Assembly: GCA_046757525.1 (NCBI GenBank) | Contig: JBHHYI010000001.1 | Location: 31,073-95,072, forward strand | Reading direction: 5' to 3' | Source: a bacterium | GTDB lineage: Bacteria; Zhuqueibacterota; Zhuqueibacteria; Oceanimicrobiales; Oceanimicrobiaceae | DNA length: 64,000 nucleotides | In this document: piece after piece, positions 1 through 64,000 of the stretch | How the letters are laid out: each line of letters begins with the position of its first letter | How positions within the stretch are numbered: the stretch's first letter is position 1 | The notes under the pieces: model-generated | The model's database searches: none | What the model was told of the DNA's origin: nothing | What the model saw: only the letters and a program-made list of their open reading frames with translations | Position numbers and translations under genes: made by a program

Positions 1-1637
1 TCAGCGTGAGGGCGCCGAGAACGGTTACTCTCACGTGCAAGGGTTGGGGCCAGGAAGCGGCCATGCGGATGCTGATGAACAATTTGGATCCCGAAGTCGC
101 TGAAGCTCCGGAGAAGTTGATTATCTATGGGGGGACTGGCAAAGCGGCGAGAAATTGGGATTGTTACCATGCCATCGTGAGGTGCCTGCAAAACCTGGAG
201 AACGACGAGACGTTGCTCGTGCAGTCGGGTAAACCTGTGGGGATTTTTAGGACCCACCCTCAGGCCCCAAGGGTGTTGATCGCCAATTCATTGTTGGTAC
301 CGGCCTGGGCAAATGCGCAATACTTCCGCAACCTGGAAGACAAAGGGCTGATCATGTACGGCCAAATGACCGCGGGTAGCTGGATTTACATCGGCACACA
401 AGGAATCTTGCAAGGCACTTATGAAACTTTTGCTGCTGCGGCTAAAAAGCACTTTGGCGGTGACTTAAAGGGCAAGCTCGTCGTCTCCGGTGGTTTAGGC
501 GGTATGGGAGGAGCCCAGCCCCTGGCTGCCACCATGAACGGCGGTGCCTTCCTGGGAATAGAAGTGGACCGTAACCGAATTGCCAGGCGCCTTAAAACCG
601 GTTATTGCGACCAAATGACCGAAGATTTGGATGAAGCTTTGAGAATCGTTTTGGAGGCTAAGGACAGCGCACAGGCCATTTCGGTGGGTCTGGTGGGGAA
701 TTGTGCGGAAGTCTTGCCCCAGTTGGTGCAAAGGCAAGTTGTGCCGGATTTGCTGACCGATCAAACCTCAGCTCATGACGAGCTCAACGGCTATGTGCCG
801 GCCGGGCTGCCGCTTGAAAAAGCGCTGCAGTTGAGGACCCAGGATCCCGAGGAATACATTCGCAGAAGTTACGAGTCGATGGCACGCCATGTCAAAGCGA
901 TGCTGGAGCTCAACAAAATGGGCGCTGTGACTTTCGATTACGGTAACAATTTGAGGGGGCAAGCCCTCAAAGCAGGTGTGCAAGATGCCTTTGATTTTCC
1001 CGGTTTTGTGCCTGCCTACATTCGGCCGCTGTTCTGCGAAGGCAAAGGGCCATTTCGCTGGGTGGCACTTTCTGGCGATCCGGAAGACATTTACAAAACC
1101 GATGAGGTGGTTTTGAAGTTGTTTCCGGAAAATGAATCCCTTGTTCGCTGGATTGGTCTGGCCCGGAAACGGATTCAGTTTCAAGGGCTGCCTGCGCGAA
1201 TTTGTTGGTTGGGCTATGGGGAGAGGGCCAGGTTTGGCCTGGCCATCAATGACATGGTTGGCAAAGGTGAAATCAAAGCGCCCATCGTAATCGGTAGAGA
1301 TCACCTGGACACCGGCTCTGTGGCTTCCCCGAATCGAGAAACCGAAGGCATGCTGGACGGCTCCGACGCCATTGCTGACTGGCCCATACTCAATGGCCTG
1401 CTCAATGCCGTATCGGGTGCCACCTGGGTGTCGGTACACCATGGTGGCGGCGTTGGAATCGGGAACTCCATTCATGCCGGGCAGGTCGTCGTTGCCGACG
1501 GGACGCAAGAAGCCGCAGAGCGATTAGAGCGCGTGCTGACCAATGATCCAGGCATCGGCATAGCCAGGCATGCGGACGCGGGTTATCAGGGGGCAATCGA
1601 CACCGCGAAGAAGCACGAAATAAAGATTCCCATGTAG
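1..1637 (+). CDS. hutU: urocanate hydratase (urocanase), 5' end outside window
   Basis: Translation matches the HutU family from about residue 12 onward ([25 protein letters not shown] motifs). The frame is open to the window edge. Confidence 0.9.
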
Positions 1638-1751
1638 TCCTCGTGAGAAGCTTTCTTTAGGGAGGGAAAGGCACCATTTGGAAAGCAACCCGCACCAGAA
1701 ATTCGATTTTCCCGTCCCATTTGTACGCTTTAATCTTGACTTTAGCAAAAA

Positions 1752-3011
1752 TTGAAGGCCGATTTATTAATCCAAAATGCTGAGGAGATCGCAACCGGGC
1801 AGGCGATTGCTGACTTTGCTCCGGCTAAGTGGTCGGTGTTTAAGGGAACCAGTCTCGCTGCCTTTGAGGGCAAAATCGTAGCCCTGGGGCCGAATCGCCA
1901 GGTTCAAGAAACGGTTGAAATGGCTGACAACGGGGTCACTATCGACGCTACCGGCAAAACCGTGACCCCCGGGTTCGTGGACTGCCACACACACCCAATT
2001 TTCAAAGATGCGCGTGAACAGGAGTTTGAAATGCGGGTGGTGGGAAAGAGTTACGAGGAAATTGCAGAAGCCGGTGGTGGGATTCGTGCCAGTGTTAGAA
2101 GTCTACGTCGAGCTTCCAAAGAGCAATTGGTGCAAGCAGCCCTGCCGCGCCTGGACCGCTTTCTCGCACATGGCACCACCACCATCGAAGCAAAATCGGG
2201 CTACGGGTTGACGCTTGAGGATGAAGTCAAATCGTTGGAAGTGATTGCCGAGCTGAATCGGTTGCACCCCCTCGATATCGTTCCCACCTTTTTGGGCGCA
2301 CACGAGATTCCTGATGAATATCGAGGCCAAACGGGAAAGTATCTCGAGGTGGTCATCAATGAAATGCTTCCCAGGGTTGTGGAAAACAACTTAGCTGAAT
2401 TCTGCGACATATTCTGCGAGGCCAATGTTTTCTCCACCCAGGAGGTGCGCAAACTATTTGCCGCGGCCAGGAATGCCGGTTTGAAATTAAAGATTCATGC
2501 CGACCAATTGACTGCCAACGGTGGGGCTTCGTTAGCCGCAGAATTTGGTGCCGTGTCAGCCGACCACCTGGAATACACCACAGCCGGCGATTGGGCCAAC
2601 CTGCTGCACAACCAGGTCGTTCCTGTGCTCCTGCCAGGCGCTGTTTTTTTTATCGGCAAAGACAAGTACGCCAGGGCTCGTGAGATGGTGAAGATGGGCC
2701 TACCAGTCGCTGTCGCCACCGATTTCAATCCTGGGACCTGCATGTCCGAGTCCATGCCACTCATGCTCACCTTGAGCTGTCTGAAACTGAAGCTCACACC
2801 GGCCGAAACCCTTGTGGCCGCTACCTATCACGCCGCATTAGCCATTGATCGGGGGAACTTATTGGGCACTCTTGAAGTAGGAAAAAAGGCTGATTTAGTA
2901 ATCTGGGATATTCCAAACTTTAAGCACATCCCCTATCATTTCGGTGTTAACCTGGTCAGGACCGTAATTAAGAATGGGAATATAGTTTATGAAATCCAAG
3001 ACTCCCGGTGA
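1752..3011 (+). CDS. hutI: imidazolonepropionase
   Basis: 419 aa with an amidohydrolase HxH motif (FVDCHTHPIF). Sits directly downstream of hutU. Confidence 0.9.
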   Translation: MKADLLIQNAEEIATGQAIADFAPAKWSVFKGTSLAAFEGKIVALGPNRQVQETVEMADNGVTIDATGKTVTPGFVDCHTHPIFKDAREQEFEMRVVGKSYEEIAEAGGGIRASVRSLRRASKEQLVQAALPRLDRFLAHGTTTIEAKSGYGLTLEDEVKSLEVIAELNRLHPLDIVPTFLGAHEIPDEYRGQTGKYLEVVINEMLPRVVENNLAEFCDIFCEANVFSTQEVRKLFAAARNAGLKLKIHADQLTANGGASLAAEFGAVSADHLEYTTAGDWANLLHNQVVPVLLPGAVFFIGKDKYARAREMVKMGLPVAVATDFNPGTCMSESMPLMLTLSCLKLKLTPAETLVAATYHAALAIDRGNLLGTLEVGKKADLVIWDIPNFKHIPYHFGVNLVRTVIKNGNIVYEIQDSR

Positions 3012-4195
3012 ACATGAATAAGTTGAATGGCAAGAGAATTAACCCAATCGTTTACGTTGTATTTGCACTCATGCCCATTCTTTCGAACGCGTGCAGTGGC
3101 GACAGTCCCATCGAAGGCTTCGACCTCACCGATGTCACCGACAGAGGGGAGATTCGCAACACCGTTCTTGACACGCTGCAGTTAGAGATGAGTTTTGACA
3201 ATGAGCTCGCACCCACCGGCCATGCCGTGCTTTTGTCATTGGGCGCTTTTGACAACGTGACGACCAAAATCCTGTTGAGATTTGCCACCTTGCCGGATTC
3301 GCTGGTCATCAGCTCAGCGAAGGTGATTCTGCATCCACACGCCGTTATTGGGCGCAGCAAAGGTTCCTTTACGGCAACAGCCCGTCAGGTTACTACGGAT
3401 TGGGACGAAAGCACGGTGACTTCTGAGAGTTTTGACGAGTCGCAGGCTACCACCGTCGTGGGCATGGCGGAGATATTCTCAACCATTGGCAATGCGACCA
3501 GCAAGGATTCGAGTGTGGTCATACCTATCGACCCGGCGTTGGTGAATGCCTGGATAGATTCTTCGGTGGCAAATCAAGGCATCTTGATCGACTTCTCCCG
3601 GGAACTTTTCATCGAAGAGTTTTTCTCAAAGGACAATTCGACCCAACGACCGCAATTGCAACTGCAGTATATGGTGGAAGATACGTTGCAGACGAACAGT
3701 TTTGTTGCCACGGCTGATGCCTTCCTGTTTAAAAGGACAAGTCCATTACCAAGCGGCCCCATTTATGTGGCTAACGGACTAAACCGGCGAAGCATTCTCA
3801 AATTTAAACTCTCTGAGATTCCCCGTGAGGCTACGGTTAGTAAAGCAATGCTGGATTTAAATATACAGCTCGGAAACACATTGCTCACCGGTGATGGCCT
3901 CAAGATTCAAGTTGTACCCCTACTTTCAGAATTTGTCTCGCCCGATTCCTTCAAAACGGATGCAAGTTTTGTTCTTGAGAGGGATGTGAGTGCTTCGGAT
4001 GGTTCCATTCAGATGGACATTCGAAGTCTGCTTCAAACCTGGGTTTCCCAGACCAGAGAGAATTTTGGTTTTGTCATTAGATCGCGCAATCCAGATCGCG
4101 ATGTCTCGCGCATTGCTTTTTTTTCCACGGAGATCGACACGAGTTTAGCCCCCAAAGTGGCAGTAGACTTCACGATCCCCCCCCAAGGTAAATGA
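3008..4195 (+). CDS. lipoprotein with two internally repeated beta-sandwich-like domains (DNRLRE-like?)
   Basis: GTG start overlaps the hutI stop. Lipobox-like signal (ILSNAC). Two halves share motifs (LLRFATLPDSLVISSAKVIL / ILKFKLSEIPREATVSKAMLDL; FFSKDNS / FFSTEIDTS). Confidence 0.45.
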   Translation: MNMNKLNGKRINPIVYVVFALMPILSNACSGDSPIEGFDLTDVTDRGEIRNTVLDTLQLEMSFDNELAPTGHAVLLSLGAFDNVTTKILLRFATLPDSLVISSAKVILHPHAVIGRSKGSFTATARQVTTDWDESTVTSESFDESQATTVVGMAEIFSTIGNATSKDSSVVIPIDPALVNAWIDSSVANQGILIDFSRELFIEEFFSKDNSTQRPQLQLQYMVEDTLQTNSFVATADAFLFKRTSPLPSGPIYVANGLNRRSILKFKLSEIPREATVSKAMLDLNIQLGNTLLTGDGLKIQVVPLLSEFVSPDSFKTDASFVLERDVSASDGSIQMDIRSLLQTWVSQTRENFGFVIRSRNPDRDVSRIAFFSTEIDTSLAPKVAVDFTIPPQGK

Positions 4196-4218
4196 GATTT
4201 AAGTTTTAGGAAACGAAG

Positions 4219-5418
4219 ATGAAAACACGCAGTTTGGTATTTTTTGTTTTGTTGCTTGGCCTGTCAACCAGCTTGAGTGCTCAATCCTTTTATTCCAGAA
4301 AGGGCATTGGTCTGGTACACTATTTTGTAAGCGGACGAAGCGTAGCCATGGGAGGCGTGGGACTGGCCTTCATAGAGCCTCTGACGGTGAACTACCTGAA
4401 TCCTGCAGCCCTGGCCGCCCTACCACTCACAACCGTTTCTGGCAATTTTTTACACCAGGCAGTCGATGTCAATGGTGCTTCACCCGATGCGTTCATATCC
4501 GATACCAACGTGGCCGGGTTGCAATTTGTTATTCCTATCAAGAAAGAGGTCATTTCAATCTCAATAGGGGCTGCCCCGTATAGCCGCATCCAATATGGCT
4601 TCAGCAATTTGGGGTCCGATGGGGAAAACTCGTACCGGGAAACCGTGTCGGGCGATGGTGGCGTCACAAGTGCCTTCTTCAGCTTGGCAGTCCGACCGGT
4701 CAAAAGATTCTATCTCGGAATCACCGGATTGTTTTATTTCGGCAGATTGAGCACTAATTGGCGCCTGGATTTCGTCAACTCGACACTGCAGGACGCGCGA
4801 GACAAAGTTTCACGTACTTTTAATGCTGGAAATTTTAGGGTTGGGGTGCTCTACAAGGTCAATTCAAGCTTGAATGTCGCAGCCGTGTTGTCCCCCTCTG
4901 TCACCCTGGACGCAAACAAAGAAGTTTCCACCCGCTTTTCAGAATTCACAGATTTCCCCAATTCAGACCTCGAACTCCCCCTGGCGTTTGGGCTGGGCAC
5001 CTCCTGGAAGCTTAGCACCAAGATTCTGCTCGGCGCAGATTATTATACGGAGTTGTGGAGCAAAAGCAATTTCCAAGATGAGGGCATTGTAAACGACAGC
5101 CAACGAATTGCCCTGGGTATCGAGTTTTTACCAAATTCATCCGTTGCGGGTTCGTATCTTAGCCGAGTCGCCTACCGGGCAGGCTTTTTTTACCGAGATT
5201 TGGGTATTGAGGATCCAATAGGAGAAAGGGTAACGGAGTTTTTTGGTTCTATCGGACTGGGCTTGCCGGTCCGCTGGCGGGCGGGTAGGATTGACCTGGC
5301 CCTCGAAGGTGGTAGGCGGGGCTCGCTGTCCTCAAATCCCATCCGAGAGACGGTCGTTCGAGTTTCCGCCAGCATCTCTGTTGGACAAAAGTGGTTCTAT
5401 CGCGGGGGACGACGGTAG
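4219..5418 (+). CDS. outer-membrane beta-barrel protein, FadL/PorV (OMPP1)-like
   Basis: Signal peptide plus an N-terminal GRSVAMGGVGLAF...NPAALAAL motif typical of FadL-family barrels. C-terminal residues are aromatic-rich. Confidence 0.5.
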   Translation: MKTRSLVFFVLLLGLSTSLSAQSFYSRKGIGLVHYFVSGRSVAMGGVGLAFIEPLTVNYLNPAALAALPLTTVSGNFLHQAVDVNGASPDAFISDTNVAGLQFVIPIKKEVISISIGAAPYSRIQYGFSNLGSDGENSYRETVSGDGGVTSAFFSLAVRPVKRFYLGITGLFYFGRLSTNWRLDFVNSTLQDARDKVSRTFNAGNFRVGVLYKVNSSLNVAAVLSPSVTLDANKEVSTRFSEFTDFPNSDLELPLAFGLGTSWKLSTKILLGADYYTELWSKSNFQDEGIVNDSQRIALGIEFLPNSSVAGSYLSRVAYRAGFFYRDLGIEDPIGERVTEFFGSIGLGLPVRWRAGRIDLALEGGRRGSLSSNPIRETVVRVSASISVGQKWFYRGGRR

Positions 5419-5534
5419 TAACTGGATTGTAACATTTTGCTTGATTTTTAGCGGATTATTTAGTAAAATCAAGAGCTTCAGTCCTCAGAGAATAAATCCA
5501 CTTTCTAAGAAAATCAAATCTTTGGGAGGAAAAA

Positions 5535-6830
5535 GTGGCTTTCAAAGTTGACCTCAAGACGGTATTGAATGGTTTGATTCGATACGGGGTGCTTTTATTG
5601 ACGATAATGGTTGCTTTAAGTCTAATCCAGGACGGTGCAATTGCTCAGAAAAAGAAAAAGAAGAAGAAGGGCAAAAAGCATAGCGAAGAGTATGAGCAGG
5701 CTTATCGGGATTCTCTGAAAAAGGAATACACTAAGAAACTAAACCTTTACTGGAGTTTCGGGTACGAAAACTACAAAAACAAGCAATATGCCGATGCATC
5801 AAGGCACTTTTGGAGAGTGGCCAGAATGGATACCACAAACAAATTTCCAAAGGTTTATCAGTACCTTGGACAAAGCTATTTTCAGCTCCAAAAGCCAGAC
5901 ACAGCGCAAATCGTATATGAAATGGGCATCAAGAAATATCCCAAAGAAGCCCATTTGCATCGCATGCTCGGTTACATCTTGAGTCAGCGAGAGCAAACGG
6001 ACGCGGCCATTGAGCAGTATGAGGCTGTCGTCAAACTCGAGCCCAAAGCTGTGGATGATTGGCGACAACTTGCAAATTTGTATGTTAGGACCGACAGGAT
6101 GGAAGATGCCATCAGTGCTTATGAGAAAATCGTTGAGCTGGTCCCCGAGGACGTCCAGGCCTCCAATACGCTGGCCGAATTGTTGAAATCCACGGGAGAC
6201 ATCGAACGCGTAATCGCAGCGAAAGAGGAAGCTGTGGCCAAGGATTCAACCAACACGCAGCTCTTGTTTGAGCTTGGCAAAATCTATTTCGATCAGTCTG
6301 AATATGAGAAGGCCATCGAAAAATTCAAAGCTTTGTTGAAAATAACCCCCGATGACGAGAATGCGTTAGAATATGTTGGCAATGCCTATCAAAGCATGGA
6401 ACGGTATCGATCGGCCATTGCTGAATTCAACAAGGTTCTGAAACTTGAGGCCGGCAACAAGAAAGTGTTGGCAGAAATCAGCCGTTGTTACCGGGGTTTG
6501 AACAATTTCCCCCGGGCTCGAGCTTACGCCAGAAAGGCTCTTGCGGTTGATAACCAGTATGGACTGGGTTGGATTGTTTTGGGGGAAGCTTACGAGGCCA
6601 GCGCAGAAAAGTGTGTGAAAGCCAAACGAGGTAAGATTGACTTCAACGACAAATTGGTCTACGAAAAGGCTTATTTCCAATACCGAAAAGCTTTATCTGA
6701 CCTTGAGTACAAGGGCGACGCCGAGAGAAAAATCAATTATTTGCGAGGTGTCTTACCGACAAAAGAAGACAAGTTCATGCACAAGAATCAGAAGCAACCT
6801 AAAGGTGATTGTTACAAGTGGATGCGGTAG
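5535..6830 (+). CDS. TPR-repeat protein with an N-terminal TM segment and a poly-lysine tract
   Basis: TM helix, a KKKKKKKGKK run, then multiple 34-aa TPR-like repeats (AxxYxxAL patterns). Confidence 0.7.
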   Translation: MAFKVDLKTVLNGLIRYGVLLLTIMVALSLIQDGAIAQKKKKKKKGKKHSEEYEQAYRDSLKKEYTKKLNLYWSFGYENYKNKQYADASRHFWRVARMDTTNKFPKVYQYLGQSYFQLQKPDTAQIVYEMGIKKYPKEAHLHRMLGYILSQREQTDAAIEQYEAVVKLEPKAVDDWRQLANLYVRTDRMEDAISAYEKIVELVPEDVQASNTLAELLKSTGDIERVIAAKEEAVAKDSTNTQLLFELGKIYFDQSEYEKAIEKFKALLKITPDDENALEYVGNAYQSMERYRSAIAEFNKVLKLEAGNKKVLAEISRCYRGLNNFPRARAYARKALAVDNQYGLGWIVLGEAYEASAEKCVKAKRGKIDFNDKLVYEKAYFQYRKALSDLEYKGDAERKINYLRGVLPTKEDKFMHKNQKQPKGDCYKWMR

Positions 6831-6865
6831 GGACCTGAAAGTCTAATAACAAACAAGGAATACTG

Positions 6866-8158
6866 TTGGAGCTGATAAAAAAGACAGATCCCCAATTATA
6901 CCGGGCTATCGTAGATGAAATCCACAGACAGAATGAAAAGCTTGAATTAATAGCGTCCGAGAATTTCGTCAGTCCTGCCGTGTTGCAGGCCATGGGGCAG
7001 GTCATGACCAACAAATATGCCGAGGGTTACCCGGCTAAGCGATATTACGGCGGTTGCGAATTTGTAGATGTTGCAGAAGAATTAGCCCGAGACAGAGCCA
7101 AGAAACTTTTCCAAGCGGAACACGCCAACGTACAACCCCACTCAGGTTCCCAGGCCAACATAGCGGCCTATTTTTCTTTCATAAAGCCTGGGGACACGAT
7201 TTTAGGCATGAATTTGTCCCATGGGGGGCATCTGACCCACGGCAGTCCGGTGAATTTTTCCGGGCGAATTTTCCGGGTAGTCTTTTATGGCGTCAATCGA
7301 GAGACTGGGCGCATCGACCTGGACGAAGTGGCGGCTGTGGCCGAAAAAGAAAAGCCGCGGCTCATCATCGTCGGTGCCAGCGCCTACGCCAGAGCTATCG
7401 ATTATGAATCCTTCAGATGGATTGCTGACAAAGTGGGGGCATATCTTGTTGCCGACATTGCTCATCCCGCGGGCTTGATCGCCTGTGAATTGTTGCCAAG
7501 TCCAATGCCCCATTGTCATGCCGTGACCACGACAACACACAAGACTCTGCGCGGGCCCCGCGGCGGCATGATTCTGATCGGAAAGGATCAAGAAAATGAT
7601 TTGGGGATAAAGACGCCCAAGGGGCGGACCAAACTCTGGTCTGAAATCATCGATTCTAACGTCTTTCCCGGCTTTCAGGGCGGCCCTCTCATGCACATCA
7701 TCGCAGCCAAAGCGCTGGCCTTCAAAGAAGCGCTGCAGCCAGACTTCAGAGAGTATTCTAAACAGGTTATCCGGAATGCACAAACTCTGGCCAATGAACT
7801 GATGGAGATGGGATATCATGTCGTCTCAGGCGGCACCGACACGCATCTGATGCTGGTCGACTTGCGCAACAAGGGCTTGACCGGCAAGCAGGCCGAACAG
7901 GCTTTGGAACAAGCGGGCATCACGGTCAACAAGAACATGGTTCCTTTCGATGACCAGAGTCCCTTTGTGACCAGTGGCATTCGTTTAGGGACGCCGGCTT
8001 TGACAACCCGCGGCATGAAAGAAAAGGAGATGGCGGAAATCGCAAAGTTCATCGATTCCGTTTTGTCGCAGATTGACGATAAGACTGTGATCAAAGAGGT
8101 CGCCCATGAGACTTTTGAGCTGTGCGAGCGATTTCCGTTGTACCAGGTGCCGGACTGA
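6866..8158 (+). CDS. glyA: serine hydroxymethyltransferase
   Basis: Full-length SHMT similarity ([13 protein letters not shown], the PLP-lysine region [13 protein letters not shown]). Confidence 0.95.
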
Positions 8159-8164
8159 ACGATC

Positions 8165-8623
8165 ATGCGCTGCCCTTACTGTAAATATGAAGATAGCCGC
8201 GTCATCGACTCTCGTGCCAGCAACGAGGGGCGGGCCATAAGAAGGCGAAGGGAGTGCTTGTCATGCAAACGGAGATTCACCACCAAGGAGCATGTGGAAG
8301 AGTCTCCGCTTATGGTGGTCAAAACGGATGGACGGCGTGAAATCTATGATCAGAGTAAGCTGAGGCGAAGCCTGCAAATCGCCTGCATCAAAAGGCCCAT
8401 TTCTGTGAACACCATCGATGATATCGTGACGAAGATCGAAGGTCGATTGCGCGACAAATCCCAGGATGAAATCAATTCTCGTGAAATCGGGGAGTTGGTC
8501 ATCAATTACCTTCGAGAACTGGATGAGGTCGCCTACGTAAGATTTGCTTCCGTTTATCGCAATTTTCAGGATAAGGAAGAATTCTTGAGCGAGCTGGAGG
8601 GCCTAAAGGAACTCGGCAAATAG
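8165..8623 (+). CDS. nrdR: transcriptional repressor NrdR
   Basis: MRCPYCK...CLSCKRRFTT zinc ribbon followed by an ATP-cone. 152 aa. Confidence 0.9.
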   Translation: MRCPYCKYEDSRVIDSRASNEGRAIRRRRECLSCKRRFTTKEHVEESPLMVVKTDGRREIYDQSKLRRSLQIACIKRPISVNTIDDIVTKIEGRLRDKSQDEINSREIGELVINYLRELDEVAYVRFASVYRNFQDKEEFLSELEGLKELGK

Positions 8624-8720
8624 AACAGACTTAAAAGTTGTGGAATGATATTGGGCAGATAGATTTGGTTGTCCCATTCTTTTGAGGGTTACCACTATCT
8701 GCTGTTTTATGTTTGGACAC

Positions 8721-9476
8721 ATGGAGAACAAACCCAAAGGAACCGACGTGAGAGAAATGCCCTTTCTCGATCATCTGGAAGAATTGCGTTGGCGACTGAT
8801 AAAATCAATTGCCGCAATCGTCCTCAGTGCCATCGCGGTCTACTTTTTTTCTGACAAGGTCCTTTCTTTGCTGATAAGGCCCTACAACCTGGCGGCGGAG
8901 AATTTGCAAAAAACCAACGTACAGCGATTGATTTTTTTGACGCCCACCGGGGGCTTCATGATTCGCATTAAGCTCTCTATTTTTGTCGGGATTTTGATTT
9001 CTTTGCCGGTGATATTCTACCAGGTGTGGAAGTTTGTGGTGCCAGGGCTTCTGCAAAAAGAGCGTAAATATGTGCCTGTGGTGGTTTTGTTCTCCACCTT
9101 CTGCTTCTTGACCGGAGCGTTGTTCTGTTATCTGGTGGTTTTGCGGTACGGGCTGCGGTTTTTATTGAGTTTTGAAACGGCTGATCTGGCGGCCACTATT
9201 TCCGTCAACGAGTACTTGCAATTTGTCACCATGTTGATTCTTGTTTTTGGTTTGGTTTTCGAGCTCCCTGTTTTGTCTTTTTTTTTGACGAAAATTGGTC
9301 TTCTCACACCCCCCTTTTTGCGTCACTACCGGCGGCATGGGATTGTCATCATGGTTATTCTTGCTGCGATGATTACGCCCCCCGACGTTTTTACACAGGT
9401 GCTTTTAGCCGGCCCACTCATCATGCTGTATGAAATCAGCATCCTGGTTTCAAAAATCGCGGTGCGCAAGTCTTAG
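8721..9476 (+). CDS. tatC: twin-arginine translocase subunit TatC
   Basis: MPFLDHLEELRWRL N-terminus and six TM segments. Start chosen at the ATG at 8721. Confidence 0.85.
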   Translation: MENKPKGTDVREMPFLDHLEELRWRLIKSIAAIVLSAIAVYFFSDKVLSLLIRPYNLAAENLQKTNVQRLIFLTPTGGFMIRIKLSIFVGILISLPVIFYQVWKFVVPGLLQKERKYVPVVVLFSTFCFLTGALFCYLVVLRYGLRFLLSFETADLAATISVNEYLQFVTMLILVFGLVFELPVLSFFLTKIGLLTPPFLRHYRRHGIVIMVILAAMITPPDVFTQVLLAGPLIMLYEISILVSKIAVRKS

Positions 9477-9544
9477 TCAATTAATAATCAAGTAACCTCA
9501 GCAGTGAGACGAAATACTAAATTGGGATCTGGAGGAAGCAATTT

Positions 9545-10099
9545 ATGGCTATAAAGGCAGACAGATGGATCAAGAAGATGGCCCTGGAACATGACATGAT
9601 TTCGCCCTTCATCGAGAAACAAGTTCGGGACCAGGTCATTTCTTACGGCGTCTCATCTTACGGCTACGACATCAGAATTGCTGATGAGTTCAAGATTTTC
9701 ACAAACCTGAACTCTACTATTGTCGACCCCAAGCAGTTAGATGCCAAATCTCTCGTCGATTTCAAAGGGGAGGTGTGCATTATTCCGCCTAATTCATTTG
9801 CCTTAGGACGAACCATTGAGTATTTCAAAATTCCCAGAAAAGTCATGACCATTTGCGTGGGCAAGTCGACTTATGCCCGCTGTGGCATTATCACCAATGT
9901 CACGCCTTTGGAGCCGGGATGGGAAGGGTTCGTGACCCTGGAGATTTCTAATACCACGCCCTTGCCAGCCAAGATCTATGCCGGCGAGGGAATCGCGCAA
10001 ATTCTATTTTTCGAAAGCGACGAGGATTGCCTAATTTCTTATGCGGACAAAACCGGTAAGTATCAGGCACAAAAGGGCATCACTTTGCCCAAAGTATGA
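9545..10099 (+). CDS. dcd: dCTP deaminase
   Basis: 184 aa with a YGYDIR motif and a dUTPase-like fold signature. Confidence 0.9.
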
Positions 10100-10108
10100 A
10101 ATTCAATT

Positions 10109-10948
10109 GTGAGTATTATGAATAGAAGTCCTCAATATGCCGATTTGCATCTACATTCAAACAGATCAGACGGGTTTTGCACGCCCGATCAATTGGTTGA
10201 AAAAGCCTTAGAACATAATCTTAAGGCGATTGCAATAGTCGATCATGATGACATCAGTGCTCTGGAGGAGGCCATCCCGTTCGGAAAGGAGAAAGGCATT
10301 GAAGTCATCCCGGGGGTAGAATTGAGTGTGCAGCACAACAATCTGGAGTTCCACCTATTAGGCTACTGCTTTGACCTCGGCAACCCCGAATTGCAGGCGC
10401 AGCTAAGGCTGTTCAAAGAAAACCGTGTGCAGAGGGCCCGGAAAATTGTGAACAAGTTGTCTAAATTGGGCGTCGCTATTTCTTTTGAAGAGGTCATTCA
10501 GAGGGCGGGCGAGGGTACGGTCGGCAGACCCCATATTGCTGAGGTCTTGCTGGAGCAGGGGTGTGTGTTTTCTTTTCAAGACGCTTTCAATCGTTACCTC
10601 GGCAGCGGCAAGCCAGCCTACGAGCAAAACTTCCGGATGGATTTCATTACGGCGCTCAGATTGGTGCGTGGTGCAGGTGGGATCTGCTCCATTGCTCATC
10701 CAGCCCTGGTGTTGGATGACGAGATGATTTACCAGTTAATCAAAGCAGGCATCGAAGGCATCGAAACCATTCATCCCAAACACAACCTGGAGAAAACGCG
10801 CTATTTCAGCGAAATTGCGAGAAGGAACGGCCTGGTTGAAACCGGAGGGTCCGACTATCATGGTGGCAAGAAAGGGGAGGAAGCCCTGGGGCATTACAGA
10901 ATTTCAATGGAAAACGTGTTGAGATTGAAGGAAATATCTTCGTGTTAG
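10109..10948 (+). CDS. PHP-domain phosphoesterase (TrpH/YciV RNase AM-like)
   Basis: LHLHSNRSDG...IAIVDHDD PHP motifs. 279 aa. Confidence 0.75.
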   Translation: MSIMNRSPQYADLHLHSNRSDGFCTPDQLVEKALEHNLKAIAIVDHDDISALEEAIPFGKEKGIEVIPGVELSVQHNNLEFHLLGYCFDLGNPELQAQLRLFKENRVQRARKIVNKLSKLGVAISFEEVIQRAGEGTVGRPHIAEVLLEQGCVFSFQDAFNRYLGSGKPAYEQNFRMDFITALRLVRGAGGICSIAHPALVLDDEMIYQLIKAGIEGIETIHPKHNLEKTRYFSEIARRNGLVETGGSDYHGGKKGEEALGHYRISMENVLRLKEISSC

Positions 10949-10957
10949 TGAGAGCGT

Positions 10958-11590
10958 ATGATTGTTGAGAAGATAGAGGTCGGCGTATTTGCGGAGAATT
11001 GCTACATGGTCGGCTGTGAGGAAACGCGTGAGGCCGTCGTTATCGATCCGGGAGATGAAATAGCTAAGATTCTCGACCGAATCGAAGACAGGGCCCTGAA
11101 TATAAAATATATTTTGCTTACCCACGCCCATCTGGATCATGTAAAAGAGGTCCAGACTTTCAAGAGAAGCCTGCCGGTGCCGATTCTCATGCACGCAGCG
11201 GACCAGTTTCTTCTGGACAATTTGCCGGCACAAGCAGCGGCCTTTGGCCTGACGACCTCAGGAATTCCTCATGTTGATGTAAACATCGACGAGGGCGACG
11301 AAATAGCGTTCGGCCAGCTCCGATTCAAGGTGCTGCACACGCCGGGCCATTCCCCTGGCAGTGTTTCCTTCGTGGCCTCGAATGCTGCTTTTGTTGGAGA
11401 CGCCCTATTTGCAGGCTCCATTGGTAGAACCGATTTGCCTGGTGGAGACTATGATTTGCTCATGAAATCAATCAGAGAAAAGCTGTTGACCCTGCCGGAA
11501 GCAACAGAAATCTATCCGGGTCACGGTCCAGTTTCCACCATTGGCCACGAAAAACAAACCAATCCTTTTCTAACAACTGCGTTGCGATGA
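10958..11590 (+). CDS. MBL-fold metallo-hydrolase
   Basis: THAHLDH zinc-binding motif, HTPGHSPG, 210 aa. Confidence 0.75.
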   Translation: MIVEKIEVGVFAENCYMVGCEETREAVVIDPGDEIAKILDRIEDRALNIKYILLTHAHLDHVKEVQTFKRSLPVPILMHAADQFLLDNLPAQAAAFGLTTSGIPHVDVNIDEGDEIAFGQLRFKVLHTPGHSPGSVSFVASNAAFVGDALFAGSIGRTDLPGGDYDLLMKSIREKLLTLPEATEIYPGHGPVSTIGHEKQTNPFLTTALR

Positions 11591-11623
11591 CGATGTTGCG
11601 CAAGCAACGCATCGAACTGAAGT

Positions 11624-12316
11624 ATGGAGAAGTCAATGAGTAATCTTGCGAACAATCGAGTCACCCTGGCTCAAGTTAAAACAGACCCCCAAATTCAAGC
11701 CTACATCAAAAGAGCGGATGAATACTTGGGCATAAGCGGATACACCGAACATGGCAAACGGCATTGCGGTCTGGTCGCCAAATTCGCTTACGATATCTTA
11801 ACCCAATTGGGCTTTCCTGAACGCGACGCCGAACTCTCGGCCATCGCTGGGTATTTGCACGACATCGGCAACGTATTCAGCAGAAAGAGCCATGCTTACA
11901 CGGGAGCCGTGCTTGCGCACACTTTGCTGAAAGACCTGAACATGGATATGGATGAAATCACGGAAATCGTTGCCGCCATTGGAGGCCACGATGACGATGG
12001 GTGTGAACCTGTAAGCCGCATTGCCGCCGGGCTGGTACTGGCGGATAAATCCGACGTCCATCGCTCTCGGGTAAGAAATCCCGACATGATCAAATTTGAC
12101 ATCCACGACCGAGTCAACTATGCCGTGGAAAAATCGAAACTCAGGGTTGATCGAGAGCACAAAACCATCAGCCTGGAACTTGAGATTGATTTGAATATCT
12201 CATCTGTCATGGAGTATTTTGAAATCTTCCTCAACCGCATGTTGTATTGTAAGCGGGCTGCCAATTTTTTGGCCTGCACGTTCAGCCTGGTGGTCAACGA
12301 AAACCGTCTACTTTAA
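11624..12316 (+). CDS. HD-domain phosphohydrolase
   Basis: H...HDIG motif (YLHDIGN). Confidence 0.6.
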   Translation: MEKSMSNLANNRVTLAQVKTDPQIQAYIKRADEYLGISGYTEHGKRHCGLVAKFAYDILTQLGFPERDAELSAIAGYLHDIGNVFSRKSHAYTGAVLAHTLLKDLNMDMDEITEIVAAIGGHDDDGCEPVSRIAAGLVLADKSDVHRSRVRNPDMIKFDIHDRVNYAVEKSKLRVDREHKTISLELEIDLNISSVMEYFEIFLNRMLYCKRAANFLACTFSLVVNENRLL

Positions 12317-12403
12317 AGATCGCGTTTTGTTGTGCAAAAATAACTTGCAAATTATTTATAAATTTATTATAATAAAAGTACTTTGCTTAGGTATTGAAAC
12401 GAA

Positions 12404-12431
12404 AAGGGATAGCGATATCCCTTTTTATTTG
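12404..12431 (+). terminator. rho-independent terminator after the HD-domain gene
   Basis: aagggata-gcga-tatccctt stem (8 bp) followed by TTTATTT. Confidence 0.6.
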
Positions 12432-12547
12432 TTAAAGTGTTCTTTGAAATTTTCCTCACTGTTCTACCCTTTGGTCCCCGCGAACTCAGAATGTTGTGAA
12501 GGCATTCGAATTAATATGGTGATTAGGAAGGTGATGTTTTTATCGCA

Positions 12548-14068
12548 ATGAAAAAAGAGATCATAATTAATTCCACAGTTAGCGAGACGAGAATTTCCAT
12601 ATTAGAAGATGGCAGGTTGGCCGAACTTTTTGTTGAAAGGCCTGAAAATGAGAGAATGGTCGGTGACATCTACCTGGGTAAGGTGGTCAATGTGGTGTTG
12701 GGGCTGCAAGCCGCATTTGTCAACATTGGTCACCCTCAGGACGCTTTCTTGCATTTTTCTGATATAGGGAACGTTCTTGTGGATTACAAGGTATTTGCAG
12801 ACTTAAATGGTTCAAGGAATAATTCTCACGGAAAATATGGGAGGCCAGTTCCTAAAGAAGGGCAAGAAATCTTAGTACAAATCATTAAAGAACCTATCAA
12901 CAAAAAAGGTGCGAGGGTAACAACAGAAATTTCCATTCCTGGACGATTTTTGGTTTTGGTTCCTAAGTCAGACGCAGTAGGTGTGTCGAAAAAAATCAAT
13001 CGAGTTAAGGAAAAACGAAGGCTCAAAAAAATTGTGCGCGGGATCAAGCCTGACGGCTTCGGGTTAATCGTGAGAACAGTGGCGGAAAATCAAGATGAAA
13101 AAGCATTAAAAGCTGATTTGGATAACCTGATCAGGGAATGGAAAAAAATTCAAAAAAAACTCAGAGGCAAATCCCCTCCATCTTTGATTCACAAAGATAT
13201 CGCCATGGCTTCGAGCGTTATCCGAGACCTGTTCACCAGCGATGTTCAAAAATTGGTGTTGGATAACAAGAAATTGTACAAACAGATTTCTGGGTATCTT
13301 AAGGACGTTGCGCCGTCGTTGTACAACCGGGTTAAGTATTATGGCAATCACAAACCCATTTTTGACGCTTACGGCATTGAAGCAGATATTGAGAAGGGCC
13401 TCTCCCGCAAGGTCTGGACGCCAAGTGGGGGGTACATCATTTTTGATCACACGGAAGCGCTGGTTGCCGTGGACGTCAACAGCGGTAAGTTCCTCGGGCG
13501 CAAGGAACCTGAAGCAAACATTTTGAAAATCAATTTAGAAGCGGCCAAGGAAATTGCCCGGCAACTGCGCTTGCGCGACATGGGCGGGCTGATCATCATC
13601 GATTTTATCGACATGACGGATCCGGCCAACAAAAAGAAGCTTTACGAGCATTTCCGTCGTGAACTGCGAAAGGACCGCGCCCAGGCGAATATTACACCCA
13701 TCAGTGAATTTGGCTTGATCGAAATGACGCGCGAGCGGGTGAGGCCGAGTTTGCTTTATACTTTTAGCGAGTCTTGCCCCACTTGCGACGGTACCGGGCG
13801 GGTTGTGTCAAAAACGACGGTGCTGACGCGAATTGAGCGGGCGATTAAGCGACTCAAATCCGAGTGCAGAGAATGGTCTCTGCAGCTTGTTGTGCACCCT
13901 TCGATTGCGCACTATTTGACTTCCGGATTCAACAACAAGGTGCGCAGAATGATGTGGAAATATCGATTGAAAATTGAAGTTCTCAGGAACGACGGGTTAA
14001 GAACCGACCAGTTCAAAATAATCTTGAAAAAATCTCAACAAGAAGTCACAGACCAGTTCTTATCGTAA
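12548..14068 (+). CDS. rng: ribonuclease G/E family (RNase G)
   Basis: S1 domain, RNase E/G catalytic core and a CPxCxGxG zinc link (CPTCDGTG). 506 aa. Confidence 0.85.
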   Translation: MKKEIIINSTVSETRISILEDGRLAELFVERPENERMVGDIYLGKVVNVVLGLQAAFVNIGHPQDAFLHFSDIGNVLVDYKVFADLNGSRNNSHGKYGRPVPKEGQEILVQIIKEPINKKGARVTTEISIPGRFLVLVPKSDAVGVSKKINRVKEKRRLKKIVRGIKPDGFGLIVRTVAENQDEKALKADLDNLIREWKKIQKKLRGKSPPSLIHKDIAMASSVIRDLFTSDVQKLVLDNKKLYKQISGYLKDVAPSLYNRVKYYGNHKPIFDAYGIEADIEKGLSRKVWTPSGGYIIFDHTEALVAVDVNSGKFLGRKEPEANILKINLEAAKEIARQLRLRDMGGLIIIDFIDMTDPANKKKLYEHFRRELRKDRAQANITPISEFGLIEMTRERVRPSLLYTFSESCPTCDGTGRVVSKTTVLTRIERAIKRLKSECREWSLQLVVHPSIAHYLTSGFNNKVRRMMWKYRLKIEVLRNDGLRTDQFKIILKKSQQEVTDQFLS

Positions 14069-14117
14069 GCAGGATGCAGTCATCAAAACGAAATGTTCTT
14101 AACGGGAGGTAGATTGA

Positions 14118-14453
14118 ATGTATGCTATCGTTGATGTTGGTGGGGTCCAACTAAAGGTACGACAAGACGAGGAGGTCCTGGTTCCCAAGTTGGCTGGCGA
14201 AGTCGGCCAGGAAGTAGTATTTGACAAGGTCTTGTTCCTCTCTGACAAAGGCAAGACCAGGATTGGCCAACCGACGGTCAAGGGGGCCTCTGTTAAAGCA
14301 AAAATCCAGGGCGACGCCCGCGGCAAGAAGGTCATTGTTTTTAAGAAGAAAAGACGCAAGGGTTACAAAGTAAGAAGGGGGCATCGTCAGGAATACACGG
14401 CGGTGACCGTTGAAAGCATCAATACCAAGGCAGCCCAAAAGGAGGCAAAATAA
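14118..14453 (+). CDS. rplU: 50S ribosomal protein L21
   Basis: [15 protein letters not shown]-terminus. Confidence 0.95.
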
Positions 14454-14456
14454 GAG

Positions 14457-14714
14457 ATGGCACATAAGAAAGGTGTAGGCAGCTCCAAAAATGGTCGGGA
14501 CAGCAGGCCGCAATTTTTGGGGGTGAAGAGATTTGATGGCCAGCATGTGTCCGCAGGTAGCATTTTGGTACGCCAAAGAGGCACGCGGTTTCATCCCGGC
14601 CACAATGTTGGATTGGGCAAAGACGACACGTTGTTTGCCAAGGCCGACGGAATTGTGAAATTTCAGAGGCAGGGTCGTTACAAGAAAAGGGTCAGTGTGT
14701 TGCCCGCCAAATGA
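14457..14714 (+). CDS. rpmA: 50S ribosomal protein L27
   Basis: [17 protein letters not shown]-terminus. Confidence 0.95.
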
Positions 14715-14731
14715 CGTAAAACAACTCATAA

Positions 14732-15769
<1,038 letters not shown>

Positions 15770-15796
15770 CCGGATTCTGATAGCAAGTCATGTTAC

Positions 15797-15826
15797 AAAA
15801 GCGGCACATCGCCGCTTTTTTTTGTA
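15797..15826 (+). terminator. rho-independent terminator after mdh
   Basis: aaaagcggc-acatc-gccgctttt stem followed by TTTTTTTTG. Confidence 0.7.
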
Positions 15827-15880
15827 TTTTGAATAAAAATACCTGTTTACAAAAACTATGCCAGGCCTTCTAATTTAACC

Positions 15881-15909
15881 TTGACAATCAGTACGAATTG
15901 TTTTATATT
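15881..15909 (+). promoter_or_regulatory. sigma-70-like promoter upstream of gatC
   Basis: TTGACA, 17-nt spacer, TATATT. Confidence 0.5.
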
Positions 15910-15957
15910 TAGCAGAACCTGTGGGAGCCTCTATTCCCATGTGCAGGAGGAAGTGGC

Positions 15958-17909
<1,952 letters not shown>

Positions 17910-17979
17910 TGATGTCAGCTCATCACTGTTGCAGAATTGAAAAAAACCAATTCTGGCCGATATTAGAGAGAGTGGAAAC

Positions 17980-18567
17980 TTGATTACCCGATTTTCATAT
18001 TGCCTCACTTTGGTGCTGTTTATTTTTTCTTGTCATTCTCAAGAAGATGTGTCTTCTAATGCACCGGAGTTGACCGAACTGCCGGCTCAGGAAGGGTGGA
18101 ACTCCACGTTGACAACCACCAGTCAAGGAAAATTTCAAGCGGTCATAAAGTTCGAACATATGGAAAAATTTACGAAGAAAAAAGTTACCCAATTTGATCA
18201 AGGCGTTGAGATCGATTTTTACGATGACAGCGGAGCACATTCGTCAAAGGTCTACGCTGAGAATGCTACCCTGAACGACAGGAGCAAAAACGTGGAATTG
18301 GGTGGGCGTGTGGAGGTGCATGGCGACAACGGCATCATCCTGAGAACGGAAAAACTGCTTTGGAACGAAGCCAAGGGTTCCATGTCTTCAGACGAATATG
18401 TTACCATCATCACGGCGGAGAACGATTCGATGTATGGCTATGGTTTCGAATCCGGGCAGTCTTTGGAAAATTGGACCATTAGCAAGCCGTGGGGCGCCAG
18501 CCCGAAAAAGTTGAACACTGAGGCGTTGGACAAAACCACAGAATCCAACCATGGTAGCCAGAATTAG
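17980..18567 (+). CDS. LptC-like lipopolysaccharide export protein
   Basis: Signal/lipobox N-terminus, about 190 aa. Sits in the conserved position upstream of the lptA-like, lptB and rpoN genes. Confidence 0.5.
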   Translation: MITRFSYCLTLVLFIFSCHSQEDVSSNAPELTELPAQEGWNSTLTTTSQGKFQAVIKFEHMEKFTKKKVTQFDQGVEIDFYDDSGAHSSKVYAENATLNDRSKNVELGGRVEVHGDNGIILRTEKLLWNEAKGSMSSDEYVTIITAENDSMYGYGFESGQSLENWTISKPWGASPKKLNTEALDKTTESNHGSQN

Positions 18568-19633
18568 TTTGCCATTGTTGATGCTGCTCTTGCTCGACAT
18601 TCCGTTGGGACACACCCAGGAAGGTCGATTGCGCTATCGGGCTGATGTGTTCAAACGGGAGCGCGTGGGTCGACAGGTACTGCAGATTTTTGAAGGGCAC
18701 GTGAGATTTGAGCAGAATCAAACGAAAATAAGCTGTGACAAAGCCGTTCAGTATGTGGGTCTGGGCAAGACCATTCTGAGCGGTACGGTCGAGATCAATG
18801 ACAAGAACCGCACCTTGTTTGCCGATACCGTTTACTTTTATGATCGGGTGAAAATGGAGGTTGCAGTCGGCAAGGTGCGTGTGGTGGCTGATGCGGACAC
18901 GACCACGGGGAACCGCATGACATACTACGAGGCCCAGGACAGTCTGGTGTCCGAGGGTGACGTCGAAGTGATCAGCCCCAAAGAACAGACGCGGCTAACG
19001 GGTGGCTATCTCAGTTACAATAGAGCCAGCGGGGCTGGCATGGTGTTAAAAAATCCGGTTTTGATTCAATACGACAGTCTGAACACTGAGATGATGCGCA
19101 TTGTCAGTGACACCTTGGAGACTTTTGAGGGAGGCAGCCATGTTCGAGCAATTCACAACGTCGACATAAAGCAGGCAGGCATTGAAGCGACCTGCGGAAA
19201 GGCGGATTACTTCAAACCGCACGGTCTGGTAGTATTGCGGGACCATCCCAGGGCCTGGCAACGGAATCAACAAATCTCAGGCGACACGTTGGAAATCTAT
19301 TTGAAAGAGTCAAAACTGCAGCGTGCAAGGGCGTTAGGCCACGCGATCACCACCTCTGATGCCGACACTTTGAACAAGGGGCGTTGGGTCAACAAGTTGA
19401 CGGGTCAGCGCATCGATTTGTACTTTGTTGACGAAAAGCTCGAGAAAGTCATTGTAGCGGACCAGGCTACCAGCGTTTATCATATCATAGAAGACGATCA
19501 GTACAAAGGTGCTAACGAGGTTTCCGGGGACCAGATCACGCTGTTTTTGTCCGCAAAAGGCGCGGTGAGCCGGATTCATGTTGAAAGCAGTCCTGGAAGT
19601 TCTAATGGAAAATACAAACCGCCGAGCATTTGA
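18551..19633 (+). CDS. OstA/LptA-family periplasmic protein
   Basis: Signal peptide and beta-jellyroll-like repeats. Synteny with lptB-rpoN. Overlaps the previous gene by 17 nt. Confidence 0.5.
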
Positions 19634-21042
19634 AAATAAATTCAATGGTTCGAGAACACGATGGGCACAAATACTCATTCTTAAACCAGAATAAAGAGCA
19701 AGGTGATTCCCAGGAATATCGATTGGCTCCAGATTATTTGACGGCGACTTATGACAAATTGCTCAAGACTACGGAAGAAGAAGTCGGCCGATTGGTCGTA
19801 ATCAGTGATGACGATGAGTGCCGGAAATCTTTCATCTCGCTGTTGACCGGCGGATATTATGCCTCGAAGAAGATCGAGCTCATACAGTCGAAATACATTG
19901 AATTAGGGAAGGTCATAACGCACAACAAGAACAAGCTGGAGATATTCGGGATTTCTGTTGAACGGAGGTTCTTGCAAAAGTTAGAACGGATGGCAGAGAG
20001 CCTGGTTGGGTACATTCTCTTGATTGGTACCAAGAAAGCTTACGACAAAATGAGCTACTTGGGATATTTAATGAATACTCTCAGAAAGAACATCGAGGTG
20101 CCTTATGTGGTGGCGTTTGACCGTTCCCGGGACCCGCGCGGCAAGCACGTGCCGTTCATTCAACACGCTTTGCGATTAGATGAGCAGGAGCCATTTGTGG
20201 AATTCGACATACACAAAATTGCCAGTGTGAATCGTTTGTTACATGAGCTTATACCAGCTACTACCACGATGAAGATGCCAAAGACTCAAGATAGAACCCG
20301 AGAAGAAGCCCCTCCGGCCAGGTTAAGGTCGGAAAACCTGGTTAAAATTTACAAGAAGCGCAAGGTTGTAACCGGGGTCAGCGTCGAATTGAAGCAGGGG
20401 GAAATCGTTGGTTTGCTGGGACCGAACGGTGCAGGCAAAACCACAACCTTTTACATGATCACTGGCATGGTCCGGGCCAATGCGGGCAGAATATTCATCG
20501 ATGATCGGGACATTACGACCTTGCCCATGTACAAACGCGCCCGCCTGGGGATCGGTTATCTCTCGCAGGAACCTTCCATTTTCAGGAGGCTCACAGTTGA
20601 GCAGAATATCATGGCTATCCTTGAGACCATGCACCTTTCCAAAAAGGAACGCAGGAATCGCCTGGCAGAGCTGTTGGAAGAGTTGAACATTGCCCCCTTA
20701 GCCAAAAACAAGGCCTACACGCTTTCCGGCGGAGAACGTCGACGCGTGGAAATAACCCGGGCGCTGGTGACTAAGCCCAAATTCATGTTGCTCGACGAGC
20801 CCTTTGCTGGTGTGGATCCAATCGCTGTGGAAGAAATCCAAGAGATTATTCAGAAGTTGAAGCTCAGGGGCATCGGGGTGCTCGTTACAGATCACAACGT
20901 CTATGAGACGCTTTCCATTACCGATCGCGCCTATCTGATGTACGAGGGGGTTGTGCTAAAGTCTGGCACCGCGCAGTTCTTAGCCAGCGATCCCGAAGCC
21001 ATTAAACTGTACTTAGGAGAAAAGTTTCGATTGGATCGTTAG
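19630..21042 (+). CDS. lptB: LPS export ABC ATPase LptB with an about 230-aa N-terminal Ras-like pseudo-GTPase extension
   Basis: The C-terminal about 240 aa is canonical LptB (GPNGAGKTT Walker [12 protein letters not shown] signature, [10 protein letters not shown] Walker B). The frame stays open for about 700 nt upstream. Confidence 0.85.
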
Positions 21043-21092
21043 GCAGATGCCATTGAATGGTGTTTGATTGAATATCAGGAGAACCCGATAGC

Positions 21093-22538
21093 ATGGTAAA
21101 TTTAGTTCAAAGACTTAGCATGCAGCTAAAACAGTCGCCTCAACAGGTGCTGTTATCTTCTCTACTCCAACTTCCACTATTGAGCCTGGAGCAAAAACTA
21201 AAATATGAGCTGGAGATGAACCCGTTGCTTGAAATCGATGAAGAGATAGAAGTAGCAGAGGAAATGCAAGAAGAACCTGAACTGAATGCTGAGCTGGACG
21301 ACAAGGATCAAAGCACAGATGGGGAATTGGAGCCAAGCGAAGATGCCACCGATGATTTCGACAAAAATGAAGTTGACTGGGATGCCATATTGAATGATGA
21401 AGACAATTATGAGTTTCGCATGCCGAGAGACCATAGCGCCGAGATATTTGAACGGCCAGAAGTGGCGCAAACCACCCTGCCGGAGCACCTTTTAAGTCAG
21501 CTTCATCTGATAGATTTATCTGAGGAGGAAACGGCGATTGGGGAATATATTATCTGGAACATCAACGAAGACGGCTACCTGTCTGTTTCGCTGGAACTCA
21601 TAGCCGAAAACCTGGACCAGCCTATTGATAAGATCGAAAAGGTTTTAAGTGTAGTTCAACAACTTGATCCCGTAGGCATTGGAGCCAGGAACCTGCAAGA
21701 GTGTCTGCTCATTCAAATGCTCGACAGGAATCCGGAAGATCACATCGCCATCACCATTTTGCGCGAGCACTTCGAAGATTTTACCAACAAACGCTTTGAA
21801 AAGATCACCAAGAAAATGAATATCACGCTGGATGACATCCGTAGAGCCATGGATGAGATCACCAAACTAAACCCGAAACCCGGTGAAGGCTATGTCACCT
21901 ACCACCAGAATGTCATCATCCCCGATTTGGTCGTAGAGAGGGAGGACGGTGAGTTCAAAATCGTCATGAACGACTGGAACGTTCCCCACCTGAGGATCAA
22001 TAATTCTTACAAGCGGCTGTTGTTAGATAAGAAGCATACTTCCAAGGACACCAAGGACTACATTCGGCAAAGCCTGGAGTCTGCTCGCTGGTTGATCAAT
22101 TCAATCCATCAAAGGCGGGCGACGATCTTGCGCGTCATGGAAGCCATCATCGACAAACAAAGGCCATTCTTCGAAAGGGGCAAGGATTATCTTAAGCCGA
22201 TGATTTTGAAGGATATCGCAGATGAGATTGGCATGGATATCTCTACCATCAGCCGGGTCACCAACGGCAAGTATGTTCAGACCGAACATGGTGTGTTCGA
22301 GCTAAAATACTTCTTTAGCGAAAGAATCAAAAGCGGTACCGGCGAGGATGTCTCCAACAAGAAAATAAAAGGCTTGATTAAGGAAATGATTGCCCAAGAG
22401 GATCCGCACAAGCCATTAAACGATCAAAAGATTGCGGAGATGTTGAAGACCGAGGGCTTCAGTGTGGCGCGCAGAACTGTTGCAAAGTACCGTGAGCAAA
22501 TGATGATCCCGGTATCCCGTCTGAGGAGGAAGATTTAA
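21093..22538 (+). CDS. rpoN: RNA polymerase sigma-54 factor
   Basis: N-terminal Q/L-rich activator-interacting region and an RpoN box (ARRTVAKYRE) at the C-terminus. Confidence 0.9.
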   Translation: MVNLVQRLSMQLKQSPQQVLLSSLLQLPLLSLEQKLKYELEMNPLLEIDEEIEVAEEMQEEPELNAELDDKDQSTDGELEPSEDATDDFDKNEVDWDAILNDEDNYEFRMPRDHSAEIFERPEVAQTTLPEHLLSQLHLIDLSEEETAIGEYIIWNINEDGYLSVSLELIAENLDQPIDKIEKVLSVVQQLDPVGIGARNLQECLLIQMLDRNPEDHIAITILREHFEDFTNKRFEKITKKMNITLDDIRRAMDEITKLNPKPGEGYVTYHQNVIIPDLVVEREDGEFKIVMNDWNVPHLRINNSYKRLLLDKKHTSKDTKDYIRQSLESARWLINSIHQRRATILRVMEAIIDKQRPFFERGKDYLKPMILKDIADEIGMDISTISRVTNGKYVQTEHGVFELKYFFSERIKSGTGEDVSNKKIKGLIKEMIAQEDPHKPLNDQKIAEMLKTEGFSVARRTVAKYREQMMIPVSRLRRKI

Positions 22539-22701
22539 CCTGAATAATCCACTTCAAAAACTGAGTTTTTAAGTGAAAATTGCACGGTATTTAAGTTGTT
22601 TGACATGGGGATGTCATTATTACCAAAAAAATAATAAATTACCAGAAAAACTCAGTTTTTTGGGTTAGGTTAAATAAGACTTCTATAAATTATTCAGGTT
22701 A
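22537..22701. promoter_or_regulatory. nested inverted repeats in the rpoN-hslV intergenic region
   Basis: Outer inverted repeat aacctgaataat (22537-22548) / attattcaggtt (22689-22700). Two copies of AAAAAC-TGA/TCA-GTTTTT (22556-22570 and 22646-22660). Central tgacat-gggg-atgtca palindrome (22601-22616). Confidence 0.4.
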
Positions 22702-22709
22702 AGTCAAAA

Positions 22710-23249
22710 ATGGATCGCAATAGGATTAGAAGCACAACCATCTTGGCCGTGCAGCACAAAGACAAAGCGGCTATCGGAGGCGATGGGCAGGTGACCTTTG
22801 GCGAGTCTGTCTTAAAAATGCACGCAAAGAAGGTGCGGAGAATGTACAAGGATGCGGTTGTGGCTGGCTTTGCCGGCGCCTCTGCCGATGCCATCACGCT
22901 GTTTGAAAAGTTTGAAAACCGTCTTGAAATGTACGGCGGCAACCTGAGCCGCGCCGCGGTAGAACTGGCGAAAGAATGGCGTACCGATCGGTATCTCAGG
23001 AGGCTGGAAGCGCAGCTCATCGTGATGAACCGAGATGGGTTGTTTCTCATCTCCGGGACCGGGGACGTGGTGGAACCCGACGACAACGTGATTGCCATCG
23101 GTACAGGGGCAGGCTACGCCATGGCTGCCGCTCGCGCTTTGATTCGGCATTCTGAGCTGGACGCAAAAAACATCGTGCAAGAATCGTTGCAAATTGCTTC
23201 AGACATTTGTATTTATACGAACTCGAACTTGATCGTCGAAGAACTCTGA
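22710..23249 (+). CDS. hslV: ATP-dependent protease subunit HslV
   Basis: TTILAV...GDGQVTFG N-terminal threonine protease motif. Confidence 0.9.
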
Positions 23250-23264
23250 TTAAGGAATTGCTCA

Positions 23265-24632
23265 ATGCGTGATATCAAGGAATTCACCCCAAGGCAAATT
23301 GTTGAACAATTAGATAAGTACATCATTGGTCAGGACAAGGCCAAGAAGTCGGTTGCGATTGCCTTGAGAAATCGCTGGCGCAGGTTGCAGGTGCCTGAAA
23401 AGCTGCAAGAAGAAATCATGCCCAACAACATCATCTTGATCGGGCCGACCGGGGTTGGGAAAACGGAAATAGCGCGCCGACTGGCCCGTCTGGCAAATGC
23501 TCCTTTCGTTAAAGTAGAAGCTTCAAAGTTTACCGAAGTGGGCTACGTGGGGCGGGATGTGGAATCCATGATCCGCGAACTCACCGATTTAGCCGTCTCC
23601 ATGGTCAAATCTGAAAAGACCGAACAGGTGCAGGCATTAGCTCGAAAACATGCCAATGAACGTCTGTTGGACATCCTATTGCCCGTCCGTAAAAGCAAAG
23701 CCCGTGTGGGTTATGAAAACAACGATGAAGAAAGCCCCGAAGAAAGGTACCAGCGTTCGCGTGAGAAATTCAAGAAACAATTGGAAGACGGCGATCTGGA
23801 AGACCGCATGGTCGAACTGGACGTAAGTAGTGAACAATTCCCTTTGATGCAAATCATCTCCCCTATGGGCGTTGAAGAAATGGGGGTCAATCTGCAAGAA
23901 ATCTTTGGGGGCATGATGCCCAAAAAGTCGAAGCGACGGAAAATGAAGATTACGGATGCCCGAAACCACTTGATTCAGGAGGAAGCGCAAAAACTCATCG
24001 ACATGGATCAGGTGGTTCAGGAGGCCATAAATAGAGTACAAAATGCGGGGATTGTGTTCCTGGATGAAATAGACAAGATTGCCGGCAGCGATTCCGGCAA
24101 AAGCGGTCCCGATGTCTCCCGGGAAGGGGTTCAGCGGGATTTGTTGCCCGTGGTGGAAGGCACCAGCGTTTTTACAAAGTATGGCATGGTGAAAACGGAT
24201 CATATTCTTTTCATTGCTTCCGGGGCTTTTCATCTTTCCAAGCCTTCAGATCTGATTCCGGAACTCCAGGGCCGATTTCCCATTCGGGTCGAGCTTGCAA
24301 GCCTGACGGCCGATGATTTTGTGCGCATTCTTACCGAGCCGGAAAACGCGTTGGTCGAGCAATACAAGGCCTTGTTGAAATCAGAGAATGTGGACCTGGT
24401 CTTTACCAATGGTGCTGTTCGTGAAATCGCGAACATTGCCAGCCAGGTCAACGAGAGGACGGAAAACATCGGGGCGCGCAGACTTCATACCGTGTTGACC
24501 GCTTTGTTAGAAGAGGTGCTTTTTGAGTTGCCCGATGCAAAAATCAAAAAGGTAGAAATCAACAAAGAAAAAGTACGGGAGACGTTGAGCGAGATCGTAG
24601 AGGACGAAGATTTAAGTCGCTATATTTTGTAG
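23265..24632 (+). CDS. hslU: ATP-dependent protease ATPase subunit HslU
   Basis: [21 protein letters not shown] and a [15 protein letters not shown] Walker A. Confidence 0.95.
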
Positions 24633-24717
24633 TTGTTGAACGCCGTCGAATTTTGACCGTTTGCAATTCGCAAGAAAAGAACCGCCAGATTTACTGCTTG
24701 TGAAAGGAGTCCCACCG

Positions 24718-25629
24718 TTGCAAAAGCATTTCTTGTCAATCGCTGAGCTAAGCAGAGATGAAATATTTGAGATCTTTGATCTGGCCCGAGATTTAAAGAA
24801 CAGACAAAAGCGCGGCCAGGAGCACAAAATACTGGCTGGCAAGACTCTGGCCATGATTTTTCAAAAGCCTTCTGCGCGAACGCGCGTTTCTTTTGAAGTC
24901 GGCATGTTTCAATTGGGCGGGCATGCGCTCTACTTGGGCCCCAACGACATTCAGATTGGCAAGCGGGAGTCTATTAGTGACGTTGCCCGCACGCTTTCCC
25001 GTTTTGTGGACATCATCATGGCCAGGATGTTTGGGCACGCCGATATCGTTGAATTAGCCGAATTCGCTTCCGTTCCCGTGATCAATGGACTCACCGACCT
25101 GTTACACCCGTGTCAAATCATGGCCGATCTTTTCACCATATTGGAACACCGGCAGCAGTTAGAGGATTTGAAAATAACGTATATTGGCGACGGCAACAAT
25201 GTAGCCAATTCCTGGCTCAACATGGCCACCAGGGTGCCCATGACGCTCAATCTCGCCATCCCTGAAGAGTACGATCCTCCTGAGGAGATTCTGGCGCAGG
25301 CTACATCGAGCGAGATCAGCCACGTGCAAATTTTCAGGAATCCGGCGGAGGCCTGTGAGGGCTGTCACGTCCTGTACACAGACGTGTGGGCTAGCATGGG
25401 TCAGGAAGCCGAAGCCGAGCAGAGAAAGAAGGCGTTCCGGGATTTTCAAGTCAACCAGGCGTTGCTGCAGCGTGCCGATCCCAAGTGCCTGGTCATGCAT
25501 TGTTTGCCGGCCCACCGAGGGGAAGAGATCACCGACGAGGTGATCGAAGGTCCCCGTTCGGTCGTTTTCGATGAAGCTGAAAACCGGCTGCACGTTCAAA
25601 AAGCCATTTTGGTTAAGCTTTTAGAATGA
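24718..25629 (+). CDS. argF: ornithine carbamoyltransferase-family protein (OTC/AOTC/SOTC not distinguished)
   Basis: STRTRVSFE carbamoyl-phosphate motif and HCLPAHRGEE. Start placed at the TTG at 24718, preceded by an aaaggag RBS. The longer ORF in the track begins at 24661. Confidence 0.8.
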   Translation: MQKHFLSIAELSRDEIFEIFDLARDLKNRQKRGQEHKILAGKTLAMIFQKPSARTRVSFEVGMFQLGGHALYLGPNDIQIGKRESISDVARTLSRFVDIIMARMFGHADIVELAEFASVPVINGLTDLLHPCQIMADLFTILEHRQQLEDLKITYIGDGNNVANSWLNMATRVPMTLNLAIPEEYDPPEEILAQATSSEISHVQIFRNPAEACEGCHVLYTDVWASMGQEAEAEQRKKAFRDFQVNQALLQRADPKCLVMHCLPAHRGEEITDEVIEGPRSVVFDEAENRLHVQKAILVKLLE

Positions 25630-26642
25630 TCGCAAGAGAGAAAGCCTACAAGGATATCGAGGAAACCAAGAGAATCGATGTCCAGTATTTTGCAGACCGC
25701 TTCTCGGACCGGTGGGACACATTTGTGTGGAATGCAAATAACGGCTCGCTATTTCACACGCGAAGGTTTCTAAACTACCATCCCAAATATCGATTTCAAG
25801 ATGTCTCACTGGTTTTTTCGAAAGGAAACAAATGGCTGGCTCTGTTGCCCGCCGCCGTTGAGAAAACCGGAAGCCTCAAATCACTGGTCTCGCATCCTGG
25901 CACTTCCTTTGCCGGATTTGTTCTGAATGACAACCACTCAATTAGAGATGTCTTCCGAATGATCAAGGCCTTTGTTCAGTTTGCTCACAAGCATGAATTC
26001 GCTAAAATAATTTTGACCATTCCTCCGCAAATTTATTATTCGCGTCCCAGCAACTACTTGGAATTTGCGCTCCTGGAGGCGGGTTTTGTTTACCAAAAAA
26101 GAGAAGTGTCCAGTGTCATTCCGCTGGATTTTTCTGAAGAGGACATTCTCACCATTTTTAGCCCGGAATCGAGCCGGGCGGTGCGCAAGGCCATCCGATG
26201 CGGGGTACAAGTTCATGAAAATGAAGACCTTGGGCCATTTTATGGCCTTTTAGAAAAGAACCTCAAGCTTAGACACAATGTCCAACCGACTCACACCCTT
26301 GCAGAATTGCAGCACCTAAAACGGATATTTCCAGACCGAATCAGGCTATTTGAGGCTACCCTGGGTGAGAAAACGATCGCCGGTATCGTGCTTTTCATTT
26401 GCAATGCCAAGGTCGCTCTGGCCTTTTATGTGAGTCATGATGAGCGAATGCAAGAATACAGGGCGGTTAATTTTCTGTTTTATCATGTCATACGTTGGGC
26501 AATCTGGCAAAGACTAAAGTTTTTGGACTTTGGCATATTTACCGTGAATATGAAGCCCAATTGGGGCCTGGCCCGATTCAAGGAGAGTTTTGGCGCCCAG
26601 GGCATCTTTCGTGACACCCTGGTAAAAGAGATCGAGACGTAG
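25626..26642 (+). CDS. FemAB-like / GNAT-fold acyltransferase family protein
   Basis: 338 aa. ATGA overlap with the argF stop. Tandem acyltransferase-like halves. Call rests on family-level resemblance only. Confidence 0.45.
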   Translation: MIAREKAYKDIEETKRIDVQYFADRFSDRWDTFVWNANNGSLFHTRRFLNYHPKYRFQDVSLVFSKGNKWLALLPAAVEKTGSLKSLVSHPGTSFAGFVLNDNHSIRDVFRMIKAFVQFAHKHEFAKIILTIPPQIYYSRPSNYLEFALLEAGFVYQKREVSSVIPLDFSEEDILTIFSPESSRAVRKAIRCGVQVHENEDLGPFYGLLEKNLKLRHNVQPTHTLAELQHLKRIFPDRIRLFEATLGEKTIAGIVLFICNAKVALAFYVSHDERMQEYRAVNFLFYHVIRWAIWQRLKFLDFGIFTVNMKPNWGLARFKESFGAQGIFRDTLVKEIET

Positions 26643-26708
26643 CCGCCAACCTCAGATCGTTGGGCTTCGAGGCTGTTGGTTTGCTCCGCGTGTTTCCTAA
26701 AAGCCCCC

Positions 26709-26732
26709 GCAATCCGGCAGCCGCCGGATTGC
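26709..26732 (+). terminator. perfect 10-bp hairpin downstream of the FemAB-like gene (terminator-like)
   Basis: gcaatccggc-agcc-gccggattgc followed by TTTCAAT. Confidence 0.45.
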
Positions 26733-26855
26733 TTTCAATGTCGGAAACGCCAAGCCAGCCCTGTCATGCAGGAGGCTTCTTGTTACAAGTCAGCACGGTG
26801 TAGCCAGCGGACAAGATTCCTCCTGAATGACACTGGAGGGTGTAATAAAGGACGG

Positions 26856-27141
26856 CGACAGCGAGGCGTTTCCTGAAAGCACTGTGCGAGTCATCCCGAG
26901 TAGGTCGCTGCTGTTCAAGTGACCGTATCGAGGGGTGACGGACGTCGATACGAAATTCCCCTTTTTGAAAGGGGGACGGTTTTTGAAGCGTCCAGCGAAA
27001 AAACCAGGGGGATTTTAGGAGGCGTCCTGAAAACCCAAGCTAAGGTGCTGTCGGCCAGACATCCCTCTGATTTTCGCTCTGAACGAGCGAAAATCTGTCT
27101 CCCTTCAAAGGGAGAATGGCCTCGCAAACGAGACGTTTGCG
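26856..27141 (+). repeat. structured intergenic repeat element, copy A (5' module, hairpin-rich middle, conserved 3' hairpin)
   Basis: Positions 26883-26953 are about 90% identical to 53802-53872. The 3' hairpin cgcaaacg-aga-cgtttgcg is shared with copy B. Confidence 0.6.
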
Positions 27142-27158
27142 CGACGGGCAACGGCTTC

Positions 27159-28235
27159 ATGAGTTTAAGAATCATACATATTGCCCCTTTTAACACCTCG
27201 GGTGTCCCCATGGCTCTGGTCAAAGCTGAAAGGAAGCTGGGTCACTACAGCCGCTTGGTCACCCTGGGGCGGGATTTGAGGCATTACGAAGAAGATATTT
27301 GTCTGGATTTACCATTCATGAATTCCTGGGCTACCCGGTTAGCGAAGAGAATCGTTGTCCATCCGGACAGGCTTTCCGTGCACAACAACTACAAAATGCC
27401 TGAAACGATTCCTCCGGTTTGGCAGCCCAACGGGCCGGCTGAAAAAATAGGGATCGCCCTGCGCGAGTGGCTGTGGAAACGCCGAATCGAGCAACTGTTT
27501 GAGTCGTGTGATTTTTGGAACTTCGACATTTACCAGTTGGACGGGGGGCTGGAGTTCTTCAGAAATGGCCAGACCATCAAGAAACTCAAGGCGTTGCACA
27601 AAAAAGTTATTTGCTGCTACACCGGCAGCGATTTGCGTACAAGAGGCGTTTTGCCCAACGTTGATGCCCTAACGGATCTCAATGTTACTCTGGAATTCGA
27701 CCATTTAAAACTGCATGAAAAGATTCACCACGTTTTTTTCCCCTTTGACGTCAGCAGATACGAATTAAGGGCAGAGCCCGAGGGGGCCACGATCAGGATT
27801 GGGCATGCGCCCACAAATCGCGCGGCCAAAGGCAGCGAGGTCATCATCTCTGCTATTCAGGAGCTGCAATCGGAATTCTCAGTCGACTTGGAATTGATCG
27901 AGAATTTGCCACATGAGGAAGCGCTCAAAAGGAAGGCAAGATGTCACATATTTGTGGACCAAATAGGCATGCTGGGCTACGGCATCAACTCACTCGAGGC
28001 ACTGGCTATGGGCATTCCCACGTGTTCCTGTCTGGCCCCCGGTTTTGAAAAGGAATACTCCGATCATCCTTTCATCGTCATCGATGCGTCCAACATCAAA
28101 GCACGGTTGCGAGAATTGGTGCGCAGCAGAGAATTGCGACAGGCAAAGGGTAGCCAGGGCCGGCATTGGGTGCAAACCCACCACGACAGTCTCAAGGTTG
28201 TACAGAAGATTCATGCATTGGCTGGCTTGACTTAG
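27159..28235 (+). CDS. glycosyltransferase (GT-B fold, GT4-like C-terminal domain)
   Basis: Start placed at the ATG at 27159 (MSLRIIHIAPF). C-terminal half resembles the GT4 retaining-GT nucleotide-binding domain. The upstream part of the tracked ORF is the repeat region. Confidence 0.45.
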   Translation: MSLRIIHIAPFNTSGVPMALVKAERKLGHYSRLVTLGRDLRHYEEDICLDLPFMNSWATRLAKRIVVHPDRLSVHNNYKMPETIPPVWQPNGPAEKIGIALREWLWKRRIEQLFESCDFWNFDIYQLDGGLEFFRNGQTIKKLKALHKKVICCYTGSDLRTRGVLPNVDALTDLNVTLEFDHLKLHEKIHHVFFPFDVSRYELRAEPEGATIRIGHAPTNRAAKGSEVIISAIQELQSEFSVDLELIENLPHEEALKRKARCHIFVDQIGMLGYGINSLEALAMGIPTCSCLAPGFEKEYSDHPFIVIDASNIKARLRELVRSRELRQAKGSQGRHWVQTHHDSLKVVQKIHALAGLT

Positions 28236-28403
28236 TTTCTGTTTGGTAGAATGCCATTCCCAAATGCTTTCGGACCGTGTGAAACTGAAGATGTGATTTG
28301 AATCGCCAGAAGAGCATAATCGAGGCAAGGGGCACTTCTACAATCTTTTGCAACAGAAATGCTCAGGCCTCAGGAGTAACAAATTCAAATTGGTTTGGGG
28401 TAA

Positions 28404-29588
28404 ATGGAGAAGGCAGTGCGCGCAATGTTTAAGATTAAGCATTGGTTAAAACGGTCTACCTTGAAGCTTCTTCCTGGAAGGCCGGGAAAAGAGGTAATCG
28501 CGCCAGGTGATTTGCCACGATCAGAAATTCGCAAGATTGTGATCCTAATCCGGTCAGATGCTTTGGTTGATCTATTGTTGACCACGCCTGTTTTTAAAGC
28601 AGTCCGACAGGGATTCCCCTCGGCGCATATTGCTGTTTTGACGGGGAATTACACCGGCCAGGTCTTAGTTAACAACCCGAACATCGACGAAGTCATCTAT
28701 TTGCGCAAAGGGCTGGCATTTTGGTCGCCTGCTAATGTCATTGCTTTTGTTAAGCAATTACATGCCCACTTTGATTTAGCCATCGTGTTAAACCCTTCGG
28801 CCCAGATCGATTGGCTGGCTCATTTTAGTGGCGCCAGGTACATTTTGGGTCCCGAGCAAGCCGTTGAAACTGACGACGAGGCCATTGGCTTCTACAATCT
28901 GCGCGCCCCCCGCGCCGACGCAAAGCAGCACGTAACTGAGAGAGCTTTGGCGGTTGTGCGCCATCTCGGCCTGGATTCCAGCGACAAAGGGGCTGAGCTA
29001 AGCATAACCACGGAAGAAAAGATCCGGGCGATCGAGTTTTTGAAAGAAAATTTCATCCAACTGGGGGAGCTGGTGGTTGCGGTACACCTTGGTACAGGCA
29101 AGTTTAACCAGCCCTGGGATGTGAAGAACTTTATTCAAGTGGCCAAGAGTTTCAGCACCTTGCACAACGCTAAGATCGTGGTGTCGTGGGGACCTGAAGA
29201 CCAGCAGACAGGCCGGGCCTTCCTGGAGGGCATGCCTTTTACGCCAGTCCAGGCCAACGGGTTGTCGTTGCGCGAGCTTGCCGCCGTGTACCTCTTTTGC
29301 AGCTTGCTCGTGTGCAACTACACCGGGATCATGTATTTGGCCGCCAGCTTGGGTACGCCGCTGGTGGCCGTTGGCGGCCCGCCTGAGCCTGACGATCGCG
29401 AGCCGCTGGGCGAAGAATTTGTCGTGCTAAAAGGGGTCCACGGGGATGTGTCAACCATCGGCCCGGAGCAGGTGATGCAGCGGGCAGCCGGACTTCTTAG
29501 AGCTTACCCAAAGAATATCAAAGACCAACAGTTCGACATTTCAGAGCAGGTGTTAGAGCAATATTTGAACGTCCTAAAAACCTTTTGA
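28404..29588 (+). CDS. glycosyltransferase family 9 (heptosyltransferase-like)
   Basis: RKIVILIRSDALVDLLLTTPVFKAV N-terminus, typical of GT9. Confidence 0.6.
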   Translation: MEKAVRAMFKIKHWLKRSTLKLLPGRPGKEVIAPGDLPRSEIRKIVILIRSDALVDLLLTTPVFKAVRQGFPSAHIAVLTGNYTGQVLVNNPNIDEVIYLRKGLAFWSPANVIAFVKQLHAHFDLAIVLNPSAQIDWLAHFSGARYILGPEQAVETDDEAIGFYNLRAPRADAKQHVTERALAVVRHLGLDSSDKGAELSITTEEKIRAIEFLKENFIQLGELVVAVHLGTGKFNQPWDVKNFIQVAKSFSTLHNAKIVVSWGPEDQQTGRAFLEGMPFTPVQANGLSLRELAAVYLFCSLLVCNYTGIMYLAASLGTPLVAVGGPPEPDDREPLGEEFVVLKGVHGDVSTIGPEQVMQRAAGLLRAYPKNIKDQQFDISEQVLEQYLNVLKTF

Positions 29589-29808
29589 CCGGCAATGCAA
29601 ATCGTGTTGTGTCAGCATTGTTCTCGGGCAAGAAAGCTCGAAAATTCCCGTAACAGCATTTTTGTCCTTTGTGCTTGTTCGAAAAGAGACCCGAAGTACA
29701 AGAAATACCCAGCCTTGCCCGTGCTGGAGTGTCAGGCCTATCGCAAAAATGCTGATTCAGGCAGTGGCTCCTGAATTCAAATTAATTTAGTAACCAGTAA
29801 CCAATCTT

Positions 29809-30255
29809 TTGAGGGAGAGTGCCATGAGGATTAGCGACATCCTTAAGTCTAAGGGCAGCCAGGTCTATACGATCAACATGGAGCAATCCATACAGGAGAC
29901 CATTCAAAGCCTGGTCATGCACAATATTGGCGCGCTCCTGGTTTTGGATGACCAGGAGAAGCTTGTAGGCATCATTTCCGAACGGGACATCCTGAGGAAA
30001 AATGCCAACCAAACCGTCATTCTCAAAGACACCAAAGTAAAGGACGTCATGACCAGCAATTTAATCATCGGTGTCCCCAACGACGACATAGAATACATCA
30101 TGGGAATCATGACGAAAAACAGAATCCGGCATCTGCCGGTTTTGGATGAGGAGAAGGTCGTTGGCATTGTCTCTCTGGGCGATGTGGTGAAGGCACAACT
30201 GACCGAAAAAGAGTACGACAACCGCTATTTGAAACAATACATGTTTGGACATTGA
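29809..30255 (+). CDS. CBS-domain pair protein
   Basis: Two CBS motifs (VVDDQEKLVGIISERDIL; VLDEEKVVGIVSLGDVV). Confidence 0.7.
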   Translation: MRESAMRISDILKSKGSQVYTINMEQSIQETIQSLVMHNIGALLVLDDQEKLVGIISERDILRKNANQTVILKDTKVKDVMTSNLIIGVPNDDIEYIMGIMTKNRIRHLPVLDEEKVVGIVSLGDVVKAQLTEKEYDNRYLKQYMFGH

Positions 30256-30288
30256 TCGGAAGCGGGTGTTAGGTAGGGATGGCTAATG

Positions 30289-30340
30289 TTGTCAAGGCTG
30301 GCAAAAAGTGCTTGACAATCTTAAAATAATTTCCTAAACT
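30289..30340 (+). promoter_or_regulatory. sigma-70-like promoter with an overlapping 8-bp inverted-repeat operator candidate upstream of the FAH gene
   Basis: ttgtcaag (30289-30296) / cttgacaa (30311-30318). TTGACA (30312-30317), 17-nt spacer, TAAACT (30335-30340). Confidence 0.4.
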
Positions 30341-30452
30341 GATATCCCTAAAGCAGGCGCCTGGTCTCGCCGGTTGTGTTTTGCGCTTCCCAAGTCTGAG
30401 GAAAGCGTTGAGTTCCGCGTGAGACCATTCATGTCAATGGAAGGAGTCCATT

Positions 30453-31346
30453 TTGAAGGCATTCTCGTTTACCAATGAAAAAGGACTGTTGCAAATTGGC
30501 GTTGAATTACAAGGGCAAGCTTTCAATTTCTCCCAGGCCTGGGAAATCTACAAAGAGATCAAGAGCCGTGGCAAAGGCCCCAGTCTGAACCTCCTGCAAA
30601 TAATGGTGGAGACGGATTTCTTTTATCTGGACACCTTTCAGGAAGTTTTTCAAACGATCCGAGAATCCAGGCCCATCGAGAATCTCAAACTAACGTCCCA
30701 TTTTCGTTTCAGCTCCCCCATCGGTAGGCCCCAAAAAATCATCTGCATCGGCAGAAATTATAGCGCTCATGCTGAAGAATTGGGCAATGTTGTGCCGGAT
30801 GAGCCCATTTTTTTCTCAAAGTCTCCTTCGGCCATCACCGGGCATGAAGGTGCTATCAGAATCCCAGAAGGCGTTGGGCGCGTGGATTACGAGGGCGAAT
30901 TAGCTGTTGTGATCGGTAAACGGGCGCGTGGCATTTCCCGGGACAGGGCCTTCGACTTTATTGCAGGATATACCATACTGAATGACGTCACGGCACGGGA
31001 ATTACAAAAAGCTGACTTCAAAGAAGCGAAGCCATGGTTTCGTTCAAAGAGCTTTGACACCTTCTGTCCCATTGGCCCCTTTTTGGTGCCAAAGGATGCC
31101 ATTGCCAATCTGGCTGATTTGGAATTGGAAGTGCGCGTCAATAATGAACGAAAACAGTTTGCCAGGCTGGCACAAATGTTGTTTGATGTGCCGGGCCTGG
31201 TAGCCTATTTGTCAAGGTACCTGACGCTGGAGCCGGGCGATGTGGTGGCAACCGGTACGCCCGAAGGCGTTGGTCCGCTGCGACCGGGCGATGTGGTAGA
31301 GTGTGAAATAACCCAGCTTGGCACCTTGCGGAATCCAGTGCAGTGA
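30453..31346 (+). CDS. fumarylacetoacetate hydrolase (FAH) family protein
   Basis: C-terminal FAH-fold motifs (YEGELAVVIGK, GDVVATGTPEGVGP). Confidence 0.8.
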   Translation: MKAFSFTNEKGLLQIGVELQGQAFNFSQAWEIYKEIKSRGKGPSLNLLQIMVETDFFYLDTFQEVFQTIRESRPIENLKLTSHFRFSSPIGRPQKIICIGRNYSAHAEELGNVVPDEPIFFSKSPSAITGHEGAIRIPEGVGRVDYEGELAVVIGKRARGISRDRAFDFIAGYTILNDVTARELQKADFKEAKPWFRSKSFDTFCPIGPFLVPKDAIANLADLELEVRVNNERKQFARLAQMLFDVPGLVAYLSRYLTLEPGDVVATGTPEGVGPLRPGDVVECEITQLGTLRNPVQ

Positions 31347-31409
31347 GAAAAAGTTACATTTAATTTTACCGTTTTATTCATCATTTTTACACTTAGGAAG
31401 GAGGAAGGT

Positions 31410-33428
31410 ATGCGCTTACCCCTGAGACTGTTACAGACTTTTTTGTGTGTTGGCTTACTATTGGCTAACTACCAGTTGGCGAAAGCCAGGAGTGAAACGT
31501 CAAAGGAGGTAGTCATCAAGTTTCATGCGGACATCCAGAAAGGCCCGATCGATTCGCTAACCGCGGCGTTGGGACTGGTTAAGATCAAGTCTATGAGCGA
31601 GATTAACGTGGCCGTTTTCAGGATCTCTTCGGATTATTCCATGGAGAAGGTTGTGCAGATTTGCAGCAAGTCACCTTATGTCGAGTATGCCGAACCTACT
31701 GCTCGATTTCGCGTGGCAGCCATTGGCCTGCAAGCTGCGGAGCCTGCAACGGCAGCCGAGGCGCAGCAAAGTTCAAAACAGCAAGCGCAGGTCGCGGAGC
31801 ACAAGGAGGGCGAATTGCTGATCAAGTTCAAATCGGATGTGGCGCAGCTAGCGGTCACTTCGCTCTTGAACAATGTGGGCATCACCATCGACCGGCGGTT
31901 CGATGAAATTGGGGTGTACAAGTGTAGCATCAAGAGCGGCAAATCGGTTTTGAAGGCAACCGAAGAATGCAACGCCGACAGCAACGTGGAATATGCCGAG
32001 CCCAATTACATTTACCACGCCAGCGTAGAACCTAACGATCCGCGATTCCCTGATATGTTTGGGTTGGACAAAATCGATGCACCCCAGGCCTGGGACAAGC
32101 AAAAAGGGGCCAAGTCCATCGTCGTTGGCGTCATCGATACCGGCGCGGACCATGAGCACGAAGACTTGAAAGCGAATATGTGGCGTAACACTGGCGAGAT
32201 TGGCAACGGTAAGGAAAACAACGGGATCGATGACGACGGCAACGGGTTTGTAGATGATTTTCAGGGTTGGGATTTCGTACAAAGGGACAACGACCCATTC
32301 GATGACAACGAGCACGGAACACATGTGTCGGGAACCATCGGTGCGGTTGGCAACAATGGCACAGGTGTGGTTGGCGTCAATTGGACCGTCTCCATCATGC
32401 CGCTAAAGTTCCTGAATGCGCAGGGCAGTGGCACCACCGATGATGCCATCGATGCCATCCTGTACGGCGTGAACATGGGCGCCAATGTTCTGAGCAACAG
32501 TTGGGGCGGCGGTGGGTTTTCCAGAGCGCTGGAAGATGCTATAAAGTTTGCCAATCAACATGGCGTGCTGTTCGTGGCGGCCGCTGGCAATGCCAGCAGC
32601 AACAACGATTCCTTCCCCACTTTTCCGGCCAACTATGCCATCGATAATGTAATCGCTGTGGCGTCGAGCACGAGCAGCGACAATTTGTCCGGTTTTTCCA
32701 ATTTCGGCAAGAAGACCGTACACCTGGCTGCTCCCGGTTCAAACATTCTGAGCACTCTGCCACGCAACAAATATGGTCTGTTGAGCGGTACTTCTATGGC
32801 CACGCCACATGTCAGCGGCGCTGCTGCACTCGTTTGGGCGCAATTCCCTAACGCCACCATGAAGCAAATCAAAGCCCGCATTGTGGGGTCTGTTGACCGG
32901 CTGCCCAATTTTACGGACAAAGTCATTTCCGGAGGCCGGCTTAATGTGAACAAGGCACTGTCAACCAATCCCATTATTGCCAATACTACCCGGCTGGAGA
33001 ATACGCTGGACGAAACAGGACCTTATATAGTCGAGTCGGACATCGTAGACGATGGAAGCATTCAGACGGCCACTCTGACCTACCAGGTCATGGGACAGCA
33101 AGCGGTCACGGTGGCGATGACAGCCCTGGGCAGCGACAGCTACCGGGGTGAGATTCCTGGCCAGGCCCTGGGCAGCACCATCACCTATTTTGTAACCGCG
33201 TCTGACGGGGATGGCAACCAGGCTCAGGACCGGTCGTTCAGTTTTTCAATTGCGGAACCCACCAACGGCGGCGGATGTTGCGGCAAGCCTGCAATCGATT
33301 TAGCTTTCGAGAACGCAACGCTTCACACGACGGCAAATGTGTTAGCAAATATTTCGTTTTTCATTTTGCCGTTTGTTGGGTATCAGGTGCATTCCAAACG
33401 TCGCAAAAAGAACAAGAATCGCAAGTAG
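31410..33428 (+). CDS. subtilisin-like serine protease (S8), secreted, with an atypical C-terminal hydrophobic and basic tail
   Basis: Signal peptide and an inhibitor_I9-like propeptide. Catalytic D (VIDTGAD), H (HGTHVSGTIGA) and S (GTSMATPHVSGAAAL). Confidence 0.9.
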   Translation: MRLPLRLLQTFLCVGLLLANYQLAKARSETSKEVVIKFHADIQKGPIDSLTAALGLVKIKSMSEINVAVFRISSDYSMEKVVQICSKSPYVEYAEPTARFRVAAIGLQAAEPATAAEAQQSSKQQAQVAEHKEGELLIKFKSDVAQLAVTSLLNNVGITIDRRFDEIGVYKCSIKSGKSVLKATEECNADSNVEYAEPNYIYHASVEPNDPRFPDMFGLDKIDAPQAWDKQKGAKSIVVGVIDTGADHEHEDLKANMWRNTGEIGNGKENNGIDDDGNGFVDDFQGWDFVQRDNDPFDDNEHGTHVSGTIGAVGNNGTGVVGVNWTVSIMPLKFLNAQGSGTTDDAIDAILYGVNMGANVLSNSWGGGGFSRALEDAIKFANQHGVLFVAAAGNASSNNDSFPTFPANYAIDNVIAVASSTSSDNLSGFSNFGKKTVHLAAPGSNILSTLPRNKYGLLSGTSMATPHVSGAAALVWAQFPNATMKQIKARIVGSVDRLPNFTDKVISGGRLNVNKALSTNPIIANTTRLENTLDETGPYIVESDIVDDGSIQTATLTYQVMGQQAVTVAMTALGSDSYRGEIPGQALGSTITYFVTASDGDGNQAQDRSFSFSIAEPTNGGGCCGKPAIDLAFENATLHTTANVLANISFFILPFVGYQVHSKRRKKNKNRK

Positions 33429-33450
33429 ACGTTGTAACAGACATCGTCCA

Positions 33451-33489
33451 AGCCCCCGCTAATCGTCCTGACGGGGGCTTTTTGCTTTG
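33451..33489 (+). terminator. rho-independent terminator after the S8 protease gene
   Basis: agcccccg ... cgggggct stem followed by TTTTGCTTTG. Confidence 0.75.
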
Positions 33490-33536
33490 GAAATTAAATG
33501 ACGAATGCGCGTGTTCCTGAATAAAACACCTTCCCG

Positions 33537-35357
33537 TTGACCCTTGAGGCGCAGCCTATGAAAGTTCAGACAATGACCAACAATCTGCTGCGTGCCGTCC
33601 TGACCGCAGGACTTTTGGGGTTGTTCGTTGCTCCTCTGATAGCTGAGACGCCAAACTTTGGCACGATTTCCTACACCGTTGGAATCGATGAGACAAGTTA
33701 CGAATTCTTCCGCATAAGAATTGAAGTCAGCCACTTGCCGTCAAAAACCCTGACTTTGCGTATGCCGACGTGGTCGCCTGGCGCTTACCGCATTCGCGAT
33801 TACTCCAAGAATGTGACAAACTTCAAAGCCTTCGACAAGACCCACGCGCTGCTGAACGTCGAAAGAATTGGCGTGGACAGTTGGCAAGTGAAGCTACAAA
33901 GCGATTACGCCCTGGTTGAATACGAGGTAGAACCTGCTTTTGAATTTTGGTCTGGAAATAGTCTGGATTCGACTCACGCTCTGGTTCAAGGCCCGAGCAG
34001 CTTAATGTATTTAGAAGGGTTTGAGTCTAAACCCTGTTTAATAAAGTTTGAGGTGCCCGACGGGTGGGGGATCGTTTCATCGCTCAATAAGAGCGACAGC
34101 TTGAATTATTATGCCGAAAACTACCCGATTCTCATCGATTCGCCGGCGCTGTTAGGACGATTCAAACGCTATTCCTTTCGTTTAAACAACGTTCCTTTTT
34201 ATCTGATTCTTACGGGTGACATTTCGTTTCAAACAGAACCATTTCTAAAAATGGTGCAAGGAATTTGTGAGTACCAAATTGCGTTTTTTAAAGAGATTCC
34301 TTTTGAGAAATATGATTTTTTCTTTACCTTTTCGCCACGGCAATTCGGTGGCGGACTGGAACATGGGAATTCAACGGTGATTGGTCTCTCGAGTGCCAAA
34401 GTGTCCGAAGACATGACCAGGGTAGCAGAGGTCACGGCGCACGAATTCTTCCACGCCTGGAACGTGAAACGGATTAGACCAAAAGTCTTTAGCGCCAACG
34501 ATTACACCAAACAGGCGCGCACCAAAGACCTCTGGTTTAGCGAGGGGGTAACCAGTTATTACGCTACTTTGACTTTGCTGAGAACTGGAATTTGGGGTGA
34601 GAGTCGTTTCCTCGACGAGATGGAACAGGAAATCGTCCGGCTACAAATGAACCCCGATCGCCACCATTCCAGTGTAGAACTGGCGAGTTGGGCTGTTTGG
34701 GAGAGAGGGTTTGACCCTTCATTCATTTCTTATTACAACAAAGGTCAAATCCTGGGGTTGCTCCTGGATTTGAAAATCAGGGCGATCACCAACAACCGCT
34801 TTAGTTTGGACGATGTCATGCGTTTTATGAATTGGTGGTTTGCGAAACCCGGCGTTGGATTTGCGGAAGGCGACATCAAGAGAATGGTCAATACGGTTAG
34901 TCAAACGGACCTCTCGGGGTTCTTTGAGAAATACGTCGCCGGCACTGTGGAGCTTCCCTACCAGGAAATATTGGCAGCAGCCGGTTTAACCATTGACCTT
35001 ACCAGTGATTGGGTTCCCGATATCGGTGAGTTCCTGCTGGTGGGACCGCGCAACCGGGTCGTCACCGTGGAGGCGAATAGTCCGGCCGAGGCGGCAGGGT
35101 TGCGACGGCGGGATTACCTGGTGCAGATCGATGATGCCAAAGTTTCGTCGTTAAAGCAGGCGCGGGAAATCGTGCGATCAAAAAAAATCGGGTCCGAGCT
35201 GCATCTGAAAGTGTTGCGCAATAATGTCGAGTTAACCCTGCCGGTTGAGGTCGGTAAGAAAGAAATCGTTACCTGTGAAATCCGGCACGCCGACAATCCC
35301 GCGCCTTTGCAGGCGAGGATTTTTGAAGGGTGGTTAAAGGGGATGACTTGTAATTAG
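33537..35357 (+). CDS. M61 glycyl-aminopeptidase-family metallopeptidase with a C-terminal PDZ domain
   Basis: Signal peptide, HEFFHAWN zinc motif, PDZ-like C-terminus (GLRRRDYLVQIDD). Confidence 0.75.
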   Translation: MTLEAQPMKVQTMTNNLLRAVLTAGLLGLFVAPLIAETPNFGTISYTVGIDETSYEFFRIRIEVSHLPSKTLTLRMPTWSPGAYRIRDYSKNVTNFKAFDKTHALLNVERIGVDSWQVKLQSDYALVEYEVEPAFEFWSGNSLDSTHALVQGPSSLMYLEGFESKPCLIKFEVPDGWGIVSSLNKSDSLNYYAENYPILIDSPALLGRFKRYSFRLNNVPFYLILTGDISFQTEPFLKMVQGICEYQIAFFKEIPFEKYDFFFTFSPRQFGGGLEHGNSTVIGLSSAKVSEDMTRVAEVTAHEFFHAWNVKRIRPKVFSANDYTKQARTKDLWFSEGVTSYYATLTLLRTGIWGESRFLDEMEQEIVRLQMNPDRHHSSVELASWAVWERGFDPSFISYYNKGQILGLLLDLKIRAITNNRFSLDDVMRFMNWWFAKPGVGFAEGDIKRMVNTVSQTDLSGFFEKYVAGTVELPYQEILAAAGLTIDLTSDWVPDIGEFLLVGPRNRVVTVEANSPAEAAGLRRRDYLVQIDDAKVSSLKQAREIVRSKKIGSELHLKVLRNNVELTLPVEVGKKEIVTCEIRHADNPAPLQARIFEGWLKGMTCN

Positions 35358-35381
35358 AATCTGTTAACGTGGAGGATTGCC

Positions 35382-36107
35382 ATGTCTGATTCCGTGAGAG
35401 TAAAGCCTTACATTCTCAAGATCAAGAATTGGAAGATTCGCAACATGATCATGTTGTATCTCGATGCCAGGGAGAAGTTTCTCGCCTACCGCAAGATGAT
35501 TCGCAGCGGAGCTTTCTTGTCCTTTGAGCGAATAGAGGAAATCTGCGATATCTTGTTTGAAATAAAAGAGGACCACCATCTTCTGTTCAAGCGCCTTGTG
35601 GACCCAAAGAAAAAGAAATTTGAAAAGGATCATAAGATCATGCCAGGTGAAGTGGAAACAGAGTTCATGAATAATGTGGGGTTGCTGTTTCACAAGATGA
35701 TGGTTGCTAAGGAATTCAAATACCTGATGGAACGCTATTTGGAGGACAGCGACACCTTCAAGAAAAGCAGCGGTGAATTACAATACCAATTGATGAAGAT
35801 CGACAAGCTCTTTGACGATGGCATCGAGATATTGAAGACCATGATTGCTAAGTATAACGACAACATTTTGTTGCTAACGCTTTTGCTCGAGGATCCAACG
35901 AGAACCAGGAAACACTTTGGACAGAACGTCGCAGAAATCCTCGAGCAATTCGTTGGCGGCCAGGGGCTGGATGAAGTCTATTATTCTGTCGGGAAGTTTT
36001 ATGTTGAGAGTGGGTGGAAAGAGAAAGCCAAAAGCATGTTGAAAGAAGCCTTGAGAAGAAATCCTCAGCATCAGCCTGCCAGGCAACAGCTCTCTTATCT
36101 GATGTAG
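35382..36107 (+). CDS. hypothetical protein (helical, TPR-like C-terminus)
   Basis: Long open frame with coding-like composition. No recognisable catalytic motif. Confidence 0.4.
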   Translation: MSDSVRVKPYILKIKNWKIRNMIMLYLDAREKFLAYRKMIRSGAFLSFERIEEICDILFEIKEDHHLLFKRLVDPKKKKFEKDHKIMPGEVETEFMNNVGLLFHKMMVAKEFKYLMERYLEDSDTFKKSSGELQYQLMKIDKLFDDGIEILKTMIAKYNDNILLLTLLLEDPTRTRKHFGQNVAEILEQFVGGQGLDEVYYSVGKFYVESGWKEKAKSMLKEALRRNPQHQPARQQLSYLM

Positions 36108-36261
36108 TGACCCCCGTCTGTGCCATTGCACAAGAAGAGAGTTCCTGTGACTCGACCGCTATCTATTGACTTTTGTCTCCAAATTTGTTTTCTTACTCTA
36201 ATAAATTGCTGGCGAATCTTGAAAGTCTTACAGGAAGGAAACGAAAGGTCTTCGTCGATCT

Positions 36262-38484
36262 ATGCAAGAGACTGCGGTTACTAAGGAATTAGCCCTCGCC
36301 CATGGGCTGTCGGAAGAGGAGTTTGAACGCATCCTCAAGATACTCGACCGGACGCCCACGTTTACCGAGTTAGGCATCTTTTCGGTCATGTGGTCTGAGC
36401 ACTGCAGCTACAAGAACTCCATCGCTTTGCTCAAGACCTTGCCTCGCGAAGGCCGCCATCTGCTCGTCAAGGCAGGAGAGGAGAACGCGGGGTTGGTAGA
36501 CATCGGCGACGGTTTGGCGGTTGCTTTCAAAATCGAAAGTCACAATCACCCCTCAGCGGTGGAGCCGTATCAGGGGGCAGCCACAGGTGTGGGCGGCATC
36601 ATGCGTGACATCTTTTCCATGGGAGCGCGGCCCATTGCTTCGCTCAATTCTCTGCGGTTTGGTTCTTTGGCAGACCCAAAGGTTCGGTATCTGTTCAACG
36701 GCGTTGTCAAAGGTATTGGGGATTACGGCAATTGTTTCGGGGTGCCGACAGTTGCCGGTGAAATCTATTTTGACGAAAGTTTCCAGGGCAATCCTCTGGT
36801 CAACTGCATGGCTGTTGGCATCGTAGAACATGGGGCCATCGCCCGTGCGATGGCACAGGGTGAAGGGCATTCGGTCATGATCATCGGTTCTGCCACAGGA
36901 CGGGATGGCATTCATGGAGCTACCTTCGCCTCGGAGGAAATCGATGCCGGCTCTGAGGCCCGACGCCCTCAGGTGCAGGTCGGCGATCCGTTTACCGAAA
37001 AGCTGCTGTTAGAAGCCACATTGGAAATGATCGCGAAGGGACTTGTGGTCGGCATTCAAGACATGGGCGCGGCCGGCATTACTTGTTCCACCAGCGAGAT
37101 GTCAGCCAAAGGCGACGGTGGCATGGTGGTTGATCTGAACAAGGTTCCTCTGCGCGAAGAAGGCATGAGCGCCTATGAGATCATGCTGTCAGAGTCCCAG
37201 GAACGTATGTTGGTGGTAGTCAAGCAAAGTGACGAAGCGGCGGTTAAGGCTATCTGTGACAAATGGGATTTGAATGCCGAGACCATTGGCAGAGTAACCA
37301 AAGATTCCAATATCAAAGTAAAATTGAACGGCGCCATAGTGGCCGATATTCCCGCCAGGGTTTTGGTGTTAGGCGGCGGAGCCCCCGTGTACCAAAGAGA
37401 AGCCCGACAACCTGACTACATCGCCGCGGTTCGCAACTTTGATTTTGACTCACTCGCTACGCCTGACGATTACGTAGAAACGCTCGGCAAACTCCTGGCC
37501 TCTCCCAACATCGCAAGCAAAGAATGGGTCACGCAGCAGTACGACCACATGGTGCAGACCAACACCGTGGTGTTTCCAGGCTCAGATGCGGCGGTTGTGC
37601 GGATCAAAGGCACCAACCGGGGATTGGCGTTGAAAACCGACTGCAACAGTCGTTACGTCTATCTAAATCCAAAAAGAGGAGCGATGATTGCGGTAGCAGA
37701 ATCTGCACGCAATGTGGTGTGCTCAGGTGCCAAACCTGTGGCCATTACCAACTGTCTGAATTTTGGCAACCCTTACAAACCTGAGTTGTTCTGGCAGTTC
37801 AAAGAAGCCGTGGCCGGAATAGCCGAAGCCTGCACCATTCTGGAAACCCCGGTTACGGGGGGCAATGTTAGCTTTTACAATGAAAATCCGCAAGGTGCCG
37901 TGTACCCAACCCCGGTCATTGGCATGCTCGGTTTAGTCGAGGATTTAAGGCATGTGACCACCGCCTGGTTTAAGGATGAAGGAGATGTCATACTGTTATT
38001 GGGAGAAAACCGGGGAGAAGTCGGTGGCAGCGAATATTTGAAAATTCAGTTCGATAAAGTAGCCGGGGATTGTCCCTCTCTGGTTTTGCCGTTTGAAAAA
38101 CGGCTGCAATCGGCTTGTTTAGAGGCCATCCACCGGGGACTGGTAAAGTCAGCGCATGACGTGTCTGAAGGTGGCCTAACTGTTGCGCTGGCCGAGTGCT
38201 GTTTTCTGAATCCCGAACAGAATCTGGGTGCAAGAATCGAATTGGGTCTACCCGGACGGGTCGACTTCCTGCTTTTTGGCGAGGACCAATCACGAATCGT
38301 CCTCTCCGCGGTCAGAGAACAGGTTGAGGAGCTAAGGAGGCTTTGTGAGGCGCATGAAGTCCCGTTGAGCGTTCTTGGCCAAGTAGGTGGCAAGGCGCTG
38401 GTTGTCAATGACCTGATCCAGGTCGATGTGGACCGTCTCGAGTCGATTTGTCGAATGGCAATCAAGAACAAAATGGAGCACTGA
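36262..38484 (+). CDS. purL: phosphoribosylformylglycinamidine synthase subunit PurL (FGAM synthase II)
   Basis: 740 aa with duplicated AIR-synthase-like domains ([19 protein letters not shown]). Confidence 0.95.
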
Positions 38485-38525
38485 AGCCGTTGCAAGCATT
38501 TCGAGTTAACCGTTGAGGAGGAAAA

Positions 38526-40328
38526 TTGAACCCCAAGAGCACTTTGCATCCGAGAGAAATCAAAAACGTGTCCATTAACCACGAGGAGCTTTCGATTGAA
38601 AAATTGTTGTCCGTTTCAAGATACTTTGCCAGAGTGGCGCCCTTCGAGGGGCCGAAACGACAAAAAGTGGATGCTGTGCGGAAATATGTGGAAGAGAACT
38701 GGCTCAGTGACTCAGCCCAACCACGCTACGGATTCAACACTGGCATCGGTTCTTTGAAAGGCGTCAAGATATCGCAGGACAACATCGAGAAATTTCAGCA
38801 GCATTACGTCAAGTCCCACAGCGTGGGCGTCGGAGAGCCTCTGGCCGTCGAAATCGTACGAGGGGCCATGCTCATTCAGGCCAACGCCCTGTCCATGGGT
38901 TTTTCCGGCGTCAGAGCTTTGGTCGTCGACAAACTCATCGAGATGCTGAACAAGAAGGTTCATCCGGTGGTGCCGGAGCAAGGCTCTTTGGGAGCCAGCG
39001 GCGACCTGGCACCTCTCACACACATAGCGTCCGTGCTGGTGGGGGAGGACGACGCTGAAATCTGGATCGGCTCCAGGCGCGCGAAAATCAGTGAGCTCAC
39101 AGAGGCTTCCGGTGCCATTTCGTTCGAGCAAGAAGGCCGCACCATTTCCTTTGAACCCATTCGGTTGCAGGGCAAAGAGGCGGTGTCCCTTACCAATTCC
39201 ACGGCAGTCATGCTTGCCGTTGCCGCCCATTTGGTCTTTGATGCCGAGGTGGTGTTGAAAAATGCGGACATCTCTGGTGCCTTGAGCCTCGAGGCCATGA
39301 TGTGCGAAGCCAGCGCCTTTTCCGAGGATTTGCACCGACTGAGAAATCAGGTTGGCCAGATTAACACGGCAAAAAACATCAGCGCTCTGGTTCAGAACAG
39401 CAAGCGCATGACTTCCGAGGCCCGTCTTCAGTACTTTCAGACAACGACCGGGAGGCAGTTGAACGAGAAACTGAAAGACTCTCCCCTGAAGGAATTTGTT
39501 TCAGAAATTAGCCGGTATAAGAAGGAGCATGAGTTTGAGAAGGATCGGATTCAGGATGCCTATTCGCTGCGGTGCATCCCTCAGGTGCATGGTGCTTGCA
39601 AGGACGCTTTCAATTACGTTAAGAACATCGTAAATCTGGAGTTAAGCGCCGTGACGGATAATCCTGTCATTTTCCCAGAAAGGAGGGAGGATGGGTTTGT
39701 GGCCAGAAGCGGCGGCAATTTTCACGGCGAACCGTTAGCCCTGGCCATGGATTTCCTCAGCATTGCGCTATCCGAAATTGGCAGCATTGCTGAAAGGCGC
39801 CTGTTTCGGATGCTGAGTCCCGGCATGAGCTTTGGCCTGCCGAGAAATCTTTCCGGCGGTGAGGTTGGCGTCAATTCGGGCTACATGATTGTTCAGTACA
39901 CAGCCGCGCAACTCGTGGCGGAAAACAAAATCCTGGCTCACCCCGCCAGCGTCGACAGCATTCCGACCTCAGACAACCAGGAAGACCACGTCAGCATGGG
40001 GCTCACCGCGGCCAGAAAATGTCTAAGGATCGCAAAAAATGTTCAGTACCTGATTGCCATGGAGTACCTTTGTGCGGTGCAGGGGTTGCACCTGAGTGCC
40101 CTGGAGGCTTCCGTCAATTTTGAGAAATTTCCTCTGGGCGCTGGAACGACCCTGGCATTTGATTTTCTCAGGAATTGGAAGATAAAATCCGGAAACAGCG
40201 AAAAATACCCGTTCCAGCTCATGCGGGACGATGAATATGTCAAGACAAAAATCGAAATCATGCGAGCGTTGTGTGCCGAAGGCACCATCGTGAATGAAGT
40301 TGAAAAAAGGGTTAAACTTTTAGTGTAA
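38526..40328 (+). CDS. hutH: MIO-dependent aromatic/histidine ammonia-lyase (probable histidase)
   Basis: GSLGASGDLAPLTH MIO-forming Ala-Ser-Gly motif. 600 aa, longer than typical HAL. Confidence 0.75.
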   Translation: MNPKSTLHPREIKNVSINHEELSIEKLLSVSRYFARVAPFEGPKRQKVDAVRKYVEENWLSDSAQPRYGFNTGIGSLKGVKISQDNIEKFQQHYVKSHSVGVGEPLAVEIVRGAMLIQANALSMGFSGVRALVVDKLIEMLNKKVHPVVPEQGSLGASGDLAPLTHIASVLVGEDDAEIWIGSRRAKISELTEASGAISFEQEGRTISFEPIRLQGKEAVSLTNSTAVMLAVAAHLVFDAEVVLKNADISGALSLEAMMCEASAFSEDLHRLRNQVGQINTAKNISALVQNSKRMTSEARLQYFQTTTGRQLNEKLKDSPLKEFVSEISRYKKEHEFEKDRIQDAYSLRCIPQVHGACKDAFNYVKNIVNLELSAVTDNPVIFPERREDGFVARSGGNFHGEPLALAMDFLSIALSEIGSIAERRLFRMLSPGMSFGLPRNLSGGEVGVNSGYMIVQYTAAQLVAENKILAHPASVDSIPTSDNQEDHVSMGLTAARKCLRIAKNVQYLIAMEYLCAVQGLHLSALEASVNFEKFPLGAGTTLAFDFLRNWKIKSGNSEKYPFQLMRDDEYVKTKIEIMRALCAEGTIVNEVEKRVKLLV

Positions 40329-40330
40329 AC

Positions 40331-41731
40331 ATGTCTGCAATAAGGCCCACACTTCCCAAAGGAACCCGAGATTTTTTGCCCGAACAGATGGTTCGGCGGC
40401 AATTTGTTTTTGACACCATAAAAACCATCTTCGAAAAGTACGGTTACGAACCGCTGGAAACGCCCTCCATTGAGAAGCTCGACGTTCTGTCGGGCAAATA
40501 TGGGGATGAGGGCGAGCAGTTGCTGTTTAAAGTGCTGAGACGTGGCACCGGTCTTGAACAGTTGCAGCGCGGTCGGCAGGAATTTGTGGTGAGAGAATAT
40601 TCTCAACTGGTCGAGGAAGCCCTCAGGTACGACCTCACCGTGCCGTTGAGCCGGGTCGTGGCCATGCATCAGAATGAACTCATCTTGCCCTTTAAGCGCT
40701 ACCAAATCCAGCCGGTTTGGCGGGCGGACCGGCCACAGCGGGGCAGGTACCGTGAGTTTTATCAATGCGATATCGACACGGTTGGCACCAAGTCCATGCT
40801 TGCTGATGCGGAAGCCATCGCCGTTGTTCACGAAGTGTTGGCCACGTTGGGGTTCGAAAACTTTTCGATTAGAATCAACAACCGGAAAGTTTTAAACGGG
40901 CTGCTCATTCATGCTGGCATTGCCCCCGAGGCCGGAGACGCCGTTTTTGTTGTCATCGACAAATTGGATAAGATTGGCCTTGCAGGTGTGAAAAGCGAGC
41001 TGGAAAAGCTTGGCCTCTCCGGCAAGCAGGTGGACAAAGTGCTCTCTGTACTGCAGTTGTCCGGGGAAAGCGACTCCGTGTTGTCCGAACTCAAGAGTAC
41101 ATTAAAGGACAGTGAAGCGTTAGCAGAAGGGGTCGATGAGCTTCGGAAAATCGTTACCTACCTGAACGCAATGGGGATTCCTGAATCCCATTACAAAATC
41201 GACCTTTACCTGGTGCGCGGGTTGAGCTACTACACCGGCCCAATCCACGAATCCGTCATCGAGGAGCCGAAAATGGGGAGCCTGACCGGTGGCGGCAGGT
41301 ATGACTGCTTGATCGGGATGTTTCTCGGTCGCGACATTGCCGCCACTGGAACTGCGTTTGGCGTGGAACGAATTATCGACGTGATGACGCAATTGGAGAT
41401 GTTTCCGGAATCGCAAAACAGCACCCAGGTACTGGTGACCCAATTCGACGATTCCACCGTGGAGGCCAGTTTAGGGTACGTGCAATTGCTGCGAGGTGCC
41501 GGAATCGCCGCGGAATTCTATTTTGAAGCTGCCAAAATGAAGAAGCAATTGTCTTACGCCAACAAGAAAGCCATTCCGTATGTGGCGTTCGTCGGCCCTG
41601 ATGAAGTGACGAAAAATCAAGTGACCCTCAAAGACATGCGCAGCGGGGACCAGCAGACGTTGGCGGTAACGTCCTCCCTTGAGATGCTGAAAAAGAAGAT
41701 TTACGGACCTGGAGGGCGAGGTAATCAATAA
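40331..41731 (+). CDS. hisS: histidine--tRNA ligase
   Basis: Class II motifs (TRDFLP, RYREFYQCDID) and a C-terminal anticodon-binding domain. Confidence 0.9.
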   Translation: MSAIRPTLPKGTRDFLPEQMVRRQFVFDTIKTIFEKYGYEPLETPSIEKLDVLSGKYGDEGEQLLFKVLRRGTGLEQLQRGRQEFVVREYSQLVEEALRYDLTVPLSRVVAMHQNELILPFKRYQIQPVWRADRPQRGRYREFYQCDIDTVGTKSMLADAEAIAVVHEVLATLGFENFSIRINNRKVLNGLLIHAGIAPEAGDAVFVVIDKLDKIGLAGVKSELEKLGLSGKQVDKVLSVLQLSGESDSVLSELKSTLKDSEALAEGVDELRKIVTYLNAMGIPESHYKIDLYLVRGLSYYTGPIHESVIEEPKMGSLTGGGRYDCLIGMFLGRDIAATGTAFGVERIIDVMTQLEMFPESQNSTQVLVTQFDDSTVEASLGYVQLLRGAGIAAEFYFEAAKMKKQLSYANKKAIPYVAFVGPDEVTKNQVTLKDMRSGDQQTLAVTSSLEMLKKKIYGPGGRGNQ

Positions 41732-41738
41732 AGGGTAA

Positions 41739-41796
41739 GGGACTGGCTCTCAAAGGAGCAGTGCAGAGAAGCAGGAGCCAGTCCCCCTTGTTTTTG
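41739..41796 (+). terminator. terminator-like long hairpin after hisS
   Basis: gggactggctc ... gagccagtccc 11-bp stem followed by CCTTGTTTTTG. Confidence 0.55.
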
Positions 41797-42219
41797 ACCT
41801 CCGCAGTGATGCTATGCCATAGGGTTGGAATGGAGATCAAAACCTTTTAACAAAATTCAGGAATTCCTTTTCCCGTCCGAGAATGAATGTGACGAGGAAT
41901 TTCTTGCAACTCGTCATATTTTCTACAGTCAGGCATCCGTGCCTATTTTGTCAAATCCAGTTGCCTGTGTCCCTGCAAACGCAATGCCAGTGTAATCGGC
42001 AAGAGAGTAATTGGCATTAAGATATTGTTTTTATTCAGGAAGATTTTTTAGAAGGACAGGGATTCTCGGTCATTGCCTGGTAGTAGCTGAAACACTGTCT
42101 TGCCATGAAACATGGGGTTGTATTTGCACGGCTGTCTGATGCTAAACCTATTACCACTTTCGAGGCGCCTATCACAGCCATGGTTTTAGCACTTCAATTC
42201 TTACTTCGAGTCCGGACGT

Positions 42220-42540
42220 TCAGGGCTTGGAATCAGTTAGCTCGGGCTTCTTTTCCAACTGCTCGAATTCATCGCTTGCTTTTTGAAAAACCTGCAACCA
42301 GAGCTCCGGGTTCGCGTCAAGATATTGAATGGTATTTTCCAACTCTTCGGGGGTAACGTTGAACTGCTTCAGAATTCTCTTTTGGGCTTCCAGAGAATCC
42401 GCAGCGGAGTGATATTGGCTTTGTAGAACCAATTGGATATAAAGGTCGGTAAATTGATCGAGGTCCAGGATGTCTTCCGGCTTCTGCCTGGAACAGGAAA
42501 GCAGAAGCATTATGGCAATAAGTGCTATTTGGAGTCTCAT
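42220..42540 (-). CDS. small lipoprotein (hypothetical)
   Basis: MRLQIALIAIMLLLSCS lipobox signal. 106 aa. Confidence 0.4.
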   Translation of the reverse strand: MRLQIALIAIMLLLSCSRQKPEDILDLDQFTDLYIQLVLQSQYHSAADSLEAQKRILKQFNVTPEELENTIQYLDANPELWLQVFQKASDEFEQLEKKPELTDSKP

Positions 42541-42676
42541 TTTTTCAACCAAAGCGCTCGTTAGTCAACTACCTAAAGGTATGAAAACATTGAAAGAGTG
42601 TCAATAGCTCAGCCAAAATGCTCTTGACTTTTTACATAAATTTTGATAATTTGAATTGAAATAAGAAGAATTCCAA

Positions 42677-45192
<2,516 letters not shown>

Positions 45193-45213
45193 CATTTAGA
45201 GTAGGAGGGTGGC

Positions 45214-45531
45214 GTGAATTTTGTCTCATTATTGTTAATGCTGAGTGGTTCAGGTGGCCAACAAGCAGGCAATCCATTAGCCATGTGGCTACCCATCATC
45301 TTAATATTTGTCATCATGTATTTTTTGATCTTTCGACCGCAAGCCAAAAAGCAGAAGCAACACCAGGCTATGGTCGATTCTCTCAAGAAAGGCGACAAAG
45401 TCATTACAGCGGGAGGTATTTACGGCTCCATTGCGGGGCTTAAGGAAAAGGAGAAAACGATCATCGTCAAAATCGATGACCATGTGAAAATTGAAGTCTC
45501 CCGCAGTTCTATTGCGAAAAAATTGGAGTGA
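45214..45531 (+). CDS. yajC: preprotein translocase subunit YajC
   Basis: Single TM segment followed by FRPQ.KKQK...GDKV..GGI.G. Confidence 0.85.
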   Translation: MNFVSLLLMLSGSGGQQAGNPLAMWLPIILIFVIMYFLIFRPQAKKQKQHQAMVDSLKKGDKVITAGGIYGSIAGLKEKEKTIIVKIDDHVKIEVSRSSIAKKLE

Positions 45532-45535
45532 GTTG

Positions 45536-46087
45536 ATGGCTGTTCTTCCTATTATCAAGTATGGCAATCCAATTCTGCGGGTGCAGACAAGCCCGGTTGC
45601 TGAGATCACTGAGGAACATCGCATTTTGGTTGACGACATGATCGAAACCATGCAAGAAGCTGAAGGCGTTGGTCTCGCGGCACCGCAGGTAGCGGAATCC
45701 ATCGCTGTGTGCATAGTGGATTTGGGGCTGATCGAAGAGGGCGCAGCGCCCAAGGCCTACATCAATCCCGTGATTTTACAGGTCGAAGGTTCTGAGAGCC
45801 TGGAGGAGGGCTGTTTGAGCATCCCGGATATTCGCGAAGAAGTCATTCGGCCGCAGATCATTCAGGTGAAGTATTTGGATCTGTACGGCACCGAACACGA
45901 AGAAGTCTGTGGCGGCATGCTCTCGCGGGTTTTGCAGCATGAAATCGATCACCTCAACGGTGTCTTGTTCATAGACAGGATTAGCTCGATCAAGAGAAAG
46001 CTGCTGGCAAAAAAGTTGAAGAGGATTGCTGAAAAAAGTGGCAGAACCAATGGAGTCGCAGCGCACATGGTCAAAGGCGCTTTATGA
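45536..46087 (+). CDS. def: peptide deformylase
   Basis: GVGLAAPQ, EGCLS and HEIDHLNG motifs. Confidence 0.9.
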   Translation: MAVLPIIKYGNPILRVQTSPVAEITEEHRILVDDMIETMQEAEGVGLAAPQVAESIAVCIVDLGLIEEGAAPKAYINPVILQVEGSESLEEGCLSIPDIREEVIRPQIIQVKYLDLYGTEHEEVCGGMLSRVLQHEIDHLNGVLFIDRISSIKRKLLAKKLKRIAEKSGRTNGVAAHMVKGAL

Positions 46088-47016
46088 AATTGTTATTCAT
46101 GGGAACGCCGGATTTTGCGGTTCCCAGTTTGAGAGCCTTGCAAGCCAGCCAGCATGAAGTTATGAGTGTGGTAACGGCAACCGACAAACCCTGTGGCCGC
46201 GGGCTCAAGATTAAACCTTCACCAGTTAAGCAAGTTGCAAAACAATTAGGCCTGCCCGTTCTGCAGCCCACCGATTTGAAAGATTCTAAGTTCATTGAAG
46301 ACATCCAACGTCTAAACGCTGAGCTTTTTGTAGTTGTTGCGTTCCGAATTTTACCCCCTGAAGTGTTTACACTCCCCCCTCATGGCACCATAAATCTGCA
46401 TGCCTCCTACTTGCCGAAATATCGTGGTGCAGCTCCCATCAATTGGGCCATAATCAACGGTGAAAAGGAGACCGGCGTAACCATTATTCAAATCAATGAA
46501 AAGGTCGATACCGGGGAGATCGTCTTGCAAGAAAAGGTTCCAATAGGGGCCGAAGAAACTGCGGGCGAGCTTCACGACCGTTTGGCCACGATTGGGGCGG
46601 AGTGTTTGCTAAGAGCGGTCGCATTGATTGAGTCCGGCAATGTGGCGACAATCCGACAAACTGAAGAAGGGAGCAGAGCGCCCAAACTCTCCAGGGAATT
46701 GTGCCACATTCAATGGAATCAACCGGCCGAAACGATTTACAATCTGGTGCGTGGGTTGTGTCCGGTGCCAGGCGCGTACACGAATTTACGTGGGAAAATG
46801 ATTAAACTGTATCGCGTGAGGCCCGCGGGCCATGCCCCCACAAGTGCAGCGCCCGGAGAAATCGTTCGCCGCGGCAACAGGCCGGGCACCCTTGCTGTTG
46901 CCACCGGAGCCGGTTTACTCCACATTCAGGAACTCCAGCCCGAGGGCAAACGTAGAATGTCCGCAGAAGACTTTTTGCGGGGGCATCCTTTGAAAGCAGG
47001 GGACCGATTTGAATAA
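46084..47016 (+). CDS. fmt: methionyl-tRNA formyltransferase
   Basis: MKLLFMGTPDFAVPSL N-terminus and formyltransferase core (INLHASYLPKYRGAAPI). Confidence 0.9.
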   Translation: MKLLFMGTPDFAVPSLRALQASQHEVMSVVTATDKPCGRGLKIKPSPVKQVAKQLGLPVLQPTDLKDSKFIEDIQRLNAELFVVVAFRILPPEVFTLPPHGTINLHASYLPKYRGAAPINWAIINGEKETGVTIIQINEKVDTGEIVLQEKVPIGAEETAGELHDRLATIGAECLLRAVALIESGNVATIRQTEEGSRAPKLSRELCHIQWNQPAETIYNLVRGLCPVPGAYTNLRGKMIKLYRVRPAGHAPTSAAPGEIVRRGNRPGTLAVATGAGLLHIQELQPEGKRRMSAEDFLRGHPLKAGDRFE

Positions 47017-48349
47017 GCCAAATTATTCCGTTCGCCACATTTGCGTGAACATACTGGACCGGCTCAACCACAACGGCCACTATGCCGACGAGCTTATCGC
47101 AGAAGCGTTCAAGAGACATTCTTTGCCGCAAGTCGACAGGTCGCTGGTGGTTGAACTCGTAAACGGCACGGTGCGTTGGCAGGGACAACTCGATTGGATT
47201 CTGGCGCGGGGTTTCCGGGGTGACTTTAACCGGTGCGCGAGCAAACTGAGAGCCATTTTGGAGTTGAGTTTGTACCAGATCAGATTTTTGCAAAGAATCC
47301 CCAAATATGCGGCGGTAGACCAGGGCGTGGAGATCGCGAAAGCCGAAGGGGGGAAGTCCTGGGGCAATTTGGTCAACGCGGTTTTGCGGAATTACCTCAG
47401 GCGCGAGAAAACCCTTGAAATGCCTTCTTTTGAAGCAGACGCCACAACAGCATTGGCGGTTCGCCACTCCCATCCGCAATGGATGGTGCAGCGATGGTTA
47501 GATCGTTACGGTTTGGAAGAAACCGAAGAGCTTTGTCGCTTTAACAACCAAAGACCGTGCGTCTGCGTGCGCGTGAATCTGGCCAAAACCTCGCCTGAGC
47601 ACCTACTGCAATATTTTCAAGAAAGGGAGATCGAGGCTCGCCCGTCGATTTATTTTGCCGATTTTATCAAGATTACTCGTCCGGGAGATTTAAACAACTG
47701 CTCAGCGTTTACCAACGGCCAGTTTACCATTCAAGATGAAAGCACGGCCATCGGCAGTCTGTTGTTAGCACCCCAAAAAGGCGAGACCGTTTTAGATTTG
47801 TGCGCGGCGCCTGGAGGCAAGGCGGGCCACTTAGCCCAGTTGCTCGGTGAATCCGGCCGGGTCTTAGCCGTGGATCAGAACTTCAATCGCTTGAGCTTGT
47901 TGCAGGACAATATTGTTAGGTTACAAACAAGACTCATCCGGCCAATCGTGGCCGATGGGCGCCACTTTCAGTGTTCCCCGGTCAACAAAATCCTGTTAGA
48001 CGCTCCTTGTTCTGGCCTGGGCGTTTTGGCCAAACGGGTCGATTTGCGCTGGAGACGAAAACCCAACGATATCGCTAAGGTGAGCCGTTTGCAAAGGTCT
48101 TTGTTGCAAAGCGCCAGTCGACTGGTCAAAAAAGGGGGAGTTTTGGTTTACAACACTTGCACCCTCGAGCCTGAGGAAAATGAAACTGTGGTTGAAGATT
48201 TCCTGGATCGCAATGGGAATTTTAGGTTAGAACCGCTGGCTTTAAGTTGTTTGGAGCCATTCGCGAATTCCCAGGGCTATTTCAGATCCTTACCCCAAAA
48301 GCACAAAATGGACGGAGCTTTTGCGGCAAGATTGTTAAGGATTAACTAG
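47009..48349 (+). CDS. rsmB: 16S rRNA (cytosine967-C5)-methyltransferase RsmB
   Basis: N-terminal NusB-like domain, SAM motif (DLCAAPGGK) and catalytic motifs (DAPCSG; LVYNTCTL). Confidence 0.9.
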   Translation: MNKPNYSVRHICVNILDRLNHNGHYADELIAEAFKRHSLPQVDRSLVVELVNGTVRWQGQLDWILARGFRGDFNRCASKLRAILELSLYQIRFLQRIPKYAAVDQGVEIAKAEGGKSWGNLVNAVLRNYLRREKTLEMPSFEADATTALAVRHSHPQWMVQRWLDRYGLEETEELCRFNNQRPCVCVRVNLAKTSPEHLLQYFQEREIEARPSIYFADFIKITRPGDLNNCSAFTNGQFTIQDESTAIGSLLLAPQKGETVLDLCAAPGGKAGHLAQLLGESGRVLAVDQNFNRLSLLQDNIVRLQTRLIRPIVADGRHFQCSPVNKILLDAPCSGLGVLAKRVDLRWRRKPNDIAKVSRLQRSLLQSASRLVKKGGVLVYNTCTLEPEENETVVEDFLDRNGNFRLEPLALSCLEPFANSQGYFRSLPQKHKMDGAFAARLLRIN

Positions 48350-48503
48350 TGATTGACCGAGACTCCCAAAATGTCATTTCGACGCAGTCCAGCAACTGCC
48401 GGACGGAGGAGAAATCTGGTTACATTGGTGCTTAGCCAGATTTCTCATCAGGCATTCGCCTGATTCGAAATGACAGTCGTTAGATGAGTTTTCGGTCAAT
48501 CAC
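48349..48503. repeat. about 155-bp nested inverted-repeat (MITE/REP-like) element between rsmB and the PASTA gene
   Basis: Outer inverted repeat gtgattgaccga / tcggtcaatcac. Inner inverted repeat tgtcatttcga / tcgaaatgaca. Internal stems gagaaatctgg / ccagatttctc and tcaggc / gcctga. Confidence 0.6.
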
Positions 48504-48535
48504 TAACTTAAAGTATGAATTAAGAGCCAATAATC

Positions 48536-49318
48536 ATGGCCACTCTCAAAGAACGAGCATTGCACCTATTGACTCCCAAGCGAGTAGCGATCCTGGCCTT
48601 GCTCACGGGCGTCTTATTAGGGGTCACTATTCTATTTGACCAGGTCCTCATGCCCTGGTATACGCGGCACGATCAGGCCCTGGAAGTGCCAAACCTGGTG
48701 GGTAAGCGATTCGAAAGCGCCAAAGAGCTTTTGGACGCAGCCGGTTTGGAAATCGTCAAGAAGGGCGAGAAGTATGACTCGGCGTGGCCGTTCGGCTATG
48801 TGGTGGACCAGAACCCACACGCATTGAGGAAGGTCAAGAATGGCCGACGGGTTTATGTGACTCTGAGCCTTGGCGACCGTGAGCTGCAAGTGCCGGACCT
48901 CATGGGACTGTCTGAAACCAACGCTGAGGAACGATTAAAGAGCCTGGGGCTTCGGATCGGGGAACGAGAATACGAATACGTTGCCAACGAACCGTCCGAT
49001 ATCGTCATCGCCCAGTCGTTGCCACCGAACCGAATGGTGAAAACTGGCACCGCCGTTGACATAAAGGTCAGTCTGGGCAAGGCGGCTGGCAGCGCTCGAG
49101 TTCCGTCAATTCTGGGCAAAACCCTGGAGACCGCCAAAAGGGAAATAAGAAAATCGGGGCTGGTTCTGGGTCATGTACAGTTCCGCCTGACCAACGAATT
49201 CTTGCCGAACACAGTCATCTGGCAGTCCCTTACGACGGGCACAAAGGTAACCCGCGGGGACACTTTAGACCTCATCGTGACCACGGTGAGCCAATCAAAG
49301 CGGAGCTTGAAACAATGA
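48536..49318 (+). CDS. membrane-anchored PASTA-domain protein (three PASTA repeats, no kinase or PBP domain)
   Basis: N-terminal TM followed by three repeats of about 65 aa beginning VPNLVG / VPDLMG / VPSILG. Confidence 0.8.
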   Translation: MATLKERALHLLTPKRVAILALLTGVLLGVTILFDQVLMPWYTRHDQALEVPNLVGKRFESAKELLDAAGLEIVKKGEKYDSAWPFGYVVDQNPHALRKVKNGRRVYVTLSLGDRELQVPDLMGLSETNAEERLKSLGLRIGEREYEYVANEPSDIVIAQSLPPNRMVKTGTAVDIKVSLGKAAGSARVPSILGKTLETAKREIRKSGLVLGHVQFRLTNEFLPNTVIWQSLTTGTKVTRGDTLDLIVTTVSQSKRSLKQ

Positions 49319-49974
49319 TCAAGATCGCGCCTTCTATTCTGGCAGCAGACTTCTCGGTGCTAAGAGACCAAATCCAAATCGCCGAAGAAGCGGGAGCCGA
49401 TTGGTTGCATCTGGACGTCATGGACGGCCACTTTGTACCGAACTTAACCTTTGGGCCGTTGCTGGTAGAGGCTGTTAATAGAATCACCGACTTGCCTTTG
49501 GATGTTCATCTAATGATCGAGAATCCCGACGCCTACATCCACCAGTTCCGCGAGGCAGGTGCGGACATCATTTCCGTGCATGCAGAAGCCTGTGTGCATC
49601 TGAACCGGACGCTCAACTTGATCAGAGACGCCGGGGCGCAAGGGGGCGTGGCTCTCAACCCGGCCACACCCATCGGTTTCTTAGATGACGTTCTGGACGA
49701 CACCGACCTGGTGTTAGTCATGACCGTCAATCCGGGATTCGGCGGTCAGTCGTTTATTGCCCATTCCGCCGACAAAATCCAACGTATTGCCCGCAAACTC
49801 GAGCAGGCTGAACTTTCGATTTTCATAGAGGTCGACGGTGGCATCGATAAGATTACCGCGCCACAGGTGGTAGCGGCTGGCGCTAATGTGTTGGTGTCCG
49901 GCTCCGCCATCTTTGCCTCTGAGGATATCTCCCGGGCCCTGAAGGCGATAAGGGCGTCGGTAGCGGGTCTGTAG
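49315..49974 (+). CDS. rpe: ribulose-phosphate 3-epimerase
   Basis: IAPSILAADF, HLDVMDGHFVPN and VMTVNPGFGGQ motifs. Confidence 0.9.
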   Translation: MIKIAPSILAADFSVLRDQIQIAEEAGADWLHLDVMDGHFVPNLTFGPLLVEAVNRITDLPLDVHLMIENPDAYIHQFREAGADIISVHAEACVHLNRTLNLIRDAGAQGGVALNPATPIGFLDDVLDDTDLVLVMTVNPGFGGQSFIAHSADKIQRIARKLEQAELSIFIEVDGGIDKITAPQVVAAGANVLVSGSAIFASEDISRALKAIRASVAGL

Positions 49975-50024
49975 CTCGCATGATTCACAAACTTTCAGTT
50001 TTTTGCTGCGCGTTCTACTGATGG

Positions 50025-50064
50025 TGTCATTTCGAGTCAGGCGGCTGCCTGACTCGAAATGACA
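50025..50064. repeat. perfect 18-bp-stem palindrome sharing the TGTCATTTCGA termini of the 48349-48503 element
   Basis: tgtcatttcgagtcaggc-ggct-gcctgactcgaaatgaca. No U-run follows it. Confidence 0.7.
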
Positions 50065-50321
50065 GTTTGGGGGCTTAAGTTGATGCCGATGGGCGTATGC
50101 CGGATTAATCGGGAATCTTGTGCCTAATTCTCGAATGCATTCCTGCTTACACCATGCAGCAATGACATTCATTGGGCCAATAGATGAAATTCACAATAGT
50201 TTAGTTATTGGATGGCGGATAAACGGGGATGTAATCAAGATTATCTGGGGGTATTACCTTGACGCAGTTACCTACCGTGACGTATTGCCAATCGTATTCT
50301 CAGTCCAGGATAGTTAAGGTG

Positions 50322-51497
50322 TCAATACTTCTTAGCAACGGTTTTATACGCGTCTCTAAATGGCATCCCTCCTTTAACTAATTTATAGACCGCTTCCGTC
50401 GCATAAACTTCTTCGGTCATCGCTTTTGCACAATTGTCCTCGTTGACTTTGAGATTCTGGAAAATGAGGCTCATGATTTCAATACTGGCCCTTGTAATTT
50501 CAAAGGCCTGCATGATTGGTTTTTTGGTAAGTTGTAAGTCTCGATGATAGCCTGATATCAAGTTACCGATGATATTCTTGATTTGGAATTCCTGTGACAC
50601 GACGATGTGGCATCTTGCTCGCAGCAGCTCCAACACATCCGGGTTCTTTTTTTGTGGCATAATCGAACTGCCTGTGCAAAAATCCTCAGGCAATTCGAAA
50701 TACCCGAACTCCGGCATGCTGAATACGATTAAGTCGGAGGCTATTTTATTTAAATCGAACATGATTTGACTTAACGCGTGCAGTATGGTGGATTCAAATT
50801 TCCCGCGGCTGTTTTGACAGTAAATCGGGTTTTGTTGCAGCTTTTTAAAACCCAATAACTCAGTCGTCATATCTCTATTTATTTTCAGAGGGATGCCATA
50901 GCCGGCGCCAGTTCCTAACGGTGATTGATCCACTAATTCAAGTGAAAGTTCAACTACTTTCAGGTTGTCATTCATTGAATCGATAAACGAAGTTCCCCAC
51001 ATGCTAACCGCGGAGGGCATGGCTTTTCTTGTATGGGAATATCCTGGAAATATTATTTCTCCGTACTTTTTGCTAAAATTAGCGATTGCTTTGATTAGTC
51101 GCTCCACCGATTTCTTGCATTCATTCAGCTCATGCTTATAAAACAATCTCAATGCCGTCAACACCTGGTCGTTTCTCGACCGTGCGGTATGTATCTTCTT
51201 ACCCAAATCGCCTAACTTTTTTACCAGATGGTTCTCGATGGCGGTGTGACAATCCTCTTGTTCTTTCCGAATCTTGAATTTGCCCTTCTTATCTAAGTGG
51301 ATAATGTGGTTTAGTTCCCGTTCGAGTTTTTGCACCTCTTGTTCGTTCAAAATGCCAACCGTGCCCAGCATCTTAGCGTGGGCAATCGAAGCTATGCAGT
51401 CGTATTTCACTAATTTCTGGTCCAGAATAAAGTCATCATCCACGGTGAAGTCTTCGATCTGTTTATTTGGGTGGGTGTGCGTTTGCCAAAGTTTCAT
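50322..51497 (-). CDS. argH: argininosuccinate lyase (short, about 391 aa, C-terminal part apparently missing)
   Basis: Fumarate-lyase signature [12 protein letters not shown]. About 41% GC versus about 53% in flanking DNA. Start placed at MKLWQ, overlapping the argG 3' end. Confidence 0.8.
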
Positions 51498-52743
51498 ATT
51501 TTCGCCAATCATACGGTTTTCTCTTGCGTAACACAAGATGGTGAGCTTTTAATCTAATGGCATTAATGTTGATAAAGCCGCGCGAGTCTGTTGCGTCAAA
51601 TCCACCTTCGACTTCCATACTGGAGAGGTCCTGTTCGTAAAGAGATGTGGGGGATTCTCTGCCGATTATATTCACACTGCCTTTGTACAGAGAAAGAAGG
51701 ACTCTGCCGTCGATGGCTTCTTGACTTTTGTTGAAAGCGCTCATGATAAAATCCATTTCCGGTGAAAACCAAAAGCCATTATAAATCAATTCAGAAAATT
51801 TTGGTATCAGCATGTCCCGCAAGTGCATAACTTCTTTGTCCATGGCAATGCCTTCCAGGTCTCTGTGGGCTTCCCAAAGAATAGTAGCCCCGGGAGATTC
51901 ATAAATACCTCTGGATTTTATCCCAATAAACCGATTTTCAACCATATCCACTCTGCCGATTCCATTTTCGCTGCCCAAATCATTTAAATACATGAATAGT
52001 TCCAGGGGCTTATCCTTGACAATCTCTTTATTTTTGTTGATGACCTTTACCGGGAAGCCATTCTTAAAATGAATCTCGACGATCGTCTCCTCGTCGGGCG
52101 TTTGCTTGATCGATTTGGTCATGGAAAATATATTTTCAGGCGGCCGATAAAATGTGTTTTCCAAAACGCCGGCTTCGTGGCTTATGTGCATCAAGTTTTC
52201 ATCTTCGCTGTACGGTTTTTCTTTGGAGGCTTTCACCGAAATGTTCCATTTTTTGGCATAATTCAATAAGTCACTTCTCCCCTTGAATTCTTCTAAGAAT
52301 TCCGGATCCTTCCACGGGGAGACTATTTTGATGTCAGGATTTAGAGCGTAGTAAGTAAGTTCAAATCTCACCTGATCATTTCCTTTGCCTGTGGCCCCAT
52401 GGGAAACAAATTCTGCGTTCTCGATTTCAGCAATTTCAATTTGTTTTTTCGAAAGTAGGGGTCTCGCTAAGGAGGTGCCGAGCAAGTACCTGCCCTCATA
52501 AAGTGCGTTGCCTCGCAGCGCAGGGAAGATGTAATCTGTGACAAACACTTCTCTCAGATCTTCTGTAAAAACTTTAGAAGCTCCGGTTGCAAGCGCTTTT
52601 TGTTCAAGCGCTTTGAAATCCTCTTGTTGTCCAACGTTGCCTACGAAACAAATTACCTCAAATCCTTTATTAAGCAACCATTTTAAAATTACAGACGTGT
52701 CCAGTCCGCCACTATAAGCCAGGATCAGTTTTTTCGTTGCCAT
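51463..52743 (-). CDS. argG: argininosuccinate synthase
   Basis: [12 protein letters not shown]-loop, 426 aa, low GC like argH. Confidence 0.9.
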
Positions 52744-52745
52744 AA

Positions 52746-53735
52746 TTAATCACGATCGTTTTGGTTATGCATGAGTTTATGCCGCTTCTCCAAGAGCGCG
52801 TCAATTGCGGAGATGGTTTCCCTGGGAAGTTTCCAGTCACCCGCCCCAATGGTTTGCTCAATTTGCACTTGACGCCTCGCTCCCACAATCGCGGCGGTGA
52901 CTTCAGGGCGCCGCAGCACCCAGGCGATTGCAAGCTGGGCAACGGACTTCCCATGTTCCTCGGCCAGCGACCTCAGAGCGTCCACGAACGCCAGATTCGA
53001 GCTCAGCTCAGGCTCCCGGAATCGGCTGTCAACCGTTCGTCTGTGGTCCGCCTCCGGCAACGCTTCTACCCATTCTCGGGTAAACTTGTCCGTCAAAATA
53101 CCTTTCTGCAAGGGACTGTAAGGGATGACCCCGATGTTTTTTGCTGAACAATAATCCAGCAGATTATTTTCAACGTTGCGTTCAAGCATGCTGTACGGCG
53201 GCTGCACCGAAGCCACCAGGTGAATCGCTGCAATGCGCTCGAGTTGTTTTACACTAAAATTGCACACGGCGGCATACCGGATTTTCCCTTCTTCGACCAA
53301 CTCTGCTAATGCGCCCCAGGCTTCTTCGATATCATTTTTCGGGTCTGGCCAGTGAATTTGATAGAGATCGATCGCCTCGATTTGCAGTCGTCTTAAGCTG
53401 GCCTCTACTTCAGCCCGAACACTCGCTCGTTTTAATCTTCCGAAAACGTTGCCGTCTTTATCCCAGGCCAGGCCGCATTTGGTGGCAAGGATGGGCTTAG
53501 CGCTCCTGCCTTTAATGGCTTGGCCCACGACTTCCTCAGCGTGACCCAACCCGTAGACCGGGGCGGTGTCAATCCAATTGACGCCTAAATCAAGCGCACG
53601 TTGGATAGTAGTGATCGATTCTTGATCATCCTGTGGGCCCCAGCCAAAAGGCCAGCCGCCACCGCCGATAGCCCAGGTGCCGAGTCCAATAGGAGTCAAT
53701 TCTAAATCTGTGGAGCCTAATTTTTTTGTTTGCAT
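52746..53735 (-). CDS. aldo/keto reductase family oxidoreductase
   Basis: LGTWAIGG and WIDTAPVYG motifs. Start placed at MQTKKLG (53735). The rest of the tracked ORF is 5' leader. Confidence 0.8.
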
Positions 53736-53779
53736 GGTTTTTCGAAGCTTTGTGCGCGTTTTTACACTAAAGAAAACGA

Positions 53780-53995
53780 CTGAAGTGGTTCTTAGAAACA
53801 ATGTGCAAGTCATCCCGAGTAGGTCACCGCTGTTCAGGTGACCGTATCGAGGGGTGACGGGCTTCGATACGTCCCGACCAAAAAGCGGTAGGGACCAAAC
53901 GGTGACCTTCTTTGAGAAGGTTACCGTTTGACAACCCCGCCCTCGCAATCGAGACGATTGCGTTACGTGCAACAGAGCGTTTCCTGAGAGTGTAC
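53780..53995 (+). repeat. structured intergenic repeat element, copy B
   Basis: Positions 53802-53872 are about 90% identical to 26883-26953. Contains a 15-bp hairpin (53905-53937) and the shared 3' hairpin cgcaatcg-aga-cgattgcg (53944-53962). Confidence 0.6.
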
Positions 53996-54315
53996 TAATA
54001 TGTTAAATAAATGAAAGCATGTCAAGAGAAAAGTTTGTCCAATGATTCGCGCAAAAGCTTCTCAGTGGGTTTATTTGCACCAACAGGGCCTGGCTTTGGT
54101 CAAACGAGTGAATCCAAAGCCTCACAAAGGTTCAGAACCTTCGCGAGGCGGGCGCAGCCCAAACTTGTCGCAGCGACGGTCGAATGCTAAGGCTTATGCC
54201 GGGTCGGTGGCTGTGGTTCCTATTTTTTCAGGGGTACCAAATCAAGGGCGGGTTTTGATGGGTTGGGACGAAACGTGTGCGCATGCCCGGGCTGCGCAGT
54301 AACCCCAAAAATTTC

Positions 54316-54344
54316 TTGACAAATAGCAAGATATTAATTATATT
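54316..54344 (+). promoter_or_regulatory. sigma-70-like promoter for the cold-shock gene
   Basis: TTGACA (54316-54321), 17-nt spacer, TATATT (54339-54344), about 95-nt leader. Confidence 0.5.
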
Positions 54345-54441
54345 GCAATCGTTTAACGGTGAATAGGCAGTTTGGTCTACATAATATTACAAAGGGGTTT
54401 TATGTAGATCAAGCGGCACAAAAGGAGGAGGAGTGCACAGC

Positions 54442-54642
54442 ATGTTTAGAGGTAAAGTCAAATGGTTCAACGACAACAAAGGTTATGGTTTCATTGAACA
54501 CGAAAACGGGGAGGATGTATTCGTCCACTTTTCTGTTATTGAGATGGATGGTTACAAAACCTTGCAAGAAGGCATAGAAGTGGAATATGAATGCATAAAC
54601 GGCGAAAAGGGCCTGCACGCTACGCGCGTAACCAAGATTTAG
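54442..54642 (+). CDS. cold-shock protein (CspA family)
   Basis: [18 protein letters not shown] with RNP1/RNP2 motifs. 66 aa. Confidence 0.9.
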
Positions 54643-54703
54643 TTCCCGACTTCTGTGAACCAATTTCCATGCTACCTACCTATCTACATAAACATTCTTG
54701 ACG

Positions 54704-54731
54704 ACCCCGATTCCTGATCGGGGTTTTGTAT
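54704..54731 (+). terminator. rho-independent terminator after csp
   Basis: accccgat-tcctg-atcggggt stem followed by TTTGTAT. Confidence 0.7.
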
Positions 54732-54756
54732 ATACGCTTGAATTAACGTCGGAGCG

Positions 54757-55224
54757 TTGATTGTGAGATTCTCTAAGAAGGACATCGACAAAATTGGCAA
54801 GGTGTTAGGCGTTCAAGCCAAGCTTTGGGGAAACAATTATCGCTTTATGCTCGAAAACAGAGAGGCCGGCAGAAAGCTTTCCTTGGAAATCTATCCTAAC
54901 ATTCCAATCGGCAAACAGACCGGAAACCTGGTCAGCGTTTACACCCACAACTCCCATTTGCAGCTTCACTTTTGCACCGGATACGTCGTCAGTGAGATGT
55001 TGGGTGAGGTTACTTTTGTAGGCGAGTTTCAAGGACGCCTCTCGGGTCTGATTATCGAAAAAGAGGCGGGCTGTTCTCTCTACGCCAATGTTGATTCAAA
55101 TCTTCTTTCCGGCGATCTCACGAAACTTGGCCCAGAAGTCATGCTTTCCGGCATTGCTTTATCTCTTACCGAAGGCATTCTGCCGGGCGGAGAGGAGGCA
55201 CATTCCGAAGAAAGAGAATCTTAA
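54757..55224 (+). CDS. hypothetical protein
   Basis: 155-aa open frame between csp and the xerD-like gene. No recognisable motif. Confidence 0.35.
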   Translation: MIVRFSKKDIDKIGKVLGVQAKLWGNNYRFMLENREAGRKLSLEIYPNIPIGKQTGNLVSVYTHNSHLQLHFCTGYVVSEMLGEVTFVGEFQGRLSGLIIEKEAGCSLYANVDSNLLSGDLTKLGPEVMLSGIALSLTEGILPGGEEAHSEERES

Positions 55225-55293
55225 CACCCGGCATTGATACTGGTGACGAGATCGCATGGCGTCGATGGCAATCTCTTTTTGAAGAATAATGGG

Positions 55294-56220
55294 ATGTTGA
55301 ATTACTTAGACGAATTCCTGAACTTTCTCCGGGTTGAAAAGAATGCCGCTGCCAACACCGTCCAGTCCTACCAGAATGATCTGAATCGCTATTTGAGTTT
55401 TCTGGCGGATAGGGGCTTTGCCAATTTGGAAGATGTCAAAGCCGCAGATATTCTCTCCTTGATCAATAGCTTGCACCAGTTGGGTTTTGCTTCCGCCAGC
55501 AACGCCAGAAATTTATCCGCCATCCGAATGTTCCACCGTTTTTTGCTTGGAGAAGGCCACGTAAAAGTCGATCCTACCCTGAACATTAGCTTCCCCAAGC
55601 TGTCGAAAAAGCTGCCCGCAGTCCTGACTCAACCGGAAATCGAATCCATTTTGAGCCAACCGGTTCTTTCCACGAAAAAGGGTCTGCGCGACAAGGCGAT
55701 GTTGGAGTTCTTGTACGCTACCGGAACACGGGTTTCGGAGCTGATCGCCACTCGTTGTCAGGATTTGTTTTTTGCCGAGGGATTCATTCGAGTGGTGGGA
55801 AAAGGGTCGAAGGAACGCATCGTCCCCATTGGCGAGCAAGCTATATTCTACACGACCTCCTATTTAACGCAAGTGCGGTGTCACGTAGCCCAGAGAGGTC
55901 TCAGCAAGGATGTGGTGTTCTTGAATTTCCGCGGCAAGCCGCTTTCGAGGATGGGTGTCTGGAAGGTCCTGCGTGCTTATGTCGTCAAGGCGGGCATTAC
56001 GAAAAAAGTTTCGCCGCATACGTTCAGGCACTCGTTTGCTACCCATCTCATAGAAGGGGGAGCTGACCTGCGTGCTGTGCAGGAAATGCTGGGCCATGCG
56101 GATATTTCCACAACGCAAATCTACACGCACCTGGATCGTGAGTACCTGAAAGAGGTGCATCGGCTGTTTCATCCCCTGGAAAAGTATGGCAACAAAGCGA
56201 AGAGGGTGTTACAAACATGA
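55294..56220 (+). CDS. tyrosine site-specific recombinase (XerD-like)
   Basis: R...HxxR...Y catalytic set (HTFRHSFATHL, LGHADISTTQIYTHL). Confidence 0.8.
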   Translation: MLNYLDEFLNFLRVEKNAAANTVQSYQNDLNRYLSFLADRGFANLEDVKAADILSLINSLHQLGFASASNARNLSAIRMFHRFLLGEGHVKVDPTLNISFPKLSKKLPAVLTQPEIESILSQPVLSTKKGLRDKAMLEFLYATGTRVSELIATRCQDLFFAEGFIRVVGKGSKERIVPIGEQAIFYTTSYLTQVRCHVAQRGLSKDVVFLNFRGKPLSRMGVWKVLRAYVVKAGITKKVSPHTFRHSFATHLIEGGADLRAVQEMLGHADISTTQIYTHLDREYLKEVHRLFHPLEKYGNKAKRVLQT

Positions 56221-56241
56221 AGGACAACGATTGTTTTAGCC

Positions 56242-57831
56242 ATGTCGAAAGTCTCTGAGCGCAAAAAAATATTTACTACCGATTCCGGCATTAAAGTCAA
56301 AGCTGTCTACGACGAGGCAGATGTCGCAGACTCCAAGGGTCTGCTGGGCTTTCCTGGAGCGTATCCCTTCACTCGCGGGATTTATTCCAATATGTATCGC
56401 GGCCGATTTTGGAGCATGCGGCAATATGGCGGTTTTGGTACGGCAAAGGAAACCAACCAAAGATTCAAGTATTTGCTGGATAACGGACAAACGGGCCTGT
56501 CGGTCGCCTTTGATCTGCCTACCCAAATGGGTTTCGATTCGGACTCCCCGCTGGCAGAAGGCGAAGTGGGGAAGGCAGGCGTGGCGATCGATAGCCTCAG
56601 GGACATGGAGATTCTGTTCCAGGATATACCGCTGGAGAAAATAACCACGTCCATGACCATCAACGCTACTGCTGCCATTCTTCTGGCCCTTTATGTGGCC
56701 ATCGCCAGGAAGCAGGGTGCAGATTTGAAACGAATCAGCGGCACGATTCAAAATGACATTCTCAAAGAATACATCGCTCGCTCGACTTACATTTATCCGC
56801 CGGAGCCCTCGATGCGAATCGTGACCGACATTTTTGAGTATTGCAAAGACCACCTGCCGCGCTGGAACACGATCTCCATAAGCGGCTACCACATCCGCGA
56901 GGCTGGTGCCAATGCCATCCAGGAGTTGGCGTTTACCTTTGCCAATGCCATCGCCTACATTGAGGCGGCCCTGAAGCGCGGTTTGAATGTGGATGAATTT
57001 GGCGGTCGGTTGTCCTATTTCTTTGCCTGTCATAACAATTTTTTTGAAGAAATTGCCAAATTCCGGGCGGCGCGTCGTATTTATGCAACCATTATGAAGG
57101 AAAGATTCAACGCTGCCAGGCCGAAGACCCTGATGCTGCGGTTCCATACGCAAACAGGTGGGTCCACCTTGACCGCGCAACAACCGGATAACAACATCAT
57201 TCGGGTGGCGTTGCAGGCCCTCGCCGCTGTTTTGGGCGGCACGCAGTCGTTGCACACCAACTCCAAAGACGAAGCGCTGGCGCTCCCGACCGAGGAGGCC
57301 GTACGCATCGCCTTGCGAACCCAGCAAATCATCGCTCATGAATCGGGCGTGGCCGACACCGTCGATCCGCTGGGGGGGAGCTATTTTCTGGAATCCCTGA
57401 CCCAAGAAATCGAGTCCAAAGTGTGGGGATATCTTGACCGAATCCAGAAGTTGGGAGGGGCGGTAAAAGCCATTGAAGAGCACTATTTTCAGGAGGAGAT
57501 CAGCAGAAGCGCCTACAAATATCAGAAAGAGATCGAGGCGAATGATAGAATCATCGTGGGCGTGAATGAATTTGTTCATGAAGAGAAAGAACCTCAATCA
57601 ATTTTGCGCGTCGATCCCTCGGTCCGCAGCGAACAAATAGCTGCCCTGAAAAAATTAAGAGCCGATAGAGATACTGGCAAAGTCGAGCGTTTGCTGGCAG
57701 AATTGAGAACGGCTGCGCAAGGCTCTGAAAATCTCATGCCCAAGATTCTGGCCTGTGTCGAAGGTTACGTAACCCTGGGAGAAATCTCTGACACCTTGCG
57801 AGAAGTCTTCGGCAGCTACAGCGAAAGCTGA
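56242..57831 (+). CDS. methylmalonyl-CoA mutase-family catalytic (TIM-barrel) subunit, no B12-binding domain in this ORF
   Basis: 529 aa matching the MCM large-subunit N-terminal domain ([24 protein letters not shown]). Confidence 0.85.
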
Positions 57832-58682
57832 TGTTTGCGAACAATCACAACCGCTTCCATTCGGTTGCCCATCCGAGCACGAATGAATTTTCCGGTTTCA
57901 AAGAGGTGTTAGCAGCAAATCGCGGGACGCGACGTTTTGGCAAAAGGAGCTTTGTCTTCAACCGGTTAGGCTCCACCAACAGTTATGCAAAGCGATTGGC
58001 CGCCAAGGGTAGCGCGGAAGGTACGCTGGTAATAGCGGAAAAACAGACCCGGGGACGGGGCAGGAGGGGCCGTCGTTGGGAATCGGCACCTGGAAAAGGA
58101 TTGTGGATTTCATTGATTTTGCGTCCGGACCTCGAGGCAGACAAGGCCGGATTGCTTGCCCTTTTGGCGGGCCTTTCCGTTGCCCAGACCGTTGAAACCC
58201 ATCTAAACTTGTCTGCTGAATTAAAATGGCCTAATGATGTGTTGATTCAATCAAAGAAGTTTTGCGGGATTCTGAGCGAAGCTGAAATTTCAGCCCGACA
58301 AAGACTCGCCTGGATTGTGCTCGGAATCGGTCTCAATGTCAATCACTTGCTGGAAGACTTTTCGGACGAAATTCGTCCCAGGGCGACTTCATTGGCCATC
58401 GAATGCGGAAGCCCTGTTAGCCGCAGCGAATTGTTGCTGGCCTTTCTTGGTGTTTTGGAGGAGAACTATCTGAAACTGAAGCAGGGTGGGGCGGCTTACT
58501 TCCTCCAGCAATGGATTAGAAGATGTCCCACTTTCAAGAAGCGAATTTTGCTTCGACAAGATGAGACAGAAATGGAAGGCATCTTTGAGGATTTGGATGC
58601 CGGGGGAAGAATGCTCTTGCGTCTGGCTAATGGTGAAATCAGGCGGATTTCGGCTGGTGAAGTGATAATCCAACCCGAATAA
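57831..58682 (+). CDS. birA: biotin--[acetyl-CoA-carboxylase] ligase
   Basis: GRGRRGRRW biotin-binding motif. ATG overlaps the mutase stop (TGATG). Confidence 0.8.
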   Translation: MFANNHNRFHSVAHPSTNEFSGFKEVLAANRGTRRFGKRSFVFNRLGSTNSYAKRLAAKGSAEGTLVIAEKQTRGRGRRGRRWESAPGKGLWISLILRPDLEADKAGLLALLAGLSVAQTVETHLNLSAELKWPNDVLIQSKKFCGILSEAEISARQRLAWIVLGIGLNVNHLLEDFSDEIRPRATSLAIECGSPVSRSELLLAFLGVLEENYLKLKQGGAAYFLQQWIRRCPTFKKRILLRQDETEMEGIFEDLDAGGRMLLRLANGEIRRISAGEVIIQPE

Positions 58683-58734
58683 TTCATTCGCCGCAAAGTC
58701 GCAGAGGTGCACCGTACCAAGAATAAGAAATAGG

Positions 58735-58765
58735 AACGTTAGTGTCAGTAACACAACGTTTTTCT
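58735..58765 (+). terminator. possible terminator after birA
   Basis: aacgtt(a)gtg-tcagtaa-cacaacgtt stem with one bulge, followed by TTTCT. Confidence 0.4.
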
Positions 58766-58843
58766 ACGTAAGTTTTTTATTTGCAATCGCACAAAGGGAA
58801 TTCGTACTGAGTCCCGGCGATTTTCTAAATATTGAGGAGATTC

Positions 58844-59611
58844 ATGTTATTAGCAACCGACATCGGCAACACACACGTCACCATTGGCGTCTATTCGAAA
58901 GAGAGGTTGCTGGCCCATTGGCGCTTGTCTTCGGATACGGTTCGTACCGAAGACGAGAGCTGGATCATGCTCACCATGCTGTGCCACAGCGCCGGGTTGG
59001 ATCCTGCAAGATTAACCGGGTGCGTGGTCTCCTCTGTGGTTCCGGACTTGACCCACATCTATGCCACCATGGCCAAAAGCAATCTCGCAATTCCATGCGT
59101 GGTCATCGACGCGAACCTGGACACGGGTCTGAGAATCTTGTACAAAGATCCCATGTCCGTCGGTGCCGACCGCATTTGCAATGCGGTGGCGGGTCACCAC
59201 AAGTACGCTGGTCCATTGATCATTGTCGATTTTGGCACCGCTACCACCTTCGATGTTGTCTCGGAGGAAGCTGAATACCTGGGTGGGGTGATTTGCCCTG
59301 GCGTTGAATCGTCTTCCTACATCCTGCACCGATACGCGGCCCGGCTGCCCAAGGTGGAATTAAGATTCCCGAAAAAGTTAGTGGCCAGGACCACGGAGTC
59401 CAGTATGCAAGCGGGCATCATGTATGGCACCGTAGAAATGGTTAACGGTCTTGTGCGCAGATTGCTCCGCGAATTAGGTCGCCAGGCCACAATCATAGCC
59501 ACAGGCGGCATAGCGGATCAGTTGATCGAAAAACTCGACATGGCGCCAAAACTTGAACCTCTGTTGACTTTAGAAGGGATGCGGCTGATTTATGAGAGAG
59601 TCAAGAAGTAG
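58844..59611 (+). CDS. coaX: type III pantothenate kinase
   Basis: MLLATDIGNTHVTIGV N-terminus, preceded by a gaggag RBS. Confidence 0.85.
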   Translation: MLLATDIGNTHVTIGVYSKERLLAHWRLSSDTVRTEDESWIMLTMLCHSAGLDPARLTGCVVSSVVPDLTHIYATMAKSNLAIPCVVIDANLDTGLRILYKDPMSVGADRICNAVAGHHKYAGPLIIVDFGTATTFDVVSEEAEYLGGVICPGVESSSYILHRYAARLPKVELRFPKKLVARTTESSMQAGIMYGTVEMVNGLVRRLLRELGRQATIIATGGIADQLIEKLDMAPKLEPLLTLEGMRLIYERVKK

Positions 59612-60001
59612 TCGACAGGCAAAGCACGCCGGGAGCCGCAAAACAAGTCCGGGCTTTCGGGCCCGGCGCTGGACTTCATGAATCGAGCATCGGTCTCTTA
59701 GGTCCTAAAAATACCCGTTTCCTACCTTCCACGCTCAGAGGATTCTGGTCGTTTTCCGGCCATTCGCCTCAAATCTGTTCAAACTTGCGCGTCAGTCTTT
59801 CCTAACAAGCTTCGACCTAAGTGCTTAGTAACTCGAGGCTTGTACAACCACTTTTTCCTTTCGGCACAACCATTGCACGTGCGTTCAGGATTTATGGCTC
59901 AAATCATTTTGACACCATCACTTTGCTTCAATTCATTTAATAACCAAGGCTGAGTCATGGCCCTTCGTAAGTCAAAATCTGTTTTACAAAGAGGACGTAT
60001 T

Positions 60002-61399
60002 ATGCCGTTAAAATCGCCGAGGATTTTGATTGTCGACGACGAACCGCTCATGAGCAACATGCTCAATGAAGCCTTGAAGAAGAAAAACTATGACGTCTCG
60101 ATTGCGGACAACGGACGGGCCGCCATCGAGCTGTTAAAGAAAGTCAAGTTTGACCTGGTGATCACGGACATTTTTCTTCCCGACATCAACGGCATGGATA
60201 TACTCAAAAAGGTCAAACAACTGGACGCCAACATTGGGGTCATCATGATCACGGGGCACGGCTCTATTGAGAAAGCCGTGGAGGCTATGAAAGTTGGAGC
60301 CTATGATTTCTTGAGCAAGGGGTTTTCCATCGGCGAAATCGAAGTTACAGTTGAAAAATTTTTCAAATACCAACGGCTTTTGCAGGAGAATGAATTGCTG
60401 CGTTCCGAGTTGGGCTGCCGTTACGGGTTAGAGCGCATCATTGGCAAGAGCGACTCAATCAGAAAGGTGTTCGAGACCATTGAAATGGTGGCACCTACCA
60501 AGGCCACGGTTTTGATTCAAGGCGCCAGCGGCACTGGCAAAGAGCTCTTTGCGCGCGCGATTCACGACTGTAGCCCCCGGCGGGAGCAGGCCTTTGTAAA
60601 AACAAATTGCGCTGCGATTCCCGAAGGGTTGATTGAAAGCGAGCTTTTTGGACACGAAAAAGGGGCCTTCACCGGGGCTATACGCCGCACCAAGGGCAAG
60701 TTCGAATTGGCGGATGGCGGCAGTTTGTTGTTGGACGAGATTAGCGAGATCAGGCCCAATTTGCAGGCCAAATTGCTGCGCGTGCTGCAGGAAAGGGAAT
60801 TCGAAAAAATCGGAAATCCTGAATCGATCCAGGTCGATGTGCGCATCATTGCTACGACCAATCGCGATTTAAGAGAAGAGGTCAAGCGGGGAAATTTTCG
60901 CGAGGATCTGTTCTACCGCTTGAATGTCGTACCGATCTTTGTTCCGCCTCTGCGGGATCGCAAGGAAGACATTCCTTTGTTGGTGGATCACTTCATCGCC
61001 AAATACTCAAAAGAAAATGACCGGCGCATCGCTTGCATCGATGAGCAGGCGTTGCACGCTTTGCTGCAACATGATTGGCCAGGGAATGTTCGTGAACTCG
61101 AGAATGCCATTGAACGCGCTATCGTCATCTGTAAGAACGACACCATTTTGCCGCAACACCTTGCGGTTGGCGAGTTTTGTCGACAGGAAAGCGGCTCTAA
61201 CTCGACCTATTCTCTACCCTCTGGCAAAACATTGAAGGAAGTGGAAAGGGAACTCATCTTGAAGATCCTGGACGAACAGGGAAAAAATAGAACGCATGCA
61301 GCGCGCAAATTAGGCATCAGCGTTAGGACTCTACGAAACAAACTGCGCGAGTACAAAGGTGACGACTCCGCAAGTCGAGAGGAGCTGGTAGGAAATTAG
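60002..61399 (+). CDS. sigma-54-dependent response regulator (NtrC family: REC-AAA+-HTH)
   Basis: Receiver domain (ILIVDDEP...ITDIFLPD), GASGTGKE Walker A, GAFTGA sigma-54 contact motif and a C-terminal Fis-type HTH. Confidence 0.9.
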   Translation: MPLKSPRILIVDDEPLMSNMLNEALKKKNYDVSIADNGRAAIELLKKVKFDLVITDIFLPDINGMDILKKVKQLDANIGVIMITGHGSIEKAVEAMKVGAYDFLSKGFSIGEIEVTVEKFFKYQRLLQENELLRSELGCRYGLERIIGKSDSIRKVFETIEMVAPTKATVLIQGASGTGKELFARAIHDCSPRREQAFVKTNCAAIPEGLIESELFGHEKGAFTGAIRRTKGKFELADGGSLLLDEISEIRPNLQAKLLRVLQEREFEKIGNPESIQVDVRIIATTNRDLREEVKRGNFREDLFYRLNVVPIFVPPLRDRKEDIPLLVDHFIAKYSKENDRRIACIDEQALHALLQHDWPGNVRELENAIERAIVICKNDTILPQHLAVGEFCRQESGSNSTYSLPSGKTLKEVERELILKILDEQGKNRTHAARKLGISVRTLRNKLREYKGDDSASREELVGN

Positions 61400-61634
61400 T
61401 TTCACCCCTTAGGCAAATTCTTCCGCCAAAAACCATCCTCAGCAATAGCCAGGGCCTTCATAGCCTCTTGAGAAGCGAGTGCCGCTTCAGATCGCTTGCA
61501 ACAAGACCCGTTTCCGATCCCCAGGAATAAGTCTCATATTATTAGTCTCCTAAGCGATTAACACAGCATAACAAAAGTTGAGATTCATTACATCTGGGCT
61601 CGTTGATCTCGATACGACTTCTCCACTCAGCCTG

Positions 61635-61650
61635 TGGCATGGAAGTTGCC
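61635..61650 (+). promoter_or_regulatory. sigma-54 (-24/-12) promoter upstream of the sigma-factor gene
   Basis: TGGCATG-GAAG-TTGCC against the consensus TGGCACG-N4-TTGCW. Lies about 225 nt upstream of the ATG at 61876. Confidence 0.6.
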
Positions 61651-61875
61651 AAATCAATTCCCCAGCTAACAGCTTGGTAATCTTGAGCTGTACAACTCCT
61701 AACAAGAATGCTTAACATTTGCTATCCCATTTGAAACTAAGAGACCCTTAAACTATTGCAACCAGACTGTTCTTAGACTCAAACTGCTTACAATTTATTG
61801 CGGGGCATATTGCGTGTCTTCAACCGACTTAGACGATTCTTGGTGGTAACAAGAACTATTTAAGGAGAGATTCTT

Positions 61876-62640
61876 ATGCATGCAGCGGTACAGATGAAGC
61901 TATGGCAGGAATACCGAGCTACTCAAAAGCCGGAAACTCGAGAGGCGCTTTTAGTCCAATATTTGCCCCTGGTAAAATATGTGGCGGGCAAGATGATGTT
62001 TTCACTGCCCGCTTCCGTTGATTACAATGACTTGATCAGCGCAGGTATTATGGGGCTAATCGGTGCCCTGGAAAGATTCAATCCGGACCAGGGGGTTAAG
62101 TTTGAAACATTTGTGTTGCCTCGAATCCGGGGTGCTATTTTGGATGAATTACGTACCTTAGACTGGGCACCCAGATCCCTTCGATCAAAGGCACGCATGG
62201 TTGAACGCGCTGGTTCCCAGTTAGAAAAGGAATTGGGGCGCGCCGCCTCAGACATCGAGATCGCCGACAAACTTGACATGGACATTGGTGAATACGACTG
62301 TGTTATGCGGGACTTGAGCATGGCTTCGTTGTTATCTCTGGACGGGGGTCTGGGGGAAGAGGCCGAGAATCTTACCTCCATGTACGACCTGCTGGAAAAC
62401 ACACAGTCCGACAATCCTTACCGAGTCTTAGAGACCGATGAAATAAGAAAACTCCTAATAGCAGCCATAGAAAGCCTGAATGAGCAGGAAAAAATAGTCA
62501 TGGCTTTATATTACTATGAAGAATTGACCCTGCGCGAGATCGGCCAGGTGCTAAACATTACCGAGTCCAGAGTCTCACAAATCCACAGCAAGGCTATTGA
62601 CGGCTTGAGAAGTCTGTTAGAAAATGAAATCTTATCCTGA
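61876..62640 (+). CDS. alternative sigma factor, FliA/SigB/SigF (group 3) family
   Basis: Region 2 (ISAGIMGLIGALERF, FETFVLPRIRGAILDELR), region 3 and a region 4 HTH (LTLREIGQVLNITESRVSQIH). Confidence 0.85.
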   Translation: MHAAVQMKLWQEYRATQKPETREALLVQYLPLVKYVAGKMMFSLPASVDYNDLISAGIMGLIGALERFNPDQGVKFETFVLPRIRGAILDELRTLDWAPRSLRSKARMVERAGSQLEKELGRAASDIEIADKLDMDIGEYDCVMRDLSMASLLSLDGGLGEEAENLTSMYDLLENTQSDNPYRVLETDEIRKLLIAAIESLNEQEKIVMALYYYEELTLREIGQVLNITESRVSQIHSKAIDGLRSLLENEILS

Positions 62641-62730
62641 CCACGGAAAATGCAACGAGCAAACGGGAAAAGCAAGAAACCGAGAAGCTACCAATTTTGT
62701 TGTTCTTTGACAATTGCCAGCAAGACGGAG

Positions 62731-63150
62731 ATGATAGGCATCGGCAGGGCATGTCTCACTGAAATTGCGTCCAGCCTGGGTTTCGACAGCAGACGCATCT
62801 ATGAACTCAAATTAGCCCTGAACGAGGTCTGTGTCAACATCATAGAATATTGCTACCATTGGAACATGAATTACAAGATTCTAATCGAATTCTTTCAACA
62901 CGACGATAAGTTAGAAATAAAGGTGAAGGAATTTAGCAAGTTGATCGACTCCAACATTCACCGTGACTTGGCAAAACCAGACGAAGCTAAGCTGAATTCC
63001 AACAACCATTTCTTGGTGAATCATCTCATGGACGAGGTTTCATTTGACTATGAGGCGCCTGAAGGGGTAGAGATCAGTCTAATTAAACTGCTTGGACGCG
63101 AGAAAGAAGGAGTCATCGACAATCGGCAAACCATAGTAAATCAGAGCTGA
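62731..63150 (+). CDS. RsbW/SpoIIAB-like anti-sigma factor serine kinase (HATPase)
   Basis: ELKLALNEVCVNIIEY N-box-like motif and NHFLVNHLMDEVSF G-box-like region. Start placed at the ATG at 62731. Confidence 0.6.
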   Translation: MIGIGRACLTEIASSLGFDSRRIYELKLALNEVCVNIIEYCYHWNMNYKILIEFFQHDDKLEIKVKEFSKLIDSNIHRDLAKPDEAKLNSNNHFLVNHLMDEVSFDYEAPEGVEISLIKLLGREKEGVIDNRQTIVNQS

Positions 63151-63206
63151 TTCAGACGCTTGCAAAACAACACGGAGCTTTAGGAAACATCAAACGGAAG
63201 CGATGG

Positions 63207-63683
63207 ATGAAACTGAAGTCAAGAACAATGGCCGACGAAGATGAAAAGCTCGTGGAGAACGACGATGTTCATTTCCATGATTTCTTGAACAACTTGAGCC
63301 GCATCATCGAATTCGATGCCGGCAGTTTGTTTCTGTATGATACGGAGTCAGAAGCCCTAAAGGAAGTTGCCAACAAGGGAGAAGGCATTGATTTCATCAG
63401 TTCCGTGCACTTTCCGCTGGGCAATGGCCTGTCAGCCTGGGTGGCCCAAAAAGGCAAACTCATCTATCTCCCTGATATTCATCGGGGGAGCAGGCATGGT
63501 GAGAATCCGGTGCGGTCGTATGTGTCCATTCCTCTGGAAGTCAACAGCAAGGTGCTGGGGGTATTGAATCTGGGACATGGAATTCCACACGCCTTCAGCG
63601 ATGAAGATATTAAGAGAATAGAATGCGTCGGCAAAGAGGCCATTCGTAGGATAGTCAACCGGAAATATTTAAAATTGAATTGA
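63207..63683 (+). CDS. GAF-domain protein
   Basis: Single GAF fold of 158 aa (DAGSLFLYD...VLGVLNLGH). Confidence 0.7.
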   Translation: MKLKSRTMADEDEKLVENDDVHFHDFLNNLSRIIEFDAGSLFLYDTESEALKEVANKGEGIDFISSVHFPLGNGLSAWVAQKGKLIYLPDIHRGSRHGENPVRSYVSIPLEVNSKVLGVLNLGHGIPHAFSDEDIKRIECVGKEAIRRIVNRKYLKLN

Positions 63684-63868
63684 CTGTTATGGTTTATGAG
63701 TTACCTGGCATGGAAATTGCAAAAACTTGGAAAAATGAAAATGGTCAAAACGTGAAAATCATTTCATTCCTCAATAAAATAACAAGTTAATTTGCTTTGC
63801 TTGCATTGCGTCATGGTTCGCACGTGTCTCAATGTGAAATATAAGCCAAATAAAATGGGTGTTGGCAC

Positions 63869-64000
63869 ATGACGAATCAACACGGCTTAGGTAACTTAAT
63901 CTTGAAATTTATTGACAAAGTTCTGCTGGTTATTTCTATCCTCATAAGCATCGTTCAAATTGCTTTTAAACAAAGCAGACGGACTCATCTTGAAGGATCC
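63869..64000 (+). CDS. 5' fragment of a probable membrane protein, runs off the window
   Basis: ATG followed by 44 codons without a stop. Hydrophobic stretch VLLVISILISIVQIAF. Confidence 0.25.
   Translation, partial: MTNQHGLGNLILKFIDKVLLVISILISIVQIAFKQSRRTHLEGS

Follow-up and report, generated by a model that had tools for sequence, protein, structure and literature searches.

The lipopolysaccharide (LPS) extractor LptB2FG is both essential and a target for drugs, and its ATPase, LptB, acts as a dimer. There are ABC nucleotide-binding domains that carry accessory regulatory domains, as in MalK, MetN, and ModC. In these proteins the accessory domain is C-terminal, binds small ligands or regulatory proteins, and has a fold different from that of the domain described below. 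In the literature that we searched, we found neither a fusion of LptB to a GTPase nor a description of an accessory signaling domain on LptB.

GTPase folds that have lost their motifs are known as pseudoGTPases and fall into several classes. Those of class i, defined experimentally as neither binding nor hydrolyzing nucleotide, are protein-binding modules, and some so-called pseudoGTPases still bind nucleotide (PMC12490416). PATAN domains are output domains that bind the ATPase motor PilB1 (bioRxiv 10.1101/2021.06.11.447907), and MglA-type genes adjoin PATAN genes (PMC4316618).

An LptB gene with a long N-terminal extension

We analyzed a 64-kb stretch of DNA (the window), which has no RNA genes and contains an open reading frame that very probably encodes LptB with an N-terminal pseudoGTPase domain of the Arf/MglA type, about 175 residues long. 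The genes of the locus and the parts of the frame that flank the domain are as follows.

17980..18567, + strand: lptC (Pfam LptC, 1.2e-11)
18551..19633, + strand: lptA-like gene, 360 aa (Pfam LptD_N and OstA_2)
19630..21042, + strand: fusion frame (pseudoGTPase domain, linker, and LptB), 470 aa plus stop
19630..19722, + strand: leader, residues 1-31, non-conserved, from direct reading of the sequence
20254..20322, + strand: linker, residues 209-231, non-conserved and modeled with low confidence (pLDDT 57-58), containing M214 and M216
20323..21042, + strand: LptB ABC ATPase core, residues 232-470, with all catalytic motifs
21093..22538, + strand: rpoN (Sigma54 AID, CBD, and DBD domains)

The C-terminal part of the frame is identified by its sequence as bona fide LptB. 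Residues 232-468 match TIGR04406 from position 2 to 239 of the 239 in the model (362.5 bits against a cut-off of 240; 8e-109), and Pfam ABC_tran, at residues 248-393, is the only other domain found in the frame besides the N-terminal one. The motifs are intact: Walker A (264-272), the Q-loop, the signature LSGGERRR (365-372), Walker B (FMLLDEP, 385-391), and the H-loop (TDHNV). The domain matches of the neighboring genes bear out the canonical lptC-lptA-lptB-rpoN setting noted in the original prediction, and the same gene order recurs in three other loci (L013, L016, and L017). There is no lptF or lptG within the 64-kb window. The protein thus resembles LptB as defined by TIGR04406 and by the Escherichia coli protein in its end-to-end match, intact ABC motifs, and canonical gene position, and we conclude from sequence and context that this is the LptB gene of the cell, coding for the LptB2FG ATPase. 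It differs from plain LptB in having about 230 additional residues at its N terminus. Nearly all of the 120 best LptB matches are 258-279 aa long and have no added domain, and the closest homologues among those 120, from organisms named KSB1 and Calditrichaeota, are plain proteins that are 79-82% identical. Another accessory domain occurs in the TPR-LptB protein P0159.

The coding status of the frame is supported along its whole length. As originally described, LptB takes up only the last 240 or so of 470 open codons, and the absence of a stop from the preceding 230 is indeed improbable: its chance is about 8e-7, given the base composition of that segment. The other five frames of the segment have 8-16 stops each. 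Its codon-usage log-odds in frame are 0.35, compared to a mean of 0.39 (sd 0.08) for the genes of the window, and those of its remaining frames are negative or near zero (-0.58 to 0.01). The GC content had been given as 52%; we measured about 45-46% for the N-terminal segment and about 53% for the LptB core. An independently assembled contig (Logan L003, from SRR29324609) has the same 470-aa frame and, over 5956 nt, differs from the window at a single nucleotide (window position 20064), a synonymous third-position change. The concern that an assembly frameshift around 20250-20340 had merged two genes is excluded because the fusion is in frame in four lineages and in several independent assemblies.

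The exact translation start is uncertain. The candidates are TTG 19630, which overlaps the stop codon of the lptA-like gene, ATG 19645, and TTG 19723, which is preceded by AGGAA. The syntenic orthologue at L013, whose frame begins at about the equivalent of residue 27, shows no conservation of the first 30 or so residues.

Fold and nucleotide motifs of the N-terminal domain

The N-terminal domain is predicted to have a G-domain fold. The features of the domain are listed here in order.

19723..19767, + strand: amphipathic helix before strand beta1, residues 32-46 (AF2 helix H5-15, pLDDT 86-94; alignments)
19783..20253, + strand: domain with the small-GTPase fold, residues 52-208, six strands and five helices
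19804..19827, + strand: equivalent of the G1/P-loop, SDDDECRK, residues 59-66, from alignment with relatives that have an intact P-loop
19939..19971, + strand: equivalent of switch II, residues 104-114, with ExxG-I in place of DxxGQ
20056..20070, + strand: YLGYL in helix alpha3, residues 143-147, a family signature
20119..20130, + strand: DRSR at the G4 ([NT]KxD) position, residues 164-167, aligned to TKLD of the relative P0027

The best structural matches of the domain model were the small GTPases MglA, Arf, Sar1, and SRbeta, with sequence identity to solved GTPases of only 9-14%. A family profile searched against PDB sequences gave weak matches, mostly to small or related GTPases and aligned in register. 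There was no Pfam match to the domain (residues 32-208, approximately), and Pfam, NCBIfam, and PDB searches with the single sequence gave nothing meaningful. An AF2 model of the full-length protein, made from the single sequence without an alignment, had a pLDDT of 32. The domain appears to be of GTPase origin (Ras/Arf/MglA-type) because distant relatives keep an intact GxxxxGK[ST] and exceed the Pfam Arf gathering score of 22.3 bits (P0039, 31.1; P0060, 31.3). Together with the model and its structural matches, these relatives support the Ras/MglA-like fold that had been proposed for the upstream part.

The domain has lost the motifs that bind nucleotide. In SDDDECRK, compared to GxxxxGK[ST], both glycines are gone, the lysine is replaced by arginine, and the Ser/Thr is replaced by lysine. 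The placement of this P-loop, and its replacement by acidic residues, were both anticipated in the original prediction and hold when the domain is aligned column for column with relatives whose P-loop is intact, such as P0028 with KILVLGTLESGKTE (GTLESGKT at the loop itself); another relative, P0039, has GGKTCGKT. The other three fusions have SDQEEARK, SHDQRERQ, and SDDHRERI at this position, and the arginine at the position of the Walker lysine (Arg65) is conserved in all four. The stretch GISVERRF, previously assigned to switch II, was aligned by the profile search to DTAGQERF from a Rab protein. At G3 (DxxGQ, or TxxGQ in MglA) the domain has EIFGI, in which the glycine is kept, the aspartate is replaced by glutamate, and the catalytic glutamine is replaced by isoleucine. 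At G4, DRSR lies opposite TKLD of P0027, and the guanine-specificity motif is lost. Two further assignments, each out by one structural element, needed correction: YILLIGTKK, taken for NKxD, is strand beta4 after switch II, and VVAFDRSR, taken for the SAK element, is strand beta5 plus the NKxD position. The SAK position falls near FVEFDIHK.

With SDDDECRK in place of the P-loop and DRSR in place of NKxD, the domain resembles a pseudoGTPase of the class i type, a GTPase fold from which conserved G-motif residues are absent, and we infer that it no longer switches on GTP. It resembles MglA, Arf, Sar1, and SRbeta in fold, and the members of its family with an intact P-loop pass the Arf threshold, but it is without G1 and G4 and has only the glycine of G3. 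The class i domains AAGAB psGD and p190RhoGAP pG1/pG2 belong to unrelated eukaryotic lineages, and the loss of nucleotide binding is experimental there and deduced from the sequence here.

Relatives of the domain and distribution of the fusion

The relatives of the domain are mostly parts of response regulators. An exhaustive phmmer/HMMER search with the domain found 80 relatives (best 9e-33), with 25 proteins between 9e-33 and 1e-10, and the family HMM matched the frame in the window at 1.6e-52. DUF4388 was present in 49 of the 80, Response_reg in 33, and Arf in 7, and in almost all of them the homologue is the C-terminal domain of a protein with REC and PATAN/DUF4388. The homology extends over the whole domain, and the family signatures GxSxE, GY, YxxYL, and P are all present in the window protein. 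Only the exhaustive HMMER search found these proteins; a word-index protein search gave nothing for the domain, either as a single sequence or as a profile, and a first metagenome scan with a two-sequence alignment gave no match. The sole locus from a scan of GTDB genomes (L001) was spurious, an octapeptide shared with a hydrogenase locus in a frame that does not code.

The REC-PATAN relatives are direct homologues (9e-33, 34-37% identity) from uncultivated bacteria and carry the IMG name 'CheY-like chemotaxis protein/signal recognition particle receptor subunit beta', that is, COG2229-like. They have in common with the window domain the degenerate P-loop, the preceding helix, GxSxE in switch II, and YxxYL in alpha3; the amphipathic helix at residues 32-46 is conserved in both fused and REC-PATAN relatives. 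They differ in arrangement. In the relatives the domain is C-terminal, behind REC, PATAN, and a long disordered linker, whereas in the window protein it precedes an ABC ATPase, in a polypeptide with neither REC nor PATAN/DUF4388. In the REC-PATAN loci the domain occurs either fused (REC-PATAN followed by the pseudoGTPase domain) or split, with a second REC-PATAN gene followed by a standalone paralogue of 161 aa. By gene arrangement, this is a Rosetta-stone pattern that pairs PATAN with the family of the N-terminal domain.

The nucleotide-motif positions are free to differ among members of the clade, and the polar positions with the strongest conservation are instead those in switch II and alpha3 (G107, S109, E111, Y143, and Y146). 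The three in switch II rank with the best-conserved sites in the entire family, and the two tyrosines of the alpha3 signature are present in 94% (Y143) and 96% (Y146) of 82 sequences.

The fusion is found in three other lineages, which answers the question of whether orthologous LptB proteins have the same extension. Their N-terminal domains are 27-45% identical, and their LptB cores are 72-83% identical. One (P0085, locus L013) is a fused frame of 447 aa in the syntenic order pyrG-lptC-lptA-X-rpoN-hslVU, one (P0086) is present on two contigs from two sequencing runs, and one (P0014, locus L002) has a frameshift in the LptB part in L002. M214 and M216 of the window linker are not conserved in the other fusions, so that the LptB part there must be translated within the fusion. 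All four known carrier lineages come from metagenomes and are uncultivated relatives of KSB1 and Calditrichota. Two loci with the same synteny (L016 and L017) have an unfused lptB of 260-265 aa right behind lptA, which points to insertion of the domain into a conserved operon. The window is no closer to L013, which has the fusion, than it is to L017; the two are equally close.

A neighbor-joining tree without support values groups the four fused domains as a single clade, nested within that of the degenerate REC-PATAN domains, and a single capture from a REC-PATAN gene is the most likely origin of the domain. The LptB cores, at 72-83% identity, are too conserved to tell whether the fused lineages are monophyletic. 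Judged from these searches, the fusion is rare and retained in few uncultivated lineages.

Possible roles of the domain on the LPS exporter

We believe that the locus is best explained, with somewhat better than even confidence, as an LptB that has captured a degenerate GTPase-fold domain as a docking module. The C-terminal part of a REC-PATAN(DUF4388) response regulator would have been captured onto the N terminus of LptB and then kept in frame with it in at least four diverged lineages. Attached through a flexible linker some 22 residues long, it would give every LptB protomer a constitutive, nucleotide-independent module for protein-protein docking, and its conserved switch II/alpha3 surface would tie the exporter to a signaling partner through which a phospho-relay could modulate or localize LPS export. 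A response regulator with a PATAN domain, or else a pseudoGTPase paralogue, would be the most plausible partner. The parts of this proposal are not equally firm. Docking on the LPS exporter as the role of the domain is a tentative assignment that we would put just short of even. It draws on the conserved positions in switch II and alpha3, the Rosetta-stone pattern, the binding of PilB1 by PATAN domains, the MglA-type genes next to PATAN genes, and the protein-binding role of class i pseudoGTPases; the lack of any PATAN, Roadblock, or paralogous pseudoGTPase gene in the window weighs against it. That the docking partner is specifically PATAN is doubtful, and we consider it unlikely, if worth stating, that a REC-PATAN regulator or standalone pseudoGTPase paralogue binds the domain and, by phospho-relay, switches or spatially restricts LptB2FG. 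Coupling of LPS export to a regulatory input is plausible, and it gains some support because the domain originates in REC-PATAN signaling proteins.

A conserved, folded Ras-like pseudo-switch on LptB would point to control of LPS export by protein-protein signaling. If the phospho-relay proposal is true, the Lpt machine would have a post-translational signaling input of a type that has not been described for it, built from a bacterial Ras-like pseudo-switch. The searches also expose a sizeable and apparently uncharacterized family of degenerate MglA/Arf-like domains on PATAN response regulators, which could show how PATAN modules find their targets.

The domain might instead act in cis, without an outside partner: in an LptB dimer, the paired N-terminal domains would contact each other or the nucleotide-binding domains and tune closure of the latter, by auto-inhibition or activation. 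We think this unlikely, and it is the alternative that fares best. LptB is dimeric, G-domains often dimerize, the flexible linker would let the domain fold back, and the 64-kb window has no PATAN, Roadblock, or paralogous pseudoGTPase gene that might supply a partner. (Neither the window nor L013 has an MglB/Roadblock gene, and there is no sign of an MglA-MglB module.) MalK, MetN, and ModC offer a precedent, as nucleotide-binding subunits with an added domain through which the ATPase cycle could be regulated, but where such regulatory domains are known in ABC ATPases, they are C-terminal and of another fold. Moreover, the parent domain lies at the end of long disordered linkers in signaling proteins and also occurs standalone, which argues for interaction in trans.

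Improbable, in our estimate, is a nucleotide switch with a non-canonical pocket, by which GTP or ATP levels would gate LPS export. It could draw on the conserved Arg65, on the retained G3 glycine (G107), and on the so-called pseudoGTPases that do bind nucleotide (PMC12490416). The pocket itself speaks against it: both P-loop glycines and the Ser/Thr are gone, there are four acidic residues in the loop by our count (SDDDECRK), the catalytic glutamine and NKxD are absent, and the motif positions are free to vary across the clade.

It is very improbable that the domain is a neutral or decaying appendage, captured in frame by accident, in spite of which LptB works. The domain does evolve much faster than the LptB core, equally close relatives are without it, and its GC content is below that of the flanking genes. 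Nonetheless, four lineages whose domains are by now only about 30% identical have all kept more than 200 codons open. The domain retains its hydrophobic core and the signature residues of its family, the model is confident, and an insert without function should decay or vanish from an essential gene.

Least probable of all, and scarcely credible, is that assembly merged two genes or that only the internal start at Met214 is used: a start at Met214 or Met216 would yield a normal LptB of 257 aa, and there is no clear Shine-Dalgarno sequence before TTG 19630 or ATG 19645, but the independent assembly has the same frame, the three other lineages have in-frame fusions with linkers that contain no methionine, codon usage and the small chance of so long an open frame point to a gene, and a sequence scan found no promoter-like or terminator-like site between the pseudoGTPase and LptB parts. 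A short LptB isoform may be made besides the long one.

Coding status of the fused reading frame

The C-terminal half of the fusion gene is unambiguously LptB.

19630..21042, + strand: fusion ORF, 470 codons, open frame in the window

TIGR04406 covered residues 232-468 end to end with a score of 362.5 bits (cut-off of 240), Pfam ABC_tran matched residues 248-393, and Walker A, the Q-loop, the signature, Walker B, and the H-loop were each intact. The neighbors of the gene are lptC, a 360-aa lptA-like gene, and rpoN; equivalog score, motifs, and gene context all agree on the assignment.

The extension is read in frame with LptB. The 230 codons 5' of the LptB core have no stop (a chance of ~8e-7 from the base composition of the segment), and the remaining five frames of this segment have 8-16 stops each. 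We scored codon usage as log-odds, with the long genes of the window as training set. Real genes averaged 0.39 (sd 0.08); the upstream segment reached 0.35 in frame, and its other five frames scored below or close to zero (-0.58 to 0.01). Between the two halves of the ORF there was neither a promoter-like nor a terminator-like site. The same 470-aa ORF was present on an independently assembled Logan contig (L003, from SRR29324609). Across 5956 nt, this contig and the window differ at one site (window 20064), where a third codon position is changed synonymously. These results confirm the in-frame fusion of the original prediction, and because L003 is an independent assembly, they make the assembly frameshift merging two genes that had been a worry there very unlikely.

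The choice of start codon is uncertain among TTG 19630, ATG 19645, and TTG 19723 (the last with AGGAA ahead of it), and the first ~30 residues have no conservation in the orthologue. The extension had been described as 52% GC; it is actually 45-46% (GC3 of 0.55 for 19630-20320), and it is the LptB core (20320-21040; GC3 of 0.64) and lptA (GC3 of 0.61) that are at 52-53%. The lower GC of the extension is compatible with a different origin or weaker constraint.

Family and fold of the N-terminal domain

The relatives of the N-terminal domain (N-domain) were found mostly at the ends of signaling-type proteins with receiver (REC) and PATAN (DUF4388) domains. As a lone query, the N-terminal part had no Pfam, NCBIfam, or PDB sequence match, and a word-index protein search with it found nothing. 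An exhaustive phmmer search of 1.84 billion representative proteins gave 80 relatives (E <= 1e-3, best 9e-33), in nearly all of which the homology is to the C-terminal domain of a 500-900-aa protein. DUF4388 was present in 49 and a response-regulator receiver domain in 33 of the 80; Pfam Arf matched seven, Roc three, and Ras one. The IMG name of one near relative is 'CheY-like chemotaxis protein/signal recognition particle receptor subunit beta'.

In the domain alignment, strand beta1 of the more distant relatives ends in a canonical P-loop (e.g., GTLESGKT, GGKTCGKT, GFPGSGKT, and GLPGSGKS), and five such relatives scored 24.5-31.3 bits against Arf, above its gathering threshold (22.3 bits). 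These columns are degenerate in the window protein (SDDDECRK) and its nearest relatives, and the G3 (DxxGQ) and G4 ([NT]KxD) positions of the window protein read EIFGI and DRSR. A 34-domain profile matched mostly small and related GTPases among PDB sequences (Rab, Sar1, Arl, SRbeta, dynamin-like, and septin), with the top alignments keeping register over the stretch between the P-loop strand and beta4/beta5; every match was weak (best E of 0.007), and there were a few unrelated weak matches too. The AlphaFold model made with the 34-domain alignment is confident (pLDDT 89.8, pTM 0.85) and has six strands and five helices. Foldseek against the PDB ranked Thermus MglA first (9.2e-7, TM 0.60), with Arl1 and Arf1 at TM 0.62-0.63, and all 50 of the matches listed, from 854 with E < 1e-3, were from the Ras superfamily. 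Both the Ras/MglA-like fold and the lost P-loop that had been predicted were thus borne out.

Based on the P-loop-bearing relatives, the profile matches, the modeled fold, and the degenerate G motifs, we conclude that the N-domain belongs, as judged from sequence and prediction, to the Arf/MglA-like branch of the small GTPases and has lost the residues needed for GTP binding and hydrolysis. It descends from the small GTPases of that group and would work like them. Its sequence does not match the G1, G3, or G4 motif, so it does not belong among the GTPases proper. By the usual definition (PMC12490416) it is a candidate class i pseudoGTPase, for which we infer an absence of nucleotide binding; its motifs fit the pseudoGTPase concept.

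Nine metagenomic loci (L004-L012) had the family pattern, and the more complete ones (L004-L006 and L008-L010; e.g., L005:2678-6347) shared one arrangement.

Gene order in the REC-PATAN loci
First gene: REC-PATAN-linker-pseudoGTPase, ~634 aa
Second gene: second REC-PATAN protein without the pseudoGTPase domain, Arg-rich tail, ~415 aa
Third gene: standalone paralogue of the pseudoGTPase domain, degenerate P-loop IVGPGIRPMQ, 161-187 aa
Fourth gene: cystathionine-beta-synthase-like, CBS-domain

The PATAN module and the pseudoGTPase domain occur both fused and as neighboring genes, a classic signature that the two work together. MglA-type genes are sometimes encoded beside PATAN genes (PMC4316618). 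This parent family of PATAN-linked degenerate G-domains seems to be uncharacterized beyond an automatic COG-style name.

Distribution and origin of the fusion

Three more fusions have the same extension, as the original prediction had proposed to check. The long matches to the full-length protein in a 5.8-billion-protein collection were the window's own cluster, P0085 (62% identical), and P0086 (465 aa, 56% identical). Further matches were ordinary LptBs of 258-279 aa (core identity up to 82%), some named 'candidate division KSB1' or 'Calditrichaeota', and one 437-aa TPR-LptB (P0159). The best LptB homologues in the collection were nearly all plain. The fourth fusion, P0014, came from the phmmer search.

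P0085 is on a 38-kb contig (L013) whose gene order matches that of the window throughout (PHP - lactamase_B - HD - RNase G - ... - pyrG - lptC - lptA - fusion - rpoN - hslV - hslU - OTCase - FemAB-like); the complete P0085 ORF has 447 aa and opens with a conserved helix, LAPAALLATYETLLK. P0086 is identical on contigs of two different sequencing runs (L014 and L015), as a solitary gene after a 650-nt gap. P0014 (on L002) has the same architecture, but with a one-base frameshift in the LptB part (L002:1590-1625; GYLSQDLQSFAD*, then IFRGLTVEQN in another frame) that is either a sequencing error or the mark of a decaying copy. The L002 gene does not adjoin lptA or rpoN; downstream of it, on the opposite strand, is an HDOD/HD gene.

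The family HMM recognized the N-domain in all three. Their linkers have no Met matching Met214/216 of the window protein, so their LptB part must be made within the long protein. Among the four fusions, pairwise identity is 27-45% for the N-domains and 72-83% for the LptB cores. Despite this divergence, the N-domains retain their hydrophobic core as well as the signature residues of the family (G107, S109, and E111 in switch II; G127-Y128; Y143/Y146/L147 in alpha3; and P158), a pattern that would be expected for a folded domain under purifying selection. A TPR-LptB protein (P0159, 437 aa, ENA metagenome; core 72% identical to that of the window) has a second, unrelated protein-interaction module at the LptB N-terminus, a TPR-repeat region of ~180 aa; it is known from a single contig and may be an artefact.

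Two loci with plain lptB (L016 and L017) have the synteny of the window (pyrG-lptC-lptA-lptB-rpoN-hslVU-OTCase-FemAB), with lptB directly after lptA. Judged by neighboring proteins, L017 is as close to the window as L013 is.

Identity of neighboring proteins to those of the window
RpoN: L013 (fused), 80%; L017 (plain), 80%
HslU: L013 (fused), 82%; L017 (plain), 83.5%
PyrG: L013 (fused), 75%; L017 (plain), 78%

Because the equally close and syntenic L017 has a plain lptB, the N-domain is, by this comparison, a lineage-specific insertion that adds ~210 codons to the 5' end of lptB, with the rest of the operon conserved. In a neighbor-joining tree without support values, the four fused domains formed one clade, ((window, L013), (P0086, P0014)), nested within the REC-PATAN clade with degenerate P-loops. 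This suggests, provisionally given such a tree, a single capture from a degenerate REC-PATAN gene and patchy inheritance or loss thereafter.

The lptA-like gene (18551-19633) encodes 360 aa, ~2x the length of E. coli LptA, with two OstA/LptD_N-like segments (residues 74-166 and 197-253). Its length is kept in L013, L016, and L017 (356-361 aa).

Possible function, and the rest of the window

In the fusion protein, an intact LptB carries an N-terminal pseudoGTPase-like G-domain on a flexible linker, an identity of which we are confident. The linker is ~22 residues long and non-conserved (pLDDT 57-58). We found no paper on a GTPase-like domain on LptB. For an essential envelope machine, the fusion is an unexpected architecture, and a real and conserved one. 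It is rare, its carriers are all uncultivated bacteria, and its function is what we infer here.

In the N-domain, the nucleotide motifs are lost and freely varying, and conservation is highest on the switch II/alpha3 surface. The N-domain probably no longer cycles and would most likely be a fixed binding surface, a role demonstrated for class i pseudoGTPase domains of eukaryotes (PMC12490416). From this conservation and analogy, we tentatively read it as a docking module. Its ancestry would make a response regulator with a PATAN domain, or a pseudoGTPase paralogue, the most economical partner, one that would supply the LPS exporter with a phospho-relay input or a localization cue. The absence of any PATAN, Roadblock, or second pseudoGTPase gene within the 64-kb window counts against the partner model, and a PATAN partner specifically is doubtful. 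A clamp acting in cis on the LptB dimer is an unlikely alternative to docking. Less likely still is a non-canonical nucleotide switch, for which an Arg conserved at the Walker-Lys position speaks, set against the loss of the nucleotide motifs. A neutral appendage is improbable next to the retained core and signatures, and an artefact or untranslated region is scarcely credible.

Four ORFs in the window (4219-5418, 26919-28235, 35382-36107, and 54757-55224; 155-438 aa) had no Pfam match at E <= 1e-5, in otherwise housekeeping surroundings. Searches across 1-64000 gave no tRNA, tmRNA, or Rfam family.

55234-56220: tyrosine recombinase (XerC/D-like), just upstream of methylmalonyl-CoA mutase
56236-57597, - strand: 453-aa antisense ORF wholly within the mutase gene, probably a shadow ORF

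Histidine-utilization genes are scattered, with urocanase at 6-1637, an amidohydrolase at 1752-3011, and an aromatic amino-acid ammonia-lyase at 38526-40328.

Follow-up and report, generated by a model that had tools for sequence, protein, structure and literature searches.

The module of about 71 nt that occurs twice in the window, that is, in the whole 64,000-nt stretch of DNA analyzed here, is probably a GTAG-tagged palindromic repeat of the REP/BIME/REPIN kind. We assign a probability of about 0.6 to this reading, according to which the repeat is non-autonomous mobile DNA and its two window copies, A and B, are diverged and truncated relics. For the window, this would remove a candidate riboswitch and leave two repeat relics in its place.

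The two copies occupy positions 26883–26953 and 53802–53872 and differ at seven positions, which corresponds to the originally reported identity of 90%. They belong to the single direct-repeat family of the window (26863–26952 versus 53782–53871, 84% identity over 90 nt), and exact sub-blocks of 17 and 21 nt were found only at these two sites within the window, even when three mismatches were allowed, with chance expectations of 0.07 and 0.00, respectively. The outer stem P1 predicted for copy A (GTCATCCC at 26890–26897 with GGGGTGAC at 26932–26939, including one U-G pair) and the inner hairpin P2 (GGTCGCT at 26903–26909 with AGTGACC at 26918–26924) were both confirmed. The P2 stem of copy B is GGTCACC/GGTGACC and differs from that of copy A by one double substitution (U-A to C-G) and one change from G-U to A-U; three of the seven core differences sit in P2, and all pairs are kept. 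Compared with shuffled sequences, the plus strands of A and B gave folding z-scores of −2.1 and −3.0, respectively, versus +0.5 and −0.7 for the minus strands.

The region 26856–27141, which the original prediction treated as one structured unit, turned out to be a mosaic consisting of a left unit with an inverted stump, a palindrome of 163 nt, and a block of 33 nt. The complete left (L-type) unit of copy A lies at 26886–26943 on the plus strand and was detected by our covariance model R1 with 46.1 bits and an E-value of 4e-9. In this unit, the two P1 strands at 26890–26897 and 26932–26939 enclose GAGTAG (26898–26903), the P2 hairpin (26903–26924), and GTATCGA (26925–26931). The stump GTCGATACG follows at 26944–26952 on the plus strand and pairs with 26924–26930. 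This pairing, between CGTATCG at 26924–26930 and CGATACG at 26946–26952, had escaped the first inspection of the sequence and is the remnant of a second, inverted unit of the right (R) type, as recognized by comparison with a complete dimer of the window type (locus L100, 490–606) and with dimers from Anaerolineae. Next to it, self-alignment revealed the nested imperfect palindrome of 163 nt at 26955–27117, which is assigned to neither strand and is 63.5% self-complementary; no equivalent palindrome was found in copy B. The remaining hairpins predicted for copy A, at 26958–26974, 27069–27095, and 27098–27115, are present within this palindrome, and the dense hairpins of this copy are best described as a pile-up of separate palindromes.

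In copy B, the complete L-type unit lies at 53805–53862 on the plus strand (R1, 45.9 bits, E = 5e-9), with P1 at 53809–53816 and 53851–53858, GAGTAG at 53817–53822, P2 at 53822–53843, and GTATCGA at 53844–53850. It is followed on the plus strand by a right-unit remnant at 53862–53894, which consists of CTTCGATACG and a hairpin TCCC...GGGA (53872–53894) and is devoid of the terminal CTACTCRGG tag. This hairpin resembles that of the right unit of L100. A palindrome of 35 nt, CAAACGGTGACCTTCTTTGAGAAGGTTACCGTTTG, which is specific to copy B, is assigned to neither strand, and is 85.7% self-complementary, occupies 53896–53930.

Both copies end in the same plus-strand block of 33 nt (27120–27152 in A and 53941–53973 in B, 85% identity). 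This block contains the terminal hairpin noted earlier, CGCAAACG-AGA-CGTTTGCG at 27123–27141 in copy A and CGCAATCG-AGA-CGATTGCG at 53944–53962 in copy B, and the described swap from A-T to T-A is present. No further copy of this lineage-specific block was found in about 0.9 Mb of related loci, and only two sequences therefore bear on the compensatory swap. The direct repeat GAGGCGT(TT)CCTGAAA in copy A is also real; its occurrences start at 26863 and 27019 instead of 26853 and 27018. A short motif, GCGTTTCCTGAAAG, marks the 5′ border of copy A on the plus strand (26866–26879) and recurs at the 3′ border of copy B (53977–53990), with weaker matches at 27019–27032 and 26690–26703; five matches were counted versus 1.4 expected.

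Beyond the element borders, A and B show no similarity, and their middles do not match each other either. Each copy has a whole left unit and a right unit reduced to (C)TTCGATACG, accompanied in copy B by the hairpin, and relative to L100, an identical central segment and the terminal CTACTCRGG tag are missing from both. A and B therefore descend from one dimer that was already truncated and are two diverged copies of it. Copy A would have gained its separate palindrome of 163 nt later than this truncation. Both have lost the right-hand tag and are most likely immobile relics now; their sole local effect would come from stable hairpins between genes.

Copy A has a GNAT/FemAB-like gene on one side and, on the other, an unassigned ORF for a protein of 358 aa, which is followed by a GT9 heptosyltransferase gene; an exact look-up of the 358-aa protein gave no record. 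Copy B lies between the divergent genes of an aldo/keto reductase and a cold-shock protein (54433–54642), with a recombinase gene further on. This tyrosine recombinase is an ordinary XerD-like protein and was dismissed. No tie between the element and the glycosyltransferase gene was found: the family members adjoin unrelated genes in either orientation.

To define the family, we scanned one genome per bacterial species with the degenerate pattern TCCCGAGTAGG-N12-34-TATCGAGGGG and obtained at least 96 loci, versus about six chance matches expected for 21 fixed bases. Among the matches listed, the record titles name Anaerolineae, Caldilineaceae, Dehalococcoidia, and many MAGs of Alphaproteobacteria and Rhodospirillaceae, as well as Nitrospinota, Latescibacterota, Vulcanimicrobiota, Desulfobacterota, Thiobacillaceae, and Nevskia; Chloroflexota are among the phyla represented. 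The unit is also carried by complete chromosomes such as OY762427.1, OZ242200.1, and OZ241875.1. The loci from Hymenobacter and Acidobacteriaceae, which scored weakly (25–27 bits), are probably chance matches. The covariance model R1, built from 100 distinct units, detected 209 units in the 696 kb of the at least 96 loci listed, additional units in viral and metagenome loci, and in the window only the two known units (two copies per 64 kb). About 200 further copies were found in this way. A narrower pattern of the window type matched three contigs of one metagenome, and a looser pattern identified 25 viral contigs carrying the unit. Among the matches listed, single MAGs contained at least eight separate loci, and the local density reached nine units within 8 kb. 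Overall, the family spans at least six bacterial phyla and some phages.

No match was obtained by BLAST with an alphaproteobacterial dimer against 72,556 plasmids or with two phage-contig sites as queries against 50,697 phage records. Rfam 15 gave no match on the module of either copy at E-values up to 10. No family was assigned to the module at the gathering thresholds on the copies, at E-values up to 0.01 on the whole window, or at E-values up to 0.1 on eight related loci. The conserved strings, searched as DNA and RNA on both strands in the searchable literature, gave only chance matches to primers and genes; they are absent from the text and supplements of Di Nocera et al. 2013 (PMC3733652) and from Nunvar 2010, and the literature on sponge symbionts with repeats yielded nothing specific. 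The unit family is without an entry in Rfam 15 and without mention in the searched literature. The titles of many carrier MAGs seem to suggest marine or host-associated communities, and a cross-phylum family in such communities would mark horizontal DNA traffic.

The unit, 42–60 nt in length, comprises, in order, the P1 5′ strand YCCY, GAGTAG, a variable region, (C)GTATCGA, and the P1 3′ strand RGGR. GAGTAG and GTATCGA are almost invariant, including in units where the search pattern had left them free, and their columns were invariant or nearly so in 139 units aligned by nhmmer. P1 position 1 was C-G in 131 units and T-A in 74, and position 4 was T-G in 129, C-G in 45, and T-A in 24; five of the six possible combinations of these two positions were observed, and at least 95% of the cells were paired at each of the four P1 positions. 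P1 is lengthened to 7–8 bp in units of the window and Anaerolineae types and shows further covariation there, as in the variants GUCAUCCC/GGGGUGAC (the window copies, written as RNA), GCAUCCC/GGGGUGC, and GUCGUCCU/AGGGCGAC (the right unit of L100). P2 varies freely in sequence and length, and at fixed sites it is swapped between L038 and L045. Among its 114 distinct versions, 67% closed with at least 4 bp, compared to 11% of the shuffled sequences. On the model-guided alignment, 98.2% of the cells were paired versus 90.1% in the shuffles, and 108 cells were changed on both sides versus 30.5. The covariation score was 0.24 versus 0.10 in the shuffles, a value reached by none of 500 shuffles, and slid controls stayed at or below 0.058. 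Both helices covary strongly, and this covariation, together with the approximately 200 copies, agrees with the earlier proposal of selection on the fold rather than a decaying private duplication. The counts of G-T and A-C in P2 were 4 and 3, respectively, and indicate no strand preference.

RNAalifold additionally paired GUA with UAU, and a minimal variant, CCCTGAGC-TTG-TCGAAGGG, keeps P1 and GAG/CGA with P2 absent. Because of these two features, the fold can be modeled as a near-continuous rod, in which P1 would be followed by a tandem G-A/A-G step with a G-C closing pair, two single-base bulges, and P2. The GAGUAG/GUAUCGA loop probably contains tandem G-A pairs. To our knowledge, based on an informal comparison, this loop fits none of the kink-turn, sarcin-ricin/loop E, hammerhead, hairpin, and HDV-like cores.

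The units were found as singles, as inverted dimers with the tags inside or outside and spacers of about 5–35 nt, and as alternating clusters. Nearly every L-type unit is paired with an inverted, slightly different R-type unit (CCCTGAGTAG...CGTATCGAAGGG), and the differences between the two types are compensated inside each unit, not between the arms. The tags point toward each other in Alphaproteobacteria and Latescibacterota, with about 30 nt of spacer between them; alternating clusters occur at L007 and L024, and a tandem array of 216 nt occurs at L085. The Anaerolineae dimer, whose tags point away from each other, forms a palindrome of about 170 nt bounded by the outer inverted repeats (A)ATGTCATTAAGTTA; direct duplications of 8–11 bp flank three of these elements (L004, L017, and L082), and flanking duplications were absent in several other Anaerolineae copies examined.

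Of 192 units that could be placed with rough gene calls, 175 are intergenic and the other 17 lie inside predicted ORFs. Among the intergenic units, 68 have convergent neighbors and 91 have co-directional ones, which are antisense to the L-type strand in 52 cases and sense in 39. The remaining 16, copy B included, have divergent neighbors. The placement is mainly downstream of gene ends, in either orientation relative to the genes. All-against-all clustering of 2,337 ORFs from the 96 loci listed revealed no recurrent neighboring protein family, and the ORFs between inverted units are ordinary genes, such as that of a leucyl aminopeptidase in L077. Some bacterial group II introns target DNA stem-loops. 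In L011, a group II intron (RF00029, 50.4 bits) is inserted in the dimer spacer immediately 3′ of the hairpin, which supports a real stem-loop in vivo.

A set of phage-like contigs encoding a CHAP lysin and a large polyvalent protein carries at least six units, all on one strand and 5–30 nt from the flanking stop and start codons, and one unit is retained in six related contigs of an HK97-type prophage, where it separates two head genes, a small one and that of the prohead protease. The mRNA of these phages and prophages carries the complement of the L-type strand, whereas the L-type strand of the window is co-oriented with the genes. Therefore, a strand-specific RNA role is not consistent across the cases, and the hairpin may have a role in either orientation in the phage and window cases.

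GTAG REPs have a GTAG tag, stems of 6–13 bp, and complementary stem changes; they form clusters, heterodimers, and HH/TT dimers 20–100 bp apart, and are found preferentially at gene pairs that are unidirectional or convergent (Di Nocera et al. 2013, PMC3733652). The same study describes 24 GTAG families, and the kind includes the E. coli REP, Pseudomonas GTAG-1, and Stenotrophomonas SMAG. The present family shares these traits: GTAG lies directly 5′ of a GC-rich stem-loop, with GAGTAG directly 5′ of P2 in A and B; the stems vary through complementary substitutions; the units form singles, head-head or tail-tail dimers, and clusters, of which the window keeps only partner stumps; their sites are intergenic, for the most part behind genes in unidirectional or convergent arrangement; and heterodimers are composed of two slightly different unit types. 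On the other hand, a second, outer helix encloses the tag here, so that GAGTAG and GTATCGA form an internal loop instead of a free tail, and the unit is, owing to this helix, 42–60 nt long versus the usual 20–40 bp. A typical REP family does not extend beyond a genus or an order, whereas the loop of this family is identical across at least six phyla and phages, which counts against the REP reading, as does the presence of only two copies in the 64-kb window. A loop that stays the same from Chloroflexota through Alphaproteobacteria to phage contigs is unusual for a REP-like unit, and the family is a test case for whether a transposase or an RNA-level function constrains a repeat.

As in REPINs, a single long hairpin can form from two inverted units and the short spacer between them, and singletons resemble decayed dimers, as A and B do. 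REPINs were defined with a single-copy RAYT gene flanked by them and were described as vertically inherited (Bertels and Rainey 2011, PMC3116915). In contrast, no RAYT link was found for the present family, and its spread over many phyla and phages suggests horizontal transfer. The family shares with MITEs such as Correia and Nezha that its members are short, non-coding, palindromic, and multi-copy. TIR-like ends and duplications of 8–11 bp (three cases) are confined to the Anaerolineae subfamily, and the window, alphaproteobacterial, and phage copies are free of TIRs and duplications; moreover, the conserved part is internal and folds by itself.

The subterminal hairpin of IS200/IS605 elements is imperfect and bulged and is recognized as single-stranded DNA by a Y1 HUH enzyme; the ends of these elements are direct, on a single strand, and enclose tnpA/tnpB. 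The units resemble them in that a short conserved sequence lies 5′ of the foot of an imperfect, bulged hairpin, and differ in being inverted with no transposase in between.

A motif scan detected no Y1/RAYT gene in the window or within 4 kb of about 200 units, and no gene flanked by units was found by tblastn with 12 RAYT/TIRYT sequences in the window and about 0.9 Mb of loci. The only RAYT-like sequence detected is a frameshifted, MITE-interrupted remnant in L099 (3279–3684), at a distance of 3.7 kb from a unit and with no units flanking it; contigs with homologues of this remnant (L126–L128) contain no units, and a protein search likewise gave nothing but degraded remnants that units do not flank. 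The REP/REPIN lead given in the original prediction is the best fit to the family. Since no RAYT gene was found near any copy, the mobilizing enzyme is one that we infer, and the GTAG tag directly 5′ of the hairpin suggests an HUH/Y1 transposase of the RAYT/TIRYT kind. The folded single strand, as lagging-strand DNA and incidentally as RNA, would be the substrate of this trans-acting enzyme, by which the non-autonomous element would be moved. Copies that lose the fold would no longer be copied, and family members would overwrite one another; together, these processes would explain paired stem changes around a fixed loop. At the contig end of L036, an apparent N-terminus of a recombinase was seen beside the unit, where no ORF is listed.

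Invariant loop nucleotides between two covarying helices are also a pattern of functional RNAs, and the core is identical within differing outer contexts across lineages. These features would suit a structured RNA with a function of its own (a signal for processing or stability, the binding site of a conserved protein, or a small ribozyme), a module that was spread by several carriers (MITE-like elements, REP-like dimers, and phages) and has the GAGUAG/GUAUCGA loop as its active or recognized part. However, both strands are used relative to the flanking genes, the transcribed strand in phages is opposite to that of the window, and the units mostly form inverted pairs, so that any transcript has one sense and one antisense unit. 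In P1 position 4, U-G would become a C-A mismatch on the opposite strand, which speaks for an RNA; in P2, there is no excess of G-U over A-C. The retention of P1 and GAG/CGA in the minimal variant agrees with such a module, and the same-strand intercistronic phage copies and the conserved prophage site resemble a signal in use, at the RNA or DNA level, more than junk. No Rfam family matched, even at an E-value of 10. We regard this module as a tentative possibility, and we give equally limited credence to the unit being an undescribed, deeply conserved motif with its own molecular function, for instance in processing or protection, as the site bound by a conserved factor, or as a small ribozyme; such a motif would be used by phages between cistrons and would have spread through many bacterial phyla by hitch-hiking on various mobile carriers. 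The outer inverted repeats and the duplications of 8–11 bp point to a DDE transposase for the Anaerolineae subfamily, and the family as a whole could be an ordinary MITE moved by such an enzyme, with the unit as internal cargo or a subterminal binding site. This is unlikely, because the outer repeats and duplications are missing from the alphaproteobacterial, window-type, and phage copies, several Anaerolineae copies have no duplication, and no transposase recurs near the units.

Both A and B lie on the plus strand upstream of plus-strand genes, and their plus strands fold better than shuffled sequences, as expected of a cis-regulatory leader (riboswitch or attenuator) of the 358-aa and GT9 genes (A) and the cold-shock gene (B). 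Copy B is about 570 nt from the start of the cold-shock gene, and about 200 nt of other palindromes separate copy A from the next gene. The approximately 200 relatives adjoin unrelated genes of no common family, mostly downstream of genes, rarely between divergent genes, and in both orientations, and they are multi-copy and arranged as inverted pairs. No gene family was seen to recur downstream of the unit at a constant distance and in a constant orientation, and the leader was rejected as very improbable. It is no more probable that A and B arose by a recent segmental duplication in one genome and acquired stem-preserving differences by luck. This would accommodate the presence of only two window copies with the 5′ block, the 3′ block, and the truncation of the right unit in common; however, the similarity does not extend past the element borders and the middles differ entirely, three of the seven core differences lie in P2 with every pair intact, and hundreds of copies with the same fold occur elsewhere.

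The right arm of the palindrome in copy A showed a match to Rfam whalefall-1 (RF01762) at 27058–27118 on the minus strand. The match covers the full model length and scored 35.5 bits, below the gathering score of 37, with an E-value of 1.4e-5 for the whole window. Whalefall-1 is listed as a non-cis-regulatory RNA from whale-fall metagenomes only (Weinberg et al. 2010, PMC2864571). The right arm covers the two hairpins of the model; the match concerns the insert of copy A, not the 71-nt module, and the matching sequence forms one half of an inverted pair here.

A public assembly identical to the window (L097) stops at window position 53831, inside copy B. A break at this site fits the expectation for a repeat, and other assembly breaks caused by the repeat could be flagged with the covariance model.

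The 516-nt intergenic region that holds copy A, one of the two worn GTAG-tagged repeat units of the window, is a pile-up of hairpin repeats. An imperfect palindrome of 163 nt occupies positions 26955–27117, and its right arm corresponds to a near-threshold match to whalefall-1 (RF01762) on the minus strand at 27058–27118, while its left arm is a degenerate copy of the whalefall-1-like unit on the opposite strand. Since the near-threshold unit and its degenerate opposite-strand copy form the two arms of one palindrome, whalefall-1 itself may be a palindromic interspersed repeat and not a stand-alone sRNA gene. Two further palindromes were observed in this region, a 71-nt element with TGTCAT...ATGACA ends at 26762–26832 and a terminator-like hairpin, GCAATCCGGC/GCCGGATTGC, at 26709–26732.

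Another small family of repeats in the window, at 48440–48477, 50029–50066, and 56723–56760, folds into a long hairpin whose ends read TGTCAT...ATGACA; its best copy, at 50027–50064, is TGTCATTTCGAGTCAGGC-GGCT-GCCTGACTCGAAATGACA. In a related locus (L088), an Anaerolineae repeat was interrupted by an element whose ends resemble TGTCAT...ATGACA; the Anaerolineae elements themselves have ATGTCATT at their ends.

In the surroundings of copy B, a gene for a CspA-family cold-shock protein lies on the plus strand at 54433–54642, and about 700 nt of non-coding DNA separates it from a divergent aldo/keto reductase gene. At 54514–54586 there is a partial match to the Rfam cspA-thermoregulator, which at 32 bits falls far short of the gathering score; the coding sequence of the cold-shock gene is its probable source. 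The Logan assembly contig L097 was identical to window positions 50178–53831 and stopped within the inner hairpin of copy B, which is likely a repeat-induced assembly break.

Further observations concern units outside the window, in related loci. At orthologous sites in two alphaproteobacterial species (L038, 7371–7422, and L045, 2921–2971), the unit was present in both and the flanks were conserved, whereas the P2 stem was wholly different (GGCGCGC..GCGCGCT versus GGCCCCG..GGGGCC). The sequences suggest that family members replaced or converted one another, rather than diverging by stepwise mutation. In locus L011, the spacer within a dimer of the repeat was interrupted, 3 nt past the first hairpin, by a group II intron (1697–3940, minus strand; RF00029, 50.4 bits) that contains a reverse-transcriptase ORF. 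In locus L085 (3080–3700), a composite of a right-type unit, a spacer, a truncated left unit, and a G-rich palindrome occurred in three tandem repeats with a period of 216 nt.

Two contigs from one metagenome, L098 (about 2630–2735) and L099 (about 7235–7340), carried a different palindromic repeat, GCAGAAACCGACCTTCT...AGAAGGTCGGCTTCTG, directly upstream of a window-type unit. L099 also contained a frameshifted RAYT-like gene (3279–3684) with 61% identity to E. coli RayT across the HUH region; the gene is truncated by a small, roughly 150-nt element (3685–3835) with inverted-repeat ends, AGTAGTGTCCGGTTAG...CTAACCGGACACTACT. The phage-like contig L105 showed an extreme GC skew of −0.32 to −0.39 on the plus strand over its whole 9.6-kb locus, and its long ORFs were all on one strand.

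What the first reader, a model, noticed from the sequence alone, without database searches (positions are those of the whole stretch)
48349..48503. MITE/REP-like nested inverted-repeat element between rsmB and the PASTA gene
Immediately after the rsmB stop lies a 155-bp element with outer terminal inverted repeats (gtgattgaccga ... tcggtcaatcac) and inner inverted repeats (tgtcatttcga ... tcgaaatgaca). Inside it are at least three further stems: gagaaatctgg/ccagatttctc (11 bp), tcaggc/gcctga and gtcc/ggac. The element splits an otherwise conserved operon-like neighbourhood (def-fmt-rsmB | PASTA-rpe). A stripped-down relative sits 1.5 kb away at 50025-50064. Its structure is consistent with a non-autonomous mobile element or a REP-type protein-binding palindrome.
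Basis: seen in the sequence. Interest (0 to 1): 0.55.

Follow-up and report, generated by a model that had tools for sequence, protein, structure and literature searches.

The report
Ssn-related hairpin-repeat dimer between genes
The 157-bp palindromic insert between rsmB and the PASTA gene is a gene-less, inverted pair of a widespread bacterial hairpin repeat whose relatives flank, and in Neisseria are cut by, small GIY-YIG single-strand DNA nucleases (the Ssn family); it is real and mobile-looking but belongs to a kind already described in 2013 and 2025.

Summary

It is neither an operon regulator nor a chance palindrome. Five of six related genomes have only 4-14 nt between rsmB and the PASTA gene. 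The sixth has unrelated hairpins there.

The core is two inverted units of the form (T)GTC-ATTTC-GA-[stem-loop]-GA-GAAAT-C-TGG. The same units, in the same inverted arrangement, flank a ~100-aa GIY-YIG nuclease gene in other bacteria. That nuclease is homologous to Neisseria SsnA (40% identity, surrounded by canonical NTS repeats).

Homologous gene-less dimers, including the outer repeat, sit on eight unrelated contigs of one metagenome. Compensatory changes preserve the unit hairpins, not the long nested fold.

The hairpin at 50025-50064 is a solo, perfectly palindromic unit of the same subfamily.

The class is known: CGTC/TGTC-tagged REPs (Di Nocera 2013) and Ssn-related motifs (Chenal 2025). 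This subfamily escapes the published SRM search string.

No Ssn gene lies in the window. Mobility and nuclease recognition are inferred, not shown. This is a new member of a known kind, of modest interest.

The parts
48347..48360 (.). Left arm of the outer terminal inverted repeat (TAGTGATTGACCGA). Bases 48347-48349 are the rsmB stop codon TAG.
   Evidence: 14/14 complementary to 48492-48505. The mirror arm aligns with the outer repeat of the metagenome family (15/21 to TGGGGACTGTCCAAAAAATCA).
48373..48416 (+). Unit 1 (SRM-like hairpin unit, degenerate): GTC-ATTTC-GA-[CGCAGTCCAGCAACTGCCGGACGGAG]-GA-GAAAT-C. The head TGTCATTTCGA is at 48372-48382 and the tail GAGAAATCTGG at 48409-48419.
   Evidence: One of only two matches in the window to the rule GTC-[5-mer]-GA...GA-[rc 5-mer]-C (0.08 expected). 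The ssDNA fold has the expected topology but is weak (-5.0 kcal/mol, z 0.0). It is homologous to unit 2 of L136/L141/L142.
48420..48435 (.). Spacer between the two tails (TTACATTGGTGCTTAG). In nuclease-carrying relatives this position holds the GIY-YIG gene.
   Evidence: in L118 and L126 the GIY-YIG ORF lies between the tail of the + unit and the tail of the - unit.
48439..48474 (-). Unit 2 (well-formed SRM-like unit), read on the - strand: GTC-ATTTC-GA-ATCAGGC-GAAT-GCCTGAT-GA-GAAAT-C. The head is at 48465-48475 and the tail at 48436-48446.
   Evidence: The second match to the unit rule. The ssDNA hairpin is -9.4 kcal/mol, z -3.8. It is 89-95% identical to unit 1 of eight Ga0114931 contigs.
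48492..48505 (.). Right arm of the outer terminal inverted repeat (TCGGTCAATCACTA).
   Evidence: The alignment with L142 runs through this arm to 48506 (72% over 144 nt, E 5e-18).
50025..50064 (.). Solo unit turned into a perfect palindrome: TGTCATTTCGA-GTCAGGC-GGCT-GCCTGAC-TCGAAATGACA. It lies 50 nt after the rpe stop, between convergent rpe and argH.
   Evidence: 18-bp perfect stem. ssDNA fold -22 kcal/mol on either strand, z about -10. It shares the interior TCAGGC/GCCTGA with unit 2.
50065..50104 (+). Flank of the solo unit that is still homologous to the family (GTTTGGGGGCTTAAGTTGATGCCGATGGGCG...).
   Evidence: Window 50029-50104 aligns to L141 at 75% over 76 nt. In alignment A1 it shows the shared TTAAGTTGA..CC.ATGG.

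Best explanation
Window 48347-48505 is a gene-less, inverted dimer of Ssn-related hairpin units (TGTC-tagged REPs), enclosed in the outer terminal repeats of its own repeat family. It was inserted at the rsmB/PASTA junction in this lineage. The hairpin at 50025-50064 is a solo unit of the same subfamily.

Each unit reads 5'-(T)GTC-ATTTC-GA-[variable stem-loop]-GA-GAAAT-C-TGG-3'.

Shown:
- The units form a dispersed, cross-phylum repeat family.
- In other bacteria two such units in the same inverted arrangement bracket a ~100-aa single-domain GIY-YIG gene that is homologous to Neisseria SsnA.
- The unit hairpin is maintained by compensatory substitutions.
- The element is absent from the same junction in relatives.

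Inferred by analogy with the Neisseria, N. elongata, N. wadsworthii and Wolbachia enzymes of Chenal et al. 2025:
- When the DNA is single-stranded (replication, transformation, conjugation), each strand presents one unit hairpin.
- A cognate Ssn nuclease, encoded elsewhere in the genome if at all, would bind the hairpin and cut a few nucleotides 5' of the TGTC head.
- In an inverted dimer those cuts would fall just outside both heads.
- Spread of the repeats would then depend on that nuclease through a single-strand route without target duplication, as for REP/RAYT and IS200/IS605.

A secondary consequence follows from position. The element is probably transcribed within the operon as a very stable RNA hairpin, which may affect mRNA stability or downstream expression.
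For: Family and dispersal
- TGTCATTTCGA-N(4-34)-TCGAAATGACA occurs in more than 118 species-representative genome stretches from many phyla. About 1-2 are expected by chance (my calculation from collection size).
- Those loci hold 54 extra half-sites against 6.5 expected.
- The covariation-aware unit rule finds 106 units against 1.2 expected in the loci. In the window it finds exactly the two halves of the element (0.08 expected).

Nuclease link
- In L118, L126-L135 and L084 the units flank a GIY-YIG ORF (Pfam PF01541, E 6.5e-17) as unit(+)-gene-unit(-).
- Nearly all of the 120 best homologues end in EISPxGR[DN]D, which is the translated tail-to-head half. Some over-called N-termini read CHFDRREKS, which is the head-to-tail half.
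- This nuclease hits N. gonorrhoeae at 40% identity over 87% of its length (E 3e-8), in a locus with eight canonical NTS repeats.
- It hits a Rhizobium gene at 49% identity that is flanked by inverted SRMs matching the published string.
- The window tail GAAATCTGG fits the NTS tail GGAATCYRG, and the head TGTCATT fits CGTCATT.

Structure
- The head 5-mer and tail 5-mer match in 70 cases against 3, and the tail was never part of any search pattern.
- In the homologous dimers ATTTC/GAAAT is replaced by ACCCC/GGGGT. That keeps the unit hairpins (96% of cells paired, 3 pairs changed on both sides) but breaks the long B:B' stem in 3 of 4 copies.

Insertion
- rsmB-PASTA gaps are 14, 4, 10, 10 and 4 nt in L120, L121, L123, L124 and L125. 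L122 has about 128 nt of unrelated hairpins. The window has 186 nt.
- Deleting 48349-48505 restores ...AAC TAA.
- Homologous dimers with the same outer repeat lie on eight different contigs of metagenome Ga0114931.
- Inverted (+-) arrangement dominates among adjacent units: 27 against 10 (-+) and 1 (++).

Literature
- PMC11893778 (Ssn, NTS and SRM biochemistry) and PMC3733652 (CGTC/TGTC-tagged REPs, inverted dimers, dimers nested in longer palindromes).
Against: - No Ssn-like gene exists in the 64-kb window (best profile hit E 2.2, against 1e-68 for controls). The rest of the source genome could not be read.
- The copy number in the source genome is unknown. Only two loci of this subfamily lie in 64 kb.
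- The published SRM search string matches neither the window units nor the units that flank the GIY-YIG genes used as the link.
- Unit 1 is degenerate as a hairpin (z 0.0), and the short canonical units fold no better than shuffles thermodynamically. Support for the unit fold is therefore covariation, not energy.
- The dimer covariation rests on four sequences and effectively one evolutionary event.
- No enzyme of this subfamily has been assayed. Cleavage, strand choice and any role in mobility are extrapolated from Neisseria and Wolbachia enzymes.
- The identical nuclease P0002 was found mostly in one genomic context, so that look-up gave no independent evidence of transposition.
- The taxonomic source of the Ga0114931 copies is unknown.
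Confidence: 0.72

Rival explanations
1. A classical MITE moved by a DDE transposase (for example an IS630/Tc1-like enzyme with a TA target). On this view the 14-bp outer terminal repeats are the transposase sites and the Ssn-type units are passengers or later insertions.
For: - Perfect 14-bp outer repeats end in TA on both sides, and deleting 48349-48505 restores the TAA stop of rsmB.
- The outer repeat is part of the repeated family unit in Ga0114931.
- About 12% of A...A' palindromes elsewhere sit inside longer palindromes.
Against: - The metagenome copies show no consistent TA or other direct repeat at their ends.
- The TA pair is self-complementary, so it may simply extend the inverted repeat.
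- Across 117 palindromes there is no TSD signal.
- No transposase was found next to any copy.
- The outer repeat itself begins with a TGTC-like motif in the family.
Confidence: 0.1
2. A REPIN mobilised by a RAYT (HUH Y1 transposase), that is, an ordinary REP doublet of the GTAG type.
For: The architecture is that of a REPIN: two inverted imperfect palindromes, a short spacer and a long combined hairpin. There is no TSD, as expected for single-strand transposition.
Against: - The conserved tag is TGTC, not GTAG.
- Di Nocera et al. found no RAYT flanked by CGTC/TGTC repeats.
- The units are found physically flanking GIY-YIG genes instead.
Confidence: 0.06
3. A native cis-acting RNA element of the def-fmt-rsmB-PASTA-rpe operon (terminator, attenuator or processing/stability hairpin) that only resembles a repeat.
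For: - The RNA fold is very stable on the sense strand (-78.5 kcal/mol, z -8.9).
- It sits immediately after a stop codon.
- The solo hairpin sits between convergent genes, where 3' stabilisers are common.
- REP-type elements are known to act this way secondarily.
Against: - It is absent from the same junction in all six relatives.
- It folds equally well on the antisense strand.
- There is no T-tract and no terminator consensus.
- There is no Rfam match.
- Homologues lie at unrelated loci.
- Covariation supports the unit hairpins, not the long fold.
Confidence: 0.07
4. A chance palindrome or an assembly artefact.
For: The only other public contig with this PASTA gene breaks at both elements, so assemblers have trouble here.
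Against: - None of 200 shuffles folds as well.
- The same sequence is present in an independent Logan assembly up to the break.
- There is extensive homology to repeats elsewhere.
Confidence: 0.01

Closest known systems
Ssn-related motifs (SRM) / Neisseria NTS with SsnA GIY-YIG ssDNA nucleases (Chenal et al. 2025, PMC11893778)
   Same: - A hairpin repeat with a conserved unpaired 5' head (C/T)GTCAT and a 3' tail AATCYRG.
- Units flank a single-domain nuclease gene of about 100 aa in inverted orientation.
- The nuclease clade linked here is homologous to the gonococcal gene that sits among NTS repeats.
   Different: - The stem is 5 bp, then a tandem GA/AG mismatch, then a variable distal stem, instead of 8-9 Watson-Crick pairs.
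- The published search string does not match.
- The window copy has no nuclease gene in cis or within 64 kb.
- The units have expanded distal stem-loops of 18 and 26 nt.
- No biochemistry exists for this subfamily.
CGTC-tagged REPs, including dRS3 and Rickettsia RPE-4/6 (Di Nocera et al. 2013, PMC3733652)
   Same: - A terminal tag that is often TGTC.
- Stems that begin with A-T pairs.
- A short unpaired tail.
- Mostly inverted dimers whose partners may fold separately or as one large stem-loop.
- Some dimers nested inside longer family-specific palindromes.
- Location after ORF ends.
   Different: - That catalogue reported five phyla, stems of 8-9 bp and loops of 4-5 nt. Here the host is an unclassified, KSB1-related MAG and the stems and loops are longer.
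- That paper found no associated enzyme.
REPIN-RAYT systems (Bertels and Rainey 2011)
   Same: An inverted doublet of imperfect palindromes acting as a non-autonomous unit, dependent on a nuclease or transposase encoded elsewhere that acts on ssDNA hairpins, with no target duplication.
   Different: The tag differs (GTAG) and so does the enzyme (HUH tyrosine transposase). RAYTs are usually single-copy and vertically inherited, whereas the GIY-YIG gene here is 70-93% identical across records assigned to different phyla.
Correia/NEMIS-type bacterial MITEs
   Same: Size of about 100-160 bp, terminal inverted repeats, TA at both ends, insertion at gene ends, and a strong RNA hairpin when transcribed.
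   Different: Correia elements show a true TA duplication and have no internal Ssn-type units. A TA duplication is not supported by the family copies here.

Membership tests
CGTC/TGTC-tagged REP class (Di Nocera 2013) | Terminal CGTC tag (TGTC or CCTC accepted) immediately 5' of the stem | tested here: met
   Both units and the solo hairpin start TGTC-ATTTC.
CGTC/TGTC-tagged REP class (Di Nocera 2013) | Stem whose first two pairs are A-T, followed by a short unpaired 3' tail | tested here: met
   ATTTC pairs with GAAAT (A-T, T-A first), followed by the tail CTGG. The tail consensus in the paper is CCA, so tail sequence agreement is only partial.
CGTC/TGTC-tagged REP class (Di Nocera 2013) | Stem 8-9 bp, loop 4-5 nt | tested here: not met
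   - Unit 2 has 5 bp, a GA/AG mismatch and then 7 bp, with a 4-nt loop.
- Unit 1 has a 26-nt interior.
- The short relatives (L118) have 5 + 2 mismatches + 2 with a 3-4 nt loop.
The geometry is a variant of the published one.
CGTC/TGTC-tagged REP class (Di Nocera 2013) | Dispersed multi-copy family, mostly as inverted dimers | tested here: met
   - 106 units in the loci against 1.2 expected.
- Adjacent units: +- 27, -+ 10, ++ 1.
- Eight dimer copies in Ga0114931.
The copy number in the source genome itself was not testable.
Ssn-related motif (SRM) sensu Chenal 2025 | Match to the published degenerate string HGTCWYN(0-2)YYVSBRHN(0-5)WNVSBRGN(0-2)RNCYNB | tested here: not met
   There are 0 hits in the window. 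The string matches none of the window units, the solo hairpin, or the L118/L084/L126 flanking units. Controls (NTS, and Rhizobium and gonococcal flanks) match. The string fails at the GA mismatch positions.
Ssn-related motif (SRM) sensu Chenal 2025 | Repeat units flank an ssnA-family gene on both sides in inverted orientation | tested here: met
   This is met for the subfamily (L118, L126-L135, L084; C-terminal tails of about 120 homologues). It is not met for the window copy itself, which is gene-less.
Ssn-related motif (SRM) sensu Chenal 2025 | An ssnA homologue is present in the genome that carries the repeats | tested here: inconclusive
   None is present in the 64-kb window. The rest of the 187.5-kb contig and the MAG could not be retrieved.
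Ssn nuclease family (cd10448) for the linked GIY-YIG clade | Single-domain GIY-YIG of about 94-110 aa, homologous to N. meningitidis SsnA | tested here: met
   - Pfam finds GIY-YIG only.
- The core is about 100 aa.
- tblastn to N. gonorrhoeae gives 40% identity over 87% of the query, E 3e-8, in a locus with 8 NTS.
The CDD assignment to cd10448 itself could not be run.
Ssn nuclease family (cd10448) for the linked GIY-YIG clade | Site-specific cleavage of ssDNA upstream of the hairpin, with no activity on dsDNA or RNA | not testable with these tools
   A biochemical property, shown only for the Neisseria and Wolbachia enzymes.
MITE (DDE-transposase derived) | Target-site duplication flanking the terminal inverted repeats | tested here: not met
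   The window has TA on both sides, but TA is self-complementary. The family copies have no consistent direct repeat. The 117 palindromes show no TSD signal.
REPIN/RAYT | GTAG tag and a flanked RAYT gene | tested here: not met
   The tag is TGTC. The literature reports no RAYT flanked by CGTC repeats. No systematic RAYT search was run on the loci.
Rfam RNA families | Match to any curated covariance model | tested here: not met
   There are no matches at gathering score in the whole window. Only chance-level miRNA hits (E > 1) fall on the two elements.

The most novel reading that the evidence does not exclude
The unit(+)-GIY-YIG-unit(-) module is an autonomous, IS-like mobile element that uses an Ssn-type single-strand nuclease as its only mobility protein and moves between phyla. 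Gene-less dimers such as the one in this window would be its MITE/REPIN-like derivatives.

Evidence compatible with this:
- The nuclease is 70-93% identical in records assigned to Deltaproteobacteria, Nitrospirota, Ignavibacteria, Actinomycetota (Aquicultor) and Hydrogenedentes, and it mostly sits on short contigs.
- It sits inside defence operons and directly after a truncated-looking ORF.
- The units are dispersed in many phyla and on viral contigs.
- There is a lineage-specific insertion here.

Chenal et al. noted the IS-like layout but proposed domestication. Transposition by a GIY-YIG enzyme has not been shown in bacteria.
Probability: 0.3. Interest if true: 0.7.

Novelty: new member of a known kind. 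Interest (0 to 1): 0.3.

Why it matters
Three points have some value.

1. It places the Ssn-associated repeat class in an uncultivated, KSB1-related lineage. It also shows a large cross-phylum subfamily (TGTCATTTCGA...GAGAAATC, with a tandem GA mismatch in the stem) that the published SRM search string misses. Surveys based on that string therefore undercount these repeats.

2. The gene-less inverted dimer, its solo palindromic derivative and the nuclease-carrying form give a series like autonomous element, MITE and solo repeat. That series makes an old question concrete and testable: how do CGTC-tagged REPs spread without a known transposase?

3. For annotation, the units explain recurrent spurious peptide tails (EISPFGRDD..., CHFDRREKS...) and assembly breaks.

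Tried and rejected
- Rfam at gathering score on the whole window, and at E up to 10 on 48300-50150: nothing but chance miRNA-like hairpin hits.
- Literature search by sequence strings: only primers.
- Published SRM string: no match.
- Intrinsic terminator and sigma-70 promoter scans: neither element qualifies.
- tblastn and a profile HMM for a GIY-YIG gene in the window: none.
- NCBIfam and PDB searches for the nuclease: only sub-threshold GIY-YIG motif hits, and no solved relative.
- Look-up of the identical nuclease P0002 on many contigs, hoping for many insertion contexts: nearly all were the same methylase-gene-ResIII context, so there is no independent evidence of transposition.
- Target-site duplication: a TA pair flanks the window element, but the family copies and 117 palindromes give no support.
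- The two 1-mismatch sites at 13719 and 56748, and the head match at 44866, lie in coding sequence with no partner motif. I treated them as chance.
- The outer repeat as a pre-existing host hairpin: rejected, because homology with L142 runs through it.
- The supplementary tables of the Ssn paper are not held, so I could not check whether this subfamily is listed there.
- Retrieval of the source NCBI contig beyond the window failed. Only a 1.6-kb Logan contig was returned.
- Viral contigs carry the units but none of the 60 stretches carries the nuclease.
Full report
**1. The observation**

- Outer repeat: 14 perfect bp, TAGTGATTGACCGA / TCGGTCAATCACTA. Its first three bases are the rsmB stop codon.
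- Inside it: TGTCATTTCGA (A, 48372-82) and TCGAAATGACA (A', 48465-75).
- GAGAAATCTGG (B, 48409-19) and CCAGATTTCTC (B', 48436-46).
- Small stems GTCC/GGAC and ATCAGGC/GCCTGAT in the A-B and B'-A' linkers.

The region folds far better than shuffles on both strands: RNA -78.5 and -80.3 kcal/mol (z -8.9 and -9.3), ssDNA -45.1 kcal/mol (z -8.95).

The hairpin at 50025-50064 is a perfect 18-bp stem. Pfam confirms tgt, def, fmt, rsmB, a PASTA protein and rpe on the + strand, and argH/argG on the - strand. Rfam has no match. Neither element fits an intrinsic-terminator or promoter consensus.

**2. It is an insertion, not a conserved regulatory region**

The exact PASTA protein is recorded from an unclassified NCBI MAG on a 187.5-kb contig. 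The nearest named relative is candidate division KSB1.

Six orthologous loci keep the order tgt-yajC-def-fmt-rsmB-PASTA-rpe. The rsmB stop and the PASTA start are 14, 4, 10, 10 and 4 nt apart in five of them. In the sixth (L122) there is a spacer of about 128 nt with unrelated hairpins. None has the GTCATTNCGA motif at that junction. The window has 186 nt.

Removing 48349-48505 would leave ...AGG ATT AAC TAA, the same RsmB C-terminus with a TAA stop, 29 nt before the PASTA ATG.

**3. The inner repeat belongs to a widespread family**

I estimate one or two by chance from the collection size. The hits come from Bacteroidota, Chloroflexota, Acidobacteriota, Nitrospirota, Nitrospinota, Desulfobacterota, Gammaproteobacteria, Clostridia, Planctomycetota and others.

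Many of them also contain GAGAAATCT...AGATTTCTC, which was not in the query, so they share the window's A-B-B'-A' layout. The fetched loci hold 54 further half-sites against 6.5 expected, with dense clusters in some.

**4. The link to a nuclease**

In L118 (Thermodesulfovibrionales), an A-B half (TGTCATTTCGACCGAAGGGAGAAATCTC) is followed directly by a 116-aa ORF. Its last codons are a B'-A' half (GAGATCTCTCCCTTCGGTCGAGATGACA). The ORF is a single GIY-YIG domain.

It has 4,924 database homologues. The best 120 are 70-93% identical although attributed to several phyla. Nearly all end in EISP[FCS]GR[DN]D..., which is the translated B'-A' half. Some over-called N-termini read CHFDRREKS, which is the A-B half.

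L126-L135 and L084 show the same unit(+)-gene-unit(-) layout.

**5. What the literature says**

Chenal et al. 2025 (PMC11893778) describe this arrangement.
- Single-domain GIY-YIG proteins of about 94 aa (Ssn, cd10448) bind a hairpin repeat as single-stranded DNA and cut upstream of it. They show no activity on dsDNA or RNA.
- In Neisseria the repeat is NTS (CGTCATTCCCGCGMAVGCGGGAATCYRG, which contains dRS3). More generally the repeats are Ssn-related motifs (SRM).
- 71% of ssnA homologues have an SRM nearby and 42% have one on both sides.
- The authors note the IS-like NTS-ssnA-NTS layout and suggest domestication.

Di Nocera et al. 2013 (PMC3733652) had already catalogued the same repeats as CGTC-tagged REPs.
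- The tag is often TGTC.
- Stems start with A-T pairs, followed by a short tail.
- Most copies are inverted dimers, and some dimers are nested in longer palindromes.
- No dedicated transposase was found.

I found no later paper on their mobility in the held library.

**6. Membership tests**

The published SRM string matches the NTS controls, the gonococcal flanks and the Rhizobium flanks. It matches none of the window units, the solo hairpin or the L118/L084/L126 flanking units. It fails where these units have a tandem GA/AG mismatch.

The nuclease link holds nevertheless.
- P0055 hits N. gonorrhoeae at 40% identity over 87% of its length (E 3e-8), in a locus with eight canonical NTS.
- It hits a Rhizobium gene at 49% identity that is flanked by inverted, string-positive SRMs.
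- Planktothrix (58%) and Spirosoma homologues carry TGTCAT-headed repeats that also escape the string.

The window's head (TGTCATT) and tail (GAAATCTGG) fit the NTS head (CGTCATT) and tail (GGAATCYRG).

I therefore file the element in the broad TGTC/CGTC-tagged REP class and call it SRM-like. I do not call it an SRM in the strict published sense.

**7. Which fold is conserved**

The unit can be written GTC-[5-mer]-GA...GA-[reverse complement of the 5-mer]-C.
- This rule finds 106 units in about 966 kb of loci (1.2 expected), with 5-mers ATTTC, ATCTC, ATTCC, ATTCT and ACCCC.
- In the window it finds exactly two units, 48373-48416 (+) and 48439-48474 (-), against 0.08 in shuffles.
- Head and tail 5-mers agree in 70 cases against 3, and the tail was never searched for.

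On the alignment of the window dimer with its three closest homologues:
- The unit hairpins keep 96% of cells paired, with three pairs changed on both sides (ATTTC/GAAAT to ACCCC/GGGGT).
- The long nested fold loses three B:B' pairs in three of four copies.
- It keeps A:A' only through T-G wobbles.

The conserved modules are the two unit hairpins.

Thermodynamically, unit 2 is a good ssDNA hairpin (-9.4 kcal/mol, z -3.8). Unit 1 is degenerate (z 0.0), and short canonical units are no better than shuffles. The covariation sample for the dimer is small and amounts to one event.

**8. Paralogues and boundaries**

The single metagenome scan used the window-specific interior (GTCATTTCGANTCAGGCN{3,6}GCCTGA). 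It found eight different contigs, all in Ga0114931.
- Three of them (L136, L141, L142) are homologous to the window dimer across both units and the spacer.
- With L142 the alignment runs from 48366 to 48506 (72% over 144 nt, E 5e-18), so it covers the right arm of the outer repeat.
- The family's own outer repeats (TGGGGYTGTCYAAAAAG ... CTTTTTRGACARCCCCA) resemble the window's TAGTGATTGACCGAAAAC at 15 of 21 positions.

The copies show no consistent direct repeat at their ends. The TA on each side of the window element is self-complementary, so a target duplication is not supported.

The solo hairpin shares the TCAGGC/GCCTGA interior with unit 2. About 40 nt of its right flank is still homologous to the family. 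It is a solo unit whose 3' half has become the exact complement of its head.

**9. Mechanism**

Shown:
- The element belongs to the repeat family.
- Relatives of the units are physically associated with Ssn-family genes.
- The unit hairpin covaries.
- The insertion is lineage-specific.

Inferred:
- In single-stranded DNA each strand of the dimer offers one unit hairpin.
- A cognate Ssn would bind it and cut a few nucleotides 5' of TGTC, that is, just outside both heads.
- The repeats would spread by a nuclease-dependent single-strand route without target duplication.

Not shown:
- Any Ssn gene in the source genome. None lies in the window.
- Any activity of this subfamily.
- Any transposition event.

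The element very probably lies inside the rsmB-PASTA-rpe transcript, because no promoter-like site is predicted between the genes. It would form a strong RNA hairpin there. Effects on mRNA stability or downstream expression are plausible but secondary.

**10. Verdict**

The kind is already known (2013, 2025), so the element is a new, divergent member of it. Interest is modest.

The most novel reading still open is that the unit-GIY-YIG-unit module is a true cross-phylum insertion sequence with gene-less dimers as its MITEs. I put that at about 0.3.

Noticed in passing
window 26875-26965 and 53795-53885: A second repeat pair: a block of about 85 nt, roughly 92% identical between the two sites, both intergenic. 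Its core is the hairpin GAGTCATCCCGAG-TAGGTCGCTGCTGTTCAAGTGACC-GTATCGAGGGGTGAC. The head GTCATCCCGA resembles SRM/CGTC-REP heads, and the inner stem shows compensatory changes between the two copies. An overlapping alternative hairpin is CGTATCGA..TCGATACG. There is no Rfam match.
   Followed up: partly
window 50065-54440: Relatives have rpe-csp-144aa-xerC-like-MCM. The window has a block of about 3.7 kb on the opposite strand (argH, argG, aldo-keto reductase) inserted between rpe and csp. The block is bracketed by the solo hairpin (50025-64) on one side and the second repeat (53795-885) on the other.
   Followed up: partly
window 22532-22705: An AT-rich nested palindrome of about 175 bp between the end of an rpoN-like gene and the start of an hslV-like gene. 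It has a 17-bp outer repeat GATTTAACCTGAATAAT and a 15-bp inner repeat AAAAACTGAGTTTTT. The RNA fold is -50.7 kcal/mol, z -5.35. It is unrelated in sequence to the element studied.
   Followed up: partly
L126-L134 (about 2150-2560), L145 1501-1785: The unit-GIY-YIG-unit module sits inside defence loci: between an N6 DNA methylase gene and a ResIII helicase gene in several metagenome contigs, and between an MmeI-type restriction-modification gene and DISARM drmA on a Planktothrix plasmid.
   Followed up: no
L118 4040-4195; L126 1974-2152: Directly upstream of the module is an 80-aa ORF resembling the end of a KilA-N-type protein (...ATASRYGGTYAH). It stops being conserved exactly at the TGTC head, as if the module had inserted into or beside that gene.
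   Followed up: no
P0001-P0120 (C-termini): Many nuclease ORFs are called through tandem arrays of half-sites downstream, which gives repetitive tails such as GRDDNKEKGRDDNRDGGRDDN. These are translated repeats, not protein sequence, and will contaminate protein databases.
   Followed up: no
L001 = window 48476-50054: The only other public contig with this exact PASTA gene (Logan, SRR29324611) begins directly after TCGAAATGACA of the dimer and ends inside the solo hairpin. The assembly graph therefore branches at both elements, as expected for repeats or for flipped variants.
   Followed up: partly
L002-L119 (flanks of the A...A' palindromes): In 12% of the palindromes the flanks continue the stem by 5 or more complementary bases (chance 0.1%). 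These are often an A-run on one side and a T-run on the other, so the conserved 11-bp block sits in the middle of terminator-like hairpins.
   Followed up: partly
L148-L207 (IMG/VR contigs), e.g. L163, L171, L159/L174: Canonical units (GTCATTTCGA-N5-12-GAGAAATC) occur on 60 stretches of viral or proviral contigs, some with 3-6 copies. No nuclease of this clade lies on any of the stretches.
   Followed up: partly
L122 3772-3900: The closest relative has its own expanded rsmB-PASTA spacer of about 128 nt, with two unrelated hairpins (GCCACGCAC..GTGCGTGGC and AAAAGGGATA..TATCCTTTT). Its PASTA gene appears to be called about 100 nt too short.
   Followed up: no
L137, L139 (left of the dimer; alignment A2 columns 20-75): Another palindromic repeat (TTTGTTTCG...CGAAACAGA) lies next to the dimer in two Ga0114931 contigs, so these repeats occur in mosaics.
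   Followed up: no

What the first reader, a model, noticed from the sequence alone, without database searches (positions are those of the whole stretch)
48536..49318. Kinase-less PASTA sensor occupying the PrkC slot of the def-fmt-rsmB-(prpC-prkC)-rpe neighbourhood
The order def-fmt-rsmB ... rpe is the classic Firmicute/Actinobacterial arrangement. There, the serine/threonine kinase PrkC (a TM segment plus PASTA repeats) and the phosphatase PrpC lie between rsmB and rpe. Here, in an organism with an outer membrane (Lpt, FadL-like, TatC), that position holds a protein with only the TM segment and three PASTA repeats. It has no kinase, PBP or phosphatase domain. A free-standing extracytoplasmic PASTA (muropeptide-binding) module retained in conserved synteny is unusual. 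It may signal through a partner encoded elsewhere.
Basis: partly seen in the sequence, partly recalled or inferred. Interest (0 to 1): 0.5.

Follow-up and report, generated by a model that had tools for sequence, protein, structure and literature searches.

The report
Kinase-less membrane-anchored PASTA protein family
A small inner-membrane protein exposes three peptidoglycan-binding PASTA repeats to the periplasm and has no kinase or enzyme domain; it is a real, conserved but uncharacterised family in outer-membrane-bearing KSB1, Calditrichia and Ignavibacteria, and in KSB1 it sits where Firmicutes encode their PASTA kinase.

Summary
ORF 48536-49318 (+) encodes 260 aa: a 16-residue basic N-tail, one TM helix and three PASTA repeats (Pfam E=1e-39; AF2 pLDDT 91). 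The best structural matches are the ectodomains of S. aureus PrkC/Stk1 and M. tuberculosis PknB. No kinase, PP2C or transpeptidase domain occurs in the protein. No kinase-like coding was found in any frame of the window or of 26 related loci (403 kb).

It is not a local truncation. More than 300 sequence clusters (90% identity) from KSB1, Calditrichia and Ignavibacteria share the architecture (158-345 aa, PASTA only). They also share a family-specific periplasmic juxtamembrane motif, M-P-x-Y-x-x-H.

Gene order def-fmt-rsmB-PASTA-rpe is conserved in KSB1. PASTA->rpe holds in 23 of 25 informative loci across the three lineages. Firmicutes have fmt-sunL-phosphatase-PASTA kinase-cpgA-rpe, so the "PrkC slot" idea is supported for Firmicutes. 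It is not supported for Actinobacteria, where the kinase is linked to pstP-rodA-pbpA.

The "sensor with a remote partner" function is untested. Best guess: a non-enzymatic adaptor that binds peptidoglycan or lipid II and acts through its juxtamembrane helix. Databases already label it "PASTA domain-containing protein", so this is an uncharacterised variant of a known kind and of moderate interest.

The parts
48536..49318 (+). Gene for the 260-aa kinase-less PASTA protein (signal-anchor TM plus three PASTA repeats)
   Evidence: ORF. Pfam PASTA x3, E=1e-39. A 100% identical NCBI protein is named 'PASTA domain-containing protein'. AF2 pLDDT 91.3. Foldseek best hit is the PrkC ectodomain 3py9, E=3e-17.
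48536..48583 (+). Residues 1-16: short basic cytoplasmic tail (MATLKERALHLLTPKR), variable across the family
   Evidence: 4 K/R against 1 D/E. Column conservation 0.10-0.33. The tail is reduced to about 5 residues in Ignavibacteria.
48584..48643 (+). Residues 17-36: single transmembrane segment (signal anchor)
   Evidence: Highest Kyte-Doolittle 19-mer windows start at residues 16-20. Part of the continuous helix 14-43 in the model. Aligns with the TM of the true PASTA kinase P0104, residues 317-340.
48644..48679 (+). Residues 37-48: periplasmic juxtamembrane motif V-L-M-P-W-Y-T-R-H, the family signature
   Evidence: M39, P40, Y42 and H45 are at least 90% conserved across 37 KSB1 and 86 Ignavibacteria sequences; region conservation is 0.76-0.88. 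Also present in Caldithrix. Absent from the PASTA kinases P0104 and P0146.
48680..48874 (+). Residues 49-113: PASTA repeat 1 (membrane-proximal, the most conserved repeat)
   Evidence: Best Pfam stretch is 50-111. Conservation 0.74-0.86, higher than repeats 2 and 3. Secondary structure H59-68, E72-79, E88-93, E105-111.
48881..49078 (+). Residues 116-181: PASTA repeat 2
   Evidence: Pfam stretch. Model elements E116-118, H127-136, E140-147, E156-160, E173-179.
49094..49288 (+). Residues 187-251: PASTA repeat 3
   Evidence: Pfam stretch. Model elements E186-188, H197-207, E210-218, E226-230, E243-250.
49315..49974 (+). rpe (ribulose-phosphate 3-epimerase), overlapping the PASTA gene by 4 nt, which suggests translational coupling; the family's most constant neighbour
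   Evidence: Pfam Ribul_P_3_epim, E=3.8e-82. ATGA overlap at 49315-49318. rpe lies directly downstream in 23 of 25 informative distinct loci; the exceptions are L007 and L011.
45491..48349 (+). def-fmt-rsmB, the upstream genes of the conserved KSB1 cluster
   Evidence: Pfam hits. The order radA-tgt-yajC-def-fmt-rsmB-PASTA is found in 19 of 20 genome loci and in L025 and L026, where rsmB and PASTA overlap by 4 nt.
48347..48505 (.). Genome-specific ~160-nt branched palindromic element in the rsmB-PASTA spacer, starting at the rsmB stop codon
   Evidence: Nested inverted repeats. MFE -82.9 kcal/mol, z=-9.4. No Rfam match. Not present in related loci.
50025..50066 (.). Related perfect 17-bp-stem palindrome downstream of rpe, sharing the core GTCATTTCGA
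   Evidence: Sequence. blastn similarity to the upstream element. The core 10-mer occurs 5 times against 0.18 expected.

Best explanation
The gene encodes a bitopic inner-membrane protein. It has a very short cytoplasmic tail, one TM helix and a periplasmic rod of three PASTA repeats. It is homologous to, and colinear with, the TM-plus-ectodomain part of PrkC/Stk1/PknB-type PASTA kinases, but it has no catalytic domain.

It most likely acts without enzymatic activity. The PASTA repeats would bind peptidoglycan-related material (uncross-linked stem peptides, muropeptides or lipid II) and so place the protein at sites of wall synthesis. The invariant juxtamembrane helix (M-P-x-Y-x-x-H) together with the highly conserved PASTA1 would contact a membrane partner, such as a wall synthase, a hydrolase regulator or a sensor kinase.

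The gene is expressed with rpe as part of an old housekeeping cluster (def-fmt-rsmB-PASTA-rpe). That cluster corresponds to the Firmicute fmt-rsmB-phosphatase-PASTA kinase-cpgA-rpe cluster.

Shown here: architecture, fold, topology prediction, absence of a kinase, family conservation and synteny. Inferred: ligand, partner and physiological role.
For: - Domain and fold: PASTA x3. High-confidence model. Kinase-type PASTA ectodomains are the best structural matches (3py9 E=3e-17, 5e12, 5e10 with TMt 0.75), ahead of PBP-type PASTA. Sequence matches in the PDB are to kinases only.
- Colinearity with a genuine PASTA kinase, TM included: query 14-249 against P0104 317-556, 28% identity; NF033483 model positions 335-562.
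- Functional constraint: about 300 or more clusters at 90% identity, all intact and PASTA-only, at 33-65% identity across three lineages. Invariant M39, P40, Y42 and H45, and PASTA1 more conserved than PASTA2 and PASTA3.
- No cytoplasmic domain is possible, since the tail is 5-16 aa.
- Operon embedding: 4-nt overlaps with rpe or rsmB and conserved synteny.
- Firmicute counterpart cluster (PMC8136486; PMC6449344).
- A PASTA ectodomain expressed alone is biologically active in mycobacteria (PMC4632501, abstract).
Against: - There is no experimental or structural evidence here for any ligand. PASTA domains differ in whether they bind peptidoglycan or beta-lactams at all (PMC6273383).
- No partner gene is co-conserved: rpe is the only constant neighbour, and it is a cytoplasmic sugar-phosphate enzyme.
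- In characterised kinases the membrane-distal PASTA is the specialised unit (own knowledge of the StkP, PknB and PrkC literature). Here the proximal repeat is the most conserved, so the mode of action may differ.
- Signal-anchor versus cleaved signal peptide was not tested with a dedicated predictor.
- The synteny could be a frozen accident with no functional meaning.
Confidence: 0.55

Rival explanations
1. Co-sensor for a separately encoded kinase. The PASTA protein binds muropeptides in the periplasm and passes the signal through TM or juxtamembrane contacts to a Hanks-type or histidine kinase encoded elsewhere. It would be a PASTA kinase split into two polypeptides.
For: The module is homologous and colinear with the sensing half of PASTA kinases. 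The invariant juxtamembrane motif could be a docking surface. Sigma-54 response regulators and other signalling genes occur in these genomes, though they are not linked to the gene.
Against: No kinase or PP2C lies within 7-8 kb of the gene (less where a contig ends) in any of the 26 loci searched with kinase probes (L001-L026), or anywhere in the 64-kb window. No signalling gene is co-conserved across lineages. The whole genome could not be searched, so presence of kinases elsewhere is unknown. This model overlaps the best explanation and differs only in the nature of the partner.
Confidence: 0.2
2. FtsN-like activator or tether of the wall-synthesis machinery. The short tail, TM, conserved periplasmic juxtamembrane peptide and peptidoglycan-binding domain copy the logic of the proteobacterial SPOR proteins (FtsN, DedD, DamX). 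PASTA repeats would replace SPOR for targeting, and the M-P-x-Y-x-x-H peptide would activate or scaffold a SEDS-bPBP complex.
For: The architecture and conservation pattern fit: the juxtamembrane region and PASTA1 are the most conserved, while the cytoplasmic tail is minimal and variable. PASTA domains of PBP2x are required for mid-cell localisation (title of ref. 118 cited in PMC6273383). The extended two-repeat geometry resembles PknB PASTA1-2 (5e10, rmsd 3.3 A).
Against: The analogy rests on my own knowledge of FtsN and has no test here. The gene is not in a dcw or mre cluster. No sequence similarity to FtsN was examined or is expected.
Confidence: 0.15
3. Decaying remnant or annotation artefact: a PrkC gene that lost its 5' half recently, or whose kinase part lies in a mis-called neighbouring ORF.
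For: JGI and one NCBI record label some family members 'serine/threonine protein kinase'. Its position matches that of prkC in Firmicutes.
Against: Every family member listed (158-345 aa) has only PF03793. There is no kinase-like coding in six frames of 403 kb. In L025 and L026 rsmB overlaps the PASTA start by 4 nt, so nothing can lie between them. Strong conservation with invariant family-specific residues across three lineages is incompatible with decay. The kinase labels are transfer errors.
Confidence: 0.02
4. Soluble periplasmic peptidoglycan-binding or beta-lactam-binding protein. The N-terminal hydrophobic segment is a cleaved signal peptide, and the three PASTA repeats act free in the periplasm, for example as a buffer or decoy for muropeptides or beta-lactams.
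For: Many KSB1 members have A-L-A just before V-P-N at the start of PASTA1, a possible signal-peptidase motif (consensus). JGI/COG naming is 'beta-lactam-binding protein with PASTA domain'. The distant Coprothermobacter homologue P0041 has a typical cleavable signal peptide.
Against: The A-x-A is not conserved: it is A-L-E in the window protein and L-V-K in Ignavibacteria. It also lies about 15 residues beyond the hydrophobic core. The most conserved non-PASTA residues (M-P-x-Y-x-x-H) would be discarded with the signal peptide. The model predicts one continuous helix over residues 14-43.
Confidence: 0.08

Closest known systems
PASTA Ser/Thr kinases of Firmicutes (PrkC of B. subtilis, Stk1/PknB of S. 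aureus, StkP of S. pneumoniae; NCBIfam NF033483)
   Same: A single TM followed by tandem extracytoplasmic PASTA repeats. These give the best sequence and structure matches. Alignment is colinear, TM included. The operon neighbourhood is the same: fmt-rsmB upstream and rpe downstream.
   Different: No Hanks kinase domain and no long cytoplasmic juxtamembrane region. No adjacent PP2C phosphatase, rlmN or cpgA/rsgA. The host is an LPS-bearing diderm, so the repeats are periplasmic. It carries a family-specific M-P-x-Y-x-x-H motif that the kinases examined lack. It scores 126.5 bits against the 450-bit family cut-off.
PknB of Actinobacteria (M. tuberculosis)
   Same: Extended array of PASTA repeats after a TM. 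PASTA1-2 superpose at rmsd 3.3 A, TMt 0.75 (5e10).
   Different: PknB has a kinase domain and four repeats. Its gene is linked to pstP-rodA-pbpA, not to rsmB or rpe (PMC6554272).
PASTA-bearing class B penicillin-binding proteins (PBP2x, S. aureus PBP1, SpoVD)
   Same: The same domain fold, and a role of PASTA in targeting to sites of wall synthesis.
   Different: In PBPs the PASTA pair is C-terminal to a transpeptidase and packs compactly. Similarity is much weaker (Foldseek E 1e-7 to 1e-4; TIGR02214 21 bits against 688). There is no transpeptidase here.
Uncharacterised PASTA-only proteins of other diderms (e.g. Treponema pallidum TP0307; generic 'PASTA domain-containing protein' or 'beta-lactam-binding protein with PASTA domain' annotations)
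   Same: A kinase-less, enzyme-less PASTA protein in a bacterium with an outer membrane, known only from annotation (PMC4403809; names).
   Different: The KSB1/Calditrichia/Ignavibacteria family is defined by its juxtamembrane motif and its link to rpe.
SPOR-domain division proteins FtsN, DedD and DamX (functional analogy only)
   Same: Short cytoplasmic tail, one TM, a conserved periplasmic juxtamembrane segment and a C-terminal peptidoglycan-binding module.
   Different: No homology. SPOR, not PASTA. The analogy comes from my own knowledge and was not tested.

Membership tests
PASTA domain (Pfam PF03793) | Sequence match above the Pfam gathering score | tested here: met
   134.8 bits against a 23.2-bit cut-off, E=1e-39, three stretches.
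PASTA domain (Pfam PF03793) | Small alpha/beta fold (one helix packed on a three-stranded sheet), repeated in tandem | tested here: met
   AF2 model with pLDDT 91.3 and three helix-plus-strand units. Single PASTA domains superpose at rmsd 1.5-1.9 A (3ouv, 5e0y, 2mgv).
PASTA domain (Pfam PF03793) | Extracytoplasmic location | tested here: inconclusive
   Predicted only: a basic N-tail, one hydrophobic segment, and the repeats C-terminal to it. No dedicated topology or signal-peptide predictor was available.
PASTA domain (Pfam PF03793) | Binding of peptidoglycan fragments, lipid II or beta-lactams | not testable with these tools
   Needs biochemistry. The literature notes that some PASTA domains do not bind (PMC6273383).
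PASTA Ser/Thr kinase (PrkC/Stk1/PknB; NCBIfam NF033483) | N-terminal Hanks-type kinase domain | tested here: not met
   No Pkinase hit in the protein, the window or six-frame searches of 403 kb. Only 16 residues precede the TM.
PASTA Ser/Thr kinase (PrkC/Stk1/PknB; NCBIfam NF033483) | Whole-protein score above the curated cut-off | tested here: not met
   126.5 bits against 450; only model positions 335-562 of 563 are matched.
PASTA Ser/Thr kinase (PrkC/Stk1/PknB; NCBIfam NF033483) | Single TM followed by tandem PASTA repeats | tested here: met
   Colinear with P0104 residues 317-556.
PASTA Ser/Thr kinase (PrkC/Stk1/PknB; NCBIfam NF033483) | Adjacent cognate PP2C phosphatase gene | tested here: not met
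   No PP2C family hit among 45 large ORFs of the window. The gene tables of L021-L029 show none.
PASTA Ser/Thr kinase (PrkC/Stk1/PknB; NCBIfam NF033483) | Firmicute-type neighbourhood (fmt-rsmB upstream, rpe downstream) | tested here: met
   Window and 21 KSB1-type loci compared with the published Firmicute order. rlmN and cpgA are absent.
PASTA-bearing class B PBP (PBP2x/SpoVD; TIGR02214) | Transpeptidase and pedestal domains N-terminal to the PASTA pair | tested here: not met
   No transpeptidase hit. TIGR02214 scores 21 bits against a 688-bit cut-off, over the last 60 model positions only.
Kinase-less TM-PASTA3 family of KSB1/Calditrichia/Ignavibacteria (defined here) | 158-345 aa; short tail, TM, M-P-x-Y-x-x-H juxtamembrane motif and three PASTA repeats, with no other domain | tested here: met
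   Window protein has M39, P40, Y42 and H45. All listed homologues are PF03793-only.
Kinase-less TM-PASTA3 family of KSB1/Calditrichia/Ignavibacteria (defined here) | rpe immediately downstream | tested here: met
   4-nt overlap in the window. 23 of 25 informative distinct loci.

The most novel reading that the evidence does not exclude
The family is an ancient kinase-independent form of the PASTA receptor. It would be either the pre-fusion ancestor or a stable kinase-less descendant of the PrkC-type gene in the def-fmt-rsmB-...-rpe cluster of the common ancestor of Firmicutes and the FCB group. In the diderm periplasm it would work like FtsN: the PASTA repeats read the state of nascent peptidoglycan or lipid II, and the invariant M-P-x-Y-x-x-H juxtamembrane peptide directly switches a SEDS-bPBP synthase or another membrane partner on or off. 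If so, PASTA signalling does not intrinsically need phosphorylation, and PASTA is not a Gram-positive invention.
Probability: 0.15. Interest if true: 0.7.

Novelty: new variant of a known kind. Interest (0 to 1): 0.4.

Why it matters
PASTA kinases are treated as a hallmark of Gram-positive bacteria and as antibiotic targets. Reviews state that PASTA is restricted to Firmicutes and Actinobacteria (PMC6273383; PMC1262709).

Here a large, strongly conserved family in three outer-membrane-bearing lineages carries the sensing half alone. In KSB1 it sits in the same operon slot as Firmicute prkC. Three things follow.

1. The PASTA module is older or more widely spread than the kinase fusion.
2. The family is a natural test case for kinase-independent PASTA functions, which have only been glimpsed by truncation or overexpression in Gram-positives (e.g. 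PMC4632501).
3. The juxtamembrane motif M-P-x-Y-x-x-H is a specific, mutable handle for finding the partner.

It also flags a recurrent annotation error, since short PASTA-only proteins are labelled 'serine/threonine protein kinase'. The limits are clear: the domain assignment is already in the databases, no function is shown, and the hosts are mostly uncultured.

Tried and rejected
1. The exhaustive profile search of 1.84 billion representatives returned 41,773 PASTA clusters, but the top 150 were giant multi-PASTA proteins whose repeats sum to high scores. It was useless for orthology. Its only useful yield was two genuine kinases (P0104, P0146) for comparison.
2. A repeat-register test (per-repeat HMMs R1-R3 against the repeats of P0104 and P0146) gave no preference of PASTA1 for kinase PASTA1 and so on. 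It was inconclusive, so no repeat-level orthology with kinases is claimed.
3. Direction of evolution (kinase lost versus never fused) could not be resolved.
5. The rsmB-PASTA spacer hairpin was tested as a known RNA (Rfam, no hit), as a conserved leader (absent from all related loci) and as an intrinsic terminator (none found). It was rejected as part of the conserved system and kept as a side observation.
6. Literature searches for kinase-less, stand-alone or periplasmic PASTA proteins found no characterisation, only the T. pallidum annotation note.
7. A hidden kinase in a neighbouring or mis-called ORF is rejected.
8. A universal PASTA->rpe link is rejected as absolute, because L007 and L011 lack it.
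9. Only 64 kb of its 187-kb contig, and nothing of the rest of the genome, is accessible.
Full report
**1. The observation**

The ORF listing finds an ORF at exactly 48536-49318 on the + strand, encoding 260 aa. Pfam assigns three PASTA repeats: PF03793, 134.8 bits against a 23.2-bit cut-off, E=1e-39. The NCBIfam model for PASTA kinases (NF033483) matches only with its positions 335-562 of 563, the transmembrane and extracellular part. The score is 126.5 bits against a 450-bit family cut-off. The SpoVD/PBP model matches only marginally.

PDB sequence matches are all PASTA ectodomains of Ser/Thr kinases: S. aureus 3py9 at E=3.6e-18 and M. tuberculosis PknB.

Residues 1-16 are basic (4 K/R, 1 D/E). 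The strongest hydrophobic windows start at residues 16-20. The protein contains no cysteine, so it cannot be a lipoprotein (sequence).

An AlphaFold2 model built on the family alignment is confident, with mean pLDDT 91.3. It shows one helix over residues 14-43 and then three helix-plus-sheet units. Foldseek ranks the whole ectodomain of S. aureus PrkC first (E=3e-17), followed by PknB PASTA fragments (5e10: TMt 0.75, rmsd 3.3 A). PBP1 and PBP2x PASTA pairs score far lower.

The observed architecture of TM plus three PASTA repeats and nothing else is therefore correct.

**2. No hidden kinase; diderm host**

The neighbours are def, fmt, rsmB (ending at 48349) and rpe (starting at 49315), all with strong Pfam hits. 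The PASTA stop codon and the rpe start codon overlap in ATGA. The 186-nt rsmB-PASTA spacer is filled by a hairpin element, which leaves no room for a 270-aa kinase domain.

Pfam scans of 45 large ORFs of the window found no Pkinase and no PP2C. I then used the kinase domains of two genuine PASTA kinases (P0104, P0146) as probes. tblastn and phmmer against all six frames of the window plus 26 related loci (403 kb) gave nothing better than E of about 0.4.

The window encodes LptC, LptA, LptB, RpoN, TatC and a GT9 heptosyltransferase. The host therefore has LPS and an outer membrane, and the PASTA repeats are predicted to be periplasmic.

**3. It is a family, not an accident**

The identical protein is on record at NCBI as 'MAG: PASTA domain-containing protein [bacterium]' on a 187-kb contig. 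Three searches give the extent of the family.

- A single-sequence search found 41 relatives, 157-330 aa, all PF03793-only. One is labelled candidate division KSB1.
- A profile search found 430 hits at E<=1e-10. The best 120 are all PASTA-only and 206-344 aa. They extend to Ignavibacteria and 'Chlorobi bacterium OLB5' at 33-38% identity.
- A search from the Caldithrix copy found 188 more. The best 120 are again PASTA-only, 158-292 aa (most 250-290 aa), and mostly Calditrichia.

Several members are mislabelled 'serine/threonine protein kinase' or '(eukaryotic-like) serine/threonine-protein kinase' although they are too short and carry only PASTA.

The alignments show four features.

- The cytoplasmic tail is variable and shrinks to about 5 residues in Ignavibacteria.
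- The periplasmic juxtamembrane segment is highly conserved, with M39, P40, Y42 and H45 at least 90% conserved across 37 KSB1 and 86 Ignavibacteria sequences. It is also present in Caldithrix.
- PASTA1 is more conserved than PASTA2 and PASTA3.
- Ignavibacterial members carry an extra K/D/E-rich tail of about 80 aa ending in D-G-T-K-F.

The two true kinases align colinearly, TM included (query 14-249 against P0104 317-556, 28% identity). They lack the M-P-W-Y-T-K-H motif, so the motif is specific to the kinase-less family.

**4. Synteny**

tblastn of the window's proteins against 20 genome loci shows radA-tgt-yajC-def-fmt-rsmB-PASTA-rpe in the KSB1-type loci. 19 of 20 have rsmB directly upstream.

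Two more divergent members (42-44% identity) have rsmB-PASTA-rpe, with a 4-nt rsmB/PASTA overlap in both and, in L026, a PASTA/rpe overlap as well. Calditrichia have dnaE-dtd-PASTA-rpe. Ignavibacteria have a variable upstream gene, then PASTA-rpe-yjeF-vanZ-tgt-yajC.

Counting distinct loci with enough downstream sequence, 23 of 25 have rpe immediately after the PASTA gene. The exceptions are L007 and L011. There the PASTA gene is followed by a ~150-aa hypothetical protein, xerD and birA. Those same genes lie at 54757-58682 in the window.

**5. Comparison with the 'PrkC slot'**

Published work states that prpC-prkC-cpgA is conserved in Firmicutes, with rpe and thiN as neighbours (PMC6449344). 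It also states that fmt and sunL (= rsmB) are part of the highly conserved stkP gene cluster (PMC8136486). The KSB1 order def-fmt-rsmB-PASTA-rpe therefore matches the Firmicute order, with the phosphatase, the kinase domain, rlmN and cpgA missing.

In Actinobacteria the PASTA kinase is linked to pstP-rodA-pbpA instead (PMC6554272).

The shared flanks, together with the colinear TM-PASTA module, make common descent of the slot plausible. Whether the kinase was lost or never fused could not be decided.

**6. Mechanism**

Shown: a membrane-anchored, enzyme-less periplasmic array of three kinase-type PASTA repeats. It is under strong purifying constraint, especially at the juxtamembrane helix and PASTA1, and it is embedded in a tightly packed housekeeping operon.

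Inferred: the repeats bind peptidoglycan-derived material, as PASTA repeats of kinases and PBPs are reported to do (PMC6448482; PMC6273383). Because the cytoplasmic tail is only 5-16 residues, any output must pass through the TM or juxtamembrane helix to a membrane partner, or be purely periplasmic.

I rank the models as follows.

- A non-enzymatic targeting or adaptor role is most likely (0.55).
- A cleaved soluble protein is unlikely (0.08). The possible A-x-A site is not conserved, and cleavage would discard the most conserved motif.
- A decaying remnant or mis-annotation is refuted (0.02).

**7. Known or new**

The literature I could search treats PASTA as Gram-positive: 'restricted to firmicutes and Actinobacteria' (PMC6273383) and 'selective conservation ... 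in Gram-positive bacteria' (PMC1262709). A 2025 kinome atlas discusses only the fused form.

The only mention found of a kinase-less PASTA protein in a diderm is an annotation note on T. pallidum TP0307 (PMC4403809). Six literature searches found no characterisation.

Against that, sequence databases already label these proteins correctly at the domain level. I therefore class it as a new, uncharacterised variant of a known kind, with moderate interest (0.4). The domain call is ordinary. What is new is the family definition, the juxtamembrane motif, the distribution across diderm phyla and the shared operon slot with Firmicute prkC.

**8. Side observations**

In this genome the PASTA-rpe pair is bracketed by two related palindromic elements.

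- The first is a ~160-nt branched hairpin that starts at the rsmB stop codon (48347-48505; MFE -82.9 kcal/mol, z=-9.4).
- The second is a perfect 17-bp-stem palindrome after rpe (50025-50066).
- Both share the core GTCATTTCGA, which occurs 5 times against 0.18 expected.

The elements match no Rfam family and are absent from related loci.

Noticed in passing
window 48347-48505 and 50025-50066: Two related palindromic elements bracket the PASTA-rpe pair. One is a ~160-nt branched hairpin starting at the rsmB stop codon (MFE -82.9 kcal/mol, z=-9.4). The other is a perfect 17-bp-stem palindrome after rpe. They share the core GTCATTTCGA/TCGAAATGAC (5 hits against 0.18 expected). They have no Rfam match and no T-run, and they are absent from 26 related loci, so they may be REP/MITE-like or operon-bracketing RNA hairpins specific to this genome.
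   Followed up: partly
P0195-P0278 (Ignavibacteria homologues); e.g. L021 8001-8996: Ignavibacterial family members carry an additional ~80-aa Lys/Asp/Glu-rich low-complexity C-terminal tail ending in a conserved D-G-T-K-F. Their cytoplasmic tail is only about 5 residues (MAFWKK).
   Followed up: no
P0014, P0033, P0193, P0206, P0215, P0225, P0284 and others: Recurrent annotation error: PASTA-only proteins of 206-340 aa are named 'serine/threonine-protein kinase' or 'protein kinase' by JGI, and in one NCBI record (Chlorobi bacterium OLB5), although they have no kinase domain.
   Followed up: partly
L007 3968-5700 and L011 8769-11400, compared with window 54757-58682: In two KSB1 loci the PASTA gene is followed directly by a ~150-aa hypothetical protein, xerD and birA. 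In the window, rpe plus a convergent argH-argG-aldo/keto reductase block and a methylmalonyl-CoA mutase gene lie between or among those genes. This suggests an insertion or rearrangement next to a tyrosine recombinase gene.
   Followed up: partly
window 25626-26642: A FemAB-family / GNAT (Acetyltransf_6) protein sits next to ornithine carbamoyltransferase in an LPS diderm. FemAB enzymes normally build peptidoglycan interpeptide bridges in Gram-positives, so this may bear on the wall chemistry the PASTA protein would see.
   Followed up: no
window 19630-21042: The LptB-like ABC ATPase ORF is 470 aa, with the ABC domain only at residues 248-393. Either the true start is far downstream of the first possible start codon, or there is an unusual ~240-aa N-terminal extension. 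It follows LptC (17980-18567) and an LptA/OstA-like gene (18551-19633), and it precedes rpoN.
   Followed up: no
window 6-3011 and 38526-41731: Histidine-utilisation genes are split across the window: urocanase and an amidohydrolase (imidazolonepropionase-like) at the start, and histidine ammonia-lyase next to hisS about 36 kb away.
   Followed up: no
L021-L024 about 11700-12060: In Ignavibacteria a VanZ-like membrane protein gene (a family associated with glycopeptide resistance) lies three genes downstream of the PASTA gene (PASTA-rpe-yjeF-vanZ-tgt-yajC). This could be a further cell-envelope link in that lineage only.
   Followed up: no
window 4219-5418, 26919-28235, 35382-36107, 54757-55224: Four sizeable ORFs (399, 438, 241 and 155 aa) have no Pfam match at E<=1e-5.
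   Followed up: no
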